Assembly (NCBI RefSeq): GCF_006345805.1
Contig: NC_043007.1
Coordinates: 67,456,001 to 67,520,000 of the forward strand
Length of the DNA: 64,000 bases
Direction: 5' to 3'
From: Octopus sinensis
Taxonomy: Eukaryota
Of this stretch, positions 1 through 64,000 are shown one piece after another (positions within the stretch are counted from its first letter, which is position 1; each line of letters opens with the position of its first letter). The notes beneath the pieces are model-generated. The model was given only the letters and a program-made list of their open reading frames with translations, made no database searches and was not told the origin of the DNA. The translations under genes and the position numbers were made by a program.

Positions 1-794
1 ACTCCCATTGTGTTGTTGGTCATCCCCTAAATGTTAATCCCACAACCTCCTAAAAAACCATAAGAAGGGTATGGTTTGCTAGTGTGTACCATGTTTTTGC
101 TAATTATATTAAGTGCCTATGCAATGATGAATAGACAGATACCCTCGTGGTTCTCCCTCTGTTGACCCAGTGGAACAACCAGGATGTAACAGTCAGAGGG
201 AGAGAAGATGGCATCAGTACTTGGCGAGTGCTCATTGCAGTGGAGTAGACTAGTCTAATGTGAAATAAACTGCTCAAGGGCACAGTGTGCTACCCAGTCC
301 AAGAATTTAACCTGTGATTTTATGATGATGGGTCCTTCCTACAACTCAGTTGTGAAATGGAAGTTCTTCCCTAACTCTTTAGATACCAAAGTACTTGAGA
401 CTACCCCCGTTTGCATGATATTGACTTCCTGTTTTAAAGTGAACTGAATTAAAACCTTCCATCAAAATTTCCTGTTAATTTATGTTCCAAACACCAACTT
501 AATAATGATTTCAAATTTTGGCACAAGACCAGTAATTTCAGGGGAGGGTATAAGTTGATTACATCAACCCCAGTGCTCAAAAGGGTGAAAAGCAAAATTG
601 ACCATGACAGAATTGGAACTCAGAACAAAAGCTAAGCATTTTGCCCAGTGTGCTAACAATTCTGCCAGTTCACCACCTTACACCTACTAAATCATGACAA
701 AAGTTTTTAAACTAAAATAAAGACTGTATTTCAACAGAAATATAACAAAATAACAAAACTCAGGAAAGTTACATGATACAAATACATAACAGGC

Positions 795-1160
795 TTTGTA
801 TAAATCAGTGTCTCAAACAGCAATTAATTAAAACATACCATATCAGATTTATCTTAATTTAAACTGAATCCTTGATTGATTTTTGATTTATTAAACTCAT
901 TTACAATACTATTTAAATAAATATCCCATTCACCTTTTTCTTTATTGTTTTTATATTCATTTGCTACTCTACACTATTTGTATAAATCAGTGTCTCAAAC
1001 AGCAATTATTTAAAACATACCTTACAAATTTATCTTAATTTCAACCAAATCCTTGATTGATTTTTGATTTATTAAACTCATTTACAATACTATTTAAATA
1101 AATATCCTATTCACCTTTTTCTTTATTGTTTTTATATTCAATTGCTACTCTATACTATTT
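795..1160. repeat. Tandem duplication, 2 x 182 bp
   Basis: tttgtataaatcagtgtctcaaacagc at 795 and 977; near-identical units. Confidence 0.92.
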
Positions 1161-1460
1161 ACTACTTCTGTTTGTTGCCCTACACTGCTTAGTTTTCCCA
1201 TACCTGGTCACTTTCGACTATCCTTTGGTTCCGACAAAAATCATTTGCTTTTAGAGTATTCATATTTAGGCTAAGACCTCTCCACATAATTTTATGTTTG
1301 ATCCATTTTGTCATGTTCCAAGTACCAACTTAATGTTGAATTATTTTGTTAAATTGGTTCTAATTTTTATTATTTTTCAAAATTAAATGAAGTACAAAGT
1401 ATATTTTGTTTGAAATGTCATTGCAAAAGGTTTATATTCAATTCATATGATACTTTCTAG

Positions 1461-1683
1461 AAATTCATGGAAAAGAGCTTCTCAACCAACTTGGCATCAG
1501 TCAGTAATCCAATGGCTGCAGTAGAAGGCTTGAAGAAAAAATTCCTTGACAACTTTATAGAAGTTCACAATCCACTAAAGATTGCTTCAATGAAGCTAAA
1601 CACAGACAAATCTCATTTGTTTCTTGTGCACCTTCCTGATTTAATTGGATCTTCTAATGAAGCAGTAACTCTGAGAAACAATG
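1461..1683 (+). CDS. ATP6AP1: ATP6AP1/Ac45 exon, first in window (KFMEKSF...VTLRNN-G); upstream exons not in window
   Basis: Acceptor tactttctag|AAA, donor G|gtatgt; 223 nt, phase 0->1; splices in frame to the downstream Ac45 exons. Confidence 0.8.
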
Positions 1684-3416
1684 GTATGTTACTTTTACAA
1701 AGCGGGGGGAAAAATTTTATCAAGAACTGTGAAATGATATTGGTTTCTATGTTTTGTTTTGATTTGATGTATCATTTACAGAAAACAAAAAAACATTTTT
1801 AGTTGTTAATTCATATTTTTCTATCTAATCATTCCTCTGTAATTAGATGTTTGTAGATAAATGTTAAGTGGGAAATATGTACTCTTATAAAATTCTTTAC
1901 TTTTTGCACACTTAAATTAGATATAAGCTCAATTATTTCTACATGAAATCTAAATCCATTTCAGATTTTTTTTCCTAGTGGATATTTAATTCAGTTGAGC
2001 TTACTAAATATTATATAAACAGAATATAAGATGTACAATGATGCATACCAATATATGTTATTATTTGTTCCTTCTCAAGCCATGCCTGGCTTATAAGGGC
2101 CGGTTTCCTGGTTTCATAGGCATGTAAGTTCCCCACCTGGACGGGACTGCTGGTCTTTCACAGGTGACCTACTAGATGCAGGAGGAAAGAGTGAGAGAAA
2201 GTTGTGGTGAAAGAGTCAGTAGAAGTTTGCCATTACCTTCTGCCAGAGCTGCATGGAGTTTAGGTGTTTTGCTCATAAACATGCACATTTGAACCCGTGA
2301 TCCCTGGACTGCGAGTTCACTGCTCTAACCACTAGGCCATGTGCCTTCACATACCTATATATATATATTACTAATATAAATTATAATAATGTTATTGCAT
2401 AAGTAAATATAAGCTCAAACATCAAGTAGAAGTCTTTCTTGAATGTTTGTTTCTAGTCCATCTTAAAGTCATCTTTTATTCTTTTGATTGGCTGCTGTTT
2501 GATAACAGAGCTCATTGTATGTCATATTATGTGTCAGGAAGAAGCTGACATGCCTAGCTAGTATAGTCATATTAATGTGATATCTGGCATGGACACAGTT
2601 GAGATGCCATGGCTAATATAGTCATATCCATGAGACAGCTGGCACATTGTGGCTAGTATTGTCACTTACCGTATTGAATGGTTTGATTTTCCTTTTAATT
2701 TTATTTATAATGAGAATTCTATTTTAACAAACATGATTGTATATTAGCAAGTTTTACCAAGAATTCTAATGTTCTACTAAATGCTTAAACCATACCATTT
2801 GCATCCATACAAGAAACAAGGGTGGTTAAGAGATTTTGTTTTGTTAAACTCTTAAGCAGAATATATTATGGTTTGTTAGCATCAATTTTGGTAAAATAGT
2901 TTACTTTAATGCCTTATTTACAAAGTTAGTGACAAAAACAGCAACCATCTGTATCTTCCAATGTATATAGATTTCCCAATTTGCAAAATTCCTGTCCATT
3001 ATGTCAACATTAGAAAATGGTTAAGAAACAAAACATTGTCAAGTAAAGTAATATGTTTATTTTCATAATTTTATTTCTTACATCAAATTTTCTGTACCAA
3101 GATGTGGGAATGGTGGGGTTTATTTTAGGGTAGTTGTTTTTTCAGCTGGATGTCTGTCCATCCTACAACCAACCAATAAAACCAAGGTATATAGAGATAT
3201 AGATCTTTGCCCCAGGCACAAAAATTTGTTGCAGTAAGGTTTCACTTTACGGTCCTTAGATCAGCTTTGAAAGACATCAGATCCATCTATTAATTTTTCT
3301 CTCTAGATCTTCAACTGCTTCAAGACTTTGCCATTGTAAATATAATGTAACACTATAAAATATGGCATCTTAGTTAAATTTTTTCAATACTCATTGTATG
3401 CATTTTATTATATTAG

Positions 3417-3502
3417 ATGACTTGATTGCAAAGACATTGAAAGATTTGAATCAAAGAGGCTTCCATTATTCAGCTGTGTTAACCGGAATGACTCCTGATA
3501 AG
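3417..3502 (+). CDS. ATP6AP1: ATP6AP1 exon (DDLIAKTLKDLNQRGFHYSAVLTGMTPDK)
   Basis: Acceptor tattag|AT, donor AAG|gtaatt; 86 nt, phase 1->0; Y-S-A-V-L-T-G resembles the Ac45 YTAxxT segment. Confidence 0.85.
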
Positions 3503-4783
3503 GTAATTTCTACAGAATATTTCTGAATTGCAATAACCATTAGCTGTATAATTAACCTATGTGATTAAAAAAAATTTTAATCTACTAATATTTTCAGGTC
3601 TATTAATGTACAATATTGTACATATATTTCATGATTCTCTCATCACAGAAAACATTTAATAAAATTGAAACACGACTGGAGTTGTCTCCTGTATTTTATA
3701 TAATGATTAAAATATCAGTCATTGTCCCGGCCTTTTGGCTAAGATCAAAGTGTATTATTAAGCTAATTATGTCACCCTGTAAGTATTTCTAATTAAATTT
3801 TTGATGGATCACTGAATGAACTATTTTAACATTAACATAACATTTGTGTAATTTTAAGAACTTACTCATCAATTCCAACATCAATAATATGATGAAAGAC
3901 TACAGTGTAAAAATATTCAGCCCTGCACAATTCTGTTGGACCTGGTTCTAAATATTATCTTGTTACTGCTATTGACCTCTCTTCAAGCATAAAGCCTTGC
4001 GATTACTGTCTTAAAAACTTGGTTCCAGTTGTCGAATAACTGGACCACTCCTGTGGGAATGGCTCATGGGTATGTATGTGTGTGTGCAATGAAAATGTGC
4101 TTTGTGGTTCGTGGTGTGTATGGGCATCACAGAGGGAGCAGGATTTAATGTCCAGATATACTTCATGAAGTTTTTCCTAATTTTTCAGGTAAAAGATATT
4201 CCTAATCCAAACGTCTCTGAAAGTGCAGAACAACTAGTCACAATGTCAACAAGGAATGTCAGCATCACCATTGCTTCATTTGAATAGTGACAATCATAGA
4301 ATCTCAAAGATTTGGTCAAGCACACACACATGCACATATATAAATATTGTTATTATTTTGATGCCCACTCTTCCATGCTTGCATGGGTTTGACAGAATTT
4401 ATTGAGGTAGACTTTCCATGGCTAGATGCCAACCTTTACCTGTTTCCAATTAAGGTAATGTTTCTCCATAACGTTTTTTTATAGAAGATTGGAAACCAAA
4501 GACAATGCTTGTATCATGGTGAAGCTTGTTTACGACTATCATACAATGTTAAGCCTAGGAGACAATATCACACACACACACACACACATGTACGATAGGT
4601 TTCTTTCAGTTTCTGTCCACTCAAAAGGTTCTGGGTCAGGCTACAGCTACTGTAGAAGACACCTAAAGTGCTATATAGTGGAACTAAACTTTAAAACGTG
4701 TGGCTAAGAAGTGAACTTCTTTGCCATGTTTCTCTCAAGAATGCATTATGATATCAAATTTATTTTCTTTATTCTTCATTCAG

Positions 4784-4995
4784 GAAGCTGCTGAGTCTAA
4801 CTATCTGGGACGTCATCTATTACAAGCCAAGGAACCTGCTAACCAAAATTCAACCCCTGTCTATTTACCTTATTCCACTTGTCCTTTTTATGCCCAAGGT
4901 ATTTCTCTGGAGGTATTTGAAGGCAACAATATAACAGATTATAATTTTACCAATTTAACTTCCCATAATGCTACATGTAACAACAGAACAGCAAG
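4784..4995 (+). CDS. ATP6AP1: ATP6AP1 exon (EAAESNYLGRHLLQ...NNRTA), with putative processing site and N-glycosylation sequons
   Basis: Acceptor ttcattcag|GAA, donor AG|gtaagt; 212 nt, phase 0->2. Confidence 0.9.
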
Positions 4996-6473
4996 GTAAG
5001 TATCTAATTTATCTTTAGTAGAATAAAGAGTAGAATTAGTATAGTGACAGGCAAAATGTTTTGTGGTTTACCATTTTGTTTCTTTATTTTCTGAGATCAA
5101 TCCCATTGAAATCAACTTTATTTTTTACCCTTCTTAAAATCATAGAATAATACTTTCAAGTACTGAGGGTATACATCATCATCATTTAATGTCCTATACC
5201 TTGCTAAAAAATTTGATTTAGATATTGTTGAGGTGAATAACACTGATAGTTAGAAAATAATATTAACACCATCATCTGGCTTTTGGGTGTTTTTGACAGT
5301 AACCATTCTATTGAAAGCATTCTGATTGGTTCATGCAAACTGTTCCTGTCATTTCTATCATACTTCCAGCTCTCAACACCTACTATAGAACCACCTACTC
5401 CCCCTTTACTCCTCAGTTGAGGAGCTGCTTTAATCTTGTGAGTTACATGGTGACCTCACTAATGCTGGTGCCATTGAAAAAAGAACCCATTGTGGTGTTA
5501 AAAAAAGTTGGCATTGTGAAGTGTATCCAGCTGTTGAAACCATACCAAAAATGAGACTTGCTTTGGTACGAGAGGCCTTGTACAAGAAGGGTGGATGCCA
5601 AATTTTAACATTTAGGGACAGGTTTACTATTAGTCTTGTTCTCTTTCCTCTTACTTAATGAAGAGCCAAAATTTCAGCAACCAGGCATTGCAGAGGGCTT
5701 CAGCTAGTCTTTTATACAACCTGGGTATGTTTTACTGCCATACCTCATTACATTTCATACTTGTTCTATAGAATCTCTCCTTTCATACAGAATAGAAACT
5801 TTTTGTTGTCCTCTGAAGTATATGTTCTCAAAACTTCATCTCTATCATCCTTGAAGCTTAGTTACTATTCTGTTATTAGTTTTACCATAAGCACTAATTA
5901 ATTATACAACCTACGAAACAATTAGTTACCTTTTTCGATGAATCATCTGAGCATTTGATGGTCTTCAGTTCCTAGCTAATCATTACTTTTAAGCTGCTTC
6001 AGCACATCTATAGTTCTACTTGTCTGTCAATCTTCTAGAAGTTCCTCTGTACTTTGTGTATATTGTTTGTGCTGTTTACTGAATGTTATTTCTCTGATAT
6101 TAAGATTTTGTGCCACTTCAAGTGAATATTTGTCTTGGCCATATTCCTAATCAGATTTTTTCATTGAAATTGATTTATATTTTACCTGTATTGAATAATG
6201 TATTCATATTTTACACTGGCACCAAGTCACATATTTGTAATTGATTTACTCAATGCAAGTAATGTGTCTGCTACTATTTTATCAACAGAAGATGTAAGAT
6301 TTATACACTAAATATGACAAAATCCTTACCCCAAATCTCTACAGTATCTACCACTGCTACTATTACGTTGCTTGCTGTATTACGTGATATGAATGTTTGT
6401 ATAGCTTATTGTGTAATTTATATCAAATCATTAACTAGAAAATAAAATAATAAATCTTGTTTTCAACTTTCAG

Positions 6474-6524
6474 TTATACATTCCAACTGCAGTCTGCAGC
6501 TCCACCTCTCAGTGCAACTTTTAA
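6474..6524 (+). CDS. ATP6AP1: ATP6AP1 short exon (SYTFQLQSAAPPLSATF)
   Basis: Acceptor tttcaactttcag|T, donor AA|gtaagt; 51 nt, phase 2->2, fits both neighbours. Confidence 0.85.
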   Translation, partial: LYIPTAVCSSTSQCNF

Positions 6525-7946
6525 GTAAGTTACAGTTTTGTAGTTTCTTGATTCTGGATTTTTTTTTTTTTAATTAAAACTATTGAATAAAATATTGTAT
6601 TCATCATTGTTTTTACATCTGCCTTTTCTATGGCTAGAAGGATATTGAGCTTAATTTCATAACCAGCTAATCTAGCAAGCGAGGCCTCATATCGGTGTGC
6701 ATTGATGCCGTCGAGAGGTAGGCCCCAAAACGGCGCGCATTCTCTCCTGATGACCCCATACACTTGCTGGCTTCCGGTATACGGAGCTTTTGACTGGTAG
6801 CACTTGCATGTGCAAGTTGTTTGCAAGACATTTATGATTGTTTGGACAATCATAGTGAGGCATTATTCTATGGCCAGGTGGTCTTCCTGATGTCAACTCT
6901 TACTTGTTTTTTTAAGTATGGTACTGTATTCCTTATTTCATCAAATTGTTGCTGGACATTTTGTTTAATCCATTAGCATTCAGATGGCTCTGACAAATGT
7001 AATACTCATTCTTTCATATTGTTTTGATTTAATAATGCTTTATCTATTTGCTTCAAGATTTCAATGATATCATCATCATCATCATCGTGAACATCCGCTT
7101 TCCATGCTAGCATGGGTTGGACGGTTCAACTGGGGTCTGGGAAGCCAGAAAGCTGCACCAGGCCCAGTCTGATCTAGCAGTGTTTCTACAGCTGGATGCC
7201 CTTCCTAATGCCAACCACTCCGTGAGTGTAGTGGGTGCTTTTTACGTGCCAGACGAGGCTGGCAAACAGCCACGATCGGATGGTGCTTTTTACGTGCCAC
7301 TGGCACGGAGGCCAGTCGGGACGGCGCTGGCAACGGCCACGTTCGGATGGTTCTCTTACGTGCCACCGGCACTGGTATCACAGCTACAATTTCCATTATG
7401 TTGATCGATTTCGATTTTCGATATGATTGTTTAATTTTAGAGTGACATTGTAGGGTATGTGTGATGGGCCAGATCTGGTCAGTTTGAACATAAAACAGGT
7501 TAAAGGATTTAGGATAGATATGGCTGGTTTAAATGCTGAAGGGTTAATGGAGACAAATATCATAGCTGCCAAGGTGGTGTCATTGTGAACATACACAGGT
7601 ACAAATACATGTATGTGCATGTGTGCACAGGCACTTGTATGTATAACATACTAAGAGTTTCTGTACAGTTTCCATCTAAACTACACCTGAAGATAAGATA
7701 CTTGCTCATGGTGCCACACAATAGGGTCAGTCCTAAAACCACTTAAGTGCAAAGTGAACTTCTTAATCACACTGCCCTGCCTGTGTGTATGTTTTGTTTT
7801 ATATTTATGTGAAATCAGTTGTCTTAACTGTAAGCTTTGAATATGGTATTTTAAAGAAATTCACCTACAATATTTTTTTAATTATCAAAGCATAAACTAA
7901 TCACATTCATTAATTAAAACATTTTTTTTTACTTTCTTTTATCTAG

Positions 7947-8151
7947 TGTTGAGATTAGCTTGAATTCCTCTGACTGGCGCATTGAGTCATTTGTTGTGGA
8001 ATATGAACTGAATGGGACAACTCACACTCCTGGCTTGAAAGCTCAATTTATCGCAGCCCCAAAAGTGTTTTCTTATCATTGTACTAAGTTGACATTGTTG
8101 CGTGAAAGTCAAAATAACAGCAAAATTCATGTTGTAATCAAGGGGTTACAG
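7947..8151 (+). CDS. ATP6AP1: ATP6AP1 exon (NVEISLNSSDWRI...FSYHC...IKGLQ)
   Basis: Acceptor ttttatctag|T, donor CAG|gtaagt; 205 nt, phase 2->0; FSYHC and LQ match the Ac45 luminal domain. Confidence 0.92.
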
Positions 8152-9593
8152 GTAAGTTGAAATATTCTCATAACTTAGTGTTATGACTGAGTAGTAAAAT
8201 AGATTACTATTGGGTTACACTTTACTCTTTTACTTGTTTCACTCTTTTGACTGTGGCCATGCTGGAGCACTGCCTTTAGTCGAGCAAATTGACCCCAGGA
8301 CTTATTCTTTGTAAGCCTAGTACATATTCTATCAGTCACTTTTGCCGAACCGCTAAGTTATGGGGATGTAAACACACCAGAATCGGTTGTCAAGCGATGT
8401 TGGTGGCGGTGGGGACAAACAGACACATACATATATATATATATATACACACATACATATATATGACGGGCTTCTTTCAGTTTCCATCTACCAAATCCAC
8501 TCACATGGCTTTGGTCGGCCCGAGGCTATAGTAGAAGATGCTTGCCCAAGGTGCCACGCAGTGAGACTGAACCCAGAACCATGTGGTCGGTAAACAAGCT
8601 ACTTACCACACAGCCACTCCTACAGTTTTTGGACAGTTTTTTAATGTTTTACGACTGGATGCCCTTCCTGTCACCAGTCCTTTTAGTCACCTCTTACAAC
8701 AAATAGACACATGGTGCAGCTATTCTAGAACTGTTGGTCATGTTGCCTTTGGTAAAAAAAAAAAAGTGAGAGAAACAACACTGAATAATAGATAAGAATG
8801 GTCATTGCTGCCCCACTTTTGGCCATTGGCCAGCTTGATCTGAGTTGACCTAGAGCTAAACAACAATACATAGCTGTTATATATTTTATTACAGATCTCC
8901 TTGATCAAGTCTGCCCTAGGGCTAAGCATCAACAATTGTCTTACATGATAAAAAGAACAGCCCACTTCATCCCATTGTTGTCATCATTTTAGTGTCTGCT
9001 TTTCATGCTGGCATGGGTTAGATGGTCTGACTGAAACTGGTAAGCTGGAGAGCTGCACCAGGTTCCAATCTGATTTGGCAGTGTTTCTACAGCTGGATGC
9101 CCTTCCTAATGCCAACCACTCCAAGGGTTTGATGGGTGCTTTTTACATGCCACTGGTATGGGTGCCAGTTATGTGACTGGGATCAGTCACAACTATGATT
9201 TCACTTGGCTAAATGAGTCTTCTCAAGCACTGCATTTTGCCAAAGGTCTCAGTCACTTATCACCTTCATGTGGCCCAACAGTCATAAAAAACAGTTGTGA
9301 AACAAAATGGTTGTTTAACTCTTTTGCATTTAGATTTCTTTGTCAAATGAATTGCTTATTTATTCACATTGTTTTGAATTAATCACACATTATCTTGTAG
9401 CTTCAAGATTTTAGTAGTTGGATCTCATCAGTTTTAACATAAAATTTAATCCAGTCCAAATGGACTGGATTAAATGCTAAAGGGTTAATTTATTTTTATT
9501 TAATTAGAATATGCGTTTAAATTGATATTGATTGATTTTTCTATTGGAAACTAATTTTTTTACCATTGTTTTTCTTTTTCCTTTCTTTTTTAG

Positions 9594-9806
9594 ATTCAGC
9601 CTTTTGATGGGAGAAATGGAACATTTACCAACAATGTGTGGGATTGTACAGGTTTCTTTTCCATTGGTATTTGGATGGGGTTGATTAGTACACTTATTCT
9701 TGGTATGATTCTTGCATTTGGTCTGTGTATGATTATGGATATCAAAACTATGGATAGATTCGATGACCCTAAAGGCAAAATGTTTTCAGTACCAGTAATG
9801 GAGTGA
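9594..9806 (+). CDS. ATP6AP1: ATP6AP1 terminal coding exon: IQPF...DCTGFFSIGIWMGL [TM helix] ...MDIKTMDRFDDPKGK...ME*
   Basis: Long pyrimidine tract plus tag|ATT; diagnostic Ac45 motifs DC-x-x-FF-x-x-x-IWMGL and TMDRFDDPKGK; TGA at 9804-9806. Confidence 0.95.
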   Translation: MQPFDGRNGTFTNNVWDCTGFFSIGIWMGLISTLILGMILAFGLCMIMDIKTMDRFDDPKGKMFSVPVME

Positions 9807-9945
9807 TAAAGTTTGAAATGATTTTAATAGTAAAAATCTAAAAACAAGCAAAAACAAAACAATCTTAATACAATAACATCAAAGACGAATTTAGTTCCAA
9901 TAGTTTCGATTGTTAGGTATATAAAAAAACAAAATAGATCTTCTC

Positions 9946-9951
9946 AATAAA
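9946..9951 (+). promoter_or_regulatory. Candidate proximal polyadenylation signal for ATP6AP1 (another AATAAA at 10836-10841)
   Basis: AATAAA 140 nt after the stop codon; weak evidence in AT-rich DNA. Confidence 0.35.
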
Positions 9952-10987
9952 CACCTTAGAGAGATATCTTCATAAATCAAGGTTTAGTATTAAATTCTGT
10001 GAATTTCACAAAATTATCTGATCTTAAATTTAATTTGTTTTCTAATGTTGGTAAATTTAGTGAATTACACTTTTTTTAAAACTGAGATTTATTTATTTAT
10101 TTAAACTATTTTCAATATGAAATCTATATTGTCATATATATATCTTTCTTCTTAGTGTTTTTGTTTGTGAGGTTTAGGTTAATATAAGTTGTTTAATTAT
10201 AAAATGCTAATTGTTTACCTTTTTGCTTTTAGTTTCTTAATATGTTTTGTACTGCTGAAAACATTTAGCATTGATTTTAAAAAAAATTGTTTTTGTCACT
10301 ACTAATTTATAGGGTTAATTAATTTCATCTGGATTGTGAAATAATTTGAGTTAACTTGATGAGTCTTCATGGAATGGTGAATGAGCTGCATCTAATTTAC
10401 ATCTTTATCAAGAGAACACCTTCATCGTAAATCTCTTGTAAATAATATTTTAAAGCTGTCTTTTCATTTTGTATCATCGACCCATATTGGCCCACTGAAT
10501 AATATTCTTTCTTCTTTCTATAAAGAATACCTTCTTAACATTCCTACTGCTAGAAGTCTAGTCTCTGCTCAAAAAGAATGTTTCATATTGGCTAATACAG
10601 CTGCAAGGATCAAACCAGAACAAGCGATACTATAAATTACAAAAGTTTATTATTGTTATTTTTTGTTTTGGAGGTGTGTTATGTCATTAGTAGAATTATT
10701 ATCAGCTTAGTGATAATGTTCTGAAAATATCTGTAAAGTTGTCTTTTGTATGTATATATCGAAAAATGTAATTTAATTTTTTTTTTTCATGTTTGCATTT
10801 GAAAGAATTGAATTCCATTGAAACTAGTTAATTTCAATAAAAAGGAAACTCAATGTAGAATTTATTTTTAAAGTTAAAAATCAAAGTAAAAATTAACTTT
10901 TTTTGGTAATTTAAAAGTCACTCTCAGTCTCTCCCTATATGTGTGTATGTATATATATATATATATATAGACACTCACATATATACA

Positions 10988-11028
<41 letters not shown>

Positions 11029-12669
11029 TCATATACATGTGTTTGTGTGTGTATATATATATATATATGTGTGTGTATATGTTCAAAATGTAGATTAATT
11101 TGTAAATTTGCAAAGCTCTTTTTTTTAAAAAAAAAACCTTTCCAAATATATAATGTATAAAAAAATTTCTCAAGAAATAGTTGAAAACGAAACTAAAAAT
11201 TAAAGCAGTTAATTCAGTTAAACTGTATTAGAAAAATAAAAAAAAAATTTCCCAAGAATTAAATGAAAAATTCAAAAGGTTAGTCTTCCAAGCAATATCT
11301 TGACATTCTACTCTTGGAGTATCTAACTGCCAATAGATTGCATTGGACTTTTATTCAAGGAATTAATCAAAGTGTTTTCATAATCAGAAAAGTGTGTCGT
11401 AAGAGAAAAACTCTGTGATTAATTTCACCTTTCTATTTGTGAAATTTTGTAGAATTGGTTAGAGACAAGATATGACTTAGATCAACTCATAGTTTTTTTC
11501 TTGGATCACTGATACAACCATTGTTATATTTCTGGAAAATTGTTGCATAAGTTGTTGATATTGTTCTTTTCTCTTTTTTTTTTGTGAATAAAATAATGGA
11601 GAAAATATTAATTTGCGTTCAGTTGTTTTATTTCAGTGATCTCTATTATTAAAAAGACAGTAGGTTCGGCAGAAGTGATGGCGCTTTGTGACTGAGGGTC
11701 TTACAGTATCTAGTTAAAACTATTTGAAATCCAAGTAAAATGATACTAATTATACATTGGAGTGAAGGCATGTGGCCTAGTGGTTAGAGTGTTGCACTAA
11801 CCATGGTAAGATGATGGTTTCAATTCCCACACAGGGCAGTGCATTGTGTTCTTTAATAAAACATGTCTTTTTCATGTTGCTCCAGTTCACTCAGCTGTAA
11901 ATAAGTGACCATAGGATGGACTGGTGTCTCGTTTAGGGTGAAATGTTGTGATCTCAGTCATTTATATATCATGGAAACTAGGTAACTGGCACTATCCAAG
12001 GACCCAAAACATTGGAAGTCAATCAATCTTCCATTTACTCTCTTACTAGTTTGTCATTGGACTATGGTCATGCTAGAGCACTTGCTTGAAAAATATAGAA
12101 TCTACCTCTTATTCAGTTTGGTTTTTTTTTTCTTTCATTCTAAATTTGAAGTTTTGAACCAAAGTTAGAAATCTTCATTTAAAGAAGTAAATTCTTGGTG
12201 AGCCAACCAAACCTATAACTTTGCTTTGGTTTCTTCTTGTGGCCATTGCACATCAAATACATTTTATCTAAGATGCCATGTGTTGAACCACTAAGTTTGG
12301 GTACATAAACAAGCCAGCACACATGGATACATATATACACACACACACAATGGGTCTCTTTCTGTTACCGAATCCACTTACATGCCCTTGGTTGACCAAG
12401 GGCTATAGTAAAAGATACTTGCCTAAGGTGCCATGTAGTGGACTGAACCTGAAAACATGAGGTTGGGAAACCAACTTCTTACTACACTTGATGGTTTTAA
12501 CATAGAGGATTTGCACTATATAATCTTTTATTCTTAAATATAAAAGGCTAGTCCTTCTACAAATAATATTTCGTAAGTGCTGTTTGTACACATTTGTCAA
12601 TTGAAATGTTCATTTTTAATAAGGGCACTGCTTTAAGCATGGGCCTGGTTGTGTGGTTAAGAAGCTTGC

Positions 12670-12905
12670 AAGGCGGCGAGCTGGCAGATTCGTTAGTACG
12701 TCGGGTGAAATACTTAGCGGTATTTCGTCTGCCGCTACGTTCTGAGTTCGAATTCCGCCGAGGTCGACTTTGCCTTTCATCCTTTCGGTGTCGATAAATT
12801 GAGTACCAGTTTCGCACCTGGGTCGTTGTAATCGACTTAATCCCTTTGTCTGTCCTTGTTTGTCCCCTCTATGTTTAGCCCCTTGTGGGCAATAAAGAAA
12901 TATAA
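12670..12905 (+). mobile_element. tRNA-derived SINE family C, nested in the head of another SINE; copies ~540-680(-), 26200-26360(-), 30955-31170(+), 33090-33300(-), 46690-46880(+), 60965-61300(+), 63200-63300(-)
   Basis: ggcggcgagctggcaga...gagttcgaattcc (B box) then gcctttcatcctttcgg..gtcgataaa..agtaccagt core. Confidence 0.85.
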
Positions 12906-13333
12906 GAAGCTTGCTCCCCAGCCCTATAGTTTTGGGTTTGATATCAAATTGGTTTGTGAGGCATTGTTTTACTGCTGGATGCCATTACAGCTGCTAGTCC
13001 TTACCTGATTTTCAAGTAAGGAGTTTATTATTCTTTGCGGCTTCAAAGTTGCAAAGTGAGTGGATGATTTGACAGAACTGATTGCTGCACTGCCAGTATA
13101 TTGCAACTTTTGTACAAGTGAGTGCAGATGTAAACATGCACATAAATATAAGCATGTATAGTGACTTCACTAGTGCCACAAAAAGCACCCAGTACACTCT
13201 GTAAAGGTGTTGGAGTAAAGAAGGGTAGCCAGCTGCAAACAACAGGCCACAGCAAACTTTGGAGCTTGGTGCAGTATTCTGGCTTGTTTCCTGTAAAAGC
13301 ACCCACCTCATACTAGCATTGAAATTAAAGATA

Positions 13334-14219
13334 TACAAGGTGTTTGGGCTAAATTTGACAATTTTTTATGTCTCTGTTTTTCAAGAACAGCTTAACATTG
13401 ATGAATGGTTAATGGCATTGGAAAGATTAAAGTGGTAGTTATGAAAAAGTTACCCGACATGGAGGACTGGAAGCCATCTAAATAATGGTAAAGAGTTATC
13501 TATATCAGAATGATTTGCACTGGATATTAAAATGCCAACATGAATACTGCCCAATGTTCAGTGAAGACTGTAAGGCATGACAGGGATAGCTGCAAGGGAA
13601 ACTTCAAAGCCATGGCTAGCAGGAAGGGGCACAGTAGTCGTTCCGATTGTGTCCGCACACCAGAATTCACCTAGCAACTGCAGGACAAGGTGATAGAAGA
13701 TCTGAGCAAGGGAATCCGGGCTTTAGTGAAAGAGATGGATGTTGAAGTCACCACCATGAAACTGGCTTTCTACTGTTTGTACAAGAGGCAAATTCTGATG
13801 GCCAAGGAGAACTGCCTGACAAAGGCAAAGATGCTTCTGAACAATCTGAGGCATCTTGTTGAGTTAGGGATGATCTGGTTTACAGATGAAAAGAACATCT
13901 GCCAAGATCAGTTGCACAACACCCAGAAAAACATGTGGCTTACCTACAATCCATGATATCACACATATGAAACCAAGTTCCCCAAACTGTGATGGCTTTT
14001 GGGTTTATCTCTAGTGAGGGTGATGCCAGGCCACTCCACATCTTTGAACAGGGCTTTAGGCTCAATTCAAATAGCTATGTGAAGCGGCTGGAGACTGTAG
14101 TCAATCCTTGGCTAGAGATGATTGCTGCTGAAAGGCTTCATGTGTGGCAGCAGGATTTATCTCCTTGCCATACCTCCAAAAAGAGCCAGAAATGGTTACC
14201 AGAGAATTTCTTTGACCTC
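13334..14219 (+). mobile_element. Decayed maT (DD37D)-like Tc1/mariner fragment
   Basis: FTDEKN...N-x-Q, VMAFGFISSEG, VVNPWL, WQQDLSPCH-x-S; broken frames; third Asp region missing. Confidence 0.78.
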
Positions 14220-14641
14220 AGAAGTAATGTTTATCACCACATCAATATGGCTGTCCCGTAGGAACTGACATTACTACCGTTTTTAACCCCAAGAGGAACC
14301 TCCTCCAGCTGGTTATTGATGCAATCTGCACCTGGTGCAAGCAGGTGAGCAAACCCCTACCATCTTCAAGCAGATCTTATTTTTCTATACATTGTGAGCT
14401 GGAGCCGAGTACTGCTACCTCTAGCGGATGGGTGTCCACCACTGAGGATAAGCACAAATAGTTCAAAACTGTATGGTCTGGTGGTCCCGTCATCTGCTAG
14501 AAGTTCGTAGGGATTTGCTCCCCTGCTTGCAATATATATTGTGTGCAGATTGCATCGATAACCAGCTGAGGTTAAAAACAGTAGTAATGTCAGTTGCAAT
14601 GAAACAGACATACTGAAATGGTAATAAACATTACTTCTCAG
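14217..14641. repeat. Fold-back element, ~140-bp imperfect arms around a ~146-bp spacer
   Basis: agaagtaatgtttatcacca...cccctac pairs with gtagggatttgctc...tggtaataaacattacttct. Confidence 0.8.
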
Positions 14642-16902
14642 TATAATTACTACTTTCATCTCTTACAGATGTTATCTAACTAGCTACTTCACTTGTTCTT
14701 TGACTTCACTAACTCTAATTTCTAGTCTCCTAATTTGCCCAATTGTAATCCCATGGATTACTACATGTGAAGTGCAGTTGAAAAAGATAACAACCACTCT
14801 GCCTGCAACATCAGGGTCAAGATGAAGATATTCAAGGATCTTTCTAGGAATACAGGGGCCAGGTTCTGGAGCCGTCTTGAGGGCAGCTACTTTGTTCCAT
14901 TGTAGCTATCATATATGAGTTTTGTATATAAACATGCATTTTTCAACCCATCTTGACTTCAGTATACACAAACACAAAAAATTATTTCAGACTGCATTAC
15001 TTCATCCTCTGGTCTTTTACAACGAGACCAAAGCAAACTTATGACATTCTGTGACCAACACAGTAGAATAGCCATGTTAGATTATATTTTCACATAACAA
15101 TGCTGGAAGCACAAGTTCAAAGTGCATCTGACCATGCAATGGCTACTTGTACATTTTTTTGTTTAATGTTAGAGGGGGCCAACAGAAAGACAGGTGAAAA
15201 TATCTTGCTGGTTTCTGCTACAGAACAATGTAACAAGATGTCGCTTTGTTGATGGAATATCTAAAGAATCACAGTTTTCTAACTGAATATATAACATTCA
15301 TAGAATTGTTACAAAATGCCAAAGTTAAAAATGAGATAGTGATTCTGAAGTAATTCTAACAACTTTGGAAGAATTTAGTCAAATCATGCAACACCATGAG
15401 ACTGCAAGAATGCAGATTTTGGAAAGGTATTCATAAGATCATTGGTGGGAAAAACAAAACATGTCTGATTTGTGGTAGCATACCAAAGATTTAGCTTTAC
15501 TTTGAAAATGATTAAATGTTCAAAAATGTACCAGGAGCTTGAAACTAAACTGATCAGTGATCTATCCATAATGTACTTCAAATATTGCGAGGATTTTAAG
15601 AGAGTGGAACTGTTTGTGGAAAAAAAAAAAACTGCTAGAGCAGACAACTTTCAATCAAATTTCCTACAGGTATTTTAACTGCACCAAATTTCTCTTTCAA
15701 ATTATGAGTTCTAACCAATTACCAATTATGAGTTCCATTAATCTTTAGAAATTGTCTATTAGATTGTCACAGTAGTAATGCGAGAGAAAGGAAGTGGTAT
15801 CAGGGTTGTCATTTTACATAAGTTTCCTATGCAGGAATGCATTAAATAGGTTGCTATGGTCTGAGTCGCTTCTTATTTAGAGCTTATTGGTTTCCTAGAT
15901 GAGTTGGGGATCACATCTCAATAATATTTTCCTATATTGACATGGTTTTTATGGTTGGATGTCCTTCTTAATGCAAACGAATTTACAGAGTATATTGAAT
16001 GCTTTTTATCATGGTACTAATACTAGAACGGTTATCTTCTCTGTGTTGTCTCTACTCATTCAAGGCAATGTGATAGAGAAGATGAACAGAAGAGAACGAG
16101 AGCAAAGACGATGGTAAAAGAGATTATGAAGGAAGAGTTGATGATAGAGAAGTGGAGGTAATGCAAGAGCCTCAGAGATAGACAGCTGTACGTTGGTTGT
16201 TGATAGGGAGAATAAATAGAAAAACAGCATGAATTGGGCGGTGAAGAGAGTGATAGAAGGGTGACAGGTTGTTGGGAAGTGTGAGTGAAACAGGAGGGAG
16301 TAATATGGGAGAGAGAGTGATGGAAAGTAGTAAAGATGGATGATGGTAACAGAGAGAGAGTATTGATGTCAATAATGAAAGATAAGCAGGGAGAGTGAGA
16401 GAGAGAAGGTTAGCAATAAAGAAGTATAATGGACATTAAAGGACGACAAAGAATGATGATGAGGCTAGCAGGGATTCATTGTCGTCATCATACATTTTAT
16501 CATTCTTTCTAGTGTTAACAGAATTTGTTATGTAGATATTCTACAACCAGATGACACACCTGTTGCCCATATTCATGTTTTCCAAGTAAGGTAATTCACA
16601 CTTTAGCTGGACATGTTTTCACAGAAGGTTAGAAAGGAACAAACATTGCTTATACTGCAGTGATTCTCACACACATACATATGACAGGTTTCTTACAGTT
16701 TCTATCTATCAAATCCATTAACAAGGCTTTAGTTGGCCCAAAACTCAAAAGCATTTGCTCAAGGTGCCATGCAGTGGAACTGAACTAAAAGCTATGCCAT
16801 TAGCAAGCAAAATTTTCAACCACACAGCTGTGCCTGCACCAATACTGTATTTCAGAAATCATACATTTACTAGCACCTATGCAAAACTGTATATATATAT
16901 AT

Positions 16903-17286
16903 AGGTGCAGGAGTGGCTGTGTGGTAAGTAGCTTGCTTACCAACCTCAATGTTCTGGGTTCATTCCCACTGCGTGGCACCTTGGGCAAGTGTCTTCTACT
17001 ATAGCCTTGGGCCGATCCACACCTTGTGAGTGGATTTGGTAGATGGAAACTGAAAGAAGCCCGTCATATATATGTATGTATGTTTGAGTGTCTGTGTTTG
17101 TCCCCCCAACACCGCTTGACAACCGATGCTGGTGTGTTTACGTCCACGTAACTTAGCGGTTTGGCAAAAGAAACCGATAAAATAAGTACTAGGCTTACAA
17201 AGAATAAGTCCTGGGGTCGATTTGCTCGACTAAAGGCAGTGCTCCAGCATGGCCGCAGTCAAATGACTGAAACAAGTAAAAGAGTA
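16903..17286 (+). mobile_element. tRNA-derived SINE family A (~390 bp); other copies 8221-8622(-), 21312-21704(-), 25773-26154(-), 35148-35520(+), 36226-36672(-), 37900-38268(-), 39990-40328(-), 45643-46032(+), 51808-52175(+), 58560-59228(+, split), 60585-60940(-), plus many partials
   Basis: Head aggtgcaggagtggctgtgtggtaag (A box) ... gggttca(g/t)tcccac (B box); shared body ccttgggcaagtgtcttctactatagcc; tail atgactgaaacaagtaaaagag. Confidence 0.9.
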
Positions 17287-17757
17287 TATATATATATAAA
17301 TGTAGAGATGGTATTATTAAAATACCATTACAAGTGGTAAGCGAATTATCAGCCATACAGGAAAATCAATAAAATATATATATACAATATTAGATATGTT
17401 AAAAAGAAAAAAGACCCCCTTCGGTCATGAATGACCATGGGATTGCACCTAGAAAGTTACCCTCCTAGACACAAGTCCGGGCAGGGTTGTTTATGGAAGA
17501 CCAGCAGTCGCCCATGCATACCAGCCTCCCCTCTCCACGCCACCAGTGTTATCCAAGGGAAAGACAAAGGTCGATACAGCTTGGCACCAGTGATGTCGCA
17601 ACTCATTTCTACAGCTGAGTGAATTGGAGCAACGTGAAATAAAGTGCCTTGCTCAAGAACACAACACGCAGCCCGGTCCGGGATTCGAGCTCACAACCTC
17701 ACGATCATAAGCTTGACGCTCTAACCACTGAGCCATGCGCCTTCATTTAATTAGATA

Positions 17758-17797
<40 letters not shown>

Positions 17798-18254
17798 AGG
17801 GTACTACATGAGTACCTACATCGCTAAAAAATAGAAGTCAAAAAATACTTCTATACCACTGAATGGTCAAATCTATTGCAGGAATGATAGGAAATAAAAT
17901 ATATATATATACATACACATAATTCTGTATTTGTACAGAATTTCTGTAGTATACAAAACCAAATGTAAGCAATAAAGAAAGGAACATGAAATAAACAATA
18001 TTTTATAAACGATATGTTTAACAGTTATGTTTTCAAGTATATGTAATATACAAAATATAGGTATAACAACAGTGATTAGAAAATGTCCTTGAGATATATA
18101 TATGTATATAGATAAGTATACAAGATAGAAACTTTTTTTAAATTACAATAACTCTATTAACTCTCCAAAATGAAAGAACTCTGGAGAGATATTTGAGCTG
18201 TTGGTCGATTCACAGTTTAAACTGTGGAAAAAGTCAATTAGTTAGGTGTGAGTT

Positions 18255-18258
18255 TGCA

Positions 18259-18290
<32 letters not shown>

Positions 18291-18358
18291 CACATACATA
18301 CATATATATACACATGCACATATATACATATAAATACATATATATATAAAAATAAATA

Positions 18359-18435
<77 letters not shown>

Positions 18436-18468
18436 CTAAATATATATATATATATATATGCATATATA

Positions 18469-18517
<49 letters not shown>

Positions 18518-18570
18518 TATATATATATAGATAGATAGATAGATATATATATATATATATATATATAGAT
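18255..18570. repeat. Large compound (AT)n/(TG)n/(AGAT)n microsatellite; others at 10938-11075, 18826-18960, 20150-20192, 25322-25410, 31468-31492, 53481-53505
   Basis: Direct inspection; explains the YIYI/CVCV/THTH ORFs. Confidence 0.97.
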
Positions 18571-18885
18571 ATTATTATACAGGGCTGGCCAAAAGTCACC
18601 TGACAATAAATCAAAACCATTCAATGCCAACATTAAAACAAAAAGTTATTTTATATGCAACTTCGCTAATATATAGACAAATGTAGAAAAAAAGAAACAA
18701 AGAAACTGATTTTAACTCACAGTATTCAATTATTAAACATTCATAATTGGAATGAATAAATAAAATTGAATATTAATTATTTGTGGAATTTTGATTTACT
18801 CTCAGTTCATTTTTGGCCAAACCTGTATATATATATATACACACACACACATATACATACATACACACATATTTATGCATGTATG

Positions 18886-18938
<53 letters not shown>

Positions 18939-19290
18939 ACATACACATACACACACATACATGAAATAAAGAACTAATGTTAATTGATATGTTCTACAGT
19001 CACAATGAAGAGTATGTCAGTGTGACACTAGATTTGAACTTATAGCCTTACCTTTGTCCCTTTCCCATCATGTTTTTAGTGGAATTGTTGTGGAACATAA
19101 ATGTCTGCTGTAAGCCACAAAATTAAAAATGTATTCTGCACGATATAAAAATATTACGTCAAGGAAAAAGTTTGTGTGTTGAGTTAAAATAATGCTTTTT
19201 TATATATTTTTTGGTGTGTATGTTCATTCAGTTCATTATTTTAACACGGTGCACAAACTTTTTCCTCAACCTAGTATATTCAAGATTCTT

Positions 19291-19412
19291 TCACCAAAAA
19301 TTCATCCTTTTGCGGGTTCTTTCGAGAACATCTGATATCAAGCTACCACTGGTATCCAAGGACTCAGAGATAGCATCTTTATCTAAAGCGCTTTTTCGAT
19401 AAATTGAGTCAA
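19291..19412 (-). CDS. MDM1: MDM1 terminal coding exon (FDSIYRKSALD...DVLERTRKRMNFW*)
   Basis: Acceptor ttattttctttcag, phase 1; L-x-R-x-x-K-R-x-(x)-NFW matches the MDM1 C-terminus as recalled; TGA at 19291-19293. Confidence 0.88.
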
Positions 19413-20147
19413 CTGAAAGAAAATAAATAGTAATTGTTATGTAGACAAAAATTAAATATTTCAGATTAGTTTACAAAAGATACATATGGCCTTTATTTTT
19501 ACTATTTAAATTTTTTTTCCTTTCCTATCAATCTTGAGCCCCATGCTAGTAGGGTGCTAAGAGTACCATCCAAGCGTGATCATTGCCAGAGTGGATAATT
19601 GGCTTCCGTGCAGGTGGCACGTAAAAGGCACCATTCGAGCATGATCGTTACCAGCATCGCCTTACTGGCACCTGTGCCAGTGGCATATGTAAAAAGATTC
19701 GAGCGAGGTCTTTGCCAGTACCGCCTGACCAGCCCCCATGCCGATGGCACGTAAAAGCACCCACTACACTCTCAGAATGGTTGGCGTTAGGAAGGGCATC
19801 CAGCTGTAGAAACTCTGCCAGATCAAGATTGGAGCCTGGTGCAGCCATCTGGTTCACCAGCCCTCACTCAGATCGTCCAACCCATGCTAGCATGGAAAGC
19901 GGATGTTAAACAATGATGATGATGATGATTAATAGTAATCCTTGGTTCTTCTATCTCTCCAAATGTTGCCAAAAATAGTAAATACATCATTTCAATCTTG
20001 CTTCCCCACACTGCCACCACCATCATCAACTGACAGTGTCTTTGCAATGGTACTGAACTCGTAATCATGGACAAACTTCTTAACCACAAAGGCTTGTGCC
20101 TTGATTGTGCCTATAATTCACTCACACACCAATGCACAAATATCTGC

Positions 20148-20194
<47 letters not shown>

Positions 20195-23100
20195 TATATT
20201 CATGTTTATTATTGAATTGTATGTGAAAGAAAAAAACATAAAATGGTTAACTTAAGCTTTCAACAAACAGAAAATGATAACATAAGTGTGAGACTGGGGT
20301 GGTGGTGGTGGTCAAGATGATTGACTAAAGATCATCTTTTCATCCAACCAAAAATAATAAAAACTCTCGATGTTTCCTAATTCTTAATTAAACTAGGATT
20401 TCAGTCCATCACAGGATTAACTATTAGCTGGTACTAATTTTCAGCTGAGTTGACTGGGGTAACACGAAACAAAGTATCATGCTCAAGGGAAAAACATGCA
20501 ACCTAACTGATATTTGAACTTGTCATCGTGAGTCCAACAATCTGACCACTAGGCTACATGTCCTTCACACACACAGACAAACAAAGCAAATGGATAGAAA
20601 CAGGGTGGTACGTAAACAAATGCAACAAATATTAAAGTTGTGCTACATTCATTCTTTGTCTTTTTCCTTATCTTATATGTTACTCAACAAAATTCTTACA
20701 CGCTTGTTTTATCAGTGAAAGACATCTCAAGTTCCAACACTAGTGGATTTGTAAATTACCTAAATTCCAGTACTGAAGTGTAGATAGCCAGGAGTTCATG
20801 TCAAGTGCTGCATTAGGAATATAACATATTTTTACCCAATCCAAACCTACACTATATTTATATGCATACACTCACACCCAAACTCCCCACCTACACACAC
20901 ACACATGTGTGTGTAGGTGTGTGTGCATGTATGATCATTTAACATTAATTTTTCCTTGCTGGCATGGGCTGGACAGTTCAATACAAACAGATGAGCCAGA
21001 GGGTTTGGTTTCTACAGCTGGATGCCTGTCTTAATACCAACCAATTCACAGAGTGTACAAGGTGTACATTGATAAGAAATACAGAAAACATGTTTATAAA
21101 GGCAATAAACATGTTTATAAATGCATTTTATTGCTTTATAATGTGGCTGCTCAAACTCTGCCACTCTGCCCACCTGTGATAATATGGCAGTTTCTAAATT
21201 GCTTGAAATATCTGAGTAGAGGGTAGAACTATTTACCAGCCCTCCAAAATTTGTTAATGTGTTATCTAATGCATCTATACTTATAAATTGTAAATACATA
21301 TGTACGTATACTCTTTTACTTGTTTCAGTCATTTGATTGCGGCCATGCTGGAGCACCACCTTTAATCGAGCAACTCGACCCCGGGACTTATTCTTTTGTA
21401 AGCCCAGTACTTATTTTATCGGTCTCTTTTGCTGAACCGCTAAGTAACGGGGACATAAACACACCAGCATTAGTTGTCAAGCAATGCTAGGGGGACAAAC
21501 ACACACACGCATATATATATATATATATATACATACACATATATACGACAGGCTTCTTTCAGTTTCCGTCTACCAAATCCACTCACAAGGCTTTGGTCGG
21601 CCCGAGGCTATAGTAGAAGACACTTGCCCAAGGTGCCACACAGTGGGACTGAACCCGGAATCATGTGGTTGGTAAACAAGCTACTTACCACACAGCCACT
21701 CCTGTGCTTATGTGTGTATATATATATATAATATATATATACATATATATATATTATATTAATCTCATGATTTAGGGGAAAACAAATTCACTGACCATTT
21801 GGGTCCCTGCTAAAATACTCATCTCAAACACATTTCCACAGTATGAAGAGATGTTAAGACAGATGGTGTACTTACACTTTGGGTGAGGGCGTACATTGTA
21901 AGTGTCACTGAAATGTTCATAGTGTGGGTGGAGGCCATTAGTCAGGTTTGATCTGGCGACATTCTTGAAAGGTAAATTTTCTTGAGACTTCAAAGGCTTT
22001 GTCCTTTTGCTGGAACTACTTTTGTTAGCTAGAAACAGATTGAAAGATTAAAGCATGATGATGGTGATGATGATGATGATGATAATGATGATGATGACAA
22101 CAATAACAACAACAATATTTTTTCCAAATTTGGGTATCATTTCCTCATGAACAAACATGTTTTTGAGGAAGATGGGAAATTAGGAATTCCGCTTGTATGA
22201 TGGTGATGTTTGTTTATAACTATCCTGTAATGTCAAGACTAGGAGACTCAAATACACACACATATACACAGATATACATGTGTGTGTGTGTATATACATA
22301 TATGTTGTTGTTTGTTCCTTCTTGAGCCATGCCTGGCTCATAAGGGCCAGTCTCTTGGTTTCATTGGCGTATGGGTTCCCCACCTGGATGGGACGCTGGT
22401 CCGTCACAGGTGAGCTGCTAGATGCAGGAGGAAAGAGTGAGAGAAAGTTGTGGTGGAAAAGTCAGCAGTAGCTTGCCATTACCTTCTGCTGGAGCCACGT
22501 GGAGCTTCGGTATTTTGCTCATAACCACACACATTGCCTGGTCTGAGATCTGAACCTGCAATCTCTGGACTGTGAGTCCACTGCTCTAACCACTAGGCCA
22601 TGTGCCTCCACTAAGCCATGTGTGTGTGTGTGTTTGTGAAGCTTTGTTTTGACACCAGTTTTAGTCTTCCATAAAAATAAAACATGTCTAGGCCAAGGGG
22701 AAATATTACTGAGCTTGGAGACAGGTAGGGGTGATGACATGAAGGATATCCAGCTATAGAAATCTGCCTCGACTAATTTCAACTGACCCATGCAAACATG
22801 GAAACGTGGAGAGCCTATCAAATCTGCTCACAATGTTTTGGTCAGTCTGGTGCTATAGTAGGTGACACTTGCCCAAAGAGCCATGCAATGGGACTGAACT
22901 TAAATGTCCGTGGTTGGGAAGCAAACTCCTTAACCACACAGCCATGCTTGCAAGCACCATAACCTAATTAGCATTTAAACTGGTCACATCCAACCCAAAT
23001 ATTCTTCCTGTTTTATGTTCAACCAACCATATCCAGCCTCTCACTCCTACCCTACAATGTCATTCTAAAAATAAACAATCACATTTTCAAAATCTTGAAG

Positions 23101-23588
23101 CTACAAGATACTACATGATTAATTTTGAAAAATGTGGATAAATAAGCATTACATTGGATAAATTAATCTGAATGCTAAAGGGTTAAGGAACGTAAAAAGC
23201 ACCATCCGATCATGGCTGTTGCCAGCCTCGCCTGGCCCCCGTGCCGGTGGCATGTAAAAATCACCATCCGATCGTGGCCGTTTGCCAGCTCTGTCTGGCA
23301 CATAAAAAGCACCCACTACACTCACGGAGTGGTTGGCGTTAGGAAGGGCATCCAGCCGTAGAAACATTGCCAGATCAGACTGGGCCTGGTGCAGCCTTCT
23401 GGCTTCCCAGACCCCGGTTGAACAGTCCAACCCATGGAAAGCGGACGCTAAATGATGATGATGATGATAAGACAGTGATCACTTTTCACCTTTGAAGACA
23501 TGTGAAATAAAAGATCTCTTATTTGAAAAACAGGTAAGGGATTGTAACATGAAGGGTATCTGGCAGTAAAATATTGTCTTAATAAGGC

Positions 23589-23668
23589 CTAACCCATGAT
23601 AGGGTCTAACCCATGATAGGGTCTAACCCATGATAGGGTCTAACCCATGATAGGGTCTAACCCATGAC
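23589..23668. repeat. 17-bp minisatellite (ctaacccatgatagggt) x ~4.7
   Basis: Units at 23589, 23606, 23623, 23640, 23657. Confidence 0.95.
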
Positions 23669-23706
23669 AGCATGATAAAACTGATAAAAATGAATAAATT
23701 ACTTAC

Positions 23707-23878
23707 ATTTATCTACTTTGGTGGAAGCAGTTGGTGCATACGTGGATAGGAAAGACTGATAAGATTTCTTTGAGGGTGCAGAATTTGGTAATGCTTTTTG
23801 GTGCTGTTGCATCATCGCGGGTTTATTTTTGCTTGATTTACCAAATAATGGAGTTTTAGCAAACATACTGTCACATGA
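23707..23878 (-). CDS. MDM1: MDM1 exon (SCDSMFAKTPLFGKSSKNKP...STKVDK)
   Basis: Acceptor aatttcattgtag, donor T|gtaagt; 172 nt open, phase 0->1. Confidence 0.8.
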
Positions 23879-24380
23879 CTACAATGAAATTTAAAATAAA
23901 AAATGAGATATTCTTGTTAAAGAAACACACTACAAACTATATCCTTCAAAACTTCCATGCTTCCTGAGATTCGCCAACACTACACCTGATTTTCTCCCCT
24001 CCATACACACGCAAGCATGTATCTGACTCATACACTGTTCACTTCCCAGACATTTGTACATTACTGCATATGCTTTATATGCACTTTTGAGAAGTTGTGG
24101 TGTGTTGTGGTGCACCTGAGCACTGTATACAATAATTTCATTATTATTTTTTATTATCATATAGATTTATCTGGTTAATATTTTGATTTTATCATCTGTT
24201 CAAACCTTATTACAATTATTGTGTTGTGAGTCTCAGCCTGCACCATAGACAATAAGATCATAACCCACAAGTTAAAAAAAAGAAGCCTCTATGTTGTCTC
24301 TCAAACTGCTAGAAATAGTAGTTAAATGCCCTGCAAATTACTTCCAAGTATTTTGAAAAAGGAGACACACTTTAGACATA

Positions 24381-25320
24381 CAAGGGTAGGCCGAAAAGTT
24401 CATATGAAGGAGTGATACTAGAGCTGTAAAATCTTGCATGCATTAACCCTTTAGCATTTAAACCGGCCATATCGGCCAAAAGTATTCTACTTGTTTTATG
24501 TTCAAACTGGCCATATCTGGTCTCTTAAACCAACCCTACAATATCGTTTTAAAAATTAACAGCTACCTCATCAAAATCTCATAGCTACAAGATAATACAT
24601 GATTAGTTCAAAACAATGTGGATAAAAAAGGATTAGTTTTGGCAGAATAATGTGAACACTAAAGGGTTAATTTCAATGCTTCTTCTTAATAACTACATTG
24701 TTTCATTCCACTAAACTGACTTCTGACCATTCAAAAAATACTTCAAAAGTAACTGGTAGTAACTTCTTTTGAAAATGGACAAAATTTGGCATCGTAGTAT
24801 CAAGTACTTGCAGAAAAAGGCTTTAGCCCCCCCCCCCAATCCATTCATGTTGACATGGTTGCTACATTAGGGGATGACAATCCAGCTTTATCAACAGTAC
24901 AAAAGTAGGTAGCTGAATTTAGGAGGGGAAGAGAGAGTCTTGATGATGACCCAAGGTCTGGACACCCTGCAACTGCCACCATCAAGGAAAACATTGATTG
25001 TGTTCACCACATAGATATGAATGAGAGGCAACTGACTATAAATCAAATAGCCAATGCTATTAGCATATCCTGTGAGAAAGTTGAGAACATTCTGCACAAT
25101 GAACTTGGCATGACAAAGGTTTCTTTCTACTCAGTGGGTGCCATGTCTTCTGAAACTTGATCAAAGCATACAAGAAAATCTGACATTGTTTGAGGCAGAT
25201 CCTGCAGGTTTCCTTGATCATTTCCTAACCCATGATGAATATTGACTTCTTTACTCTGAGCCAGAAACAAAGAGACAATCCATGCAGTGGAAACAACCCT
25301 CCTCACCTGCTCCAAAGAAA
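24381..25320 (+). mobile_element. 5' part of an irritans-like mariner, truncated at a (TG)n tract and interrupted by a MITE
   Basis: MDKIWHR..IKYL..., F-RRGRESLDDDPRSG, FLTHDE, PETKRQSMQWK; frameshifted. Confidence 0.82.
24447..24666. mobile_element. 220-bp piggyBac-like MITE family 1; other copies 9319-9484, 22963-23182, 31854-32059, 59333-59552, split copy ~52925-53357, partial 7420-7546 and 43440-43630
   Basis: TTAA|CCCTTTAG...CTAAAGGG|TTAA termini; shared internal sequence. Confidence 0.88.
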
Positions 25321-25366
25321 TGTGTATATGTGTGTGTGTGTGTGTGTGTATGTGTGTGCACACATG

Positions 25367-25417
<51 letters not shown>

Positions 25418-26413
25418 AAATATCATTTATAAGAAAAGGTAGTACCCATAACTCTTTTCAGACACTCTGAAACTGGTGGAAGGAAGGTATGACCTGGTCT
25501 GAATGTTTGAACTCCTCTAAGGGCACTCATGTGATAGTTTAAGTCTGTCACCCAAAATGTTTGCCTTAATTACCAATGAAATGTGTTGAAATTGGTTTTT
25601 ATAGAAAAAGAAGAAATGTATTCGTTTCTTGTGAAACAGCATAAAAGATGCCCCACCTCCTTCTAGAGCAATATCAGGAAAGAGAAATGCTTTCTACTGG
25701 ATCTAAATTACATTACCTAAACAGCTGTTTAGGAACTTAATTTTTATCTACAGGGTTCAGCAAGTATTTGTCTTTCATTTGCTTCAGTCATTAGACTACA
25801 GCCATGCTGGGGCACAGCCTTGAAGAATTTTTTTAGTAAAATGAATCAACCCCAGTACTTATTTTTTGTTAAGCTTGGTACTCATTCTATCAGTCTCTTT
25901 TGCCAAACTGCTAAGTTACAGAGGTGTAACCACACCAACACAAGTTGTCAAGCAGTTGTGTGGAACAAACACAAAGACACACATGCACATATATATGACA
26001 GAGTTCTTTTCAGTTTCCATCTACCAAATCCATTCACAAGGCTTTGGTCAGCCTGAGGCTCTAGTATAAGACACTTGCCCAAGGAACCACACTGTGGGAC
26101 TGAACCCAGAACTATGTGGTTGGGAGGCAAGCTTCTTACCACAAGGCCATGCCTAAATATTAATTTATAGCATAAACAGATTCCACACATTCTCTATGTG
26201 GGTAAACACCAATATATCAACTGGTACTTTACTGTACTGAGTCCTAGAGGGATTAAAGACAATGCAAAACTAGGAAGGATTTGAACTCAGAACATAAAGA
26301 AAAGAGAGTAAATACTACAAGGGGTTTAATGTATTGTTCTTCCATTTCTGCTGTTCACCACCTCTTAAATATATTAAATTCAAATATTAAAAATCCTTGT
26401 AATATTAACTTAC

Positions 26414-26478
26414 TTTAAAAACTTGCTTTGGTTTTCGATAATTTTCTGATACCTTGGAAGCCAAATCTAGATGATAAA
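26414..26478 (-). CDS. MDM1: MDM1 65-nt exon (FYHLDLASKVSENYRKPKQVFK)
   Basis: Acceptor tttttatcattccag, donor AAA|gtaagt; phase 1->0. Confidence 0.8.
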
Positions 26479-26584
26479 CTGGAATGATAAAAAGAAAAGT
26501 TGAAAGATACTAGAATGTATAAATTCCAACACATTAATTAACAGCAATTGTCTATATAAGAAGAATTTATTAAACGATACTTAC

Positions 26585-27180
26585 ACTCATCATCAGCATC
26601 AATATGGCACTTATCATTTTCAGTTTTGTTTTCAGTTTTTGATGGATCTGATTTAGTTTTAAAATATTTAGATTCTGTGATCAGATCTTCATCTATTTGT
26701 TGAATCTGATCACTCAATTTATTATCACTGACTGGTGTTGTAGACGAAGGTTGGTATTCAATTGATAATTCAGAGTTATTTCCTTTGGGTAACTGTAAAT
26801 GATTTGTCTTCATAATTCTTCTCTTTGTTCCATTTGGACAACTTGAACCATTTTTATTCATCATTTCAGTGATTGATTCTACCACACGTATATCAGCAGT
26901 TTCTTCCTTATCAGTTACTGGGTTTTCATTTTCATTTCCATCTAAATTCTGTTCCTCCTCTATGCTGATTGTTAGTGTCTCAGTTTTCCCAGAATCATTG
27001 TCATATTCTTGATCTTTTATATCCTGGTGATTATCGTCATCATCTTTCACCAATTTAGAATGCTTGTTACCAGGAACTAATGCTTCTTCAACCTCTTCTA
27101 ACACAATTTTACATTCTTTATTGGCACTTGGTGATAAACCTCTGAATTTATTTTTGTTTTTAAAAGAAAACATTTCTGGC
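26585..27180 (-). CDS. MDM1: MDM1 large low-complexity acidic exon (PEMFSF...HIDADDE)
   Basis: Acceptor ctgttcttccag, donor T|gtaagt; 596 nt, phase 2->1; lies within the 224-aa ORF of the track. Confidence 0.85.
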
Positions 27181-27574
27181 CTGGAAGAACAGAATAACTG
27201 GTATAAGAACATGAAGTTGTCACAAAATAATACTAAAGAATATTAATTTATATTGTTCTTTTTCAGGAACTCATATCTAAGACAATAAGCCTGTTTCGGC
27301 TTATTCATGAATTTAAGCTCTGTGACTCAATCTTTTTATTAATTACTAAAGTTTCTTTATGCTTCCCCAAATCTATGATTCTACACTAATCCCAGTGTTC
27401 CATTAGACCAATCTCTATTTTTTCCTTTATTGCCATGAATCTACTCCTCTGATACATTTAACAGAAAAAGTATAATGATTTCTTGCAAAACCTGCTTCAC
27501 TTTAGAACTTACTCTTCTTGTCAATTTTCATAATATACTATTCTAAAGCCCATCAAAGTCTAATACTCAGTATG

Positions 27575-28200
27575 ACCTTTGTTAGCCAGTCACTAACTAC
27601 CTGTTTAAGGCTGTATATGGCTATGGCATGTCCACACTCACAGTTTGCATCTCCAGTCTAGAATCCCCATCTTCTTCAGAATATCAATCCAGAGGTGTGC
27701 AACCAAATGAATATCCTCCAACAGTCACCATATCTTGAACATATTGCTTCTCTGGGCATTGATACACTAAAGTTTTGATGCCTGGCAGTTGTCTTGGTAG
27801 AAGCCCATAGAATTATCCACCATCCTTCCAACAACTCTTTACCCATTTTTTAAAATTCAATACCTCTACCTCTCTTAGACATGCTTACAAAATCAAAAAT
27901 TATTTTAGCATTCATGACTTTCAGAAACATTTCCTTGCTTTCAGAATTGTCAAAGAATGGAATAAACTACCTATATCAGTTGTCAGCTGACAAGACACAG
28001 CATTCTTCAAAAATTTCATGTTTCCTGAAATTTGCTAACACAATTTTTGATGTACTTCTATACACTTTTCTCTTTATGAATCTATAACTGTTCACTTTTC
28101 TGTCTCTTTGCACTTTCTTTTGCATGCTATGCATGCACTTTTGGCTACTATTGCTATCTTTCTTTACTCAACTTATTGCTGATCTCTGTCTCCTCTTTTA
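27575..28200 (+). mobile_element. Decayed CR1/L2-type LINE 3' end; related tails at 23925-24150 (+) and 53495-53800 (-)
   Basis: LY-x-A...FASPV*NPHL..NIN, LGIDTL, FRIVKEWNKLP..VV; shared tail ttcctgagattcgccaacactacacc. Confidence 0.7.
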
Positions 28201-28259
28201 CACGTCTTTGTATTATACATTGATTAAATTAAAAGAACCTTCTTCATTAGCTAACTTAC

Positions 28260-28319
28260 TTCATAGTAGCAACAGCAGAGGAAACAGACACAGACTGACT
28301 TGTAACAGAATTAAAATAA
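28260..28319 (-). CDS. MDM1: Probable MDM1 60-nt cassette exon (PYFNSVTSQSVSVSSAVATMK)
   Basis: Donor AA|gtaagt, weaker acceptor gtctccag; phase 2->2, open, Ser-rich; not required for frame. Confidence 0.55.
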
Positions 28320-29253
28320 CTGGAGACTATTGTACAGGTTGAGTTATTTTCATTGTTAAGACACAGAGCAGAATAGAAAAGAGAAATATAAAGGCAGAAA
28401 ATAGAATCTGTAATAGATGTGTAGGTCTAGTGGTTTGATTAACATGTTTGCTTTGCAAGCATGTGGTTTCAGGTTCATAATAACTGTATCACATCTTGGG
28501 CAAATGTCTTCTATTACTGCCCAAGGCTAACCAATACTCTGGGAGTGAAATGGAAGTCAGAAACTGTAAGGTTTATTATGAGTGGATTTGGTTGACAGAA
28601 ACTGAAAGAAGCCCAGTGTGTGTGCAAAGTTTGTTTGTGTTTATCCTTGTCTTGACATCAAGTGATGATTGAAAATGAGCATCTCTATCATGCAAGCAAT
28701 GCTGCTCATTTCCTGACTTCTAAGGTAAAATATTACCTAGCAGGGAAAAAAGTAAGGGTTGGCAAGAGAAGGTCATCCACTATAGAAAATCTGCTTCAAC
28801 AAATTCTGTCTGGCCCATTCAAGCATGAAAAAATGGATGTTAAACATTGATGATGATGATGATGATAAGTATGTATGGATGTATAAGTGTGTGAGTATAA
28901 GTATGTGCATATGTGTGTTTGTGTCTTTGCTTAGTGTTGACATTTGCATACTGGTTGTCCACCTATTGAGCTTTTGTTGTTCAAAAGGACTAAAGGCAAT
29001 ATTATATAGCTTAATAACAGGTGATGGTTGGAGATAGGAAGAGCATCCAGAGGTAGAAAAACTGCTGCAACATGTTTTGTCTGAACCATGCAAGCATGGA
29101 AAAGTGGGTGTTCAAATAGCAATGAAAATGTGATAAATAGTGATATCTATATGAGGATATGATTAACAGGGATATTGGTATGATGATTTGATAAATACAG
29201 ATATCTGTATGATGATGTAATAAAAAAGGGATATCATAAAACAAATCACTTAC

Positions 29254-29477
29254 GGATAATAAGTTATTCCTGCTGGTTTCATCTGAGAAGGATCAATTGT
29301 TGTATTTGACAATTTTCTACAATTTTCCCATTTTTCTGTTTCCTTTGATATCAGCTGTACCATATGTTTTGAACAAAAGTGAGAGTCCAACGCTCTCTGC
29401 CGGTATTGTGCCGCCTTTTCACGTAATTCTAGCACCTGCTTGTACCAGTCTTCATATGATATATCTTCAGTTGGTAC
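29254..29477 (-). CDS. MDM1: MDM1 conserved core exon (VPTEDISYEDWYKQVLELREKAAQYRQRALDSHF...)
   Basis: Acceptor ccatcttaataag, donor CC|gtaagt; 224 nt, phase 0->2; WY-x-x-V-x-ELREKA-x-x-YR-x-R-x-x-x-x-HF is the MDM1 signature. Confidence 0.92.
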
Positions 29478-29635
29478 CTTATTAAGATGGAAGAAACAGT
29501 TTCTTGTGACAGATGATACACTCAAAACATATGTATAGATATTTGGCTTAGGCACTGCGATACTAATAACATGGTGTAGTACTCAATATACATAAGCTTC
29601 CGAATAAAGCATTAGTCAAGCATAGAGCAGTAGTA

Positions 29636-29892
29636 AAAAAAAAAGAGATGAGAAAGGAATAAATGATTATCTTATGAACTTAAGTACCAAACAGTTCTTC
29701 CCGTATAAGATGTTGTGGACTCATAGCAATGTGCCTGAGTAACAACTTATAGCTTCATCAGAGCCTCAAACATGAAGTGATAAGGAATTACTCAGACACT
29801 CAACTATGAGTCCACAGCATCTTATAGCAGAAACAGTTGTAAGCTAATGAAGTTCATAGGATGAGCATTTATTCCTTTGTCATCTCTTTTTT
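29636..29892. repeat. ~257-bp imperfect hairpin
   Basis: aaaagagatgagaaaggaataaatg...cttatgaactt pairs with aagttcatagg...catttattcctttgtcatctctttt; tataagatgttgtggactcatag pairs with ctatgagtccacagcatcttata. Confidence 0.82.
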
Positions 29893-29917
29893 CTTATAAC
29901 TTAACATTATGTACTTT

Positions 29918-30046
29918 ATAATCTCTGACGATGCCTAGAGATATATACAAGTACTTCATGTTCATCTACCTATTATTTCAATCCACTTGAGTAATAAAGG
30001 TAGAATGAGGTATTTTTATCTATTGGCTGAAACAGCTGTAAGTTAT
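29918..30046 (+). ncRNA. Type-I hammerhead motif with long helix II insertion, partly decayed
   Basis: ATAATCT-CTGACGA-tGCC...GGCt-GAAAC-agct-GTA-AGTTAT; helix III ACAGCTGT palindromic. Confidence 0.55.
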
Positions 30047-31367
30047 TTTCCCAATTTATATTCATGTTTTTTATAATAATTACTGGTATCCTTATATATT
30101 ACTATATTTTCTATCTTATATATGTAAAGAATAATATGTTATATGTATGTACATTATTGTAATTATCAGTTTAGTATATAAATAAATAAGTTAACATAAT
30201 ATAATGTCTAAAAGTTGATGAACCACCTATTGTTCTCCTCTATTTTCTTATTGCTATATATATATATCCTCATCCTCATAATCATCGTTTAACATCTACT
30301 TTCCATGCTAGCATGGGTTGGACGATTTTGACTGAGGACTGGCGGTGCATGTTCACGCCAAAGCAGACATTGGAATTTAGGGCTCGTCACAGCCTGCTGG
30401 CTCAGTGGTTTCTGTCTCAAACTGTCCAACCCATGCCAGTATAGAAAAAAAAAATGATGTTAAATGGGGAGGAAGATGATGAAGATATGCATATTACATA
30501 TGTATCTCCATTATTAATAATGGCCAATATAGATGTTAGTTGGTCACACTTTACATTGGTTGTTTCCAGTCATTCTTTACATTGTATAGACATGGGGAGA
30601 GAGAGAGAGAATAAAAGAGATACAGAGTGAGTTAACATAAGAGGTGCATGATGAGTGAACATACTAGGCTTGGTGGTAGGCAATGGCTAAAGGAAGGCTA
30701 CACATACTCAGAGAAAGAATCATAGAGACAGGGGAGTAGGAGAAGGAGAGGGAGTAAACAACAACAAACTGTTCAAAGTGAATATAACACCACAATTGCT
30801 ACAATAATATTAATATACTTTTGCCATCATGGCTAATATCAGGAAATATAGCACACATAAAATAATTGTAATTTAACTTTTATCAAATTACTTATGATGA
30901 CAAAAGTATACTTTCAAAATTACTCAAATTGTTAATATTAATAGATGATATAAGATGGTGAGCTGGTAGAATCATTAGCATGCTAGGCAAAATGCCACTA
31001 GGCATTTCATCTATCCTCATGTTTTGAGTTCAAATTCCACTGAGGTCAATTTTGACTTTCACCCTTTCAGGATCAATAAAATAAGTACCAATTGAGTACT
31101 GGGGTTGATATAATCGATTTACACACTCCTCTGAAATTGCTGGCCTTGTGCCAAAAATTGAAACCAGTATTAATGGATGATATAGTAATTGTTAATGGTT
31201 AATTAGAATAATTTATCTAATTATCTTGTTAAGGAATAAGTATTGCAAATTTGACATTAAAACAAAAATAGTTTTATTCCGTTTTTTATACTAAAGTTAT
31301 GATCTTACATAATTCAAGAGAAATTAAAAACACCAACAGTATTTAACAGTAGAGAAGGTTAATTTAC

Positions 31368-31455
31368 CTCTGGTTCCTTATTTATCCAGGCATTTTTAAC
31401 ATAAGAAAATGATGAGGGCGAATTGAAGTTTTTCTGGTATTCAGACATTAAAACT
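31368..31455 (-). CDS. MDM1: MDM1 exon with SEYxxxF repeat (VLMSEYQKNFNSPSSFSYVKNAWINKEPE)
   Basis: Acceptor ctttcctttag, donor GAG|gtaaat; 88 nt, phase 2->0; SEY...F-x-SP...Y...AW pattern of MDM1. Confidence 0.9.
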
Positions 31456-32118
31456 CTAAAGGAAAGCAATAATAATAATAATAATAATAATAAAGGATTG
31501 TATTTAAAGCGTGTGTAAATTTTTTCATATTTAGTATTTCATTTTAAATGAAAAATAAATTCAAGTGTGGACAAAAATTACTTCCATATGAAAATAAACC
31601 AAGAGAAAAAGTGGAATTTGAGAATACAAGGAACCAGTAAGTTTCCAGATGAAGTAGATAGAACCAGTAATCAAAATAAACCAAGGACAATAATCATGTT
31701 TTTTTTCAAATTCTCCATGTTACATAAATATGAATATCTCAAATCAAAAGAAAACAAAACTGATTCCTTTGGTATAACACCAGATTTTGATCAAATGAAA
31801 CTGTTTATTAGCAAAGAGCACAAACTCTTCAAAAATACAATTGTATTAAATAACCCTTTAGCATTCAGGTTTCTCTGTCAAGTGTAATGCTTTTTTATTC
31901 ACATTGATATGAATTAGTCATGCATTATTTTGTAGCTTTGAGATTTCAATGATATGATTGTTTATTTTTAGAATAACATTATAGGGGAAGAGTGGCCAGT
32001 TTGAACATGAAATAGTTGGATTATTTTGGCTGGATATGGCTGGTTTGAATGTTAAAGGGTTAACGAATAAAGTCATTAAATAGTTTTTAGAAAAAAAATC
32101 AAATGACATTTTACTCAC

Positions 32119-32164
32119 ACAGGGGGACTTTTATCATTCTTCAGTTCAGGATGTGAAGTAACAG
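32119..32164 (-). CDS. MDM1: MDM1 46-nt exon (SVTSHPELKNDKSPPV)
   Basis: Acceptor ttttattttacag, donor GT|gtgagt; phase 1->2. Confidence 0.78.
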
Positions 32165-32990
32165 CTGTAAAATAAAATTGTCAAGAACACACGTGAGGAT
32201 ATTTAAACGGTCAAATATCCACATTTGGATAATCCTAATGATTTCTTATTTTGGTACATCCTCTCTTTTATAATGTGATTAAATATATAACTCCGCTCCA
32301 ACAAAAAATCTCTTCTATTCTGGTTCCTACTTTCCTACTTTAACCTCTTATCCCCAAGCATAAAGCTACCTTCTTACAAGAAACTGCTGCGTTTCTTTCT
32401 TTGATGTTTTACATAGTTCAGTGTACACAAAAGAATGTGTGATAAAAATAAATAGGAATTTTGAAAGAAGTATCTATAAAACTAGCTTCTAAACATCGAA
32501 CGGCTATGGAGGTCCACCAGAATAAAATAGTAACCAAAGGGTTCCATAGACAAAAAATGGTTGAGAACCACTGCTTTTGAGGGTCAATAAATAGGATACC
32601 ATTTCAGTATGATGGAACAACGAGGTCATTAGAACATCCAACAAGATACCTTGTAGCATCTGTTCTGGTACTTTGCATTCTAAGTTCAAATGCCACCTTA
32701 CATCAATGACTTCCTTGTGTCGTGAAATTGGCTCTTTCAGGATCTGGATAATGATGATAGGTCCCTAACATTGTGTCAATTAGAACATCTTAGATATATC
32801 AAAGCACACAAATGGACTCTCCACAAAAGGGAATAAATGCTTAGAAAAAAGAAATAGGGTACAAATTAGGGGAATAAAATAGAAAAAGTAGTTATCTAAC
32901 TTAGATATTCTTTGATAGAATTTGATAAATAAAAAAAAAAAAACACAACTATAATTAATTGAATATTCAATTAAGAAAGAAATTTCTTAC

Positions 32991-33015
32991 ATTCAAGACT
33001 TTTGGCTCTTTTCAT
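32991..33015 (-). CDS. MDM1: MDM1 25-nt microexon (MKRAKSLE)
   Basis: Acceptor ttttttatctttacag, donor T|gtaaga; phase 0->1; needed with the next exon to restore frame. Confidence 0.75.
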
Positions 33016-34468
33016 CTGTAAAGATAAAAAATACATTTTCACTTGTAACAAACAAAAGAAAAGAATCACGTGACATGATCATAGTGACTTCAAATTTTGG
33101 CACAAGGCTAGCAATTTCAGTGGGGCATAAATCAATTACATCAACCCCAGTGCTCAACTGGTACTTATTTTATCAACCCCGAAAGGACGAAAGGCAAAGC
33201 TGACCTTGGCAGTATTCGAACACAGAATGTAAAGTCAGAAGAAATGCTGCGAAGCATTTTTCACAGTGTGATAAAAATTGTGCCTACTCGTCACCTTGTA
33301 ATATGATACTATCATAGTGTAATGTTATTTAATATATATATTTCATTTATAAGGCACAACAATGTAATGTCCATGCCTTTTCCAAGAGTATTAGTAGCCG
33401 TATCAAAGTAAAAGTGTTTCAATTAGGAATTGAAACTGTTTTATGGGCTCATTGTTCAAGATTATCCTTCTTCTACGACATGTAGCACTGTCAAATACAT
33501 TTAGAGTATATATTAAATTTCTTAATTATGATTTGATACTTCATAATAAATCATGTTATATTAAAACTATAGTAGTATTACATTACGACAGGCATAGTTG
33601 GGTGGTTAAGAAGTTTGCTTCCCAGCCATGTGGTTTTGGGTTCAGTCCCAATGCATGGTACCTTGAGAAAATGTTTTCTGCTTATAACCACAGGCCAACT
33701 GAAGCTATGTGAGTAGTTTTGTAGATGGAAATAGAAAGAAGCCTATTGTGCATACTCACAGAGTGGTTTGCGTTAGGAAGGGCATCCAGCTGTAGAAACA
33801 CTGCCAAATCAGACTGGAGCCTGGCGCAGCCTCCTAGCTTTCTAGACTCTGGTTGAACCGTCCAACCCATGCTAGCATGGAAAATGGACATTAAATGATG
33901 ATGATGATGATATATACATATATATATATATATCTGTGTATCATAATTAATGTGTAGATACATCACAGAAAGCCAAATTAACTGCAGTATTTGTCCTGAG
34001 ACAAATTTATTTAACAGTGTATATTTATAAGAGATGTTGATCTCTTATAAATATACACTGTTAAATAACACTAAAATAAATCAGTACCAAGTGAAAATTA
34101 TCAGGCTGCAGTGGTGGTATTGGTAGATGCACATTTCTGCCACTTTTAGCTTTGTCAGTAGCAAGTGCTCACTGGCAACTGCATGCAGACAAAATCCATC
34201 ATCACCAATATAGGAAGACAGTAGCTGAAAAATCACTGATGTTGCATTTAGCCAAGCAGCTGAATAAAAATTTGTTATGTGCATCAGAAGCAGTATTAGT
34301 TTCAAATATCAAACTGCATATCATACTTAAAGCAGATACAGAATGCCAAATTAACTGCAATATTTAGCCAGAGATAATATTTTATTCATGTTATCTGGTA
34401 CAAGGAGGAAGGAGATGAGGAAGTTTTTCCGGAGTAAAATTGAAAAGTAGCTAGATTAAGCAACCAAC

Positions 34469-34897
34469 CTTATGTTTTGGCTCAGTTTTGTCACTGTCTT
34501 CAGTTCTTCTTGATGATGTTGGTCCACTGGTTTCTAATTTTGTTGACAAACTTTCTGTAGTCTTAACAGGTCGTGAGGATGTCTTTTTTTTTATGTCTTT
34601 TTCTTTATTCTTAACAGGTTGTGAGGATGTCTTTTTGCTGGGGCATACATCTTCAGTTGACTCTGATTTTGCCAATGCACCTATCCTTTCAGTTCTCTTA
34701 GAACTCACTGACTTGCTTCTACGTGGATGTTTTATTTTTTTCACAGAGGAATATTCATTTTCTACTGTAGATGCAGTAGAGCAGACATTTTTCTCAGATT
34801 GCGGGCTGCAAAAGTTCCTCTGATACTCTGACATTTTTACTACATAATCATTTTGAGAAGGGGCTTGAGTAAAATGGTTGCCTAAGTGAAAAAGGTT
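34469..34897 (-). CDS. MDM1: MDM1 exon with SEYxxxF repeat (NLFHLGNHF...KMSEYQRNFCSP...EPKHK) and internal KKTSS(Q/R)PVK duplication
   Basis: Acceptor ttttttcattcag, donor AAG|gttggt; 429 nt, phase 0->0. Confidence 0.9.
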
Positions 34898-37425
34898 CTG
34901 AATGAAAAAAGAAGAAAAAAAGAATTGGGTTAAACAAGTAATATGATTATAAACTACTACTACTATTGACCTGAAAGATTTTAATTCTCCATGTGAAAGG
35001 TGAGCAGGTTGATGCATGTCAGTTAATCCTTTTTATCTCATACACAATACGTTACAACATTTTACCAGGTAATGTGTGTAGAGCATAACAGCAGCTGCTA
35101 GTTGTTAAAAATTATACCTCCCAAAACTTGATTGTGATTCTGCCCAGAAGCTTGTGGCTGTGTGGTAAGTAGCTTGCTTACCAACCACATGGTTCCGGGT
35201 TCATTCCCACTGCATGGTACCTTGGGCAAGTGTCTTCTACTATAGCCTCGGGCCAACCAGAGCCTTGTGAGTGGATTTGGTAGACGGAAACTGAAAAAAG
35301 CCTGTCGTATATATGTATGTGTTTGTCCTCCTAACATCACTTGACAAACGATGCTGGTGTGTTTACGTCCCCGTAACTTAGCGGTTTGGCAAAAGAGACT
35401 GATAGAATAAGTACTAGGCTTCCAAAGAATAAGTCCTGGGGTTGATTTGCTTGACTTAAAAGGTGGTGCTCTAGCATGGCCGCAGTCAAATGACTGAAAC
35501 AAGTAAAAGAGTAAAGAGTATATCAATGATTGGGTTCCACTGAAGTCAAAGACCCAACTGTAATATGCTATGTGTTTCAAGGACTATTCATATCAAGAAA
35601 ACACCACTGTATCATAACTCCTGTAAACATGTACAACACTCAGCTAGAACCCTCATAGTCACTTTAAATGTCACCAAGGATTTCTCTAGGTAAAAACACT
35701 TAATTACCATAGCTAAGAAAAACATTCCACAAACTGGTCCTTCTTTTTAGGGACAAAACTATTTCAATCCCCAACATCCTATAAAATTCAAATAAGGCCT
35801 GAAATGGGGCTTTGACCTCTGGATGTTGCAGGTACTATACGCATGCATGCACACACATCTTGGACAGTGTCCAGACAAGGTCCACTTAACAGATTGGAAT
35901 TCAATCATTAATGGACATGCTGTCTCCTCTTTCTGTCTTTTCTATTGCTACTATATTGCTTCTGCTTCTTGGAACTGGTTGGTCTCATTCCTTCACCACT
36001 CAGGCACCTCTGACCCCTTCATCTCTCTTGTTGCATCTAATTTTTCTGGCCCTGTACCAACACCTAAGTCCAATTCTTACTCCCTAATATTATCAATCCT
36101 TTGGAATCACCTCCCCATTCACGTCTTTCCTGCAGGTTTTGACCTGTAACAATTTAAACAGAGCAAAATTAATGGCACAATGGTTATGAGCACTGTTGCT
36201 TTCTCCTGAATTAGTGTGGTATTACTCTTTTACTTTTTTATTTGTTTCAGTCATTTGACTGTGGCCATGCTGGAGCACTGCCTTTAGTCGAAGAAATTGA
36301 CCCCAGGACTTATTCATTGTAAGCCTAGTACTTATTCTATCAGTCTCTTTTGCCGAACCACTAAGTTATGGGGACGTAAACACACCAGCATCGGTTGTCA
36401 AGCGATGTTGGGGGGACAAACACGGACACACAAACATTTACCACCATTGGTTGTCAAGCGATGTTGGGGGGACAAACACGGACACACACACATACATATA
36501 CATATATACGACGGGCTTCTTTCAGTTTCCGTCTACCAAATCCACTCACAAGGCTTTAGTCAGCCCAAGGCTGTAGTAGAAGACACTTGCCCAAGGAGCC
36601 ATGCAATGGGACTGAATGCAGAACCATGTGGTTGGTAAGCAGGCTACTTACCACACAGCCACTCCTGCGCCTATTAGATTAGAATTTAAACAAAATGACA
36701 CTCCCTTAAAATTATGATACTTATGATGCTTGTCCATGTTTACATGGGTCAGATGGGATTTGTTGAGACAGATTTTCCTTTTATCAGATGCCTTTCCTGT
36801 CACCAACCCTTACCTGCTTCCAAGGAAGGTATTATTTCCCCATGGCTGGACATTTTCACAGATGACTGCAAATGAAGGCCACCATTTGTATCATAGTGGC
36901 ACATTTTTTACACATATTAGTTTGCTTCCCAACCCATGTGGCATTGGGTTCTGTCCAACTGCAAGGCATCCTAGGTAAGTGACTTCTGCTATCACCTCAG
37001 GTTGACCAAAGCCTTATGAGCAGATTTGGTAAATGGAAACTGAAAGAAGCCTTTCCTAGATGTGTGCATATGTGTGAGTGTGACATATATGTGTGTACAT
37101 GTGTTTGTGCTTCCTCATTTTTACATCATATCAGAATTGTAAGCAAGAGTCTATGTCATACAAGTGGTATCATTTATTTCCACCCTTCCATGTAAACATA
37201 TCCAGTCAGGGGAAAATACTACCTGGCTTGGAAACAAGTGAGGGTTAGCAACAGGAAAATCTGGCTCTGACCCATGCAAGCATGTAAAAGTGGATGTTAA
37301 AACAATAATGATGATGATGATGATGATGTTGATGAAAATGATGTAAAGATGATGATGATGATGATTTATTTAAAAGCTATAAAACAATGAAATAGTTGAA
37401 CAAGTTTAAATAAGGGAAAAGTTAC

Positions 37426-37557
37426 CTTAGGTTTTTGTACCAAAGAATCTGTTTTCAAAGGTTTCTTCGCTGTGAAGTTTTTCTGATATTCTGAAGACCT
37501 TATTGCAGAACTTCTAGGCGGACCTAAGCCAGATCTATAGAGCAATCCAAGTAATTT
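37426..37557 (-). CDS. MDM1: MDM1 exon with SEYxxxF repeat (KLLGLLYRSGLGPPRSSAIRSSEYQKNF...)
   Basis: Acceptor ttccccacaccag, donor AAG|gtaact; 132 nt; S-E-Y-x3-F microtubule-binding motif. Confidence 0.9.
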
Positions 37558-39291
37558 CTGGTGTGGGGAAAAAACAAAAAAACAAAACAAAACTATAGAA
37601 TAGGAAAAACATGAATGTGAAAAGAACATTTGGTTTCTCAATTGGTCAATTCTGTTCCCTGTCATTAAAAAATGTAATTACATAAGAATTTCTCTCTCCT
37701 TTCTTCCTTCTTTTTCCAACTCCTCTTGCACTCCTTTTATAATGTTGAAAATTAAATTTAATATAATGTTACATTTAATAAACCTAGATCACTGACTAAG
37801 TCGTACTGATGAGATCCAGCTAAATTGAAATAGCAGCTATATATATTAAATACTTATGATTAAATGAAAAATTAAATGAAAGAAAATTTAATACTTTTTT
37901 CTCTTTTACTTGTTTCAGTCATTTGACTGCAGCCATGCTGGAGCACCGCCTTTAGTTAAGCAAATCGACCCCAGGACTTATTCTTTAAAAGCCTAGTACT
38001 TATTCTATCGGTCTCTCTTGCTGAACCGCTAAGTTACGGGGGACGTAAAAACACCACCATCGGTTGTCAAGCGATGTTGGCGGTACAAACACAGACTCAC
38101 AAGCATATCTATATACATATATACGATAGGCTTCTTTCAGTCTCTGTCGACCAAATCCACTCACAAGGCTATAGTAGAAGACACTTGCCCAAGGTGCCAT
38201 GCGGTGGGAATGAACCTGGAACCTTGTGGTTGGTAAGCAAGCTACTTACCACACAGCCACTCCTGCACTTGTATAAGGAAATTTAATACTATACACCTTT
38301 CACTTTGCTAAACAAAAGGAACATGAATTCTTAGCAAGAAGATTCTCTCCTTTACCCTAGAGTACACCCAAAAAAACAGTTCAAAACACCAGCTGTCCCA
38401 GAATTCCTTGTACTAATGAATCGAATACATTATAAACACATATTTGCCATAAAGAACAGGCTGTTCTCCTGTGATGAATACAACAATGATTAGTATATTC
38501 ACATTGAAATCAATCAGAACATATTAAGAATAAATATGCAAGTCATCACTTTGAATCTCTTTGATCATTGTGCACATGACAAAGTTGGCAGATATCAGCA
38601 TGGATCAGCAAACAGTTGGCTGAAATTATAAATAAGACCATCAACTCTTGTTAAATTCATTGTTCTGAGGGTGCTTCTGGCTGACAAGTTACAAAGATGT
38701 CAAAACACTGGCTGTCCTAAGAATCTTATGTGCTAATGAACTTAGTGTATTATGAACACATATTTGTCATAAAAAAGGTGTTCTTCTGTGACAAACACAA
38801 CAGTGGTTAGCTTATTCACATTTGAATCTACTGGAACATATCAAGACTAAATAAATATGCAAGGCATTGTGTATGTGTGTATATAATTATTATTTAATAA
38901 ACACAATATATGTTTCTTTGTGCTACTTTTAGTTTCATGTGATGAAAACATACCAACAGTATTTTTAACATGTCTGGTGCCTTAGCACAATCTTCAAACA
39001 CTGCCCACATGGCATAACAAGCTAAATATAGGACAATAGGATAAGAGAAAAAGCAAGAAAAGGTGAGCAAAAATCGCTATGCTAATCACATACCTTCATT
39101 CCAACACAAGGACAAAAGTAAAGCTACTAAGTTGGCTAGCCATGTATGGGGTTTGATGGCTAACACCATATCACATACGATAAACTGGAAAATACAGTTC
39201 TATATTTGAGAGATGAGGAATTATGTACATTATTTACATTCCTAAGGCATTTTTCTGATGTTATTATAGTTATTATCATTATTATTCCCTC

Positions 39292-39520
39292 GGTCATATG
39301 ACATAGTGGTTAAGAGCACAGGCTACTAACCCCAAGATTCCGAGTTCGATTCCAGGCAGTGACCTGAATAATAACAATAATATCAGAAAAATAACTTAAG
39401 AATGAGAACCCAGGTTCAAAATTCCCCCAGGACACCTGATGAAGGTAGGAGAGTACATCAGCCAAAACGTTAACAACAAACAAGATCAGGACAAATATCT
39501 GTCAAATGTAAATAACATAA
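39292..39520 (+). mobile_element. tRNA-headed element with decayed hammerhead motif in its tail
   Basis: Acceptor stem GGTCA/TGACC, A box TGACATAGTGG (39299), B box GAGTTCGATTCC (39342), CTGATGA at 39436. Confidence 0.75.
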
Positions 39521-39531
39521 ATAATGGAAAC

Positions 39532-39708
39532 TAGAAAATAGTTGAAAAATCCACACCATATGTCAACAGATCAAAAGAATGTAAGCTATGCGTAACTGAA
39601 AGAACGCAAATCCTTTCCAGATCTAAGAACTCTACCACACTGCTGAATTCTAGATCCAAAATTTTCAGCAGTTGTAAACATATGGCTAAGTTCCTGTTGA
39701 CATATTGG
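39532..39708 (+). mobile_element. Penelope-like element ORF C-terminal fragment
   Basis: *KIVEKSTPY...C-K-L-C-x-x-E-R...LLN-x-R-S-x-I-x-S-x-C-K-H, resembling PLE GIY-YIG C-termini. Confidence 0.72.
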
Positions 39709-40194
39709 AAAGTACCACCCTCTACAAATTGAGCAGTTGCACTGTAGACTCTAGGCTACTATCTTTTCAGCCTCACATTTTATGGTCAAAGAAAAACAAC
39801 TCTAATCCACCCTCCTTTTGCTTCTTTCCTATCCACGAAATCCAATTAACCTATAATTCAACTGGATGTTAGTTTAACATGTATGCAAAGTTTCATCAAG
39901 ATTGGTTCACCAGTGTAAGCAGCAAGATGGTAACAGACAGATAGATAGACAGATTAGACAGACAGAAATTGCCATTTATGTATAACATTTTTATTTGTTT
40001 CAGTCGTTTAACTGCAGCCATTCTGGAGCACTGACTTGAAGGGTTTTAGTCAAACAAATCAACCCCAGGACTTATGTCTTAAGCCTAGTACCTATTTTAT
40101 TGGTCTCTTTGCCAAGCTGCTAAGTTATGGGGATGTAAGCACACCAACACTGGTTGTCAAGTGATGATGGCAGGACAAGCACAGACACAAAAAA

Positions 40195-40231
<37 letters not shown>

Positions 40232-40567
40232 CGACAAACTTCTTTCAGTTTCCATCTACTAAATCCACTAACAAGGTTTTGGTTAGCCTGAGGTTATAGT
40301 AGAAGACACTTGCCTAAGGTGCCACATGTACACATTCACACAAACAGTGGCAAATCAAACTCAGAAACAGATTTTTTTTTTTACTCAAGCAGCAGAAGTT
40401 TTATCACTGTATATGGCTTGAGCTGATGGCAATTGTTAATAACAACAGTGTCAACAGAGATAGAAGAGAACCAGAGCAAGAGTGTGATAAAAATGGGAAT
40501 ACTGGACGAGAATCAAGAGTGATGGGAGTAAGAAATATGAGGAGAGATTAAAAATAAGGTTACTAAC

Positions 40568-40660
40568 CTCCTGATTGTCTGAATGTTTTTTTGGTGAGGA
40601 ATTTTCTGATATCACAGATTTCTTGACTGGTGATTTCACTGAGTTTACTATTTGTTCAAC
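40568..40660 (-). CDS. MDM1: MDM1-like exon C2 (VEQIVNSVKSPVKKSVISENSSPKKHSDNQE)
   Basis: Acceptor tgtatttaag, donor GAG|gttagt; 93 nt, phase 0->0. Confidence 0.75.
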
Positions 40661-41707
40661 CTTAAATACATAAATATTAAATGAGTAACCCTTTTTGTTA
40701 CCATATTTCTTTCAACATACACTGTTGTTGTTACAATTAATTTGGAATTTAGTAATATAACTTTGTTGTTACTAAGCTGGTGTTTGGAACATAAATTAAT
40801 GTGAAATCTTGATTGAAGGTTTTAATTTAGATCAGTTTAAAACAAGACGTTTGTATTAAACCAGGATGGTCTTGTGTACGTCTGTATCAAAAGAGCTAAT
40901 CATGAATTTAAACATGGTAGGCTCACAGAAAAAATACTAAGTTTTAATCTTATGAATTTTAAGTTCTTAACAAGACAACATTCTGAAAAATGTACACATA
41001 ATCACGCACTCACACACAAAATGTTTTTACTGTTCTAATCATTCTACTGAATCAGAATCAAAAGAATATGTTTATCAAGTTATAGAAACTTTAGAATTGT
41101 CATTACACCATTTGTTATTATATTTCTGTTGAAATTCACTGCATTTGTTTCAGTTGATTTTGAAAATGATGAAGAATTTAGTAAAATATCTTTGGTGCAC
41201 TAGGGTCAATGTAATTGATTAGCACTTTTCACCAATATTGGTTGATGAGCCAAGTTCTGCAGCAGATAAACTTGGAGAAGAAAAGTCATCAAATTACTGC
41301 TTTTTGGCATTTTTTGAATGTTTATTCCTATGGAATTTATGCCTCTTGTTCTTGTCCATGTGGTCGATCCTTTTATTACTCCTAATGAAAGGTTTTGAGC
41401 ACTTTTTTATGTGTATTTTGTGACAGAAATGAAAAAAATGGAAGAAAACAATTTTCAAGTGTCTTCGCTGAGAATTGGATGTTGGATGTAAGGTGTGCTC
41501 TGATTAGTCGAGAGGCCTGCTACATCACAAAATGAGTGACATTTGCCCAAGGTGCCACACAGTGAGATTGAACCTGGAACCATGTGGTTGAGAAGCAAGC
41601 CATGCCTGCACCTATATACAAACATGGGATGGAAACAATAAAAAAATTATGTTTCTACAAACTTACATATTAATAAATAAATAAATAAATAAATAAAGTT
41701 TATTAAC

Positions 41708-41800
41708 CTCTTCGTTGTCTGAAAGGTTTTTTTGTGAGTAAGTTTCAAACATTACAGATTTCTTGACTGGTGATTTTTCTGGACACATTATCTCTTCACC
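41708..41800 (-). CDS. MDM1: MDM1-like exon C1 (GEEIMCPEKSPVKKSVMFETYSQKNLSDNEE)
   Basis: Acceptor tatatttaag, donor GAG|gttaat; 93 nt, phase 0->0; paralog of C2. Confidence 0.75.
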
Positions 41801-42109
41801 CTTAAATATATGAACATCAAATGATTGGTTGTGAGTTTAAACATGAGGGATTCACAGATTCACAGAAAAATTACTAACTTTACTGAGTGTACTAGATGTA
41901 TCTGATCACAGTACCAGCACTAGATAGATTGTCACAACCTCAAGAAAACTATATTTGCCAAGTATGTTACAGTATGTACAAGATGCATTTTATTGTGGCA
42001 CTGTCACAAGTGAGGTTACTGTGTATCCTGCAATACTAAAGAATCCATGCTACTTTGTGTTGTCTCTGTTCATTCAAGGCTAGTTGAGAGTAGTGGCATC
42101 TCAATGTCT

Positions 42110-42665
42110 TCTGCCCTTGTAATTTGAGACACATCTTGGATATCAAGAAGACTGACCACAACACCAACACTAGTCCTAAACTACACCAAGACACCCATTT
42201 CATTCACCTAGCTCCAGCAGTGCCATCTGGTCATGTAGATCGCATGCCAGATGGAAGGAGCCCAAAAGACCTCTTGTATGGGGAATTGGCCACTGGCACA
42301 AGAGCATGAAGATTACTTCATCTTCACTTCAAGGACATCTGCAAGAGAGATATGAAATCAATAGATCTGGACGTCCTGAGATGGGACGGGGTCGTAAATG
42401 ATCATCCACGCTGGAGACAAATACTGTGAAAGAAGATGAAGCGAGGGGAAGAGAAAGAGGAACTTGCCACCAAAGAAAAGCGCAGTTGACAAAAAGAAAA
42501 ACCAGTAGTGCCGGTAGAGAGCTGCTTCAAATGCAGTCGCTGTATGCATGACTGCCACCCCTGTTTGGGTCTCTACAGCCACAGGAGACTCTGCACCACC
42601 ATCAGCAGCTGACACAATTTCTTTGAGCACAGATCCATGGTCTCTTGAGACTCACTCACAGATGC
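42110..42665 (+). mobile_element. 3' fragment of an RTE (BovB-like) LINE
   Basis: GHVDRMPDGRSPKDLLYGEL..G, KDICKRDMK, and C-terminal C-x2-C...GLYSH...C; stops present. Confidence 0.85.
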
Positions 42666-42869
42666 CTACTCTTTCAAGGTAATATGACTAAGAGGGTGAA
42701 TAGGAGACAACACAATGACAGAAGATGAACTAGAGAAAGAAGAGAGCATGAGGTGCAAAAATAGGGTAAAGGTGGCGAACAAGGTTGCATTGCTCCCAAC
42801 AAGGCTAAGAATCCTTGCTATCTTACAGCATCTCCATTTGTCCAAGGTAACAGTGTTATTAGGAAACAG

Positions 42870-43337
42870 AGTGGCCGTTTGCCAGCTCTGTCTGGCAACC
42901 GTGTCGGTGGCACGTAAAAGCACCATCCGTTCGCGTCCGTTGCCAGCCTCGGCTGGCTCCCGTGCCGGTGACACGTAAAAGCACCGTCCGTTCGTGGCCG
43001 TTTGCCAGCTCTGTCTGGCCCCGTGTCGGTGGCACGTAAAAGCACCATCCGTTCGTGTCCGTTGCCAGCATCGCCTGGCCCCGTGCCGGTGACACGTAAA
43101 AGCACCATCCGTTCGTGGCCATTCGCCAGCTCTGTCTGGCACCTGTGCAGGTGGCACGTAAAAAACACCCACTACACTTGCGGAGTGGTTGGCGTTAGGA
43201 AGGGCATCCAGCCGTAGAAACACTGCCAGATCTGACTGGGCCTGACGAAGCCTTCCAGCTTCACAGACCCCAGTTGACCCGTCCAACCCATGCTAGCATG
43301 GAAAGCGGACGCTAAATGATGATGATGATGATGATGA
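42870..43337 (+). mobile_element. Short element with RTE-like 3' tail and (GAT)n end, with 5' array of ~61-bp monomers; copies 7073-7400(-), 8977-9200(-), 19556-19929(+), 23190-23468(+), 33757-33911(+)
   Basis: Shared gtggttggcgttaggaagggcatccagc(c/t)gtagaaac...ccaacccatgctagcatggaaagcggac..aa(t/c)gatgatgat. Confidence 0.85.
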
Positions 43338-43654
43338 TGAGAGTGAATGACAAAAGAATCAGAATGAGAGAGTAAAGAGAGCAAAAATAGGAAGGGGGAA
43401 ATTAGAGTAGGGAGGGGTAATGATTACCTTGTCAAACATAATACTTATTTATTCATATTGTTTTGAATCAATCAAGCGTTATCTCATAACTTCAAGATTT
43501 CAATGATGTGATTGTTTATTTTTAGAATAATATTGTAGAGTTGCTGTGAGAGGCCCAATCTGATCATTTTGAACATAAAACAGGTGGGATATTCAGGCCA
43601 GGTGTGGCTGGTTTGAATACTAAAGGATTAATAATGATGTAAATTTAATTACGT

Positions 43655-43950
43655 GGAGGTGCAATGGCCCAGTGGTTAAGGCAGCAGACTTGTGGTCGGA
43701 GAATCGTAGTTTCGATTCCCAAACCGGGCGTTGTGTGTGTTTATTGAGCGAAAACACCTACAGCTCCACAAGGCTCCGGCAGGGGGTGGTGGCGACCCCT
43801 GTTGTACTCTTTTGCCCCAACTTTCTCTCACTCTTTCTTTCTGTTTCTTGCGTAACGCTGCAATGGACTGGTATCCCATCCAGCTGGGGGGAACACATAC
43901 GCCACAGAAACCGGGAAACTGGGCCCATGAGCTTGGCTAGGCTTGAAAAG
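43655..43950 (+). mobile_element. tRNA-derived SINE family B; copies 2065-2349(-), 22311-22610(-); related heads at 11762-11880(+), 17413-17745(-)
   Basis: Head tggcccagtggttaag (A box) ... gtttcgattcc (B box); shared body gaaacaccta-agctccac; tail aggcttgaaaag. Confidence 0.85.
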
Positions 43951-44502
43951 GGTGAAAAGAAAAAAAAGAAGAAATTTAATTACGATGATGATGATGTACA
44001 GAAATACTGCTATCAATGAAATGGAATTGTAAATGAGTTGGTGGCATGAAAAATACATCCAGTACATGTTGTAAAGTTGTTCACATTAGGAAAGGACGTC
44101 AGCTATAAAAACTGTGCCAAAGCAGACACTAGAACACAATGTAGTGCTTGAACCTACCAAACTGTCTTAACCATGTAAAGCATGGAAGATCGACATTAAA
44201 CAGTGATGCTAATGATGAAATGGAATGCAAGGTATCTGCTCTCAATTCTTCGAAAAGAAAGCGTAACAAAGTTAAAGAAAGATGCAGGTATGACTGTGTG
44301 GCCAAAAAGTTTGCAAGTGTGCAGTTTCAGGTTAGATCCAACTGCACAGTACCTTAGATGTCTTCTACTGTAGCCTCAAGCTGATCAATACCTTGTGAGT
44401 GATTTGATAGAAAGAAACTAGACAAAACATGTAACATATATGCATACCTACATACATATATATATATGTGTGTGTGTGTGTGTATATACACACACACAAA
44501 TA

Positions 44503-44720
44503 AGGAGGTGCTGAAAAGTTCCTGGCTTTGGGTAAAAGAAAATACAGGAGAATCAGTTAATTATGATTTTATTCAACATATTCCCCTTTTTGGTCCACAC
44601 ACTTATTGCAGCATTCCTTCAGCTTTTCTAAACCCTGAAAAAAAAACCTTGGAAGGTTGGACCTCCAACCAGGCCTTTTGCAATACCCTTAAAGCCAGGA
44701 ATTTTTCAGCATCCCCTCAT
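44503..44720. mobile_element. ~218-bp mariner-type MITE
   Basis: TIR aggaggtgctgaaaagttcctggcttt / aaagccaggaatttttcagcatcccct, flanked by TA. Confidence 0.82.
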
Positions 44721-45188
44721 TATTACCTACACATACACACTCACACATATCATCACCATCATTTTTACATCCACTTTTCCATGCTTTCATGGGTTATATA
44801 GAATTTTGTTGAGGCAAGATTTTCTATGGCCATATGCCCTTTCTTTCAGCAACCTTCACCTGTTTTCAAGTAAGGAAATATGTTCCCATAACCAGACAGA
44901 AGACTCAGGACAAAAGGCACCACTTCCATGATGGTAACATTTGTTTACAATTATCAAGCAATGTTAAGACAAGGAGACAATAATTATAATCTCCACACAC
45001 ACAATGGAATGTAGATGTACTATCAGTATATCAAATGAATCTTTCAGCATATATTATACAATTTATCTCACTGTTTCAGTATGTATTATGTGTAAGTTTG
45101 CTATTTCAGCTAGTTCGTTTCTGCACCTGGAAGGAAGTAGAGACAGACACCAAATAATTTTAATAGAAAAGCATCATATAAATAATAC

Positions 45189-45311
45189 CTTTTCATTTGA
45201 TTTCAAATTGTCCAACATTATAGCCTTAGACGATTTTGCAAATTTGCTTGTATCAACAACAGGAGCTGGTTTTAGATCCTTTGTAGCAGGATATTGGTCT
45301 TCATTTTTGTC
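45189..45311 (-). CDS. MDM1: MDM1-like exon D (DKNEDQYPATKDLKPAPVV...LKSNEK)
   Basis: Acceptor gcattttttttag, donor AAG|gtatta; 123 nt open, phase 0->0. Confidence 0.75.
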
Positions 45312-46075
45312 CTAAAAAAAATGCAAATAATTTTGAATATTTATAAACACATTTTCTGAAATATAACAACTGTAATGTGTAAATAGATTTATGAAAATGG
45401 CAGAAAACAAGTAACAGAAAGTGTGACCGTGTATGTGTAGGCACAGGTGAGTGGTTAAGAAGTTTGCTTCCCAACCACATGGTTTCAGGTTCAGTCTTAT
45501 TGCATGGGACTTTGGGCTACCGTTTTCTACTATAGCATCAGGCCAACCAAAGCCTTGTGAGTGAATTTGGTATATGGAAACTAAAAGAAACCCATTGTGC
45601 ATGCATGTATATGTGTGAGATGAAAATATTATTACTTGCATAGGCACAGGCGTGGCTATGTGGTAAGATGCTTGCTTCCCTAACACATGGTTCCAGGTTC
45701 AGTTCCACTGTGTGGCACCCTGGGCAAGTGTCTTCTACTGTAGCCTCAGGCTGATCAAAGCCCAAAGCCTTGTTTGTGGCTTTAGTAGATGGAAATTGAA
45801 AGAAGCCCATTGTGTATGTGTGTGTATCTCTGTTTGTTCCCCACCACCATTTGACAACTGGTGTTGGTGTGTTTATGTCCCTGTAATATAGCAGTTCAGC
45901 AAAAGAGACTGATAGAATAAGTACCAGGCCGCAAAAGAAAAATCCCGGGGCCAATTTGTTTGACTAAAACCCTTCAAGGTGGTGCCCCAGCATGGCTACA
46001 GTCAAATGACTGAAACAAGTAAAAGATAAAAGAACCTAAGTTTCCCAAACAGTTCTTGCTTCTTTCAACACTTAC

Positions 46076-46270
46076 AAAATCACGTTCGATTTCAGCACTT
46101 TTGCTCAGCATATTGTTCATTCTTTTCCTTTGTTTGTAGACAACATTTTCAGAAAACTTTGCATGATTTCCAAGAAGTATATATTCTTCCTGATCAGGTA
46201 CTGCCCCTCCATAGGAATGTACAGGAACTGTTCTATTTGTATGATTTTTTTCAATGTTTTCCACTTGCAT
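46076..46270 (-). CDS. MDM1: MDM1-like exon A3 (MQVENIEKNH...EEYILLGNHAKFSENVVYKQRKR...ERDF)
   Basis: Acceptor tttttctcag, donor TTT|gtaagt; 195 nt, phase 0->0. Confidence 0.82.
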
Positions 46271-47959
46271 CTGAGAAAAAAATTATAAAACCAGAAGAAT
46301 AGACATAAACAATTGTTAATAAATCACTCGTTCTAAATCAGAGACATTAATCAATCATAGACTATAAGTCAATGAGTGAGATATACACTGCCAGTATGTT
46401 CTTTCCTAATGTAAGATACTTAGGTGAAATATAAGGGAAAATTAGCTGCTGCTTGTAATAGACTGAATTACAATTGTTTGTACAGAGAGTGGATATGAGT
46501 TACTTACAGCAGATGTGATAGACAGGGGGTCAAAAGGCTAACAAGGTTTAAATAGACACATACATTACAAATGTGTGTGTGTGTATGATGGGATTCCTTC
46601 AGTTTCCATCAAACAAATCTTGTCACAGGACTGTTTTTAAAATCATTATTGTTAAAAATAGCATTATTAATGATGTACTGAGGGCAGTGAATTGTCAGAA
46701 TCATTAAATTATTGATAAGAATGCTTTGTGGTCTTTCTTTTGACACTTTATGTTTCTGGTTCAAATCCCACCAAGTTCAACTTGTTCTTTCATATTTTCA
46801 GGGTTGATAAAATAAAGTACCAGTCAAGTACTGGGGTTGATGGTATCAATTAATCCTCTTCTCTCCATCTGCCTAAATTAGAAACCATTAATACTGATGT
46901 TATTCATTAACTGAATTAGTTGAATTATTTCACTTCATGATAGAGCTTTGATATGGTCCCTCGTTGTGTTAGAAATTGCAACCAAATCTCCTTATAATTA
47001 TATCCTATTCTTTCAAACAACAAAAATATCTTAGATGGTCTGATTCAATCACACACTCCTGTATTAAACAACACTAACACGAATGGAAGTAATAACACAA
47101 AACAGAAAAAGAATTCAACAACACGAACATGTAGTTTTGTGTGAGTGTTTTGTAAAATCAGGAAGTGAAAAAAGAAGTGAATAGAAGTGACATTTTTATA
47201 GAGTTAAAGATGTAGTCAGGAAGTAGACATGACAGTGAATAACAATTATTGCTTGATTTAACTGAAAAGAGATAATAGTCATGTTGAAACTTTCAAAACA
47301 GATCATAAAAATTATATTTTTATGAAAATATATCCAGACTAGAATTAAGATTGTACAAATCATTTCAAACTGAATAAAAAGGTTATATAAATATATATAT
47401 ATAGTTCAAATTTACAGAAAACAAAAGACAAAGACAGATGAAGGAACAACAAGCAGGTGCATTAGTTTGACGCTTGGGAAGAATGGGTAAGTCTTTGATG
47501 TTTCAAGCCTATGCTCTTCAACAGAAAGGATTGAGAGGGAAAAAAAGGAGAGAAAACACAAAACAACAGAGAAAGAAAAAAATGTGTAGGGATTAAAGGT
47601 TCAACATGATGAAATAGCTGGAAGAAAGAGGCTGAATGAAAGGGAGATAGTAACATGTCATCCTGGCCAAACTAGCGTGTGCAAGCACATGCATGTATAT
47701 GGAAAGGGTGTGTGAATGTGTATGAATATATGTGTGAGTGAACTTAAAATTATGTAGGCCTGTATGTGGCTATATATCTTTAAATTGTTTCAGCTCCAAA
47801 GCTGCAGTCATGCTGGGGCACCACTGTTTATATATATATATATATCAATTGCTGCCTTCTTCATTATAATTAAAATATAAATAACACCACACTTTTGGTG
47901 AACTGTTTTAACCAAAAACCTGATATATTACTGCTAAGAAGTATGTATTGATCACTTAC

Positions 47960-48013
47960 ATGTGGATCACAGGAATCTTCCTCTGTGTGTTTCTCGATGT
48001 CATCATTTTCATT
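47960..48013 (-). CDS. MDM1: MDM1-like exon B2 (NENDDIEKHTEEDSCDPH)
   Basis: Acceptor ttttgaaattag, donor CAT|gtaagt; 54 nt, phase 0->0. Confidence 0.8.
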
Positions 48014-48133
48014 CTAATTTCAAAATAAACGCAACATTTAGCATTCCTACTCAGTATACATAAATACATAATCATGCTGACACAAACAACCTAGACAGAG
48101 AGTACTTTAAGTGAGAGAATGAAAACAATTATA

Positions 48134-49411
48134 TTGGGTCTTCCCATAAATAATGTGATTTTTTAAATTGCACGAACTAAAAGCTGGAGGGGGCGGGATA
48201 AACTACTTGCATCAACTTGCTATAAAAGCAGGTAGTAATTTTCCCTTGTACTTATTCTTAGTGCAAGTTTTGAAGAGTGCAGTTCGATTTTAACAGTTAT
48301 TTTTTTCAAAGCTATAATGGAAGTGACAAAGGAGCATATTTGGCACATTTTGCTTTATGAGTTCAATAAAAGCAACAATGCAATGGAAAGTGCAAGGAAT
48401 ATTAATGCAGTATATGGGGATCAGACAATAAGCATAAGTCAGTGTCAATGATGGTTCCAGAAATTCTGAACCAGAAACTACATCCTAGAAGACGAGCCTT
48501 GTCCTGGAAGATCTGTAGAGCTTGACAAGGACATCCTGCAAACCCTGGTAGAACAAATCCTATTGTAACTGTTGAAGAACTAGCAGAGAAACTTGGATTT
48601 GGTCATTCAACCATTCATCGACACCTGCGTGCCATTGGAAAAGTCAATAAATTAGGTCAATGGGTTCTGCACAAACTTTCTGAGTCTAATCATGTGCAGA
48701 GAGTGAATGTGTGCTCTTCTTTACTGTCACATCTCATGAATGAACTTTGTTTTTGGACCGAATAGTGACAGGTGATGAGAAATGGGTTCTCTCTAAAAAT
48801 GTCAAATGCCAAAGACAGTGGGTAGGGAAAGGAGAAACACCAGACTAAAGAAGGTCTTCACCTATGTAAAGTGTTGTTATCTATTTGGTAGGATATGAAA
48901 GGTTTAGTCCACTTTGGACTTTTAAACCCAAACCAAACGATAACAAAGGAGATCTACTGCGAGCAATTTGAGCAGCTTGAGTCAGCACTAAAAGAAAGAT
49001 GACCATCTTTGATTTCAAGACAAAAGGCGTTCTACCATCAGGATAATACTCAACCACATACAGCAAGGATGACATTCTAAAGGCTGGAGCAGTTTGAATG
49101 GGATACGATGCCCCGCCCACCATATTCGCTGGACATTGCCCCATCTGATTATCATTTATTCCACAGTCTTCAAAATCATTTGAATGGAAAAAATATGAAT
49201 TCTGTAGATGAGGTCAGAACAGAACTGGAGGAGTATTTTTCATCATGGACAAATGAATTTTGGAAGAGGGATCTTGCAAGTCTACCAGATAGATGGAAGA
49301 GCATTGTAGAAAATGAAGGAGAGTATATTTTAGATTAAAAAAGAACTTTGTTTATCTTAATTCTAAAAAATAAAATTTTTAAAAAATTGCATTCTTTATG
49401 GGAAGATCCAA
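48134..49411 (+). mobile_element. Full-length but decayed mariner (D,D34D) transposon, ~1.28 kb
   Basis: TIRs ttgggtcttcccataaa / tttatgggaagatccaa with TA on both sides; transposase ATG 48317 to stop 49338 with TGDEKW, HQDN, YSLDIAPSDYHLF; stops and frameshifts. Confidence 0.93.
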
Positions 49412-50213
49412 TAGATATTCAGAGAACTATTAACTCCAAGGTGACAACAATATAGATGTTCACATAATTGTGAATTCTTTTTATAAGATTGGAGCTTTCC
49501 AGGCTATTAATCTCATCTTTAGAGTCTATAATACTTTCACCTCCCTTAGTCCTTAGTTCAGTGGGTCTTGTCTTATGAGTTACTAGGTGACACTACTAAT
49601 GCTGGTGCCATAAAAAAAATTCCCTGTTCACTCTGTAAAGTGGTTGGCATTAGCAAGGGTGCCCAGTCATAGAAATCATGCCAAAGCAGAAGTGGAGCTT
49701 AGTGCAGTCCTGTGGTTAATTGGATCCTGTTTAACCATCCAATCCACACCAGTATGGAATATGCATGTTAAATAATGGTAGTGATGATGATGACGATGAT
49801 GACAATATTTATAGAAACCATGCAGTCTGGCAGCTTATCTGATCCTTTCAAATCACCCAATCCATGCCAGCATATGAAATACACATTAGATGAGGACAAT
49901 GATGAATATTTTGAATACTAATCACCACCAAATGTCTAAATTTTTGGATGTATACATGTCTCAAACTGGATTCAAGTTTGGAACCTTTAATTTTGAACAT
50001 CTACATATTCCAGTGGCCTAGTAGAATGAGTGTAGAGGTTAGTATGAGGCTTGGAAGAGGCGTTCTTGATTCAACTGTCACCTCCTAGCCAAAGGAGAGA
50101 AGGTGATATTTCAGTCAGGACTACTACTGTAGTGATATTAGGAAAAGTTAGAGTGGAAACAGTATGTTTTTTGGTTAGAAGATGAAAGGTAATGATAAAT
50201 GACTTTATGTTAA

Positions 50214-50490
50214 TCAATTAGGTGGCCAATTGTCCAGAGGGTGAGCTGATTCGTGATGTCCTCCTCCTACCTCCATTTCCCAACTGGCACAAATGCACGG
50301 GCAGGCAGCTGAAGACCTGGGCAACGACGATAAACGAGGACCTCTCCAAACTCTCAGGTCTGCAGGTGGTCGGTCTGCGCAGATGGAACCGCGAATGGCT
50401 CGCGATCTCCAGTGACCTCGCACAGGACTGTCGGGCGTGGGCCGCCATGGTTCATGATGCCATCAGGACCAGAGAAGAAGCTGGCTCAAC
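50214..50490 (+). mobile_element. 3' fragment of a second RTE-clade LINE
   Basis: ELIRD-x-LL-x-P...GRQLKTW...RRWN-x-EW...LAQD-x-x-AW-x-A-x-x-x-D pattern. Confidence 0.75.
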
Positions 50491-51057
50491 GCCATCACAC
50501 CCCCACAAAAAAATTAGATGGCAGTTTTGGGGTGTGGTCAAGAATGTTTGTACATGTATCAGCAACACCATCCTAGATGTAGGAGTCATACTCCATTGTG
50601 GGTCTTACCTGAGCTTTGTAAAGGATTTCTAGTTTTTTGTTCAAGTAGAGGAAGGCCAGTCTTTCTCATGAATGTTTTTTCTATCTTGAAGATATGCGTT
50701 TGTCACAAGATACTCAGTGAGGGTGAAACTTAGCATTAAGTGACCTTGAGAGATTTTCATGCTTGTTGTTCATGTAAAAGATACTAATGTCTAATCTAAT
50801 ATAGAATAGCTTAATACCAAGAATTGTTGATCTTTCAAGTAATCTATATTACTTCTAGATACATCAGTGTCAACCTCCCAGTTATGTCTTTTATAGAGAG
50901 TATAATTCTAAGGATAGACTAAATTAAATATTGCTCAGTGACTAAATTAAGAACTCATGACATGGAAAGAAAGATTATGACCAACCAATAAGGTGAACAT
51001 GTTACTTAAAGGAACCCAGCAGTTTCCTAAACAGTTCTTGTTTCTTTCAACACTTAC

Positions 51058-51237
51058 TAAATCATGTTCAGTTTCAGCACTTTTGCTCGGCATATTGTTC
51101 ATTCTTTTCTTTTGTTTGTAGATAATATTATCAGAAAACTTTGCATGATTTCCAAGAAGTATATATTCTTCCTCATCAGGTGGTACACCTCCACAGGAAT
51201 CAGCAGGAACTGTTCCATTTGTATGATCGTTTTCAAT
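51058..51237 (-). CDS. MDM1: MDM1-like exon A2 (IENDHTNGTV...EEYILLGNHAKFSDNIIYKQKKR...EHDL)
   Basis: Acceptor tttttgctcag, donor TTA|gtaagt; 180 nt, phase 0->0. Confidence 0.82.
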
Positions 51238-52691
51238 CTGAGCAAAAAAAAATTAAAACCAAAATAGTTCAGATATTAAATCATTCACTGTAAATCAGAG
51301 ACATTAATCAATCACTGTTAATCAGTCAATGAGATTAGCTCGGTTCTTCATTTCCATATTATGATTCTGTTATGATATAAGACACAAGCATTAAGTGTCC
51401 CAAGGTGAAGATAAACTTGGAATATTACTAGTGTATTATATTGAACACTGCTTCAATTCTAAGAGAGAATACACACACACACACATGTATGTTTTTATGT
51501 ACAGTTATATCTAAAAACAGTTGCCATTCTTGTCACTAAACCTTGTCTGTTTTTTCAAATAAGGAATCCTTTGCTTTACATGTCTTCCAAGGTGTGAAAT
51601 AAACAGATAATCAGTTGACAACAATACTGTTTGGAGTGAGCAACTTTTGTAGAGTGCAAAAATAAACAAACACACAGACAAGCACAGGAGCACACACACA
51701 TACATATGTGTGTGTGTGTGTGTAAAACAGGCTTCTTTTAGTTTCCATTTACCAAATTCGCTCATATGGTTTCAGCTGTCCTGAGGTTAAAGTAGAAGAC
51801 ACTGTATAGGTGCAGGAGTGGCTGTGTGGTAAGTAGCTTGCTTACCAACTACACGGTTCTGGTTTAGTCCCAATGCATGGCACCTTCGGCAAGTGTCTTC
51901 TACTATAGCCTCGGGCCAACCAAAGCCTTGTGACTGGATTTGGTAGATGGAAACTGAAAGAAGCACGTCATTTATATGTATATGTATATATATATGTATG
52001 CGAGTGTGTGTTTGTCCCCCCAACATCGCTATGTTCCCGTAACTTAGCGGTTCAGCAAAAGAGACCGATAGAATAAGTACTAGGCTTACAAAGAATAAGT
52101 CCTGGGGTCGATTTGCTCGACTAAAGGCGGTGCTCCAGCATGGCCACAGTCAAATGACTGAAACAAGTAAAAGAGAGTAAAAGAAAAAGAGTGGAAGTGA
52201 ACCATAAACTATGTGGTTGAGAAGCACGATTCTTAAACACACAGACATCAGTATTATGCAGCAAATAGTTACATCATCAATACATAGAAATGACATTTCA
52301 ACATTAAAACATCTTCAGGTAGACTCTGAACTGGTGATGTCATAATTCTCTAGGTCAAGGGGGAAAAGAAAGAATCCAAGAACACATGTTATTGAAATAC
52401 TACATTCATTTGGTCATTCAGCTTCTACTACAGCAATAGTTGGTTATCTATATATTTCTGTCTTGATGTTGACGCAATCTTTGTCCTTCATATGGCATGC
52501 ACAAGAGAAAATAAATGAGTTTATTTTCCTTTTTAGATGACATGCACAGGCAGGAAATAAAAACTAGAAAGGCTTACCAAATGTTTGACATTATCAGAGT
52601 TTAGATAATAATGCCAACACACCCTTGGGTGGTAAATGGTATTAACTGAGAACCTGATATTGCTTCCAAGAAGTATGTACTCGTCACTTAC

Positions 52692-52745
52692 ATGTGGATC
52701 ACAGGAGTCTTCTTCTGAATGAATCTGGTTATCATCATTTTCTTT
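52692..52745 (-). CDS. MDM1: MDM1-like exon B1 (KENDDNQIHSEEDSCDPH)
   Basis: Acceptor ttttttaattag, donor CAT|gtaagt; 54 nt, phase 0->0; paralog of the exon at 47960-48013. Confidence 0.8.
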
Positions 52746-54349
52746 CTAATTAAAAAAACAAAAACAAAAACAAAGCAGCATTTAGAAGTCACAATTAAAA
52801 TATATATAATTACAAAGTTTTTTCTTACAAAAAAAGCATAGTTAATAATTAATTAATTCTGGGAATAGTTATAGCAAGGGTATGAAAACAACATAAAAGT
52901 TCATAAAATTATTAATTTTGTTTAACCCTTCCACATTCACATTGTTCTATCAAAAGCATTGCTTATTTATTCACATTGTTTTGAATTAATCTTGCATTAT
53001 TTTGTAGCTTTGAAATTTTGATGAGGTCGGGCATGGCTGTGTGGTTAGGGAGCTTGCTTCCTAGCTATATGGTTTCGGGTTCAGTCCCACTGCGTGGCAC
53101 TTTGGGCAGGTGTCTTCTACTATAGCCCCGAGTCGACCGAAGCTTTGTGATTGAATTCGGTAGATGGAAGTTACTGCCGTGTGTGTATATGTACGTGTAG
53201 GTGCTCAGTGCCTCTCCGAAAGAGAGAGAGGGGGAAGGTAACTGTTAATTCTTAGAATGATATTGTAGAGTAAGTGTGAGAGGCCAGATCTGGCCTGCTT
53301 GAACATAAAACAAGTAGAATATTTTTGCCAGATATGGCCAGTTTAAATGCTAAAGAGTTAAACACCTAAAAATTTCAAATGAGTTCTTAATAAGACTAGA
53401 ATTTACCATATTACTAATCCTATCTTTAGATTCTATATTTACAGCACTTATATCTACACTACATTTTTCATAACCATCATTATAATAATAATAATAATAA
53501 TAATGAAATTATTGTATACAGTGCTCAGGTGCACCACAACATGTCAGAAAGTGCATATAAAGTATATGCAGTAATGTACAAATGTCTGGAAAGCGAACAA
53601 TGTATGAATCAGATACATGCTTGTGTGTGTATGGAGGGGAGAAAATCAGGTGTAGTGTTGGCGAATCTCTGGAAGTTTGGAAGGATGCAGTGCTCCGTCA
53701 ACTAACAATCGATGCCGGCAGTTTGTTCCATGCTTCAGCAACCTTCAGTGTCTGATGCCTCATCTGTTTTGACATTCGTACATGTACCAGAGACAATTCA
53801 AACTAGGAACTTTTATTTCTGAACTTCTCGGCATTGATATGACTGTGTTTCAAACGTTTGCTTCCAAAGCAAACAATAGAGTTCAGTCCCCCTGCTCGGC
53901 ATCTTTGGCAAGTAAGTGTCTTCTACTATAGCCCCAGGCTGACATAAGTGATCCTTTACATTAAAAACGCTAAGAGTTAGCAATAGGGAGGGCATCAAGC
54001 TGTAAAACAATGTCTCAACAACATATTTGGTTAACCCATGCAAGCATGGAAAAACAGACATAAAAACAAATGAAGAATACATAGTTTTACTTACATTTTA
54101 CGTAACTAATATTGAATAAATAAATGTACAAAAATTTTAAAACAAGCAATACCTTTTATATATATATATATATAATAAATATTAGGGAATAAATCCAAAT
54201 TTACAGGGAAAAAATCAGATTTAGGATTAAATCTAATTTTATAGTAAAATATTATAAAATATTATTAGAGACAAAACCACTATTTTGCAAAACAAACAAG
54301 GAAAGACTTAATCAATACATAAAATTTTAATAAATAGTCAAAAAAACCG

Positions 54350-54392
54350 CCACTACAATTGTTTCTTGTCTTGATCGACAATCTTCAGGTGG
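54350..54392 (-). ncRNA. Type-I hammerhead ribozyme motif, identical inverted copy
   Basis: Exact reverse complement of 57638-57680. Confidence 0.72.
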
Positions 54393-57300
54393 ACTTCCAA
54401 TCTAAAATATCAATATTTTAAAATATAAAAATAATAATTTTAAAATAATTAAAGTATGAATGAAAAAATATAAATATATAATCCATATATAACCTATATA
54501 TAATCCATATATAATCAATATATAAACAATATATAAACTAAAATAAACCCATCAACAATTAAATATAAAATATAAAATATAAAACAAAACAAAAAAATAA
54601 TAATAATATAATAATAAACTATATATACACCCATACACATATACCTAATTATATATAACCATATCTAACTACATACACTAAATCACACACCTATATATAT
54701 ATCCCTATACATACACATAAAAACGTCTAGGCAACTATAAATAAATAAAATAGCTAAATACTTCAACACAATACTTATTCATACTCCCACACACACACAC
54801 ATACAACCCACATTCACGCTCTAGAAAACAGACATCACTTAAAATTATGAACGGAGAAATGGAATAAATGGAATTAAAAATTATATTCACTTGGTAAAAC
54901 GAACACTACTTAAAAATTATGAATGAAACAATGCAATAAAACAACAGACATCGCAAATAGACACAAAATTACTACGAATTCCTTAACAAACCTACCATGA
55001 TAAACCAAAACTCATAAAAACATATAATGATAAAATCTCCCTTTACTAAACTCTATAACATACCTATATAGCAATCCCCCTAACCTAAACATTCACACAC
55101 AAATACACACACGTAAACCACACACCCACGACATATAGTTGCACATATCGAGCCCAACTAGCATGCATATGTACATGTGAGGGGGTACACGTACATGCCG
55201 TGCGCGTGTACCCCCTGCATTTATACCCGTGCGTGAATATACACATGGAGAGTACCACACAGGTACAAATGTGTATAGTAATGGGAGCCCCATCACTACA
55301 CTCAATGTATAATCTCACCCATCCGCACGGATGTGAAAGTGAATCTCCGGTGTATATGTTGAGGCTTATATGTAGCGCTGTGGAGGTGAACGTCGTTGAA
55401 ATTGTGAATGAATGGGTGGAGCTGGGAATTGTAACCGGGTGGTGGGCTAGCGTTGCTTGGAATTGGGAATGGAATAGTGTAGTAGTAAGGCAGGCATCGA
55501 GAATAGATTTGGGTTATTGCAAGTTGTTTGTTAGAGCTGCTAAGATGAGCTAAAGCTCAATTGTATATAATAATTTATTATGGTAGTTTTATTAAAGAAT
55601 CCATTCATAATAAATTTTTTTTAAGTAGTGTTGGTTTGCCACGTGGATATAGTTTTTAGTTCCATTTATTCTATTTCTCCATTCATAATTTTAAATGACG
55701 TTTACTTTCCATGGCGCGTATTCTTTTTTTACATAAGTTATATTTCTATGGTAACGTAATTTTGGTTTGATTTTTTTAACGGCTAAGAATTTAATTTCAC
55801 TTCATAATTGAAAGACTTGTAAGTATGTATTTTATTTCTCCTTATGTCATATTGTTATTTTTGATATTCTGGTTAATTACGATGTATTTAATGTGTTTTT
55901 TATTGGAGTGTTTATGTATATGAGATTGTGTGTGAGTTTTTAGTTGTATAATTTATTTATCTGTATGAGTGTGGGTGTGTAAATATTGTTGTATATATCG
56001 AGTTTAGTGAGTATGTATATGCGTATATGTGAGGGAGTATATGTATCTGTTGTGTGTGTGTGTTTTGCGTGTGTGTGTGTTTGTGTGTGAATGTGTATAT
56101 GGGTTTGTTATTTAGGTTTTGGGATGTATGTGTTAATTTGTTGTGTGTGGGGAGGGAGTGGGTTTTTGGTGTATATTGAGGCTTATAAGTTAGTATAGGT
56201 ATGTGTATAAGTCGTGGGTCTGTGGTTTACGTGTGTGTTTTTTGTGTGTGAATGTTTAGGTTAGGGGGATTGCTATATAGGTTTGTTATAGAGTTTAGCA
56301 AAGGGAGATTTTATCGTTATATGTTTTTAAGAGTTTTGGTTTATCATGGTTTTTTTAGGGAATTCGTGGTAATTTGTCTATTTTCGATGTTGGTTGTTTT
56401 ATTACATTGTTTCATTCATAATTTTTGAGTGGTGTTCGTTTTGCCACGTGAATATTATTTTTAATTCCATTTATTCCATTTCTCCATTCATTATTTTAAA
56501 AGATGTTCGTTTCCAGAGTGGTTATACTTTTTATACATATGTTAAGTTCCTTGGTAAAGTAATTTTGTTTGGTGTATATGTTGAGGCGTATATGTACTTG
56601 TGGGTGTGTGTGAGTGGGGTGGGTGTTTGTATTTGTTATGGGTGTGTGGTTTACGTGTGTGTTTGTGTGTGAATGTATAGGTTAAAGGGATTGCTATATA
56701 AGTATGTTATAGTGTTTAGTAAAGGGAGGTTTTATCATTTATGTTTTGTGAGTTTTAGCTTATCATGGTAGTTTTATAAAAGAATCCATTCATAATTTTT
56801 TTGTGTTTATTTGTCTGTGTGGGGTTGAGTGGGTTTTTGGAGTATATGTTGAGGTTTATATGTATGTATAGGTATGTGTAAGTGGTGTGGGTATTTGTAT
56901 ATGTCGTGGGTGTGTGGTTTACGTGTGTGTATTTGTGTGTGAATGTTTAGGTTAGGGGGATTGCTATATAGGTATGTTATAGAGTTTAGTAAAGGGAGAT
57001 TTTATCATTATATGTTTTTATGAGTTTTGGTTTATCATGGTAGGTTTGTTAAGAATTCGTAGTAATTTGTGTCTATTTGCGATGTCTGTTGTTTTATTGC
57101 ATTGTTTCATTCATAATTTTAAGTAGTGTTCGTTTTACCAAGTGAATATAATTTTTAATTCCATTTATTCCATTTCTCCGTTCATAATTTTAAGTGATGT
57201 CCGTTTTCTAGAGCGTGAATGTGGGTTGTATGTGTGTGTATGTGGGAGTATGAATAAGTATTGTGTTGAAGTATTTAGCTATTTTATTTATTTATAGTTG

Positions 57301-57637
57301 CCTAGACGTTTTATGTGTATGTATAGGGATATATATATAGGTGTGTGATTTGTGTATGTAGTTAGATATGGTTATATATAATTAGGTATATGTGTATGGG
57401 TGTATATATAGTTTATTATATTATTATTATTTTTTGTTTTGTTTTATATTTTATATTTTATATTTTATATTAATTGTTGATAGGTTTATTTTAATTTATA
57501 TATGTTTATATATTGATTATATATGGATTATATATAGGTTATATATGGATTATATATTTATATTTTTCATTCATACTTTAATTATTTTAAAATTATTATT
57601 TTTATATTTTAAAATATTGATATTTTAGATTGGAAGT

Positions 57638-57680
57638 CCACCTGAAGATTGTCGATCAAGACAAGAAACAATTGTAGTGG
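57638..57680 (+). ncRNA. Type-I hammerhead ribozyme motif
   Basis: CCAC-CTGAAGA-TTGTC(gatcaa)GACAA-GAAAC-aatt-GTA-GTGG. Confidence 0.72.
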
Positions 57681-58163
57681 CGGTTTTTTTGACTATTTAT
57701 TAAAATTTTATGTATCGATTAAGTCTTTCCTTGTTTGTTTTGCAAAATAGTGGTTTTGTCTCTAATAATATTTTCTGCTGTACTCTTTCACCACTCTAAA
57801 AGGCGGTGCTCCAGCATGGCCGCAGTCAAATGACTGAAACAAGTACAAAAAAAAAATATATATATTTTAATAATATATAATTATTAATATTAGGAAATCA
57901 ATATCAAAACTCCCCAGAAAGATATACACGTGTGAAAAATAATTGTTGTATTAAAAATATATAAATAAATAAATATAAATATGTATAAAAATATATGTAA
58001 ATATGTATAAGTATAAATATATAATGTATATGACAGTTTAAAAGTTTTGAATTAATTATTTGAAGCATCTTACGATCGTTTCACAGAAGATTTGTCCCTA
58101 TAATGTAAATATAAATTCAGTATATAATATTCTCATTGAATATATTTAACTAAAGATTTATAC

Positions 58164-58345
58164 CTTTTTTATATTGAAATATCTTTTTGGTTTATAACAG
58201 ATATTTCCTTCAAACTTGTCATTTCTTCCCAGCAGCATATAATCCGCATTTGAGTCATGTTCTTTTACTGAAAAGTCACTTGATAAACAAGTAACAGGAC
58301 CTTCACGTCTCTTCTTTCTTTGTAGACATGGTTCAAACAACACAC
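58164..58345 (-). CDS. MDM1: MDM1-like exon A1 (GVLFEPCLQRKKR...ADYMLLGRNDKFEGNICYKPKRYFNIKK), most 5' exon found
   Basis: Acceptor tttttag|GT, donor AAG|gtataa; 182 nt, phase 1->0; G-x-x-x-EP-x-x-x-x-K-K/R-R matches the MDM1 N-terminal GITKEPSFISKRR segment as recalled. Confidence 0.75.
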
Positions 58346-58953
58346 CTAAAAATTTAACAGTGTTCAAATTAATCCTTCATTCAAATATATATACAGCAAG
58401 AAATAGAATAAATGACTTCTGTTGGGGTTGACAATGAGTATTCAGTTACTTGATCAACTGAACTACCTGCTTATTGAATTAATGTGAAAGTGGCTGAGTA
58501 TTCCACAGGCATGTATCCCTTAGTGTAATCATCAAGATGAATCAGCATGACACAGCACACACGAAGCTGTGTGGTAAGAAGTTTGCTTTCCAACCACAAG
58601 ATTATGGGTTCAGTCCCATTGCATGGAACATTAGGCAAGTGGCCCCAGGCTGACCTACACCACATAAGTGAATTAGATAGATGGAAATTGAAAAGTATAT
58701 GTGTGTGAGTATGTGTCTGTTGTGTGTGTATTTATGTATCCCATGTGTATGTGTGTGTTTTTATGTTTGTGTTTGTACTCCACTGCCACTTGACAACTAG
58801 TGTTGGTCTGTTTACCAACACCAGTTGTCTCTTTAACTTAGTATTCAGCAAATTAAAAACTTGACAGAATAAGTATCCCCATTCAGGCAAGTATTTTAGC
58901 CCTTAACCTCTGGTATAAGTACTGGGGTTGAATTGTTTGACTGAACCCTTTAA

Positions 58954-59173
58954 CCCTTTCGTTACCAACCCGGCTGAAACCGGCTCTGGCTCTGAGTACA
59001 AATGTCTTGTTTTCATAAGTTTTGAATTAAGATCTTCCACCAAACCTTAGTCACAATTTATGTTCCTAATACTAGCCGAATGATAACTAAGTAATTTTAC
59101 TAAATTCTTTGTTATATTTAAAGTAATTGAAAGAAACACAGAGCGTCTCAAAATAAATACAGTAACGAAAGGG
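58954..59173. mobile_element. 220-bp piggyBac-like MITE family 2, inserted in a SINE; decayed relative at ~40686-40899
   Basis: TTAA|CCCTTTCGTTAC...GTAACGAAAGGG|TTAA. Confidence 0.88.
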
Positions 59174-62049
59174 TTAAGGCCACACTACCAGCATGTCCAC
59201 AGTCCAATGACTGAAACAAGTAAAAGGTCAAAGACAGTATGTGACAAGTCAGGAGATTTAAGTATAGATACAATCTATCTGATGAGCAGTCATAGAGTTT
59301 CCGTCACCTTGATTTCACTCAGAAAGGCTTAACCCTTTAGTGTTTAAACCGGCTGTATCCGGCCCAAATATTCTACACATTTTATGCTCAAACTGGCCAG
59401 AACATGCATCTCACACCTACCCTGCAATGTCACTCTAAAAATAAGCAATTACATCTTTCCTATCTTGAAGCTACAAAATAATATCAGATAAATTTTTTTA
59501 AATGTGAATAAATAAGGATTACTTTGGACAAATTAATCTGAATGCTAAAGAGTTAAGTTGTGACCTGAAGCTTTGGTAAAAGATATCTTCTCAAAATGCA
59601 ACATGAGAAGTAACCAACTATCAAATAATATTTTCATGACTTGTGAAATTTTGAAAAGTGTACAGTGTATCTTAGTAAGAAGAAACTGTAGGGTGAGCTG
59701 AACAGAAGAGGGTCTTTAGAGAAGAAGCCCACCACTATGCAATAATTTTAGCTCTTAATGTCTTGTATATTTTGTCACATACACACAGACATATCCATAT
59801 GGTTAAAGACTTTTATTTCACAAGGATGACTTGGCAGTTTGTTTCATGCTTTTGTTAATTGTTTTAGATGTCTATGTAGTTGCAAGAAGACATAGATACC
59901 ATTTTGGCTCTCCCATGGTGGTGGTGGTAGTGGTGAGGGGGGGGGGCTATATCATACTTGGTTAGTACTCAGTTTCAACTGAGCAGATTGGAGCAATGTG
60001 AAATTAAGTAACTTGCTCAAGAGCACAACACACTGCCCGATCCAGGAATCAAGCCCAAAACCTTATGACTGGGAAACCTACACTCTAACCACTAAGCAAC
60101 ATACCTTAAGATATTTAAGGTTTGAAAAACAAAACAACAACAACAGGAAAAAATAAGGTACCAGTTATATACTGGTTTTAATTCAACTGAATCCATCCCT
60201 TCCTGAAAAGCAAGTGGCAATATGTTAATCAACATCTTACCAACTAAAAAATGCACTAAATTACTTTAAGGATACAGGACAGAGAAGACTGTCGAAAACA
60301 CACGTTTTCACATGTGTATTCCTGTTACAACCTGTTGCAGTATTTTTAATATCTATCAGTCTTTATGAGCACTAGTGTGTTACTGAAAACAAGTTTTTTG
60401 GTCTCAAGAGAGCTACAATCCTAACAGAATTTTTTATTAATTCCAATCACATTCTTTTGAATATTTTTTTTTCTCAATACTTCCAGCTTTCATTTAGATC
60501 TCCAGGGGCAGAATTCTTTACTTTTTTTTTTTGTTATATTAAAATGGGATGAGTGAGCATTAATTAAATAACATCTTTTAACTTGTTTCAGTCATTAGAT
60601 AGTGGTCATGCTGGGGCACCACCTTTAGTCAAATGAATCAACCCCGGGATTTATTTTTTTAAAGCTTGATACTTATTCTACCAGTCTCTTTTGCCAAACT
60701 GCTAAGTTACAGGAACATAAGCAAACACCACTTATCAAATGGTAGTGGGGGACAAACACATACACACACATGACAGGCTTCTTTCAGTTTCCATCTACCA
60801 AATCCACTCACAAGGCTTTGGTCTGCCTGAGGCTATAGTAGAAGACACTTGCCCAAGGTGCCATGCAGTAGGACTGAACCTGGAACCATATGGCTAGGAA
60901 ACAAACTTCTTACCACAGGTGTAGCTATACCTGCACCTATAACATGTTAACATTTTTCCTCCCAGGGTGCTTAGCTAGCAGAATTGTAAGCATGCCGGGT
61001 GAAATGCTTAGCAGTATTTCGTCTGTCTTTACATTATGAGTTCAAATTCCGCCAAGGTCAACTTTACCTTTCATCCTTTCAGGGTCGAAAAATTAAGAAT
61101 CAGTTGCATACTGGAGGTCAATATAATCAACTGGCCTCCCCCTTCCCAAAATTTTGGGCCTTGTGTCTAGAGTAGAAAAGAATATTTTTTCTGCCCAGGG
61201 TGGCAAGCTAGCAGAATCGTTAGCATGCCAGGCGAAATGCTTATCGGTATTTCATCTGCTGTTATGTTCTGAATTCAAATTCTGCCTTTCATCCTTTTGA
61301 GGTCAACAGCTATACTGACCTCAATTCATAACTAGTTTTTATTAAAATAACATGGAAGTGGGAATGGCTGTGTGGTGTAGTGGATCTTGCAGGCATGAAG
61401 TGGATTTGATCCACCAAAGCCAAATTAAAATTAACACTTCAACAGAACCTTTCTCACGGTGGAACAAGAGTTTACATTTGCCAGATTACATTTGCCAGTT
61501 TACATTTGCCAGATTGCCTTAGCTAGGCCAAAATAATGACTTCACCACTTGACCTTTCTAACTTCTCCTAGACCACCAAAAGTTAGAATTAAGATAACAA
61601 GACCACCAACTAAATCCATTGTTCTCAACAATATGTCTATCCTTCAGGATAGTTATAAAAGCAAGAACCCCAAGCAAAAATCAATTAGTCACTTGGTGAC
61701 AACTCAATCATTTAGTCAGTTGGTGACAACTCGTGAGTTGAGAGAGAGAGCTAACATTAGTTAGTGAACAGACCACTAGAATCATGGCCACAAGCAGACA
61801 AACAACCAGAGGGAAAAAGAAATTTAGAATTAGCGACTCTACAAGACAGCTTGTCCCATACTCTCTCACTTTCACTAACTCACTTCGTCTTCTCTGCACA
61901 TTACCATATCTCTTTCTATGGTTTATTACTACAATAAGAATACACAGGCCGAAATTAATTCTTTTACTTCGCACGTTCTAGGATTTTATCACCTGCCCAT
62001 CAAGGCAAGGTATATTTGATGTAGCAGTAAATAGATATTTTCTTCACAA

Positions 62050-62620
62050 CTTCAATCACTGTTCTTTCATCATTACATAATGGCAATCAACAAAGAACCA
62101 ATGCTTACAAACTGATTATGATGCCAACATTCTATCCTACTCTATATCAACTATCGTTTATCATATAATAGTTTACAAATCAAACTTCAACCATTACAGT
62201 GGTTTAAGAAGTTCATTTAGCAGAGGGACCCATAAATGGATAGTCTATGTTGTTGTTAACTCCTGGACAACTCTGACCAAGCAGACTTATGATCAAAGAC
62301 ATTCTAATCGTAACCATCCCGTTTCCCCTATGTACTAGGAGCCTAAGACCACACTATCCAATGCGTTCTTTTCCATGATAGTAAAGTGTGATTTGAGGAA
62401 GATTTTGCTGCTATTTCTAGCAAGTCTAGAAACAAGACTAGATCCCTCATTGGCTGGGATATTTAAAAAAATTTTATCTATCAATGAACGACTACATAAA
62501 ACAAGAAAAGCTCTAAAGGGTTTCAAATTACACCCTACAATTCTAAAAAGAAATGGACGTCTTCGTCATAAATATACAAATTGGAATTCCCTTGATTATA
62601 CAGGTCTGTTCTATTAGATC
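62050..62620 (+). pseudogene. Heavily decayed non-LTR retrotransposon RT fragment (possibly R4/Dong-like)
   Basis: Only KTRKAL....LHP......RL resembles the RT C-terminal motif; many stops. Confidence 0.3.
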
Positions 62621-62723
62621 TATGTGAACAGCAACAAGTTTAGACAGTAAATGGATATTTGTGCAGTTAAATACATATCACTGACACAATTGATGTCGTA
62701 TTTTATTTATTTCTAACATAAGT

Positions 62724-63156
62724 GGGATCTTTTCGGTTTGAATGGCAGTTTTTTCTAGCAGTATCATATGAAATTGTCACCCATAATTATGACCCTAGTA
62801 TCGATCTATTGCATTTCAATCTGTTTTAGGGTTAGGGTTAGGGGTGGGGGGAAGAGTATTTTTTTTTCTTCACAAATGTAAATAAACCCAATCTGATTCT
62901 TAAACGTGGGACATATTCATACGGCACAGAATTTCTGCAATTTCAACCAATCAATGGCCTCATTAGACGTCATTGATTGGTTGAAATTGCAGAAATTGAA
63001 GAAAAAAAACAACTATCTTACAAACTATAGAATTTTCTCAATAAACCCAAGAGAAAATGATGTTTTATAAACACATTCTACCAGTATACGAAGTTTAACA
63101 TTTTTTAGTTACCTAGAAATTATGGTAAAAACTGCCGTTCAAACCGAAAAGATCCC
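62724..63156. mobile_element. 433-bp MITE with ~30-bp TIRs and 6-bp TSD
   Basis: ATAAGT|GGGATCTTTTCGGTTTGAATGGCAGTTTTT ... AAAAACTGCCGTTCAAACCGAAAAGATCCC|ATAAGT. Confidence 0.88.
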
Positions 63157-64000
63157 ATAAGTGTATTCAAGAGATAGATATTGTCGGTTATATTGGTCCC
63201 AGAACTTGACTGGTACTTATTTTATCGACCCCGACAGGATTTGAACTCAGAACGAAATACTGCAATACATTTTATCCGTTGCTGTACTGGTTCTGCAAAT
63301 ACGTCGTCTTGTGATGACAGAAGACAGAGAAGCAGACGAAAAATAGAATTACATTTTTAAAAAATGGGAGACCTGTTGAGGTAATATGGTCCTTGATAAA
63401 CTGTCTGGAATTACTTTGATCATAGGTCAACTCGATCAATTATTGTTATGGCAGTTGCTGTTTAGCCGCAACGCTGACCTGGGGCTAAACAACAATCACA
63501 GCGATAATTTCTTTATTTGCTAAGGTCATCAAAACTAACAACGAAGTAACTAAGTAGAGGAATGTGATGGGTGATTCCAAGGAACAGACAAGGCGAGACG
63601 TCCATGACCAACACTAAGCGTATAATGCAAGATAATTCATTACTATCTTCAATGAGGAAACTTCGACATGGTCGCTCTATCTGCTAAAAATAACAGTCAA
63701 ATCTCTCTTGAATCACACCCTGCCGTCTTTAAAAAAAAAAGGGCATCACCGGATAATGTAACCCGAAAAAAAAGACTAGATGATCGAAGTTGATTTACTC
63801 AATCAGGGCTGACTTAGGGTTATACTATTTATCACAATTATAACCTATTACTTGTTTATCATAAAAATATTAAGTGGCCGTTATACCATAGAAATAAAAC
63901 GAATAATCATTAAACACCTACATTTTTGTATATAAACTTCACCTTCCTACTTGAAAATAAAAAAAAATTAAATAACTTAATAACAAATCAATTTACTACC

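What the first reader, a model, noticed from the sequence alone, without database searches (positions are those of the whole stretch)
46076..58345. MDM1 N-terminal region built from a duplicated two-exon module encoding a new repeat
Exon order on the - strand is A1, B1, A2, B2, A3. B1 and B2 are both 54 nt and end in EEDSCDPH|gtaagt. A2 and A3 are highly similar, and similarity runs into the flanking introns. All three A exons share Y-[IM]-LLG-x3-KF-x2-N-[IV]-x-YK-x-[KR]-[KR]. B also aligns without gaps to the start of A2 (NENDDIEKHTEEDSC vs IENDHTNGTVPADSC), so five exons may descend from one unit. I do not recognise this repeat from vertebrate MDM1. It may be a lineage-specific extra tubulin-binding or spacing module in a centriolar/ciliary lumen protein (inference).
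Basis: partly seen in the sequence, partly recalled or inferred. Interest (0 to 1): 0.72.

Follow-up and report, generated by a model that had tools for sequence, protein, structure and literature searches.

The report
Repeated N-terminal exons of octopus MDM1
The front of an octopus centriole-protein gene (MDM1) is built from five tandem copies of one exon, but the motif they carry is an old one shared by molluscs, an annelid, a nemertean and a brachiopod, which cephalopods multiplied from one copy to three.

Summary
Five paralogous exon-like units (A1, B1, A2, B2, A3) lie in order on the minus strand at 58345-46076. All have AG acceptors and GT donors, and B1 to A3 are phase 0-0.

The gene is MDM1 (Pfam PF15501, E=6.6e-23). 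It is colinear with the Octopus bimaculoides MDM1 locus at 89.5% intron identity. The RefSeq models there splice A1-B1-A2-A3 into MDM1. B2 is in no model, and its orthologous place is an assembly gap.

The repeat is not new as a motif. [DE][YF]xLLGxxxKFxxN[VI]xY occurs once, about 30 residues after EPxLQxKKR, in MDM1 of bivalves, gastropods, a chiton, an annelid, a nemertean and a brachiopod. It was not found in the deuterostome MDM1 sequences examined. The sampled cephalopods (Octopus, Argonauta, two cephalopod-like transcripts) have three copies and lack the first (S/T)EYxxxF repeat.

B exons are truncated A-type exons. The rest of the unit continues in frame behind their GTAAGT donor. It is intact and ultraconserved after B1 and frameshifted after B2.

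The region is predicted disordered (pLDDT 40). A role as a multivalent binding motif is inference only. This is a new variant of a known gene, of modest interest.

The parts
58164..58345 (-). Exon A1 (182 nt, phase 1 start). It encodes (G)VLFEPCLQRKKRREGPVTCLSSDF...DYMLLGRNDKFEGNICYKPKRYFNIKK and is the orthologue of the ancestral MDM1 exon that carries EPxLQxKKR plus the LLG-KF motif.
   Evidence: It is used in the O. bimaculoides model at the orthologous place, at 95% nt identity. It matches residues 47-105 of oyster MDM1.
52692..52745 (-). Exon B1 (54 nt, phase 0-0), KENDDNQIHSEEDSCDPH|gtaagt. It is the acidic head of a truncated A-type unit.
   Evidence: It is used in the O. bimaculoides models, as 17 aa because of a one-codon deletion.
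52578..52691 (-). B1 extension: the remainder of the ancestral A-type exon, behind the B1 donor. It stays open in frame (VSDEYILLGSNIRFSVNTIYHPRVCWHYYLNSDNVKHL) up to the ancestral-type donor TTG|gtaagc. It is either an intron or an alternative 5' splice-site extension.
   Evidence: It is 113/114 nt identical to O. bimaculoides, inside a 126-nt perfect run, the second longest among about 39.5 kb of aligned columns. For the motif block, dN/dS against A1, A2 and A3 is 0.19-0.37.
51058..51237 (-). Exon A2 (180 nt, phase 0-0), IENDHTNGTVPADSCGGVPPDEEEYILLGNHAKFSDNIIYKQKKRMNNMPSKSAETEHDL.
   Evidence: It is used in the O. bimaculoides model, at 96% nt identity.
47960..48013 (-). Exon-like unit B2 (54 nt, phase 0-0), NENDDIEKHTEEDSCDPH|gtaagt. 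Its expression is unverified, and its polypyrimidine tract is weaker than that of B1.
   Evidence: It is not in any O. bimaculoides isoform or in the Argonauta protein. Its orthologous place is an 883-N gap. B1/B2 dN/dS is 0.14 on only 18 codons.
47863..47959 (-). Decayed remainder of the A-type unit behind the B2 donor (DQYILLSSNI, then a 2-nt insertion and frameshift; the motif glycine is lost).
46076..46270 (-). Exon A3 (195 nt, phase 0-0), MQVENIEKNHTNRTVPVHSYGGAVPDQEEYILLGNHAKFSENVVYKQRKRMNNMLSKSAEIERDF.
   Evidence: It is used in the O. bimaculoides model, at 96% nt identity.
51021..51057 (-). Conserved intronic block directly after the A2 donor. It has a paralogous copy after A3 at 46039-46075. 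A 24-nt block upstream of both exons (51291-51314 and 46334-46357) is identical. These are candidate splicing-control elements or marks of gene conversion.
   Evidence: An 87-nt perfect run with O. bimaculoides spans 51088-51001.
19291..45311 (-). Rest of the MDM1 coding exons, with boundaries approximate where taken from tblastn:
- 45311..45189 (DKNEDQYPATKDLKPAPVVDTSKF...)
- 41800..41708 (alternative in O. bimaculoides)
- 40660..40568
- 37557..37426 (SEYQKNF)
- 34897..34469 (SEYQRNF)
- about 32186..32118
- 31454..31365 (SEYQKNF)
- 29477..29253
- 27179..26571
- 26479..26414
- 23878..23717
- 22029..21877
- 19410..19291 (...RTRKRMNFW, then stop)
   Evidence: Pfam PF15501 scores 81.9 bits against a cut-off of 27.
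54158..58159 (.). A 4.0-kb insertion with inverted terminal arms of about 0.9 kb (97.5% identical), placed in the intron 5 bases after the A1 donor. It is flanked by the 9-bp duplication AAAAGGTAT and is absent from O. bimaculoides. It is not part of the repeat, but it explains the long A1-B1 distance.

Best explanation
Shown:
- The interval is the 5' third of an Octopus MDM1 gene on the - strand. Coding exon 1 lies about 0.8 kb beyond the window end.
- It holds a tandem array of five paralogous copies of one exon type.
- A1 is the orthologue of the ancestral MDM1 exon, which in spiralian animals encodes EPxLQxKKR...[DE][YF]xLLGxxxKFxxN[VI]xY once.
- The sampled cephalopods have two further expressed copies of the motif-bearing part (A2, A3), giving three motifs. 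They lack the N-terminal (S/T)EYxxxF repeat 1.
- B1 and B2 are further copies cut short by an internal GTAAGT donor, so only their 18-residue acidic head is coded. After B1 the rest of the unit is intact and unusually conserved. After B2 it is frameshifted.
- In the closest annotated relative the mRNA is exon1-A1-B1-A2-A3-..., without B2.

Inferred history:
- Repeated tandem exon duplication took place, most simply a duplication of a B-A pair.
- Later homogenisation of A2 and A3 by gene conversion would explain why they are 88% identical with identical intron flanks, while B1 and B2 are only 74-81% identical and the introns between them no longer align.

Inferred mechanism (probability about 0.3):
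- The segment is an intrinsically disordered stretch of the microtubule-binding N-terminal half of MDM1.
- The LLG-KF motif would be a short linear binding motif whose multiplication raises valency. It may offset the lost (S/T)EYxxxF repeat 1.
For: - Gene identity: Pfam MDM1 E=6.6e-23, profile positions 167-380; three SEY motifs. The locus is colinear with O. bimaculoides CM046611.1 (LOC106870839, named Nuclear protein MDM1 by UniRef) at 89.5% intron and 93.7% exon identity.
An 873-aa ORF with three motifs sits on a 2956-nt Logan transcript contig, and a related 2940-nt contig carries the same N-terminal region. Both have an in-frame stop before the ATG.
- Ancestry of the motif: single copy in 14 named non-cephalopod spiralian MDM1s in the unit listing (plus Batillaria with Ile for Leu), three copies only in cephalopods. 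A1 groups with unit 1 of other cephalopods and with oyster.
- Coding constraint between old paralogues: motif-block dN/dS 0.13-0.37 with saturated dS.
- B as a truncated A unit.
- B1 extension conservation.
- Disorder: AlphaFold2 mean pLDDT 39.9.
- N-terminal half binds microtubules in human MDM1: PMC4626064.
Against: - No transcript data exist for the species of the window, so exon use rests on a relative about 10% diverged.
- Between the two Octopus species the A/B exons show weak protein-level constraint (pN/pS 0.71). That equals the rest of MDM1 (0.70) and is not evidence of special function.
- A2 vs A3 has dN/dS 1.5, based on 3 synonymous and 18 non-synonymous differences.
- Introns inside the two supposed B-A modules do not align, so one-step module duplication is not proven.
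- Unit-to-unit scores do not resolve how B relates to units 2 and 3 of the other cephalopods.
- No binding partner is known for the motif, and it has no profile similarity to the SEY/Mn repeat.
Confidence: 0.8

Rival explanations
1. One reading: B2 is a regular coding exon, so the protein reads A1-B1-A2-B2-A3. Its absence from relatives' models is then an artefact of the assembly gap.
For: - B2 has an intact 18-codon frame, an AG acceptor and a perfect GTAAGT donor, and is phase 0-0.
- B1/B2 dN/dS is 0.14.
- The orthologous place in O. bimaculoides is 883 Ns, so a model could not contain it.
Against: - Both O. bimaculoides isoforms join A2 directly to A3.
- The Argonauta protein has no B-like segment between units 2 and 3.
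- B2's polypyrimidine tract is weaker than that of B1.
- The dN/dS figure rests on 10 differences.
Confidence: 0.3
2. A2 and A3 are similar because they arose by a recent duplication within the Octopus lineage, independently of the two extra units in Argonauta and the other cephalopods. On this reading no gene conversion of old copies is needed.
For: - A2 and A3 score higher with each other (168) than with any Argonauta unit (93-119).
- dS between them is only 0.09, and the similarity includes the intron flanks.
Against: - All four cephalopod or cephalopod-like proteins show the same three-motif layout.
- The A2/A3 split predates the divergence from O. bimaculoides, because each copy has its own orthologue.
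- Outside about 350 bp nothing in the introns aligns. A duplication only 12% diverged should still align there, whereas a short conversion tract fits.
Confidence: 0.3
3. The LLG-KF unit is a diverged Mn/SEY-type (or SNYG-type) microtubule-inner-surface repeat. Cephalopods would then have replaced one Mn repeat by two more of a related kind.
For: - There is a superficial likeness: xEYxxxG against (S/T)EYxxxF.
- SNYG motifs are described as Mn-like units with an invariant glycine (PMC10973386).
- MDM1 is listed there as an Mn-repeat protein.
Against: - A profile-profile comparison of 33 LLG units with 56 SEY units gives probability 0.6% and no aligned stretch.
- Pfam finds nothing in the cephalopod N-terminus.
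Confidence: 0.08
4. The units are not MDM1 exons but chance ORFs, fragments of a transposable element or exons of a separate upstream gene.
For: - The window is rich in SINE-like and other repeats, and chance ORFs of 100 codons occur in it.
- The first protein search with the A/B peptide found nothing.
Against: - There are only five copies, all in one orientation and in one intron-exon series.
- The same residues occur inside annotated or assembled MDM1 proteins of four cephalopod-type sources and, as one copy, in many other spiralians.
- Splice sites and phases are conserved.
Confidence: 0.02

Closest known systems
Octopus bimaculoides LOC106870839 (XP_052827740.1 / XP_052827741.1; UniRef 'Nuclear protein MDM1' A0A0L8HG92)
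   Same: - It is the orthologous locus and colinear: 89.5% intron identity and about 85% protein identity.
- It has the same exon series, exon1-A1-B1-A2-A3-...
- It has the same open, identical B1 extension.
   Different: - B1 is one codon shorter.
- It has no 4-kb insertion after A1.
- The B2 place is an assembly gap.
- NCBI names it only 'uncharacterized protein'.
- The older UniProt models start at the Met of A3.
MDM1 of non-cephalopod spiralians, e.g. Saccostrea echinata XP_061187580.1, Pecten maximus XP_033745457.1, Liolophura sinensis XP_064605054.1, Owenia fusiformis CAH1782606.1, Lingula anatina XP_013380841.1
   Same: - The EPxLQxKKR...[DE][YF]xL[LI]GxxxKFxx[NS][VI]xY segment is the same as in A1.
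- The later PAPVxDTSKF block, the three downstream SEY repeats and the C-terminal ...RxKxFW end are also shared.
   Different: - They have one LLG-KF unit, not three.
- Most of them keep the N-terminal MPVxFKGxSEYxxxF repeat 1, which the sampled cephalopods lack.
Vertebrate MDM1 (Van de Mark et al. 2015, PMC4626064)
   Same: - It is a microtubule-binding centriole protein with (S/T)EYxxxF repeats.
- The window's three repeats map to Pfam positions 167-380, the region of the second to fourth human repeats by position; repeat 2 starts at residue 189.
- EPSFISKRR corresponds to EPCLQRKKR of A1.
   Different: It has no LLG-KF motif at all, four SEY repeats and no exon array.
Mn / SNYG microtubule-inner-protein repeats (Andersen et al. 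2024, PMC10973386)
   Same: These are short repeated motifs in disordered, lumen-facing microtubule proteins, and MDM1 is counted among Mn-repeat proteins.
   Different: The LLG-KF unit has no detectable profile similarity to the SEY/Mn units.
Tandem exon duplication in general (from established knowledge: symmetric exons duplicated in place, often alternatively or mutually exclusively spliced)
   Same: - The paralogous exons are adjacent and have the same phase.
- A second pair in the same gene (41800..41708 and 40660..40568) has one alternatively included member in O. bimaculoides.
   Different: - A2 and A3 are both included in the available models, so they are additive rather than mutually exclusive.
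- The B copies have been shortened by a new donor.

Membership tests
MDM1 (Pfam PF15501) | Profile match above Pfam's gathering score | tested here: met
   The downstream exons score 81.9 bits against a cut-off of 27, E=6.6e-23, profile positions 167-380. The A/B peptide alone gives no match.
MDM1 (Pfam PF15501) | At least two (S/T)EYxxx(F/Y) repeats (PMC4626064) | tested here: met
   There are three: SEYQKNF at 37494-37474, SEYQRNF at 34831-34811 and SEYQKNF at 31445-31425. Repeat 1 is absent from the window, from 10 kb upstream in O. bimaculoides and from two cephalopod-type mRNAs.
MDM1 (Pfam PF15501) | Orthology with an annotated MDM1 locus | tested here: met
   The window is colinear with the O. 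bimaculoides LOC106870839 locus over window positions 64000-8023.
MDM1 (Pfam PF15501) | A1, B1, A2, B2 and A3 are spliced into the same mRNA as the SEY exons | tested here: inconclusive
   This holds for A1, B1, A2 and A3 in the orthologous RefSeq models and for three-motif transcripts of other cephalopod-type samples. B2 is in none. No transcript data exist for this species.
MDM1 (Pfam PF15501) | Microtubule binding and centriole localisation | not testable with these tools
   Known only for the human protein (PMC4626064).
Spiralian MDM1 LLG-KF unit (defined here) | [DE][YF]xL[LI]GxxxKFxx[NS][VI]xY with invariant L, G and Y | tested here: met
   A1, A2, A3 and the B1 extension all fit (B1 has R for K). 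In the 33-unit alignment L10, G12 and Y23 are invariant. B2 has lost the G and the frame.
Mn / SEY microtubule-inner repeat | Profile similarity to (S/T)EYxxx(F/Y) units | tested here: not met
   hhalign probability is 0.6% with one aligned column.
Mutually exclusive tandem exons | Only one of the paralogous exons is present per transcript | tested here: not met
   A2 and A3 are both present in XP_052827740.1 and XP_052827741.1 and in the Argonauta protein.

The most novel reading that the evidence does not exclude
The LLG-KF unit is an undescribed, spiralian-wide binding motif of the centriole and cilium lumen protein MDM1. The sampled cephalopods rebuilt the N-terminus by dropping the first Mn-type repeat and tripling this motif. 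Copy number may also be tuned by splicing: the ultraconserved, still open B1 extension would add a fourth motif through an alternative 5' splice site, and B2 would act as a cassette exon.
Probability: 0.2. Interest if true: 0.55.

Novelty: new variant of a known kind. Interest (0 to 1): 0.35.

Why it matters
MDM1 is a little-studied microtubule-binding protein of the centriole lumen, and only its (S/T)EYxxxF repeats have been described. Three things come out of this locus.

- Spiralian MDM1 proteins carry a second, strongly conserved N-terminal motif that the deuterostome MDM1 sequences examined (vertebrate, amphioxus, echinoderm, hemichordate) lack.
- The sampled cephalopods tripled that motif by tandem exon duplication while losing the first SEY repeat.
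- The locus records how duplicated exons are trimmed by new splice donors and kept similar, possibly by gene conversion.

If the motif binds tubulin or a lumen partner, it gives a natural copy-number series (0, 1, 3) for testing valency in microtubule inner proteins. Otherwise this is an ordinary case of exon duplication in a fast-evolving disordered region. The proteins themselves are already in public databases.

Tried and rejected
- The word-indexed protein search with the A/B peptide found nothing. With the MDM1 core it found only one genomic Logan fragment, and with the cephalopod N-terminal alignment only P0005. That index evidently lacks the relevant proteins. The exhaustive search found them.
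- Pfam on the A/B peptide gave no MDM1 match, only sub-threshold noise.
- A possible sixth copy at 46478-46395 (E=0.002) is full of stops in the neighbouring frames and has no motif, so I treat it as chance.
- 'ATGAAGGAT TAA' 35 nt upstream of A1 mimics the true start, MKD. It is present in O. bimaculoides too, but the flanks show no homology to real exon 1 (alignment score 19-20 against a shuffle mean of 18.9), so it is a coincidence.
- I tried to equate the B units with unit 2 of the other cephalopod-type transcripts. Shared H-x-S-D-[QE]-Y residues suggested it, but pairwise scores do not support it, so it stays unresolved.
- The LLG unit as a diverged Mn/SEY repeat was rejected by hhalign.
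- A structure prediction gave pLDDT 39.9. The weak two-strand hint at YILL/IIYK is below any usable confidence, so no fold search was run.
- A literature search for the SRA runs and for MDM1 in cephalopods found nothing. The species of P0004 and P0005 therefore stay unknown.


Full report
**Observation**

- A1 58345..58164
- B1 52745..52692
- A2 51237..51058
- B2 48013..47960
- A3 46270..46076

B1 and B2 are both 54 nt and end EEDSCDPH|gtaagt. A1, A2 and A3 share Y[IM]LLGxxxKFxxN[IV]xYKx[KR][KR]. Each unit has a polypyrimidine tract with an AG acceptor and a GT donor. B1 to A3 are multiples of three and phase 0-0. A1 starts in phase 1.

tblastn of the unit peptides against the whole window finds only these five places.
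- A2/A3: E=3.5e-27
- B1/B2: E=1.9e-13
- B1/A2: E=8.4e-6
- A1/A2: E=1.8e-4

A2/A3 DNA similarity covers 353 bp at 79% and includes the intron flanks. A 24-nt block upstream of both exons is identical, and 35 of the first 37 intron bases after the donor match.

**An addition to the observation: B is a truncated A unit**

The sequence behind the B1 donor continues in frame as VSDEYILLGSNIRFSVNTIYHPRVCWHYYLNSDNVKHL, up to a second donor, TTG|gtaagc, at 52578. B1 is therefore a complete 168-nt A-type unit in which an internal CAT|GTAAGT is now the annotated donor.

Behind B2 the same sequence has lost the motif glycine and carries a 2-nt insertion that shifts the frame. B1/B2 DNA similarity (167 bp, 74%) spans almost exactly this ancestral unit.

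**Which gene**

Exons further down the same strand encode three (S/T)EYxxxF motifs and the ELREKAAQYRQRALDSHF block. Together they match Pfam MDM1 at 81.9 bits, profile positions 167-380.

An exhaustive profile-free search with the spliced conceptual protein returned 75 proteins. The best is O. bimaculoides XP_052827741.1, at 85% identity, which UniRef names Nuclear protein MDM1. I fetched its locus (CM046611.1). It is colinear with the window over positions 64000-8023, with 89.5% identity in introns and 93.7% in exons.

The RefSeq protein maps onto the window as A1, B1, A2 and A3, then 45311..45189, an alternative exon at 41800..41708, 40660..40568, then the SEY exons down to the stop at 19291. 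Coding exon 1 (MKDTSQVQ, phase 1) lies at a position equivalent to about 0.8 kb beyond the window end. The window is therefore from an Octopus species about 10% diverged from O. bimaculoides, and four of the five units are model-supported MDM1 exons.

B2 is in neither isoform. Its orthologous place in that assembly is a run of 883 Ns, so this says little. The Argonauta hians protein also has no B-like segment between its second and third units.

**Is the repeat new?**

No, not as a unit. In the retrieved MDM1 proteins the motif [DE][YF]xL[LI]GxxxKFxx[NS][VI]xY occurs once, about 30 residues after EPxLQxKKR. It is found in:
- bivalves (Saccostrea, Pecten, Solemya, Potamilus)
- gastropods (Haliotis, Patella, Elysia, Nucella, Pomacea, Batillaria, Lymnaea)
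- a chiton (Liolophura)
- an annelid (Owenia)
- a nemertean (Lineus)
- a brachiopod (Lingula)

In a 33-unit alignment L, G and Y are invariant. Vertebrate, amphioxus, echinoderm and hemichordate MDM1 keep EPxF/LxxKKR but have no LLG-KF motif.

A1 carries both halves and groups with unit 1 of other cephalopods and with oyster, so it is the ancestral exon.

Three copies occur only in O. bimaculoides, Argonauta and two unidentified Logan transcript assemblies. Those two rank next after the octopods and share the MKDxxQV-type start. All four lack the N-terminal MPVxFKGxSEYxxxF repeat 1. In the two transcripts an in-frame stop precedes the ATG. No such exon is found in the window or within 10 kb upstream in O. 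bimaculoides.

The real lineage-specific change is therefore a remodelled N-terminus shared by all sampled cephalopods: one Mn-type repeat lost and two LLG-KF units gained.

**Selection**

Between the old paralogues (A1, B1 extension, A2/A3) the 21-codon motif block has dN/dS 0.13-0.37 with saturated dS. The motif has therefore been held by protein-level selection, including in the part of B1 now annotated as intron.

Between the window and O. bimaculoides the A/B exons have pN/pS 0.71 and the rest of MDM1 has 0.70. The whole protein evolves fast and the array is not special in this respect.

A2 vs A3 shows dS 0.09 and dN 0.14, from 3 synonymous and 18 non-synonymous differences, none of them inside EEYILLGNHAKFS. 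B1 vs B2 shows dS about 0.95 and dN 0.13 on 18 codons.

The B1 extension lies in a 126-nt run of perfect identity with O. bimaculoides. That is the second longest run among about 39.5 kb of aligned columns. I cannot say whether this reflects occasional use of the downstream donor or a splicing element.

**History (inferred)**

However, the intron interiors do not align.

A2 and A3 are much more alike than B1 and B2. Each of A2 and A3 has its own orthologue in O. bimaculoides. They resemble each other more than any Argonauta unit. An old duplication followed by a short gene-conversion tract of about 350 bp between A2 and A3 fits best. Independent duplications remain possible.

**Function (inferred)**

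AlphaFold2 on a five-sequence alignment gives mean pLDDT 39.9, consistent with disorder. Human MDM1 binds microtubules through its N-terminal half, and sequences outside the SEY repeats contribute (PMC4626064). MDM1 has also been classed as an elongated Mn-repeat microtubule inner protein candidate (PMC10973386).

The LLG-KF unit shows no profile similarity to SEY units (hhalign probability 0.6%). My best guess, at about 0.3, is a short linear binding motif whose multiplication raises valency in the microtubule-binding region.

**Verdict**

It is wrong that the unit is new or confined to this lineage's MDM1. This is a cephalopod variant of a known gene, already present but undescribed in public protein sets. 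I found no paper on it.

Noticed in passing
window 54158-58159: A 4.0-kb insertion with inverted arms of about 0.9 kb (54256-55137 vs 57774-56898, 97.5% identical) and internal repeats with strong GC skew. It sits 5 bases after the A1 donor and is flanked by the 9-bp duplication AAAAGGTAT (58168-58160 and 54157-54149). It is absent from O. bimaculoides. It changes positions +5 and +6 of an already weak donor (GTATAA vs GTATTG).
   Followed up: partly
window 41708-41800 and 40568-40660 (- strand): A second pair of tandem paralogous 93-nt exons in the same gene (GEEIMCPEKSPVKKSVMFET... and VEQIVNSVKSPVKKSVISEN...; 77.6% over 134 nt including flanks). The first is the only difference between O. 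bimaculoides isoforms X1 and X2, so it is alternatively spliced there.
   Followed up: partly
window 52583-52709 (- strand): A 126-nt run of perfect identity with O. bimaculoides covers the end of B1 and the open 'intronic' continuation of the A-type unit. It is the second longest run in the aligned locus and is unexplained. It may be an alternative 5' splice site or a splicing element.
   Followed up: partly
beyond window end (>64000); L005 10001-10025: MDM1 coding exon 1 (ATGAAGGACACCAGCCAAGTGCAAG|gt) lies about 0.8 kb outside the window. The sampled cephalopod MDM1 genes have no exon for the first (S/T)EYxxxF repeat that most of the other MDM1 orthologues examined carry at residue 9.
   Followed up: yes
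L005 19871-20753 (O. bimaculoides CM046611.1): An assembly gap of 883 Ns lies exactly where the B2 orthologue should be, so the public gene models cannot show whether B2 exists or is used in that species.
   Followed up: yes
window 48239-49335 (+ strand): Broken open reading frames that look like a mariner/Tc1-type transposase lie in the A2-B2 intron. This is my reading of the translations; no family search was run. The region is shared with O. bimaculoides at 88% identity, so the insertion is old.
   Followed up: no
window 9585-9808 (+ strand): The longest perfect-identity run with O. bimaculoides (223 nt) overlaps an ORF ending ...DRFDDPKGKMFSVPVME. In O. bimaculoides the neighbouring gene there has Pfam VAS1_LD / Ac45-VOA1_TM hits, so this is probably the last exon of an ATP6AP1-like gene convergent with MDM1.
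   Followed up: no
window 45637-46034, 51803-52185, 35101-35583, 36288-36635 and many more: A SINE-like repeat family (peptide-like reads such as ...LFQSFDCGHAGA...SKLTPGLI...) is scattered through the MDM1 introns. One copy abuts the conserved block after A3 and marks where A2/A3 similarity ends.
   Followed up: no
window 58372-58380 (- strand): ATGAAGGAT followed by TAA, 35 nt upstream of the A1 acceptor, mimics the true MKD start and misled tblastn. It is present in both species, but its flanks are not homologous to exon 1.
   Followed up: yes

What the first reader, a model, noticed from the sequence alone, without database searches (positions are those of the whole stretch)
54170..57774. 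~3.5-kb fold-back with ~880-bp near-identical inverted arms
54256-55137 is the reverse complement of 56898-57774 with only a few mismatches, implying a recent origin. The left arm extends further into a (TA)n tract at ~54157-54175, and the right arm is truncated against a SINE tail. Inverted and partial-tandem pseudo-LTRs are typical of Penelope-type insertion. In the MDM1 pre-mRNA this could form a very long dsRNA. That would be an ADAR or Dicer substrate, relevant in coleoids where A-to-I editing is extensive, and it loops out next to the duplicated exons.
Basis: partly seen in the sequence, partly recalled or inferred. Interest (0 to 1): 0.75.

Follow-up and report, generated by a model that had tools for sequence, protein, structure and literature searches.

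The report
Young non-coding fold-back repeat near MDM1
Two almost identical 0.88-kb copies really do face each other across 1.8 kb here, but they are the ends of a non-coding, internally repetitive DNA block with no sign of a Penelope retroelement; this is an ordinary kind of structure whose only odd feature is an extreme one-strand base bias.

Summary
The inverted repeat is real. 54256-55137 is the reverse complement of 56898-57774, with 5 transitions and 10 small indels in about 880 nt. The rest of the reading needs correction.

- **Spacer:** it is not unique. It is a tandem array of five older, diverged direct copies (72-90% identity) of the inner part of the right arm.
- **Left arm:** it stops at 54256 and does not reach the (TA)n tract.
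- **Coding and RNA motifs:** there is no ORF above 117 aa, no Pfam domain in six frames and no Rfam match. Reverse transcriptase, GIY-YIG endonuclease and hammerhead ribozyme are all absent.
- **Penelope features:** only the geometry fits, an inverted shorter copy sharing the outer terminus.
- **MDM1:** it is present on the minus strand, but all recognisable exons lie at 26.5-37.7 kb. Whether the fold-back is intronic or upstream is unknown.

Long arms with unequal numbers of internal tandem repeats and no coding capacity fit a non-autonomous foldback-type element best (about 0.4). An in-situ template-switch duplication is the main rival (about 0.3). Copy number could not be tested because no genome of this organism was available.

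If the region is transcribed, about 870 bp of duplex is predicted, which is the conventional ADAR substrate.

One thing is unexplained: one strand is almost free of C over about 2 kb. A single unit keeps C at 31 sites where its best-matching paralogue has T.

The parts
54256..55137 (-). Left arm: inverted copy of 56898-57774. It is A/C-rich on the + strand, with G at 0-4% over most of it.
56898..57774 (+). Right arm: continuous with the tandem array to its left. It is G/T-rich on the + strand.
57207..57774 (+). Outer domain of the arm, mirrored at 54256-54825. It is not repeated in the spacer. It holds short tandem sub-repeats (11-mer x6-7, 7-mer x4-9, 22-mer x2). The last ~170 nt have normal base composition.
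55138..55340 (+). Unit S-alpha: the first array unit, lying head-to-head against the left arm. It has balanced composition (C 26%) and CpG o/e 0.76. It carries perfect short palindromes, a 13-bp stem and a nested 9+5-bp stem. It is homologous in direct orientation to 55988-56137.
55341..55929 (+). Diverged unit S-beta. 55349-55374 matches 56571-56596 (25 of 26). 55581-55767 matches 56391-56570 at 77%.
55930..56128 (+). Unit U2, C-poor. 55952-56117 matches 56806-56973 at 72%.
56129..56567 (+). Unit U3, C-poor. 56129-56512 matches 56802-57206 at 84%, and matches left arm 54826-55137 at 90%.
56568..56801 (+). Unit U4, C-poor. 56568-56813 matches 56836-57079 at 83%.
56802..57206 (+). Unit U5, the last array unit. 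From 56898 onward it is the inner part of the right arm.
57775..57868 (+). Tail-only fragment of the window's common SINE (consensus 321-386), followed by an A10 run and then TATATATATTTT. That last stretch may be the SINE's own target duplication of TAATAATATTTT at 57763-57774 (9 of 12). It is the only tail-only copy among about 11 copies in the window.
54246..54265 (.). AAAATATTAT occurs twice in tandem across the left boundary, once in the flank and once as the first 10 nt of the arm. A similar AAAATATATAT follows the SINE A-run at 57853-57863. This is a possible target-site duplication but is not significant on its own.
54157..54175 (.). (TA)9 tract, 80 nt outside the left arm. It is not part of the repeat.

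Best explanation
This is a genuine, evolutionarily young, non-coding fold-back.

Anatomy (shown). A 2.6-kb block spans 55138-57774. It has six diverged direct units of a roughly 0.2-0.6-kb minisatellite, followed by a 0.57-kb outer domain. The outer 0.88 kb of this block is repeated in inverted orientation and sits head-to-head against the other end of the block (54256-55137). Both arms therefore end outward at the same nucleotide.

Most likely origin (inferred). The whole 3.5 kb is one discrete inserted unit with the architecture of a non-autonomous foldback-type DNA element. Such elements have long terminal inverted repeats with an outer domain and an inner domain of tandem repeats present in unequal numbers in the two arms (here one against about five), and no coding capacity. 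The near-identity of the arms then reflects recent insertion or arm-to-arm homogenisation. A SINE tail later inserted at the TTTT/A site at the right terminus.

Consequences (inferred).
- Any transcript through the region would fold into a duplex of about 870 bp. That is the standard kind of substrate for ADAR hyper-editing and dicing.
- At the DNA level the arms can recombine to invert the spacer, so neither arm can be called the parent.
For: - The arms are 99.4% identical at aligned bases, while the internal units are only 72-90% alike.
- The arms contain nested short tandem sub-repeats, and the inner tandem units occur in unequal number on the two sides.
- There is no ORF above 117 aa, no Pfam domain and no Rfam family.
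- Both arms end at the same nucleotide against unrelated flanks.
- On the right that end coincides with the only 5'-truncated, tail-only SINE copy in the window. This suggests 57774 is a real discontinuity and not just the point where copying stopped.
- The described anatomy of foldback elements matches: outer flanking domain, tandem-repeat domain of variable number, non-coding middle, 8-10-bp TSD, as in Tetris (PMC4079207) and Galileo (PMC3573991).
- The arms are predicted to pair over 860-871 bp in RNA of either strand.
Against: - No second copy exists in the 64-kb window, and no genome of this organism could be searched. The defining property of a transposon, a family of copies with the same termini, is therefore untested.
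- No clean target-site duplication is present. The AAAATATTAT / AAAATATATAT pair is weak and lies across the SINE.
- There is no true middle domain. The unit next to the junction, S-alpha, is itself a homologous array unit.
- If the block had simply inserted into a SINE, the SINE's 5' part should lie on the left flank. It does not.
- All eight single-base indels make the left arm longer. That pattern fits one error-prone copying event at least as well as transposition.
Confidence: 0.4

Rival explanations
1. In-situ inverted duplication. The minisatellite block was native to this site. A break or stalled fork inside the array at 55138 was repaired by fold-back or template-switch synthesis (MMBIR/BIR-like). 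That synthesis copied 56898-57774 from the complementary strand and was then joined to the left flank.
For: - The left arm abuts an array unit directly.
- The sequence around the junction, CATATA-GTTG-CACATAT, is purine-pyrimidine alternating and nearly self-complementary. This could support a strand switch.
- S-alpha next to the junction is full of short perfect palindromes, as expected at complex template-switch junctions.
- All 8 single-base indels, and 9 of 10 indel events, make the left arm longer (2/256 for 8 of 8). That suggests one low-fidelity synthesis.
- No other copy lies in the window.
Against: - Copying would have had to stop within 0-22 nt of the boundary of a SINE fragment that is itself atypically truncated.
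- There is no microhomology at the inner junction in the register required for fold-back priming.
- The 10-nt sequence at the left boundary is duplicated rather than shared.
Confidence: 0.3
2. Penelope-like insertion. This would be a non-autonomous PLE laid down as an inverted 5'-truncated copy next to a longer copy, with both 3' ends pointing outward.
For: [quoted passage not shown]
- Non-autonomous forms and internal tandem repeats are known for PLEs.
- (TA)n is a preferred target of the Naiad clade (PMC8557442).
- (TA)n tracts lie 80 nt to the left and just beyond the SINE on the right.
Against: - No RT or GIY-YIG remnant is found in six frames at E<=1.
- No hammerhead ribozyme is found.
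- The tandem copies are 72-90% identical and lack the 3' end, so they are not pseudo-LTRs.
- The same paper says the cephalopod elements of its Naiad clade were inactivated long ago and survive only as remnants, whereas these arms are 99.4% identical.
Confidence: 0.07
3. LINE-mediated chimeric retrocopy. Reverse transcription began on a SINE RNA tail and switched after about 65-85 nt to a G/U-rich non-coding RNA (55138-57774). A second priming event on the other target strand (twin priming) then made the inverted 0.88-kb copy.
For: - It explains without coincidence why a tail-only SINE piece with an A10 run sits exactly at the right terminus.
- The left flank ends in AAAATATTAT, preceded by a TTTT/A-type cleavage site on the bottom strand. 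A similar AAAATATATAT follows the A-run.
- That 10-mer is exactly complementary to the last 10 nt before the SINE piece, as an internal priming site would be.
- SINE copies in this window do carry 7-15-nt target duplications.
Against: - Twin priming normally yields non-overlapping inverted and direct segments, not an 880-nt overlap.
- The 10-mer is present twice on the left, not once.
- Fifteen differences in 880 nt are too many for one RNA copied twice, so they would have to be later changes.
- The SINE piece has an equally good target duplication of its own, 9 of 12.
- The flank similarity is weak (p about 0.015).
Confidence: 0.08
4. Assembly artefact: a chimeric or mis-joined long read introduced the inverted copy.
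For: - Ten of the 15 arm differences are indels.
- Eight are single-base differences, six of them in mononucleotide runs of at least 3 nt, which is the typical long-read error class.
- Low-complexity, strand-skewed sequence is hard to assemble.
Against: - The contig runs on normally for kilobases on both sides and has no gaps.
- The inverted copy is separated from its partner by 1.76 kb of structured sequence rather than being joined directly.
- Two of the five substitutions are CpG/TpG differences, as in real decay.
- The indel direction bias would not arise from reads of both strands.
Confidence: 0.08

Closest known systems
Foldback-type DNA transposons (Drosophila FB, Galileo of the P superfamily, Tetris; PMC3573991, PMC4079207)
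   Same: - Long inverted arms of up to 1-1.7 kb.
- An outer unique domain.
- An inner domain of tandem repeats whose number differs between arms.
- Non-coding, non-autonomous copies.
- Internal repeats that can expand into satellite-like arrays.
   Different: - No verified 7-10-bp target duplication.
- No family of copies shown.
- No transposase partner.
- No distinct middle domain.
- The arms differ fivefold in repeat number.
- One strand is almost free of C.
Penelope-like elements with pseudo-LTRs (PMC8557442)
   Same: An inverted shorter copy abuts the 5' end of a longer copy and shares the outer (3') terminus. (TA)n tracts lie nearby.
   Different: - No RT.
- No GIY-YIG.
- No hammerhead ribozyme.
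- The tandem copies are old internal repeats lacking the 3' end, so they are not pseudo-LTRs.
Fold-back inversions and inverted duplications made by template switching or break-induced replication (from general knowledge of MMBIR/FoSTeS)
   Same: - An inverted copy with a spacer.
- A junction in quasi-palindromic sequence.
- Short palindromes beside the junction.
- An excess of frameshift-type differences in one copy.
   Different: The outer boundary coincides with a repeat boundary. There is no shared microhomology at either junction.
Inverted young repeat pairs as ADAR substrates (for example inverted SINE pairs; PMC9989829)
   Same: Nearby, low-divergence inverted copies are predicted to form a long intramolecular duplex in a transcript.
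   Different: The duplex of about 870 bp is much longer than a SINE pair. Transcription and editing of this locus are untested.
Strand-coordinated deaminase hypermutation (APOBEC editing of retroelements, PMC4866542; fungal RIP, from general knowledge)
   Same: One paralogue differs from another almost only by C/T, all in one direction and on one strand (31:0).
   Different: - About 91% of C positions differ, with no dinucleotide preference. That is far beyond typical APOBEC or RIP footprints.
- A/G differences accompany the C/T differences.
- Polarity is undetermined.
- No such process is known in molluscs, although AID/APOBEC-like genes exist there (PMC5889660).

Membership tests
Penelope-like element | Reverse transcriptase ORF or recognisable remnant | tested here: not met
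   The longest ORF is 117 aa. A six-frame translation of 54100-57900 with stops masked gives no Pfam family at E<=1.
Penelope-like element | GIY-YIG endonuclease domain | tested here: not met
   No Pfam hit in any frame.
Penelope-like element | Hammerhead ribozyme in the pseudo-LTR (canonical clades; Naiads lack it) | tested here: not met
   Rfam finds nothing in the window at gathering score and nothing in 53800-58200 at E<=1.
Penelope-like element | Pseudo-LTR: an upstream partial tandem copy that includes the element's 3' end and is made at insertion, so is near-identical | tested here: not met
   The tandem units are 72-90% identical and none contains the outer 570 nt.
Penelope-like element | Inverted 5'-truncated copy adjacent to the 5' end, sharing the 3' terminus | tested here: met
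   The arms lie head-to-head at 55137/55138 and have identical outer ends.
Penelope-like element | Dispersed family with many 5'-truncated copies | not testable with these tools
   No genome of this organism is in any searchable collection. The control scan with the abundant SINE was also empty.
Foldback-type DNA transposon | Long terminal inverted repeats | tested here: met
   882-nt and 877-nt arms with 866 identical columns.
Foldback-type DNA transposon | Arms internally repetitive, with tandem repeat number variable between arms | tested here: met
   11-, 7- and 22-nt sub-repeats lie within the arms. There is one inner unit on the left against about five on the right.
Foldback-type DNA transposon | Target-site duplication of 7-10 bp | tested here: inconclusive
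   AAAATATTAT lies immediately left of the arm. The best counterpart, AAAATATATAT, lies beyond the SINE piece. Flank similarity has p about 0.015.
Foldback-type DNA transposon | Multiple genomic copies with the same termini, and an autonomous partner | not testable with these tools
   No other copy lies in 64 kb. No genome was available.
Intramolecular dsRNA substrate of ADAR/Dicer | Long near-perfect duplex in a single transcript | tested here: met
   RNAfold of 54200-57830 pairs 860 arm-to-arm base pairs on the + strand and 871 on the - strand. MFE is -1822 and -1590 kcal/mol.
Intramolecular dsRNA substrate of ADAR/Dicer | The locus is transcribed (inside the MDM1 pre-mRNA) and shows A-to-G clusters or small RNAs | not testable with these tools
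   MDM1 exons are recognised only at 26.5-37.7 kb on the minus strand. There are no RNA data.
LINE-mediated retrocopy with 5' inversion (twin priming) | 3' LINE/SINE tail with A-run, flanking target duplication, and non-overlapping inverted 5' segment | tested here: inconclusive
   The tail and A10 run are present. The duplication is weak. The inverted and direct segments overlap by 880 nt, which is atypical.
Nuclear copy of mitochondrial DNA | tRNA genes or mitochondrial-code ORFs | tested here: not met
   No tRNA is found. The longest open stretch under code 5 is 154 codons, open on both strands. There is no Pfam hit.

The most novel reading that the evidence does not exclude
The block may record a strand-specific transition hypermutation fixed in the germline of this animal.

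One possibility is that a repeat copy had about 90% of its C converted to T, and some A to G, on one strand before being amplified. That would be a deaminase- or RIP-like attack on repeated DNA, which is not known in molluscs.

The converse is that the one balanced unit, S-alpha, carries A-to-G at about 45% and C-to-T at about 26% of sites on the MDM1-sense strand. That would be an ADAR-hyper-editing-level footprint that reached DNA through an RNA-templated step.

The five differences between the arms all follow that second direction.
Probability: 0.1. Interest if true: 0.75.

Novelty: new member of a known kind. Interest (0 to 1): 0.3.

Why it matters
As a structure it matters little. Long inverted repeats built from young repeats are common in repeat-rich animal genomes. 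They are already regarded as the main source of ADAR-edited double-stranded RNA across metazoans (PMC9989829).

Three things would make it more useful.
- If the arm turns out to be one of many copies, it would define a foldback-type element family in this lineage and a set of very long hairpin loci for studying hyper-editing.
- If it is polymorphic, it marks a fragile, invertible site next to MDM1.
- If the one-strand C-to-T/A-to-G pattern is seen at other repeats in the genome, it would point to a mutational process acting on repeats that has not been described for molluscs.

Tried and rejected
- **Coding remnants.** I used an ORF list, a six-frame Pfam scan and a translation under the invertebrate mitochondrial code. 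Nothing was found.
- **RNA motifs.** Rfam at gathering score and at E<=1, and a tRNA scan, gave nothing.
- **Other copies.**
  - Self-BLAST of the window gave only low-complexity hits.
  - A purine/pyrimidine-coded search for transition-diverged relatives gave none.
  - An exact look-up of ten ORFs in the protein collection gave none.
  - A homologue search with the 117-aa ORF of S-alpha gave none.
  - A metagenome scan with a 23-mer from the arm gave none. The control with the abundant SINE was also empty, so this negative result says nothing.
- **Arms extending past the SINE or into the (TA)n tract.** Not significant.
- **Block inserted into a SINE.** The SINE-like head on the left flank (53881-53943) belongs to a different family with its own body, so there is no split SINE.
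- **Array derived from the SINE's internal microsatellite.** Only the TATG/TGTG stretch matches.
- **S-alpha as a hypermutated continuation of the left arm.** Inverted alignments score within the window-wide background (57-76 against a maximum of 85). Direct alignments score 98-141.
- **Polarising the C/T and A/G differences with other units.**
  - At six A/G sites the other units side with U2, and at three they side with S-alpha.
  - At most of the 31 C/T sites the other units carry T (66 of 84 aligned cells).
  - Transversions do not group S-alpha with U2. The root could therefore lie on either side, and the direction stays open. This corrects the parsimony remark in my notebook.
- **Locating the 5' exon of MDM1 through annotated homologues.** The protein collection returned a single 153-aa genomic fragment.


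Full report
**Observation.** The inverted repeat is real and lies at the stated coordinates. The repeat finder gives a colinear series of inverted blocks from 54256-55137 against 56898-57774. BLASTN joins them into one 888-column alignment of 1473 bits. A global alignment of the 882-nt and 877-nt arms has 866 identical columns, five mismatches (all transitions) and ten indel events. Eight of the ten are single-base differences; the other two are one 3-nt and one 6-nt unit of a short tandem repeat. The window has no gaps. The arm has no other copy in the 64 kb.

**Corrections to the description.**
- The left arm stops at 54256. The (TA)9 tract at 54157-54175 is 80 nt outside it, and the two flanks show no significant inverted similarity.
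- The 1760-bp spacer is not a unique loop. It is a tandem array of diverged partial copies of the inner part of the arm, all in the orientation of the right arm:
  - 56129-56512 matches 56802-57206 at 84%.
  - 56568-56813 matches 56836-57079 at 83%.
  - 55581-55767 matches 56391-56570 at 77%.
  - 55952-56117 matches 56806-56973 at 72%.
- The real anatomy is therefore a 2.6-kb block (55138-57774). It has six direct units and a 0.57-kb outer domain that is not repeated in the array. The block's last 0.88 kb is copied in inverted orientation and sits head-to-head against the block's first unit at 55137/55138.
- The arms also contain short tandem sub-repeats of 11, 7 and 22 nt.
- The internal units differ from each other by an ordinary mix of transitions and transversions, about 100 each over seven comparisons. 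The array is therefore old, and only the inverted duplication is young.

**Surroundings.**
- The right arm ends at 57774. The next 90 nt are the tail of the window's common SINE, followed by A10 and a TA-rich stretch. The best match is consensus 321-386 at 57799-57862, with weaker similarity back to 57775.
- About eleven SINE copies of this family lie in the window, and this is the only tail-only one. Full-length copies carry 7-15-nt target duplications.
- The fragment has a possible duplication of its own, TAATAATATTTT against TATATATATTTT, 9 of 12.
- On the left, the 10-mer AAAATATTAT occurs twice in tandem across the boundary. A similar AAAATATATAT follows the SINE's A-run.
- The flanks 54118-54194 and 57837-57902 align weakly in direct orientation, with 6 of 400 random window segments scoring as high. 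I treat this as a possible target duplication and nothing more.
- The left flank holds a SINE of another family at about 53856-54080. It is not the missing 5' part of the right-hand fragment.

**Test of the Penelope idea.** The published description of Penelope-like elements lists an RT plus GIY-YIG ORF and pseudo-LTRs formed by partial tandem insertion. [quoted passage not shown] The Naiad clade prefers (TA)n targets (PMC8557442). Here:
- The longest ORF is 117 aa.
- The six-frame translation with stops masked has no Pfam match at E<=1.
- Rfam finds nothing at gathering score in the window or at E<=1 in 53.8-58.2 kb.
- The tandem copies are 72-90% identical and lack the 3' end, so they are not pseudo-LTRs.
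- Only the geometry fits.
- The same paper states that the Naiads it studied in cephalopods were inactivated long ago.

I put this reading at about 0.07.

**Best reading.** The combination of features is the anatomy described for foldback-type elements such as Galileo and Tetris (PMC3573991, PMC4079207). These features are long arms, an outer unique domain, an inner domain of tandem repeats present once on one side and about five times on the other, no coding capacity, and identical outer termini against unrelated flanks.
- I favour a discrete inserted unit of this kind (0.4).
- The family property was not tested.
  - Ten ORFs of the region and of MDM1 are absent from the protein collection.
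  - The 117-aa ORF of the balanced unit has no homologue.
  - The metagenome collection holds neither the arm nor the abundant SINE, so it contains no DNA of this organism.
- The main rival is an in-situ template-switch or fold-back repair event within a native minisatellite (0.3). In its favour:
  - The sequence around the junction is purine-pyrimidine alternating and nearly self-complementary.
  - The unit next to it is full of short perfect palindromes.
  - All eight single-base indels make the left arm longer, as one error-prone synthesis would.
- Against that rival, copying would have had to stop within 0-22 nt of an atypically truncated SINE.
- A LINE-mediated chimeric retrocopy with twin priming would explain the SINE tail without coincidence, but it predicts non-overlapping segments (0.08).
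- An assembly artefact is unlikely given the gap-free context, the structured spacer and the CpG-type substitutions. It can only be excluded with reads (0.08).

**Function.**
- MDM1 is present on the minus strand.
  - 29250-29555 matches PF15501 positions 332-380 at 2e-12.
  - SEYxxxF-type motifs lie at 37494, 34831 and 31445.
- The fold-back lies 16.6 kb 5' of the most upstream of these. The exon at 37.4 kb looks as if it has an acceptor, so at least one further 5' exon should exist, but I could not place it. The only database homologue is a 153-aa genomic fragment. Whether the locus is intronic or upstream of the gene is therefore open.
- I found no duplicated MDM1 exons in the window.
- If the region is transcribed in either direction, the arms are predicted to pair over 860-871 bp.
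- Nearby young inverted repeats are the conventional source of ADAR-edited dsRNA across metazoans, octopus included (PMC9989829). The functional suggestion is therefore reasonable but ordinary, and it is untested here.

**The unexplained part.**
- The block is the only place in the window where C or G falls below 5% over 300 nt. From 55.8 to 57.7 kb the plus strand has about 4-5% C, 18-30% G and 46-50% T. The left arm is the mirror image.
- The sequence is complex, not a simple microsatellite.
- One unit, S-alpha (55138-55340), has balanced composition and folds as single-stranded DNA into perfect hairpins (z = -2.9). Its paralogue has no Watson-Crick structure at all.
- S-alpha aligns in direct orientation to the other units well above a window-wide background for alternating purine-pyrimidine DNA. 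Scores are 98-141 against a maximum of 85; inverted alignments are at background.
- Against 55988-56137, 31 of its 34 aligned C are T, 12 of its 40 aligned A are G, and the reverse differences number 0 and 2. There are 9 transversions.
- With neutral scoring the first 72 nt already show 16 C/T, 0 T/C and 4 other differences.
- The one-sidedness of the C/T differences follows in part from the other units having almost no C. What needs explaining is that truly homologous units differ in this way.
- Two histories fit.
  - The ancestor of the C-poor units suffered near-saturating C-to-T, and some A-to-G, on one strand before amplifying.
  - Alternatively, S-alpha acquired T-to-C (about 45% of T) and G-to-A (about 26% of G).
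- Comparison with three further units does not root the tree.
- The five substitutions between the arms are all, whichever arm changed, T-to-C or G-to-A on the plus strand (1 in 32).
- CpG is not depleted in the block (o/e 1.07; 0.76 in S-alpha), against 0.28 in the rest of the window.
- AID/APOBEC-like deaminases exist in molluscs (PMC5889660). No repeat-directed hypermutation is known there. I record this as an open observation, not as a finding.

**Verdict.**
- The structure is an ordinary kind of thing: a young long inverted repeat on a non-coding repeat block, probably a foldback-type element.
- The Penelope label fails its testable criteria.
- The base-composition asymmetry is the only feature that might repay a genome-wide follow-up.

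Noticed in passing
window 55800-57700 (+ strand) and mirror 54350-54850: Extreme one-strand composition: C is about 4-5% over roughly 2 kb of complex sequence. This is the only such stretch in the 64-kb window.
   Followed up: partly
window 55138-55340 versus 55988-56137: One array unit keeps balanced composition and perfect short palindromes. Its paralogue has T at 31 of its 34 aligned C and G at 12 of its 40 aligned A, with 0 and 2 reverse differences. The polarity could not be determined.
   Followed up: partly
arms 54256-55137 / 56898-57774: All five substitutions are T-to-C or G-to-A on the + strand whichever arm changed, and two are CpG/TpG sites. All eight single-base indels make the left arm longer.
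   Followed up: partly
window 1-53000 versus 55138-57600: CpG observed/expected is 0.28 in the bulk of the window, which indicates a methylated genome. It is 1.07 in the skewed block and 0.76 in S-alpha.
   Followed up: no
window 26538-37665, minus strand: MDM1 exons lie on the minus strand. 29250-29555 hits PF15501. SEYxxxF motifs are at 37494, 34831 and 31445. A large acidic ORF at 26538-27212 and an ORF at 34451-35017 are also present. No exon duplicates were found in the window.
   Followed up: partly
window 8221-60917, about 11 loci: A roughly 380-nt SINE with a tRNA-like head, an internal TATG/TGTG microsatellite and a conserved tail (…CAGTCAAATGACTGAAACAAGTAAAAGAG) occurs about once per 5-6 kb. 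Target duplications of 7-15 nt are visible at some copies. Other SINE families share its head module.
   Followed up: partly
window 42666-43286 (also 7117-7404 and 23149-23430): A repeated ORF-like sequence (…GAFYVP…) recurs at three places. At 42.7-43.2 kb it forms a G+C-rich internally repetitive stretch, the G+C peak of the window at 0.47.
   Followed up: no
window 13690-14261 and 49108-49338 (+), 50222-50632 (+): These ORF fragments look, from memory only, like remnants of mariner-type transposase and of a LINE 3' end. Pfam gave no match at E<=0.1, apart from a sub-threshold Aurora-A_bind hit at 0.02 for 49108-49338, so this is unconfirmed.
   Followed up: partly
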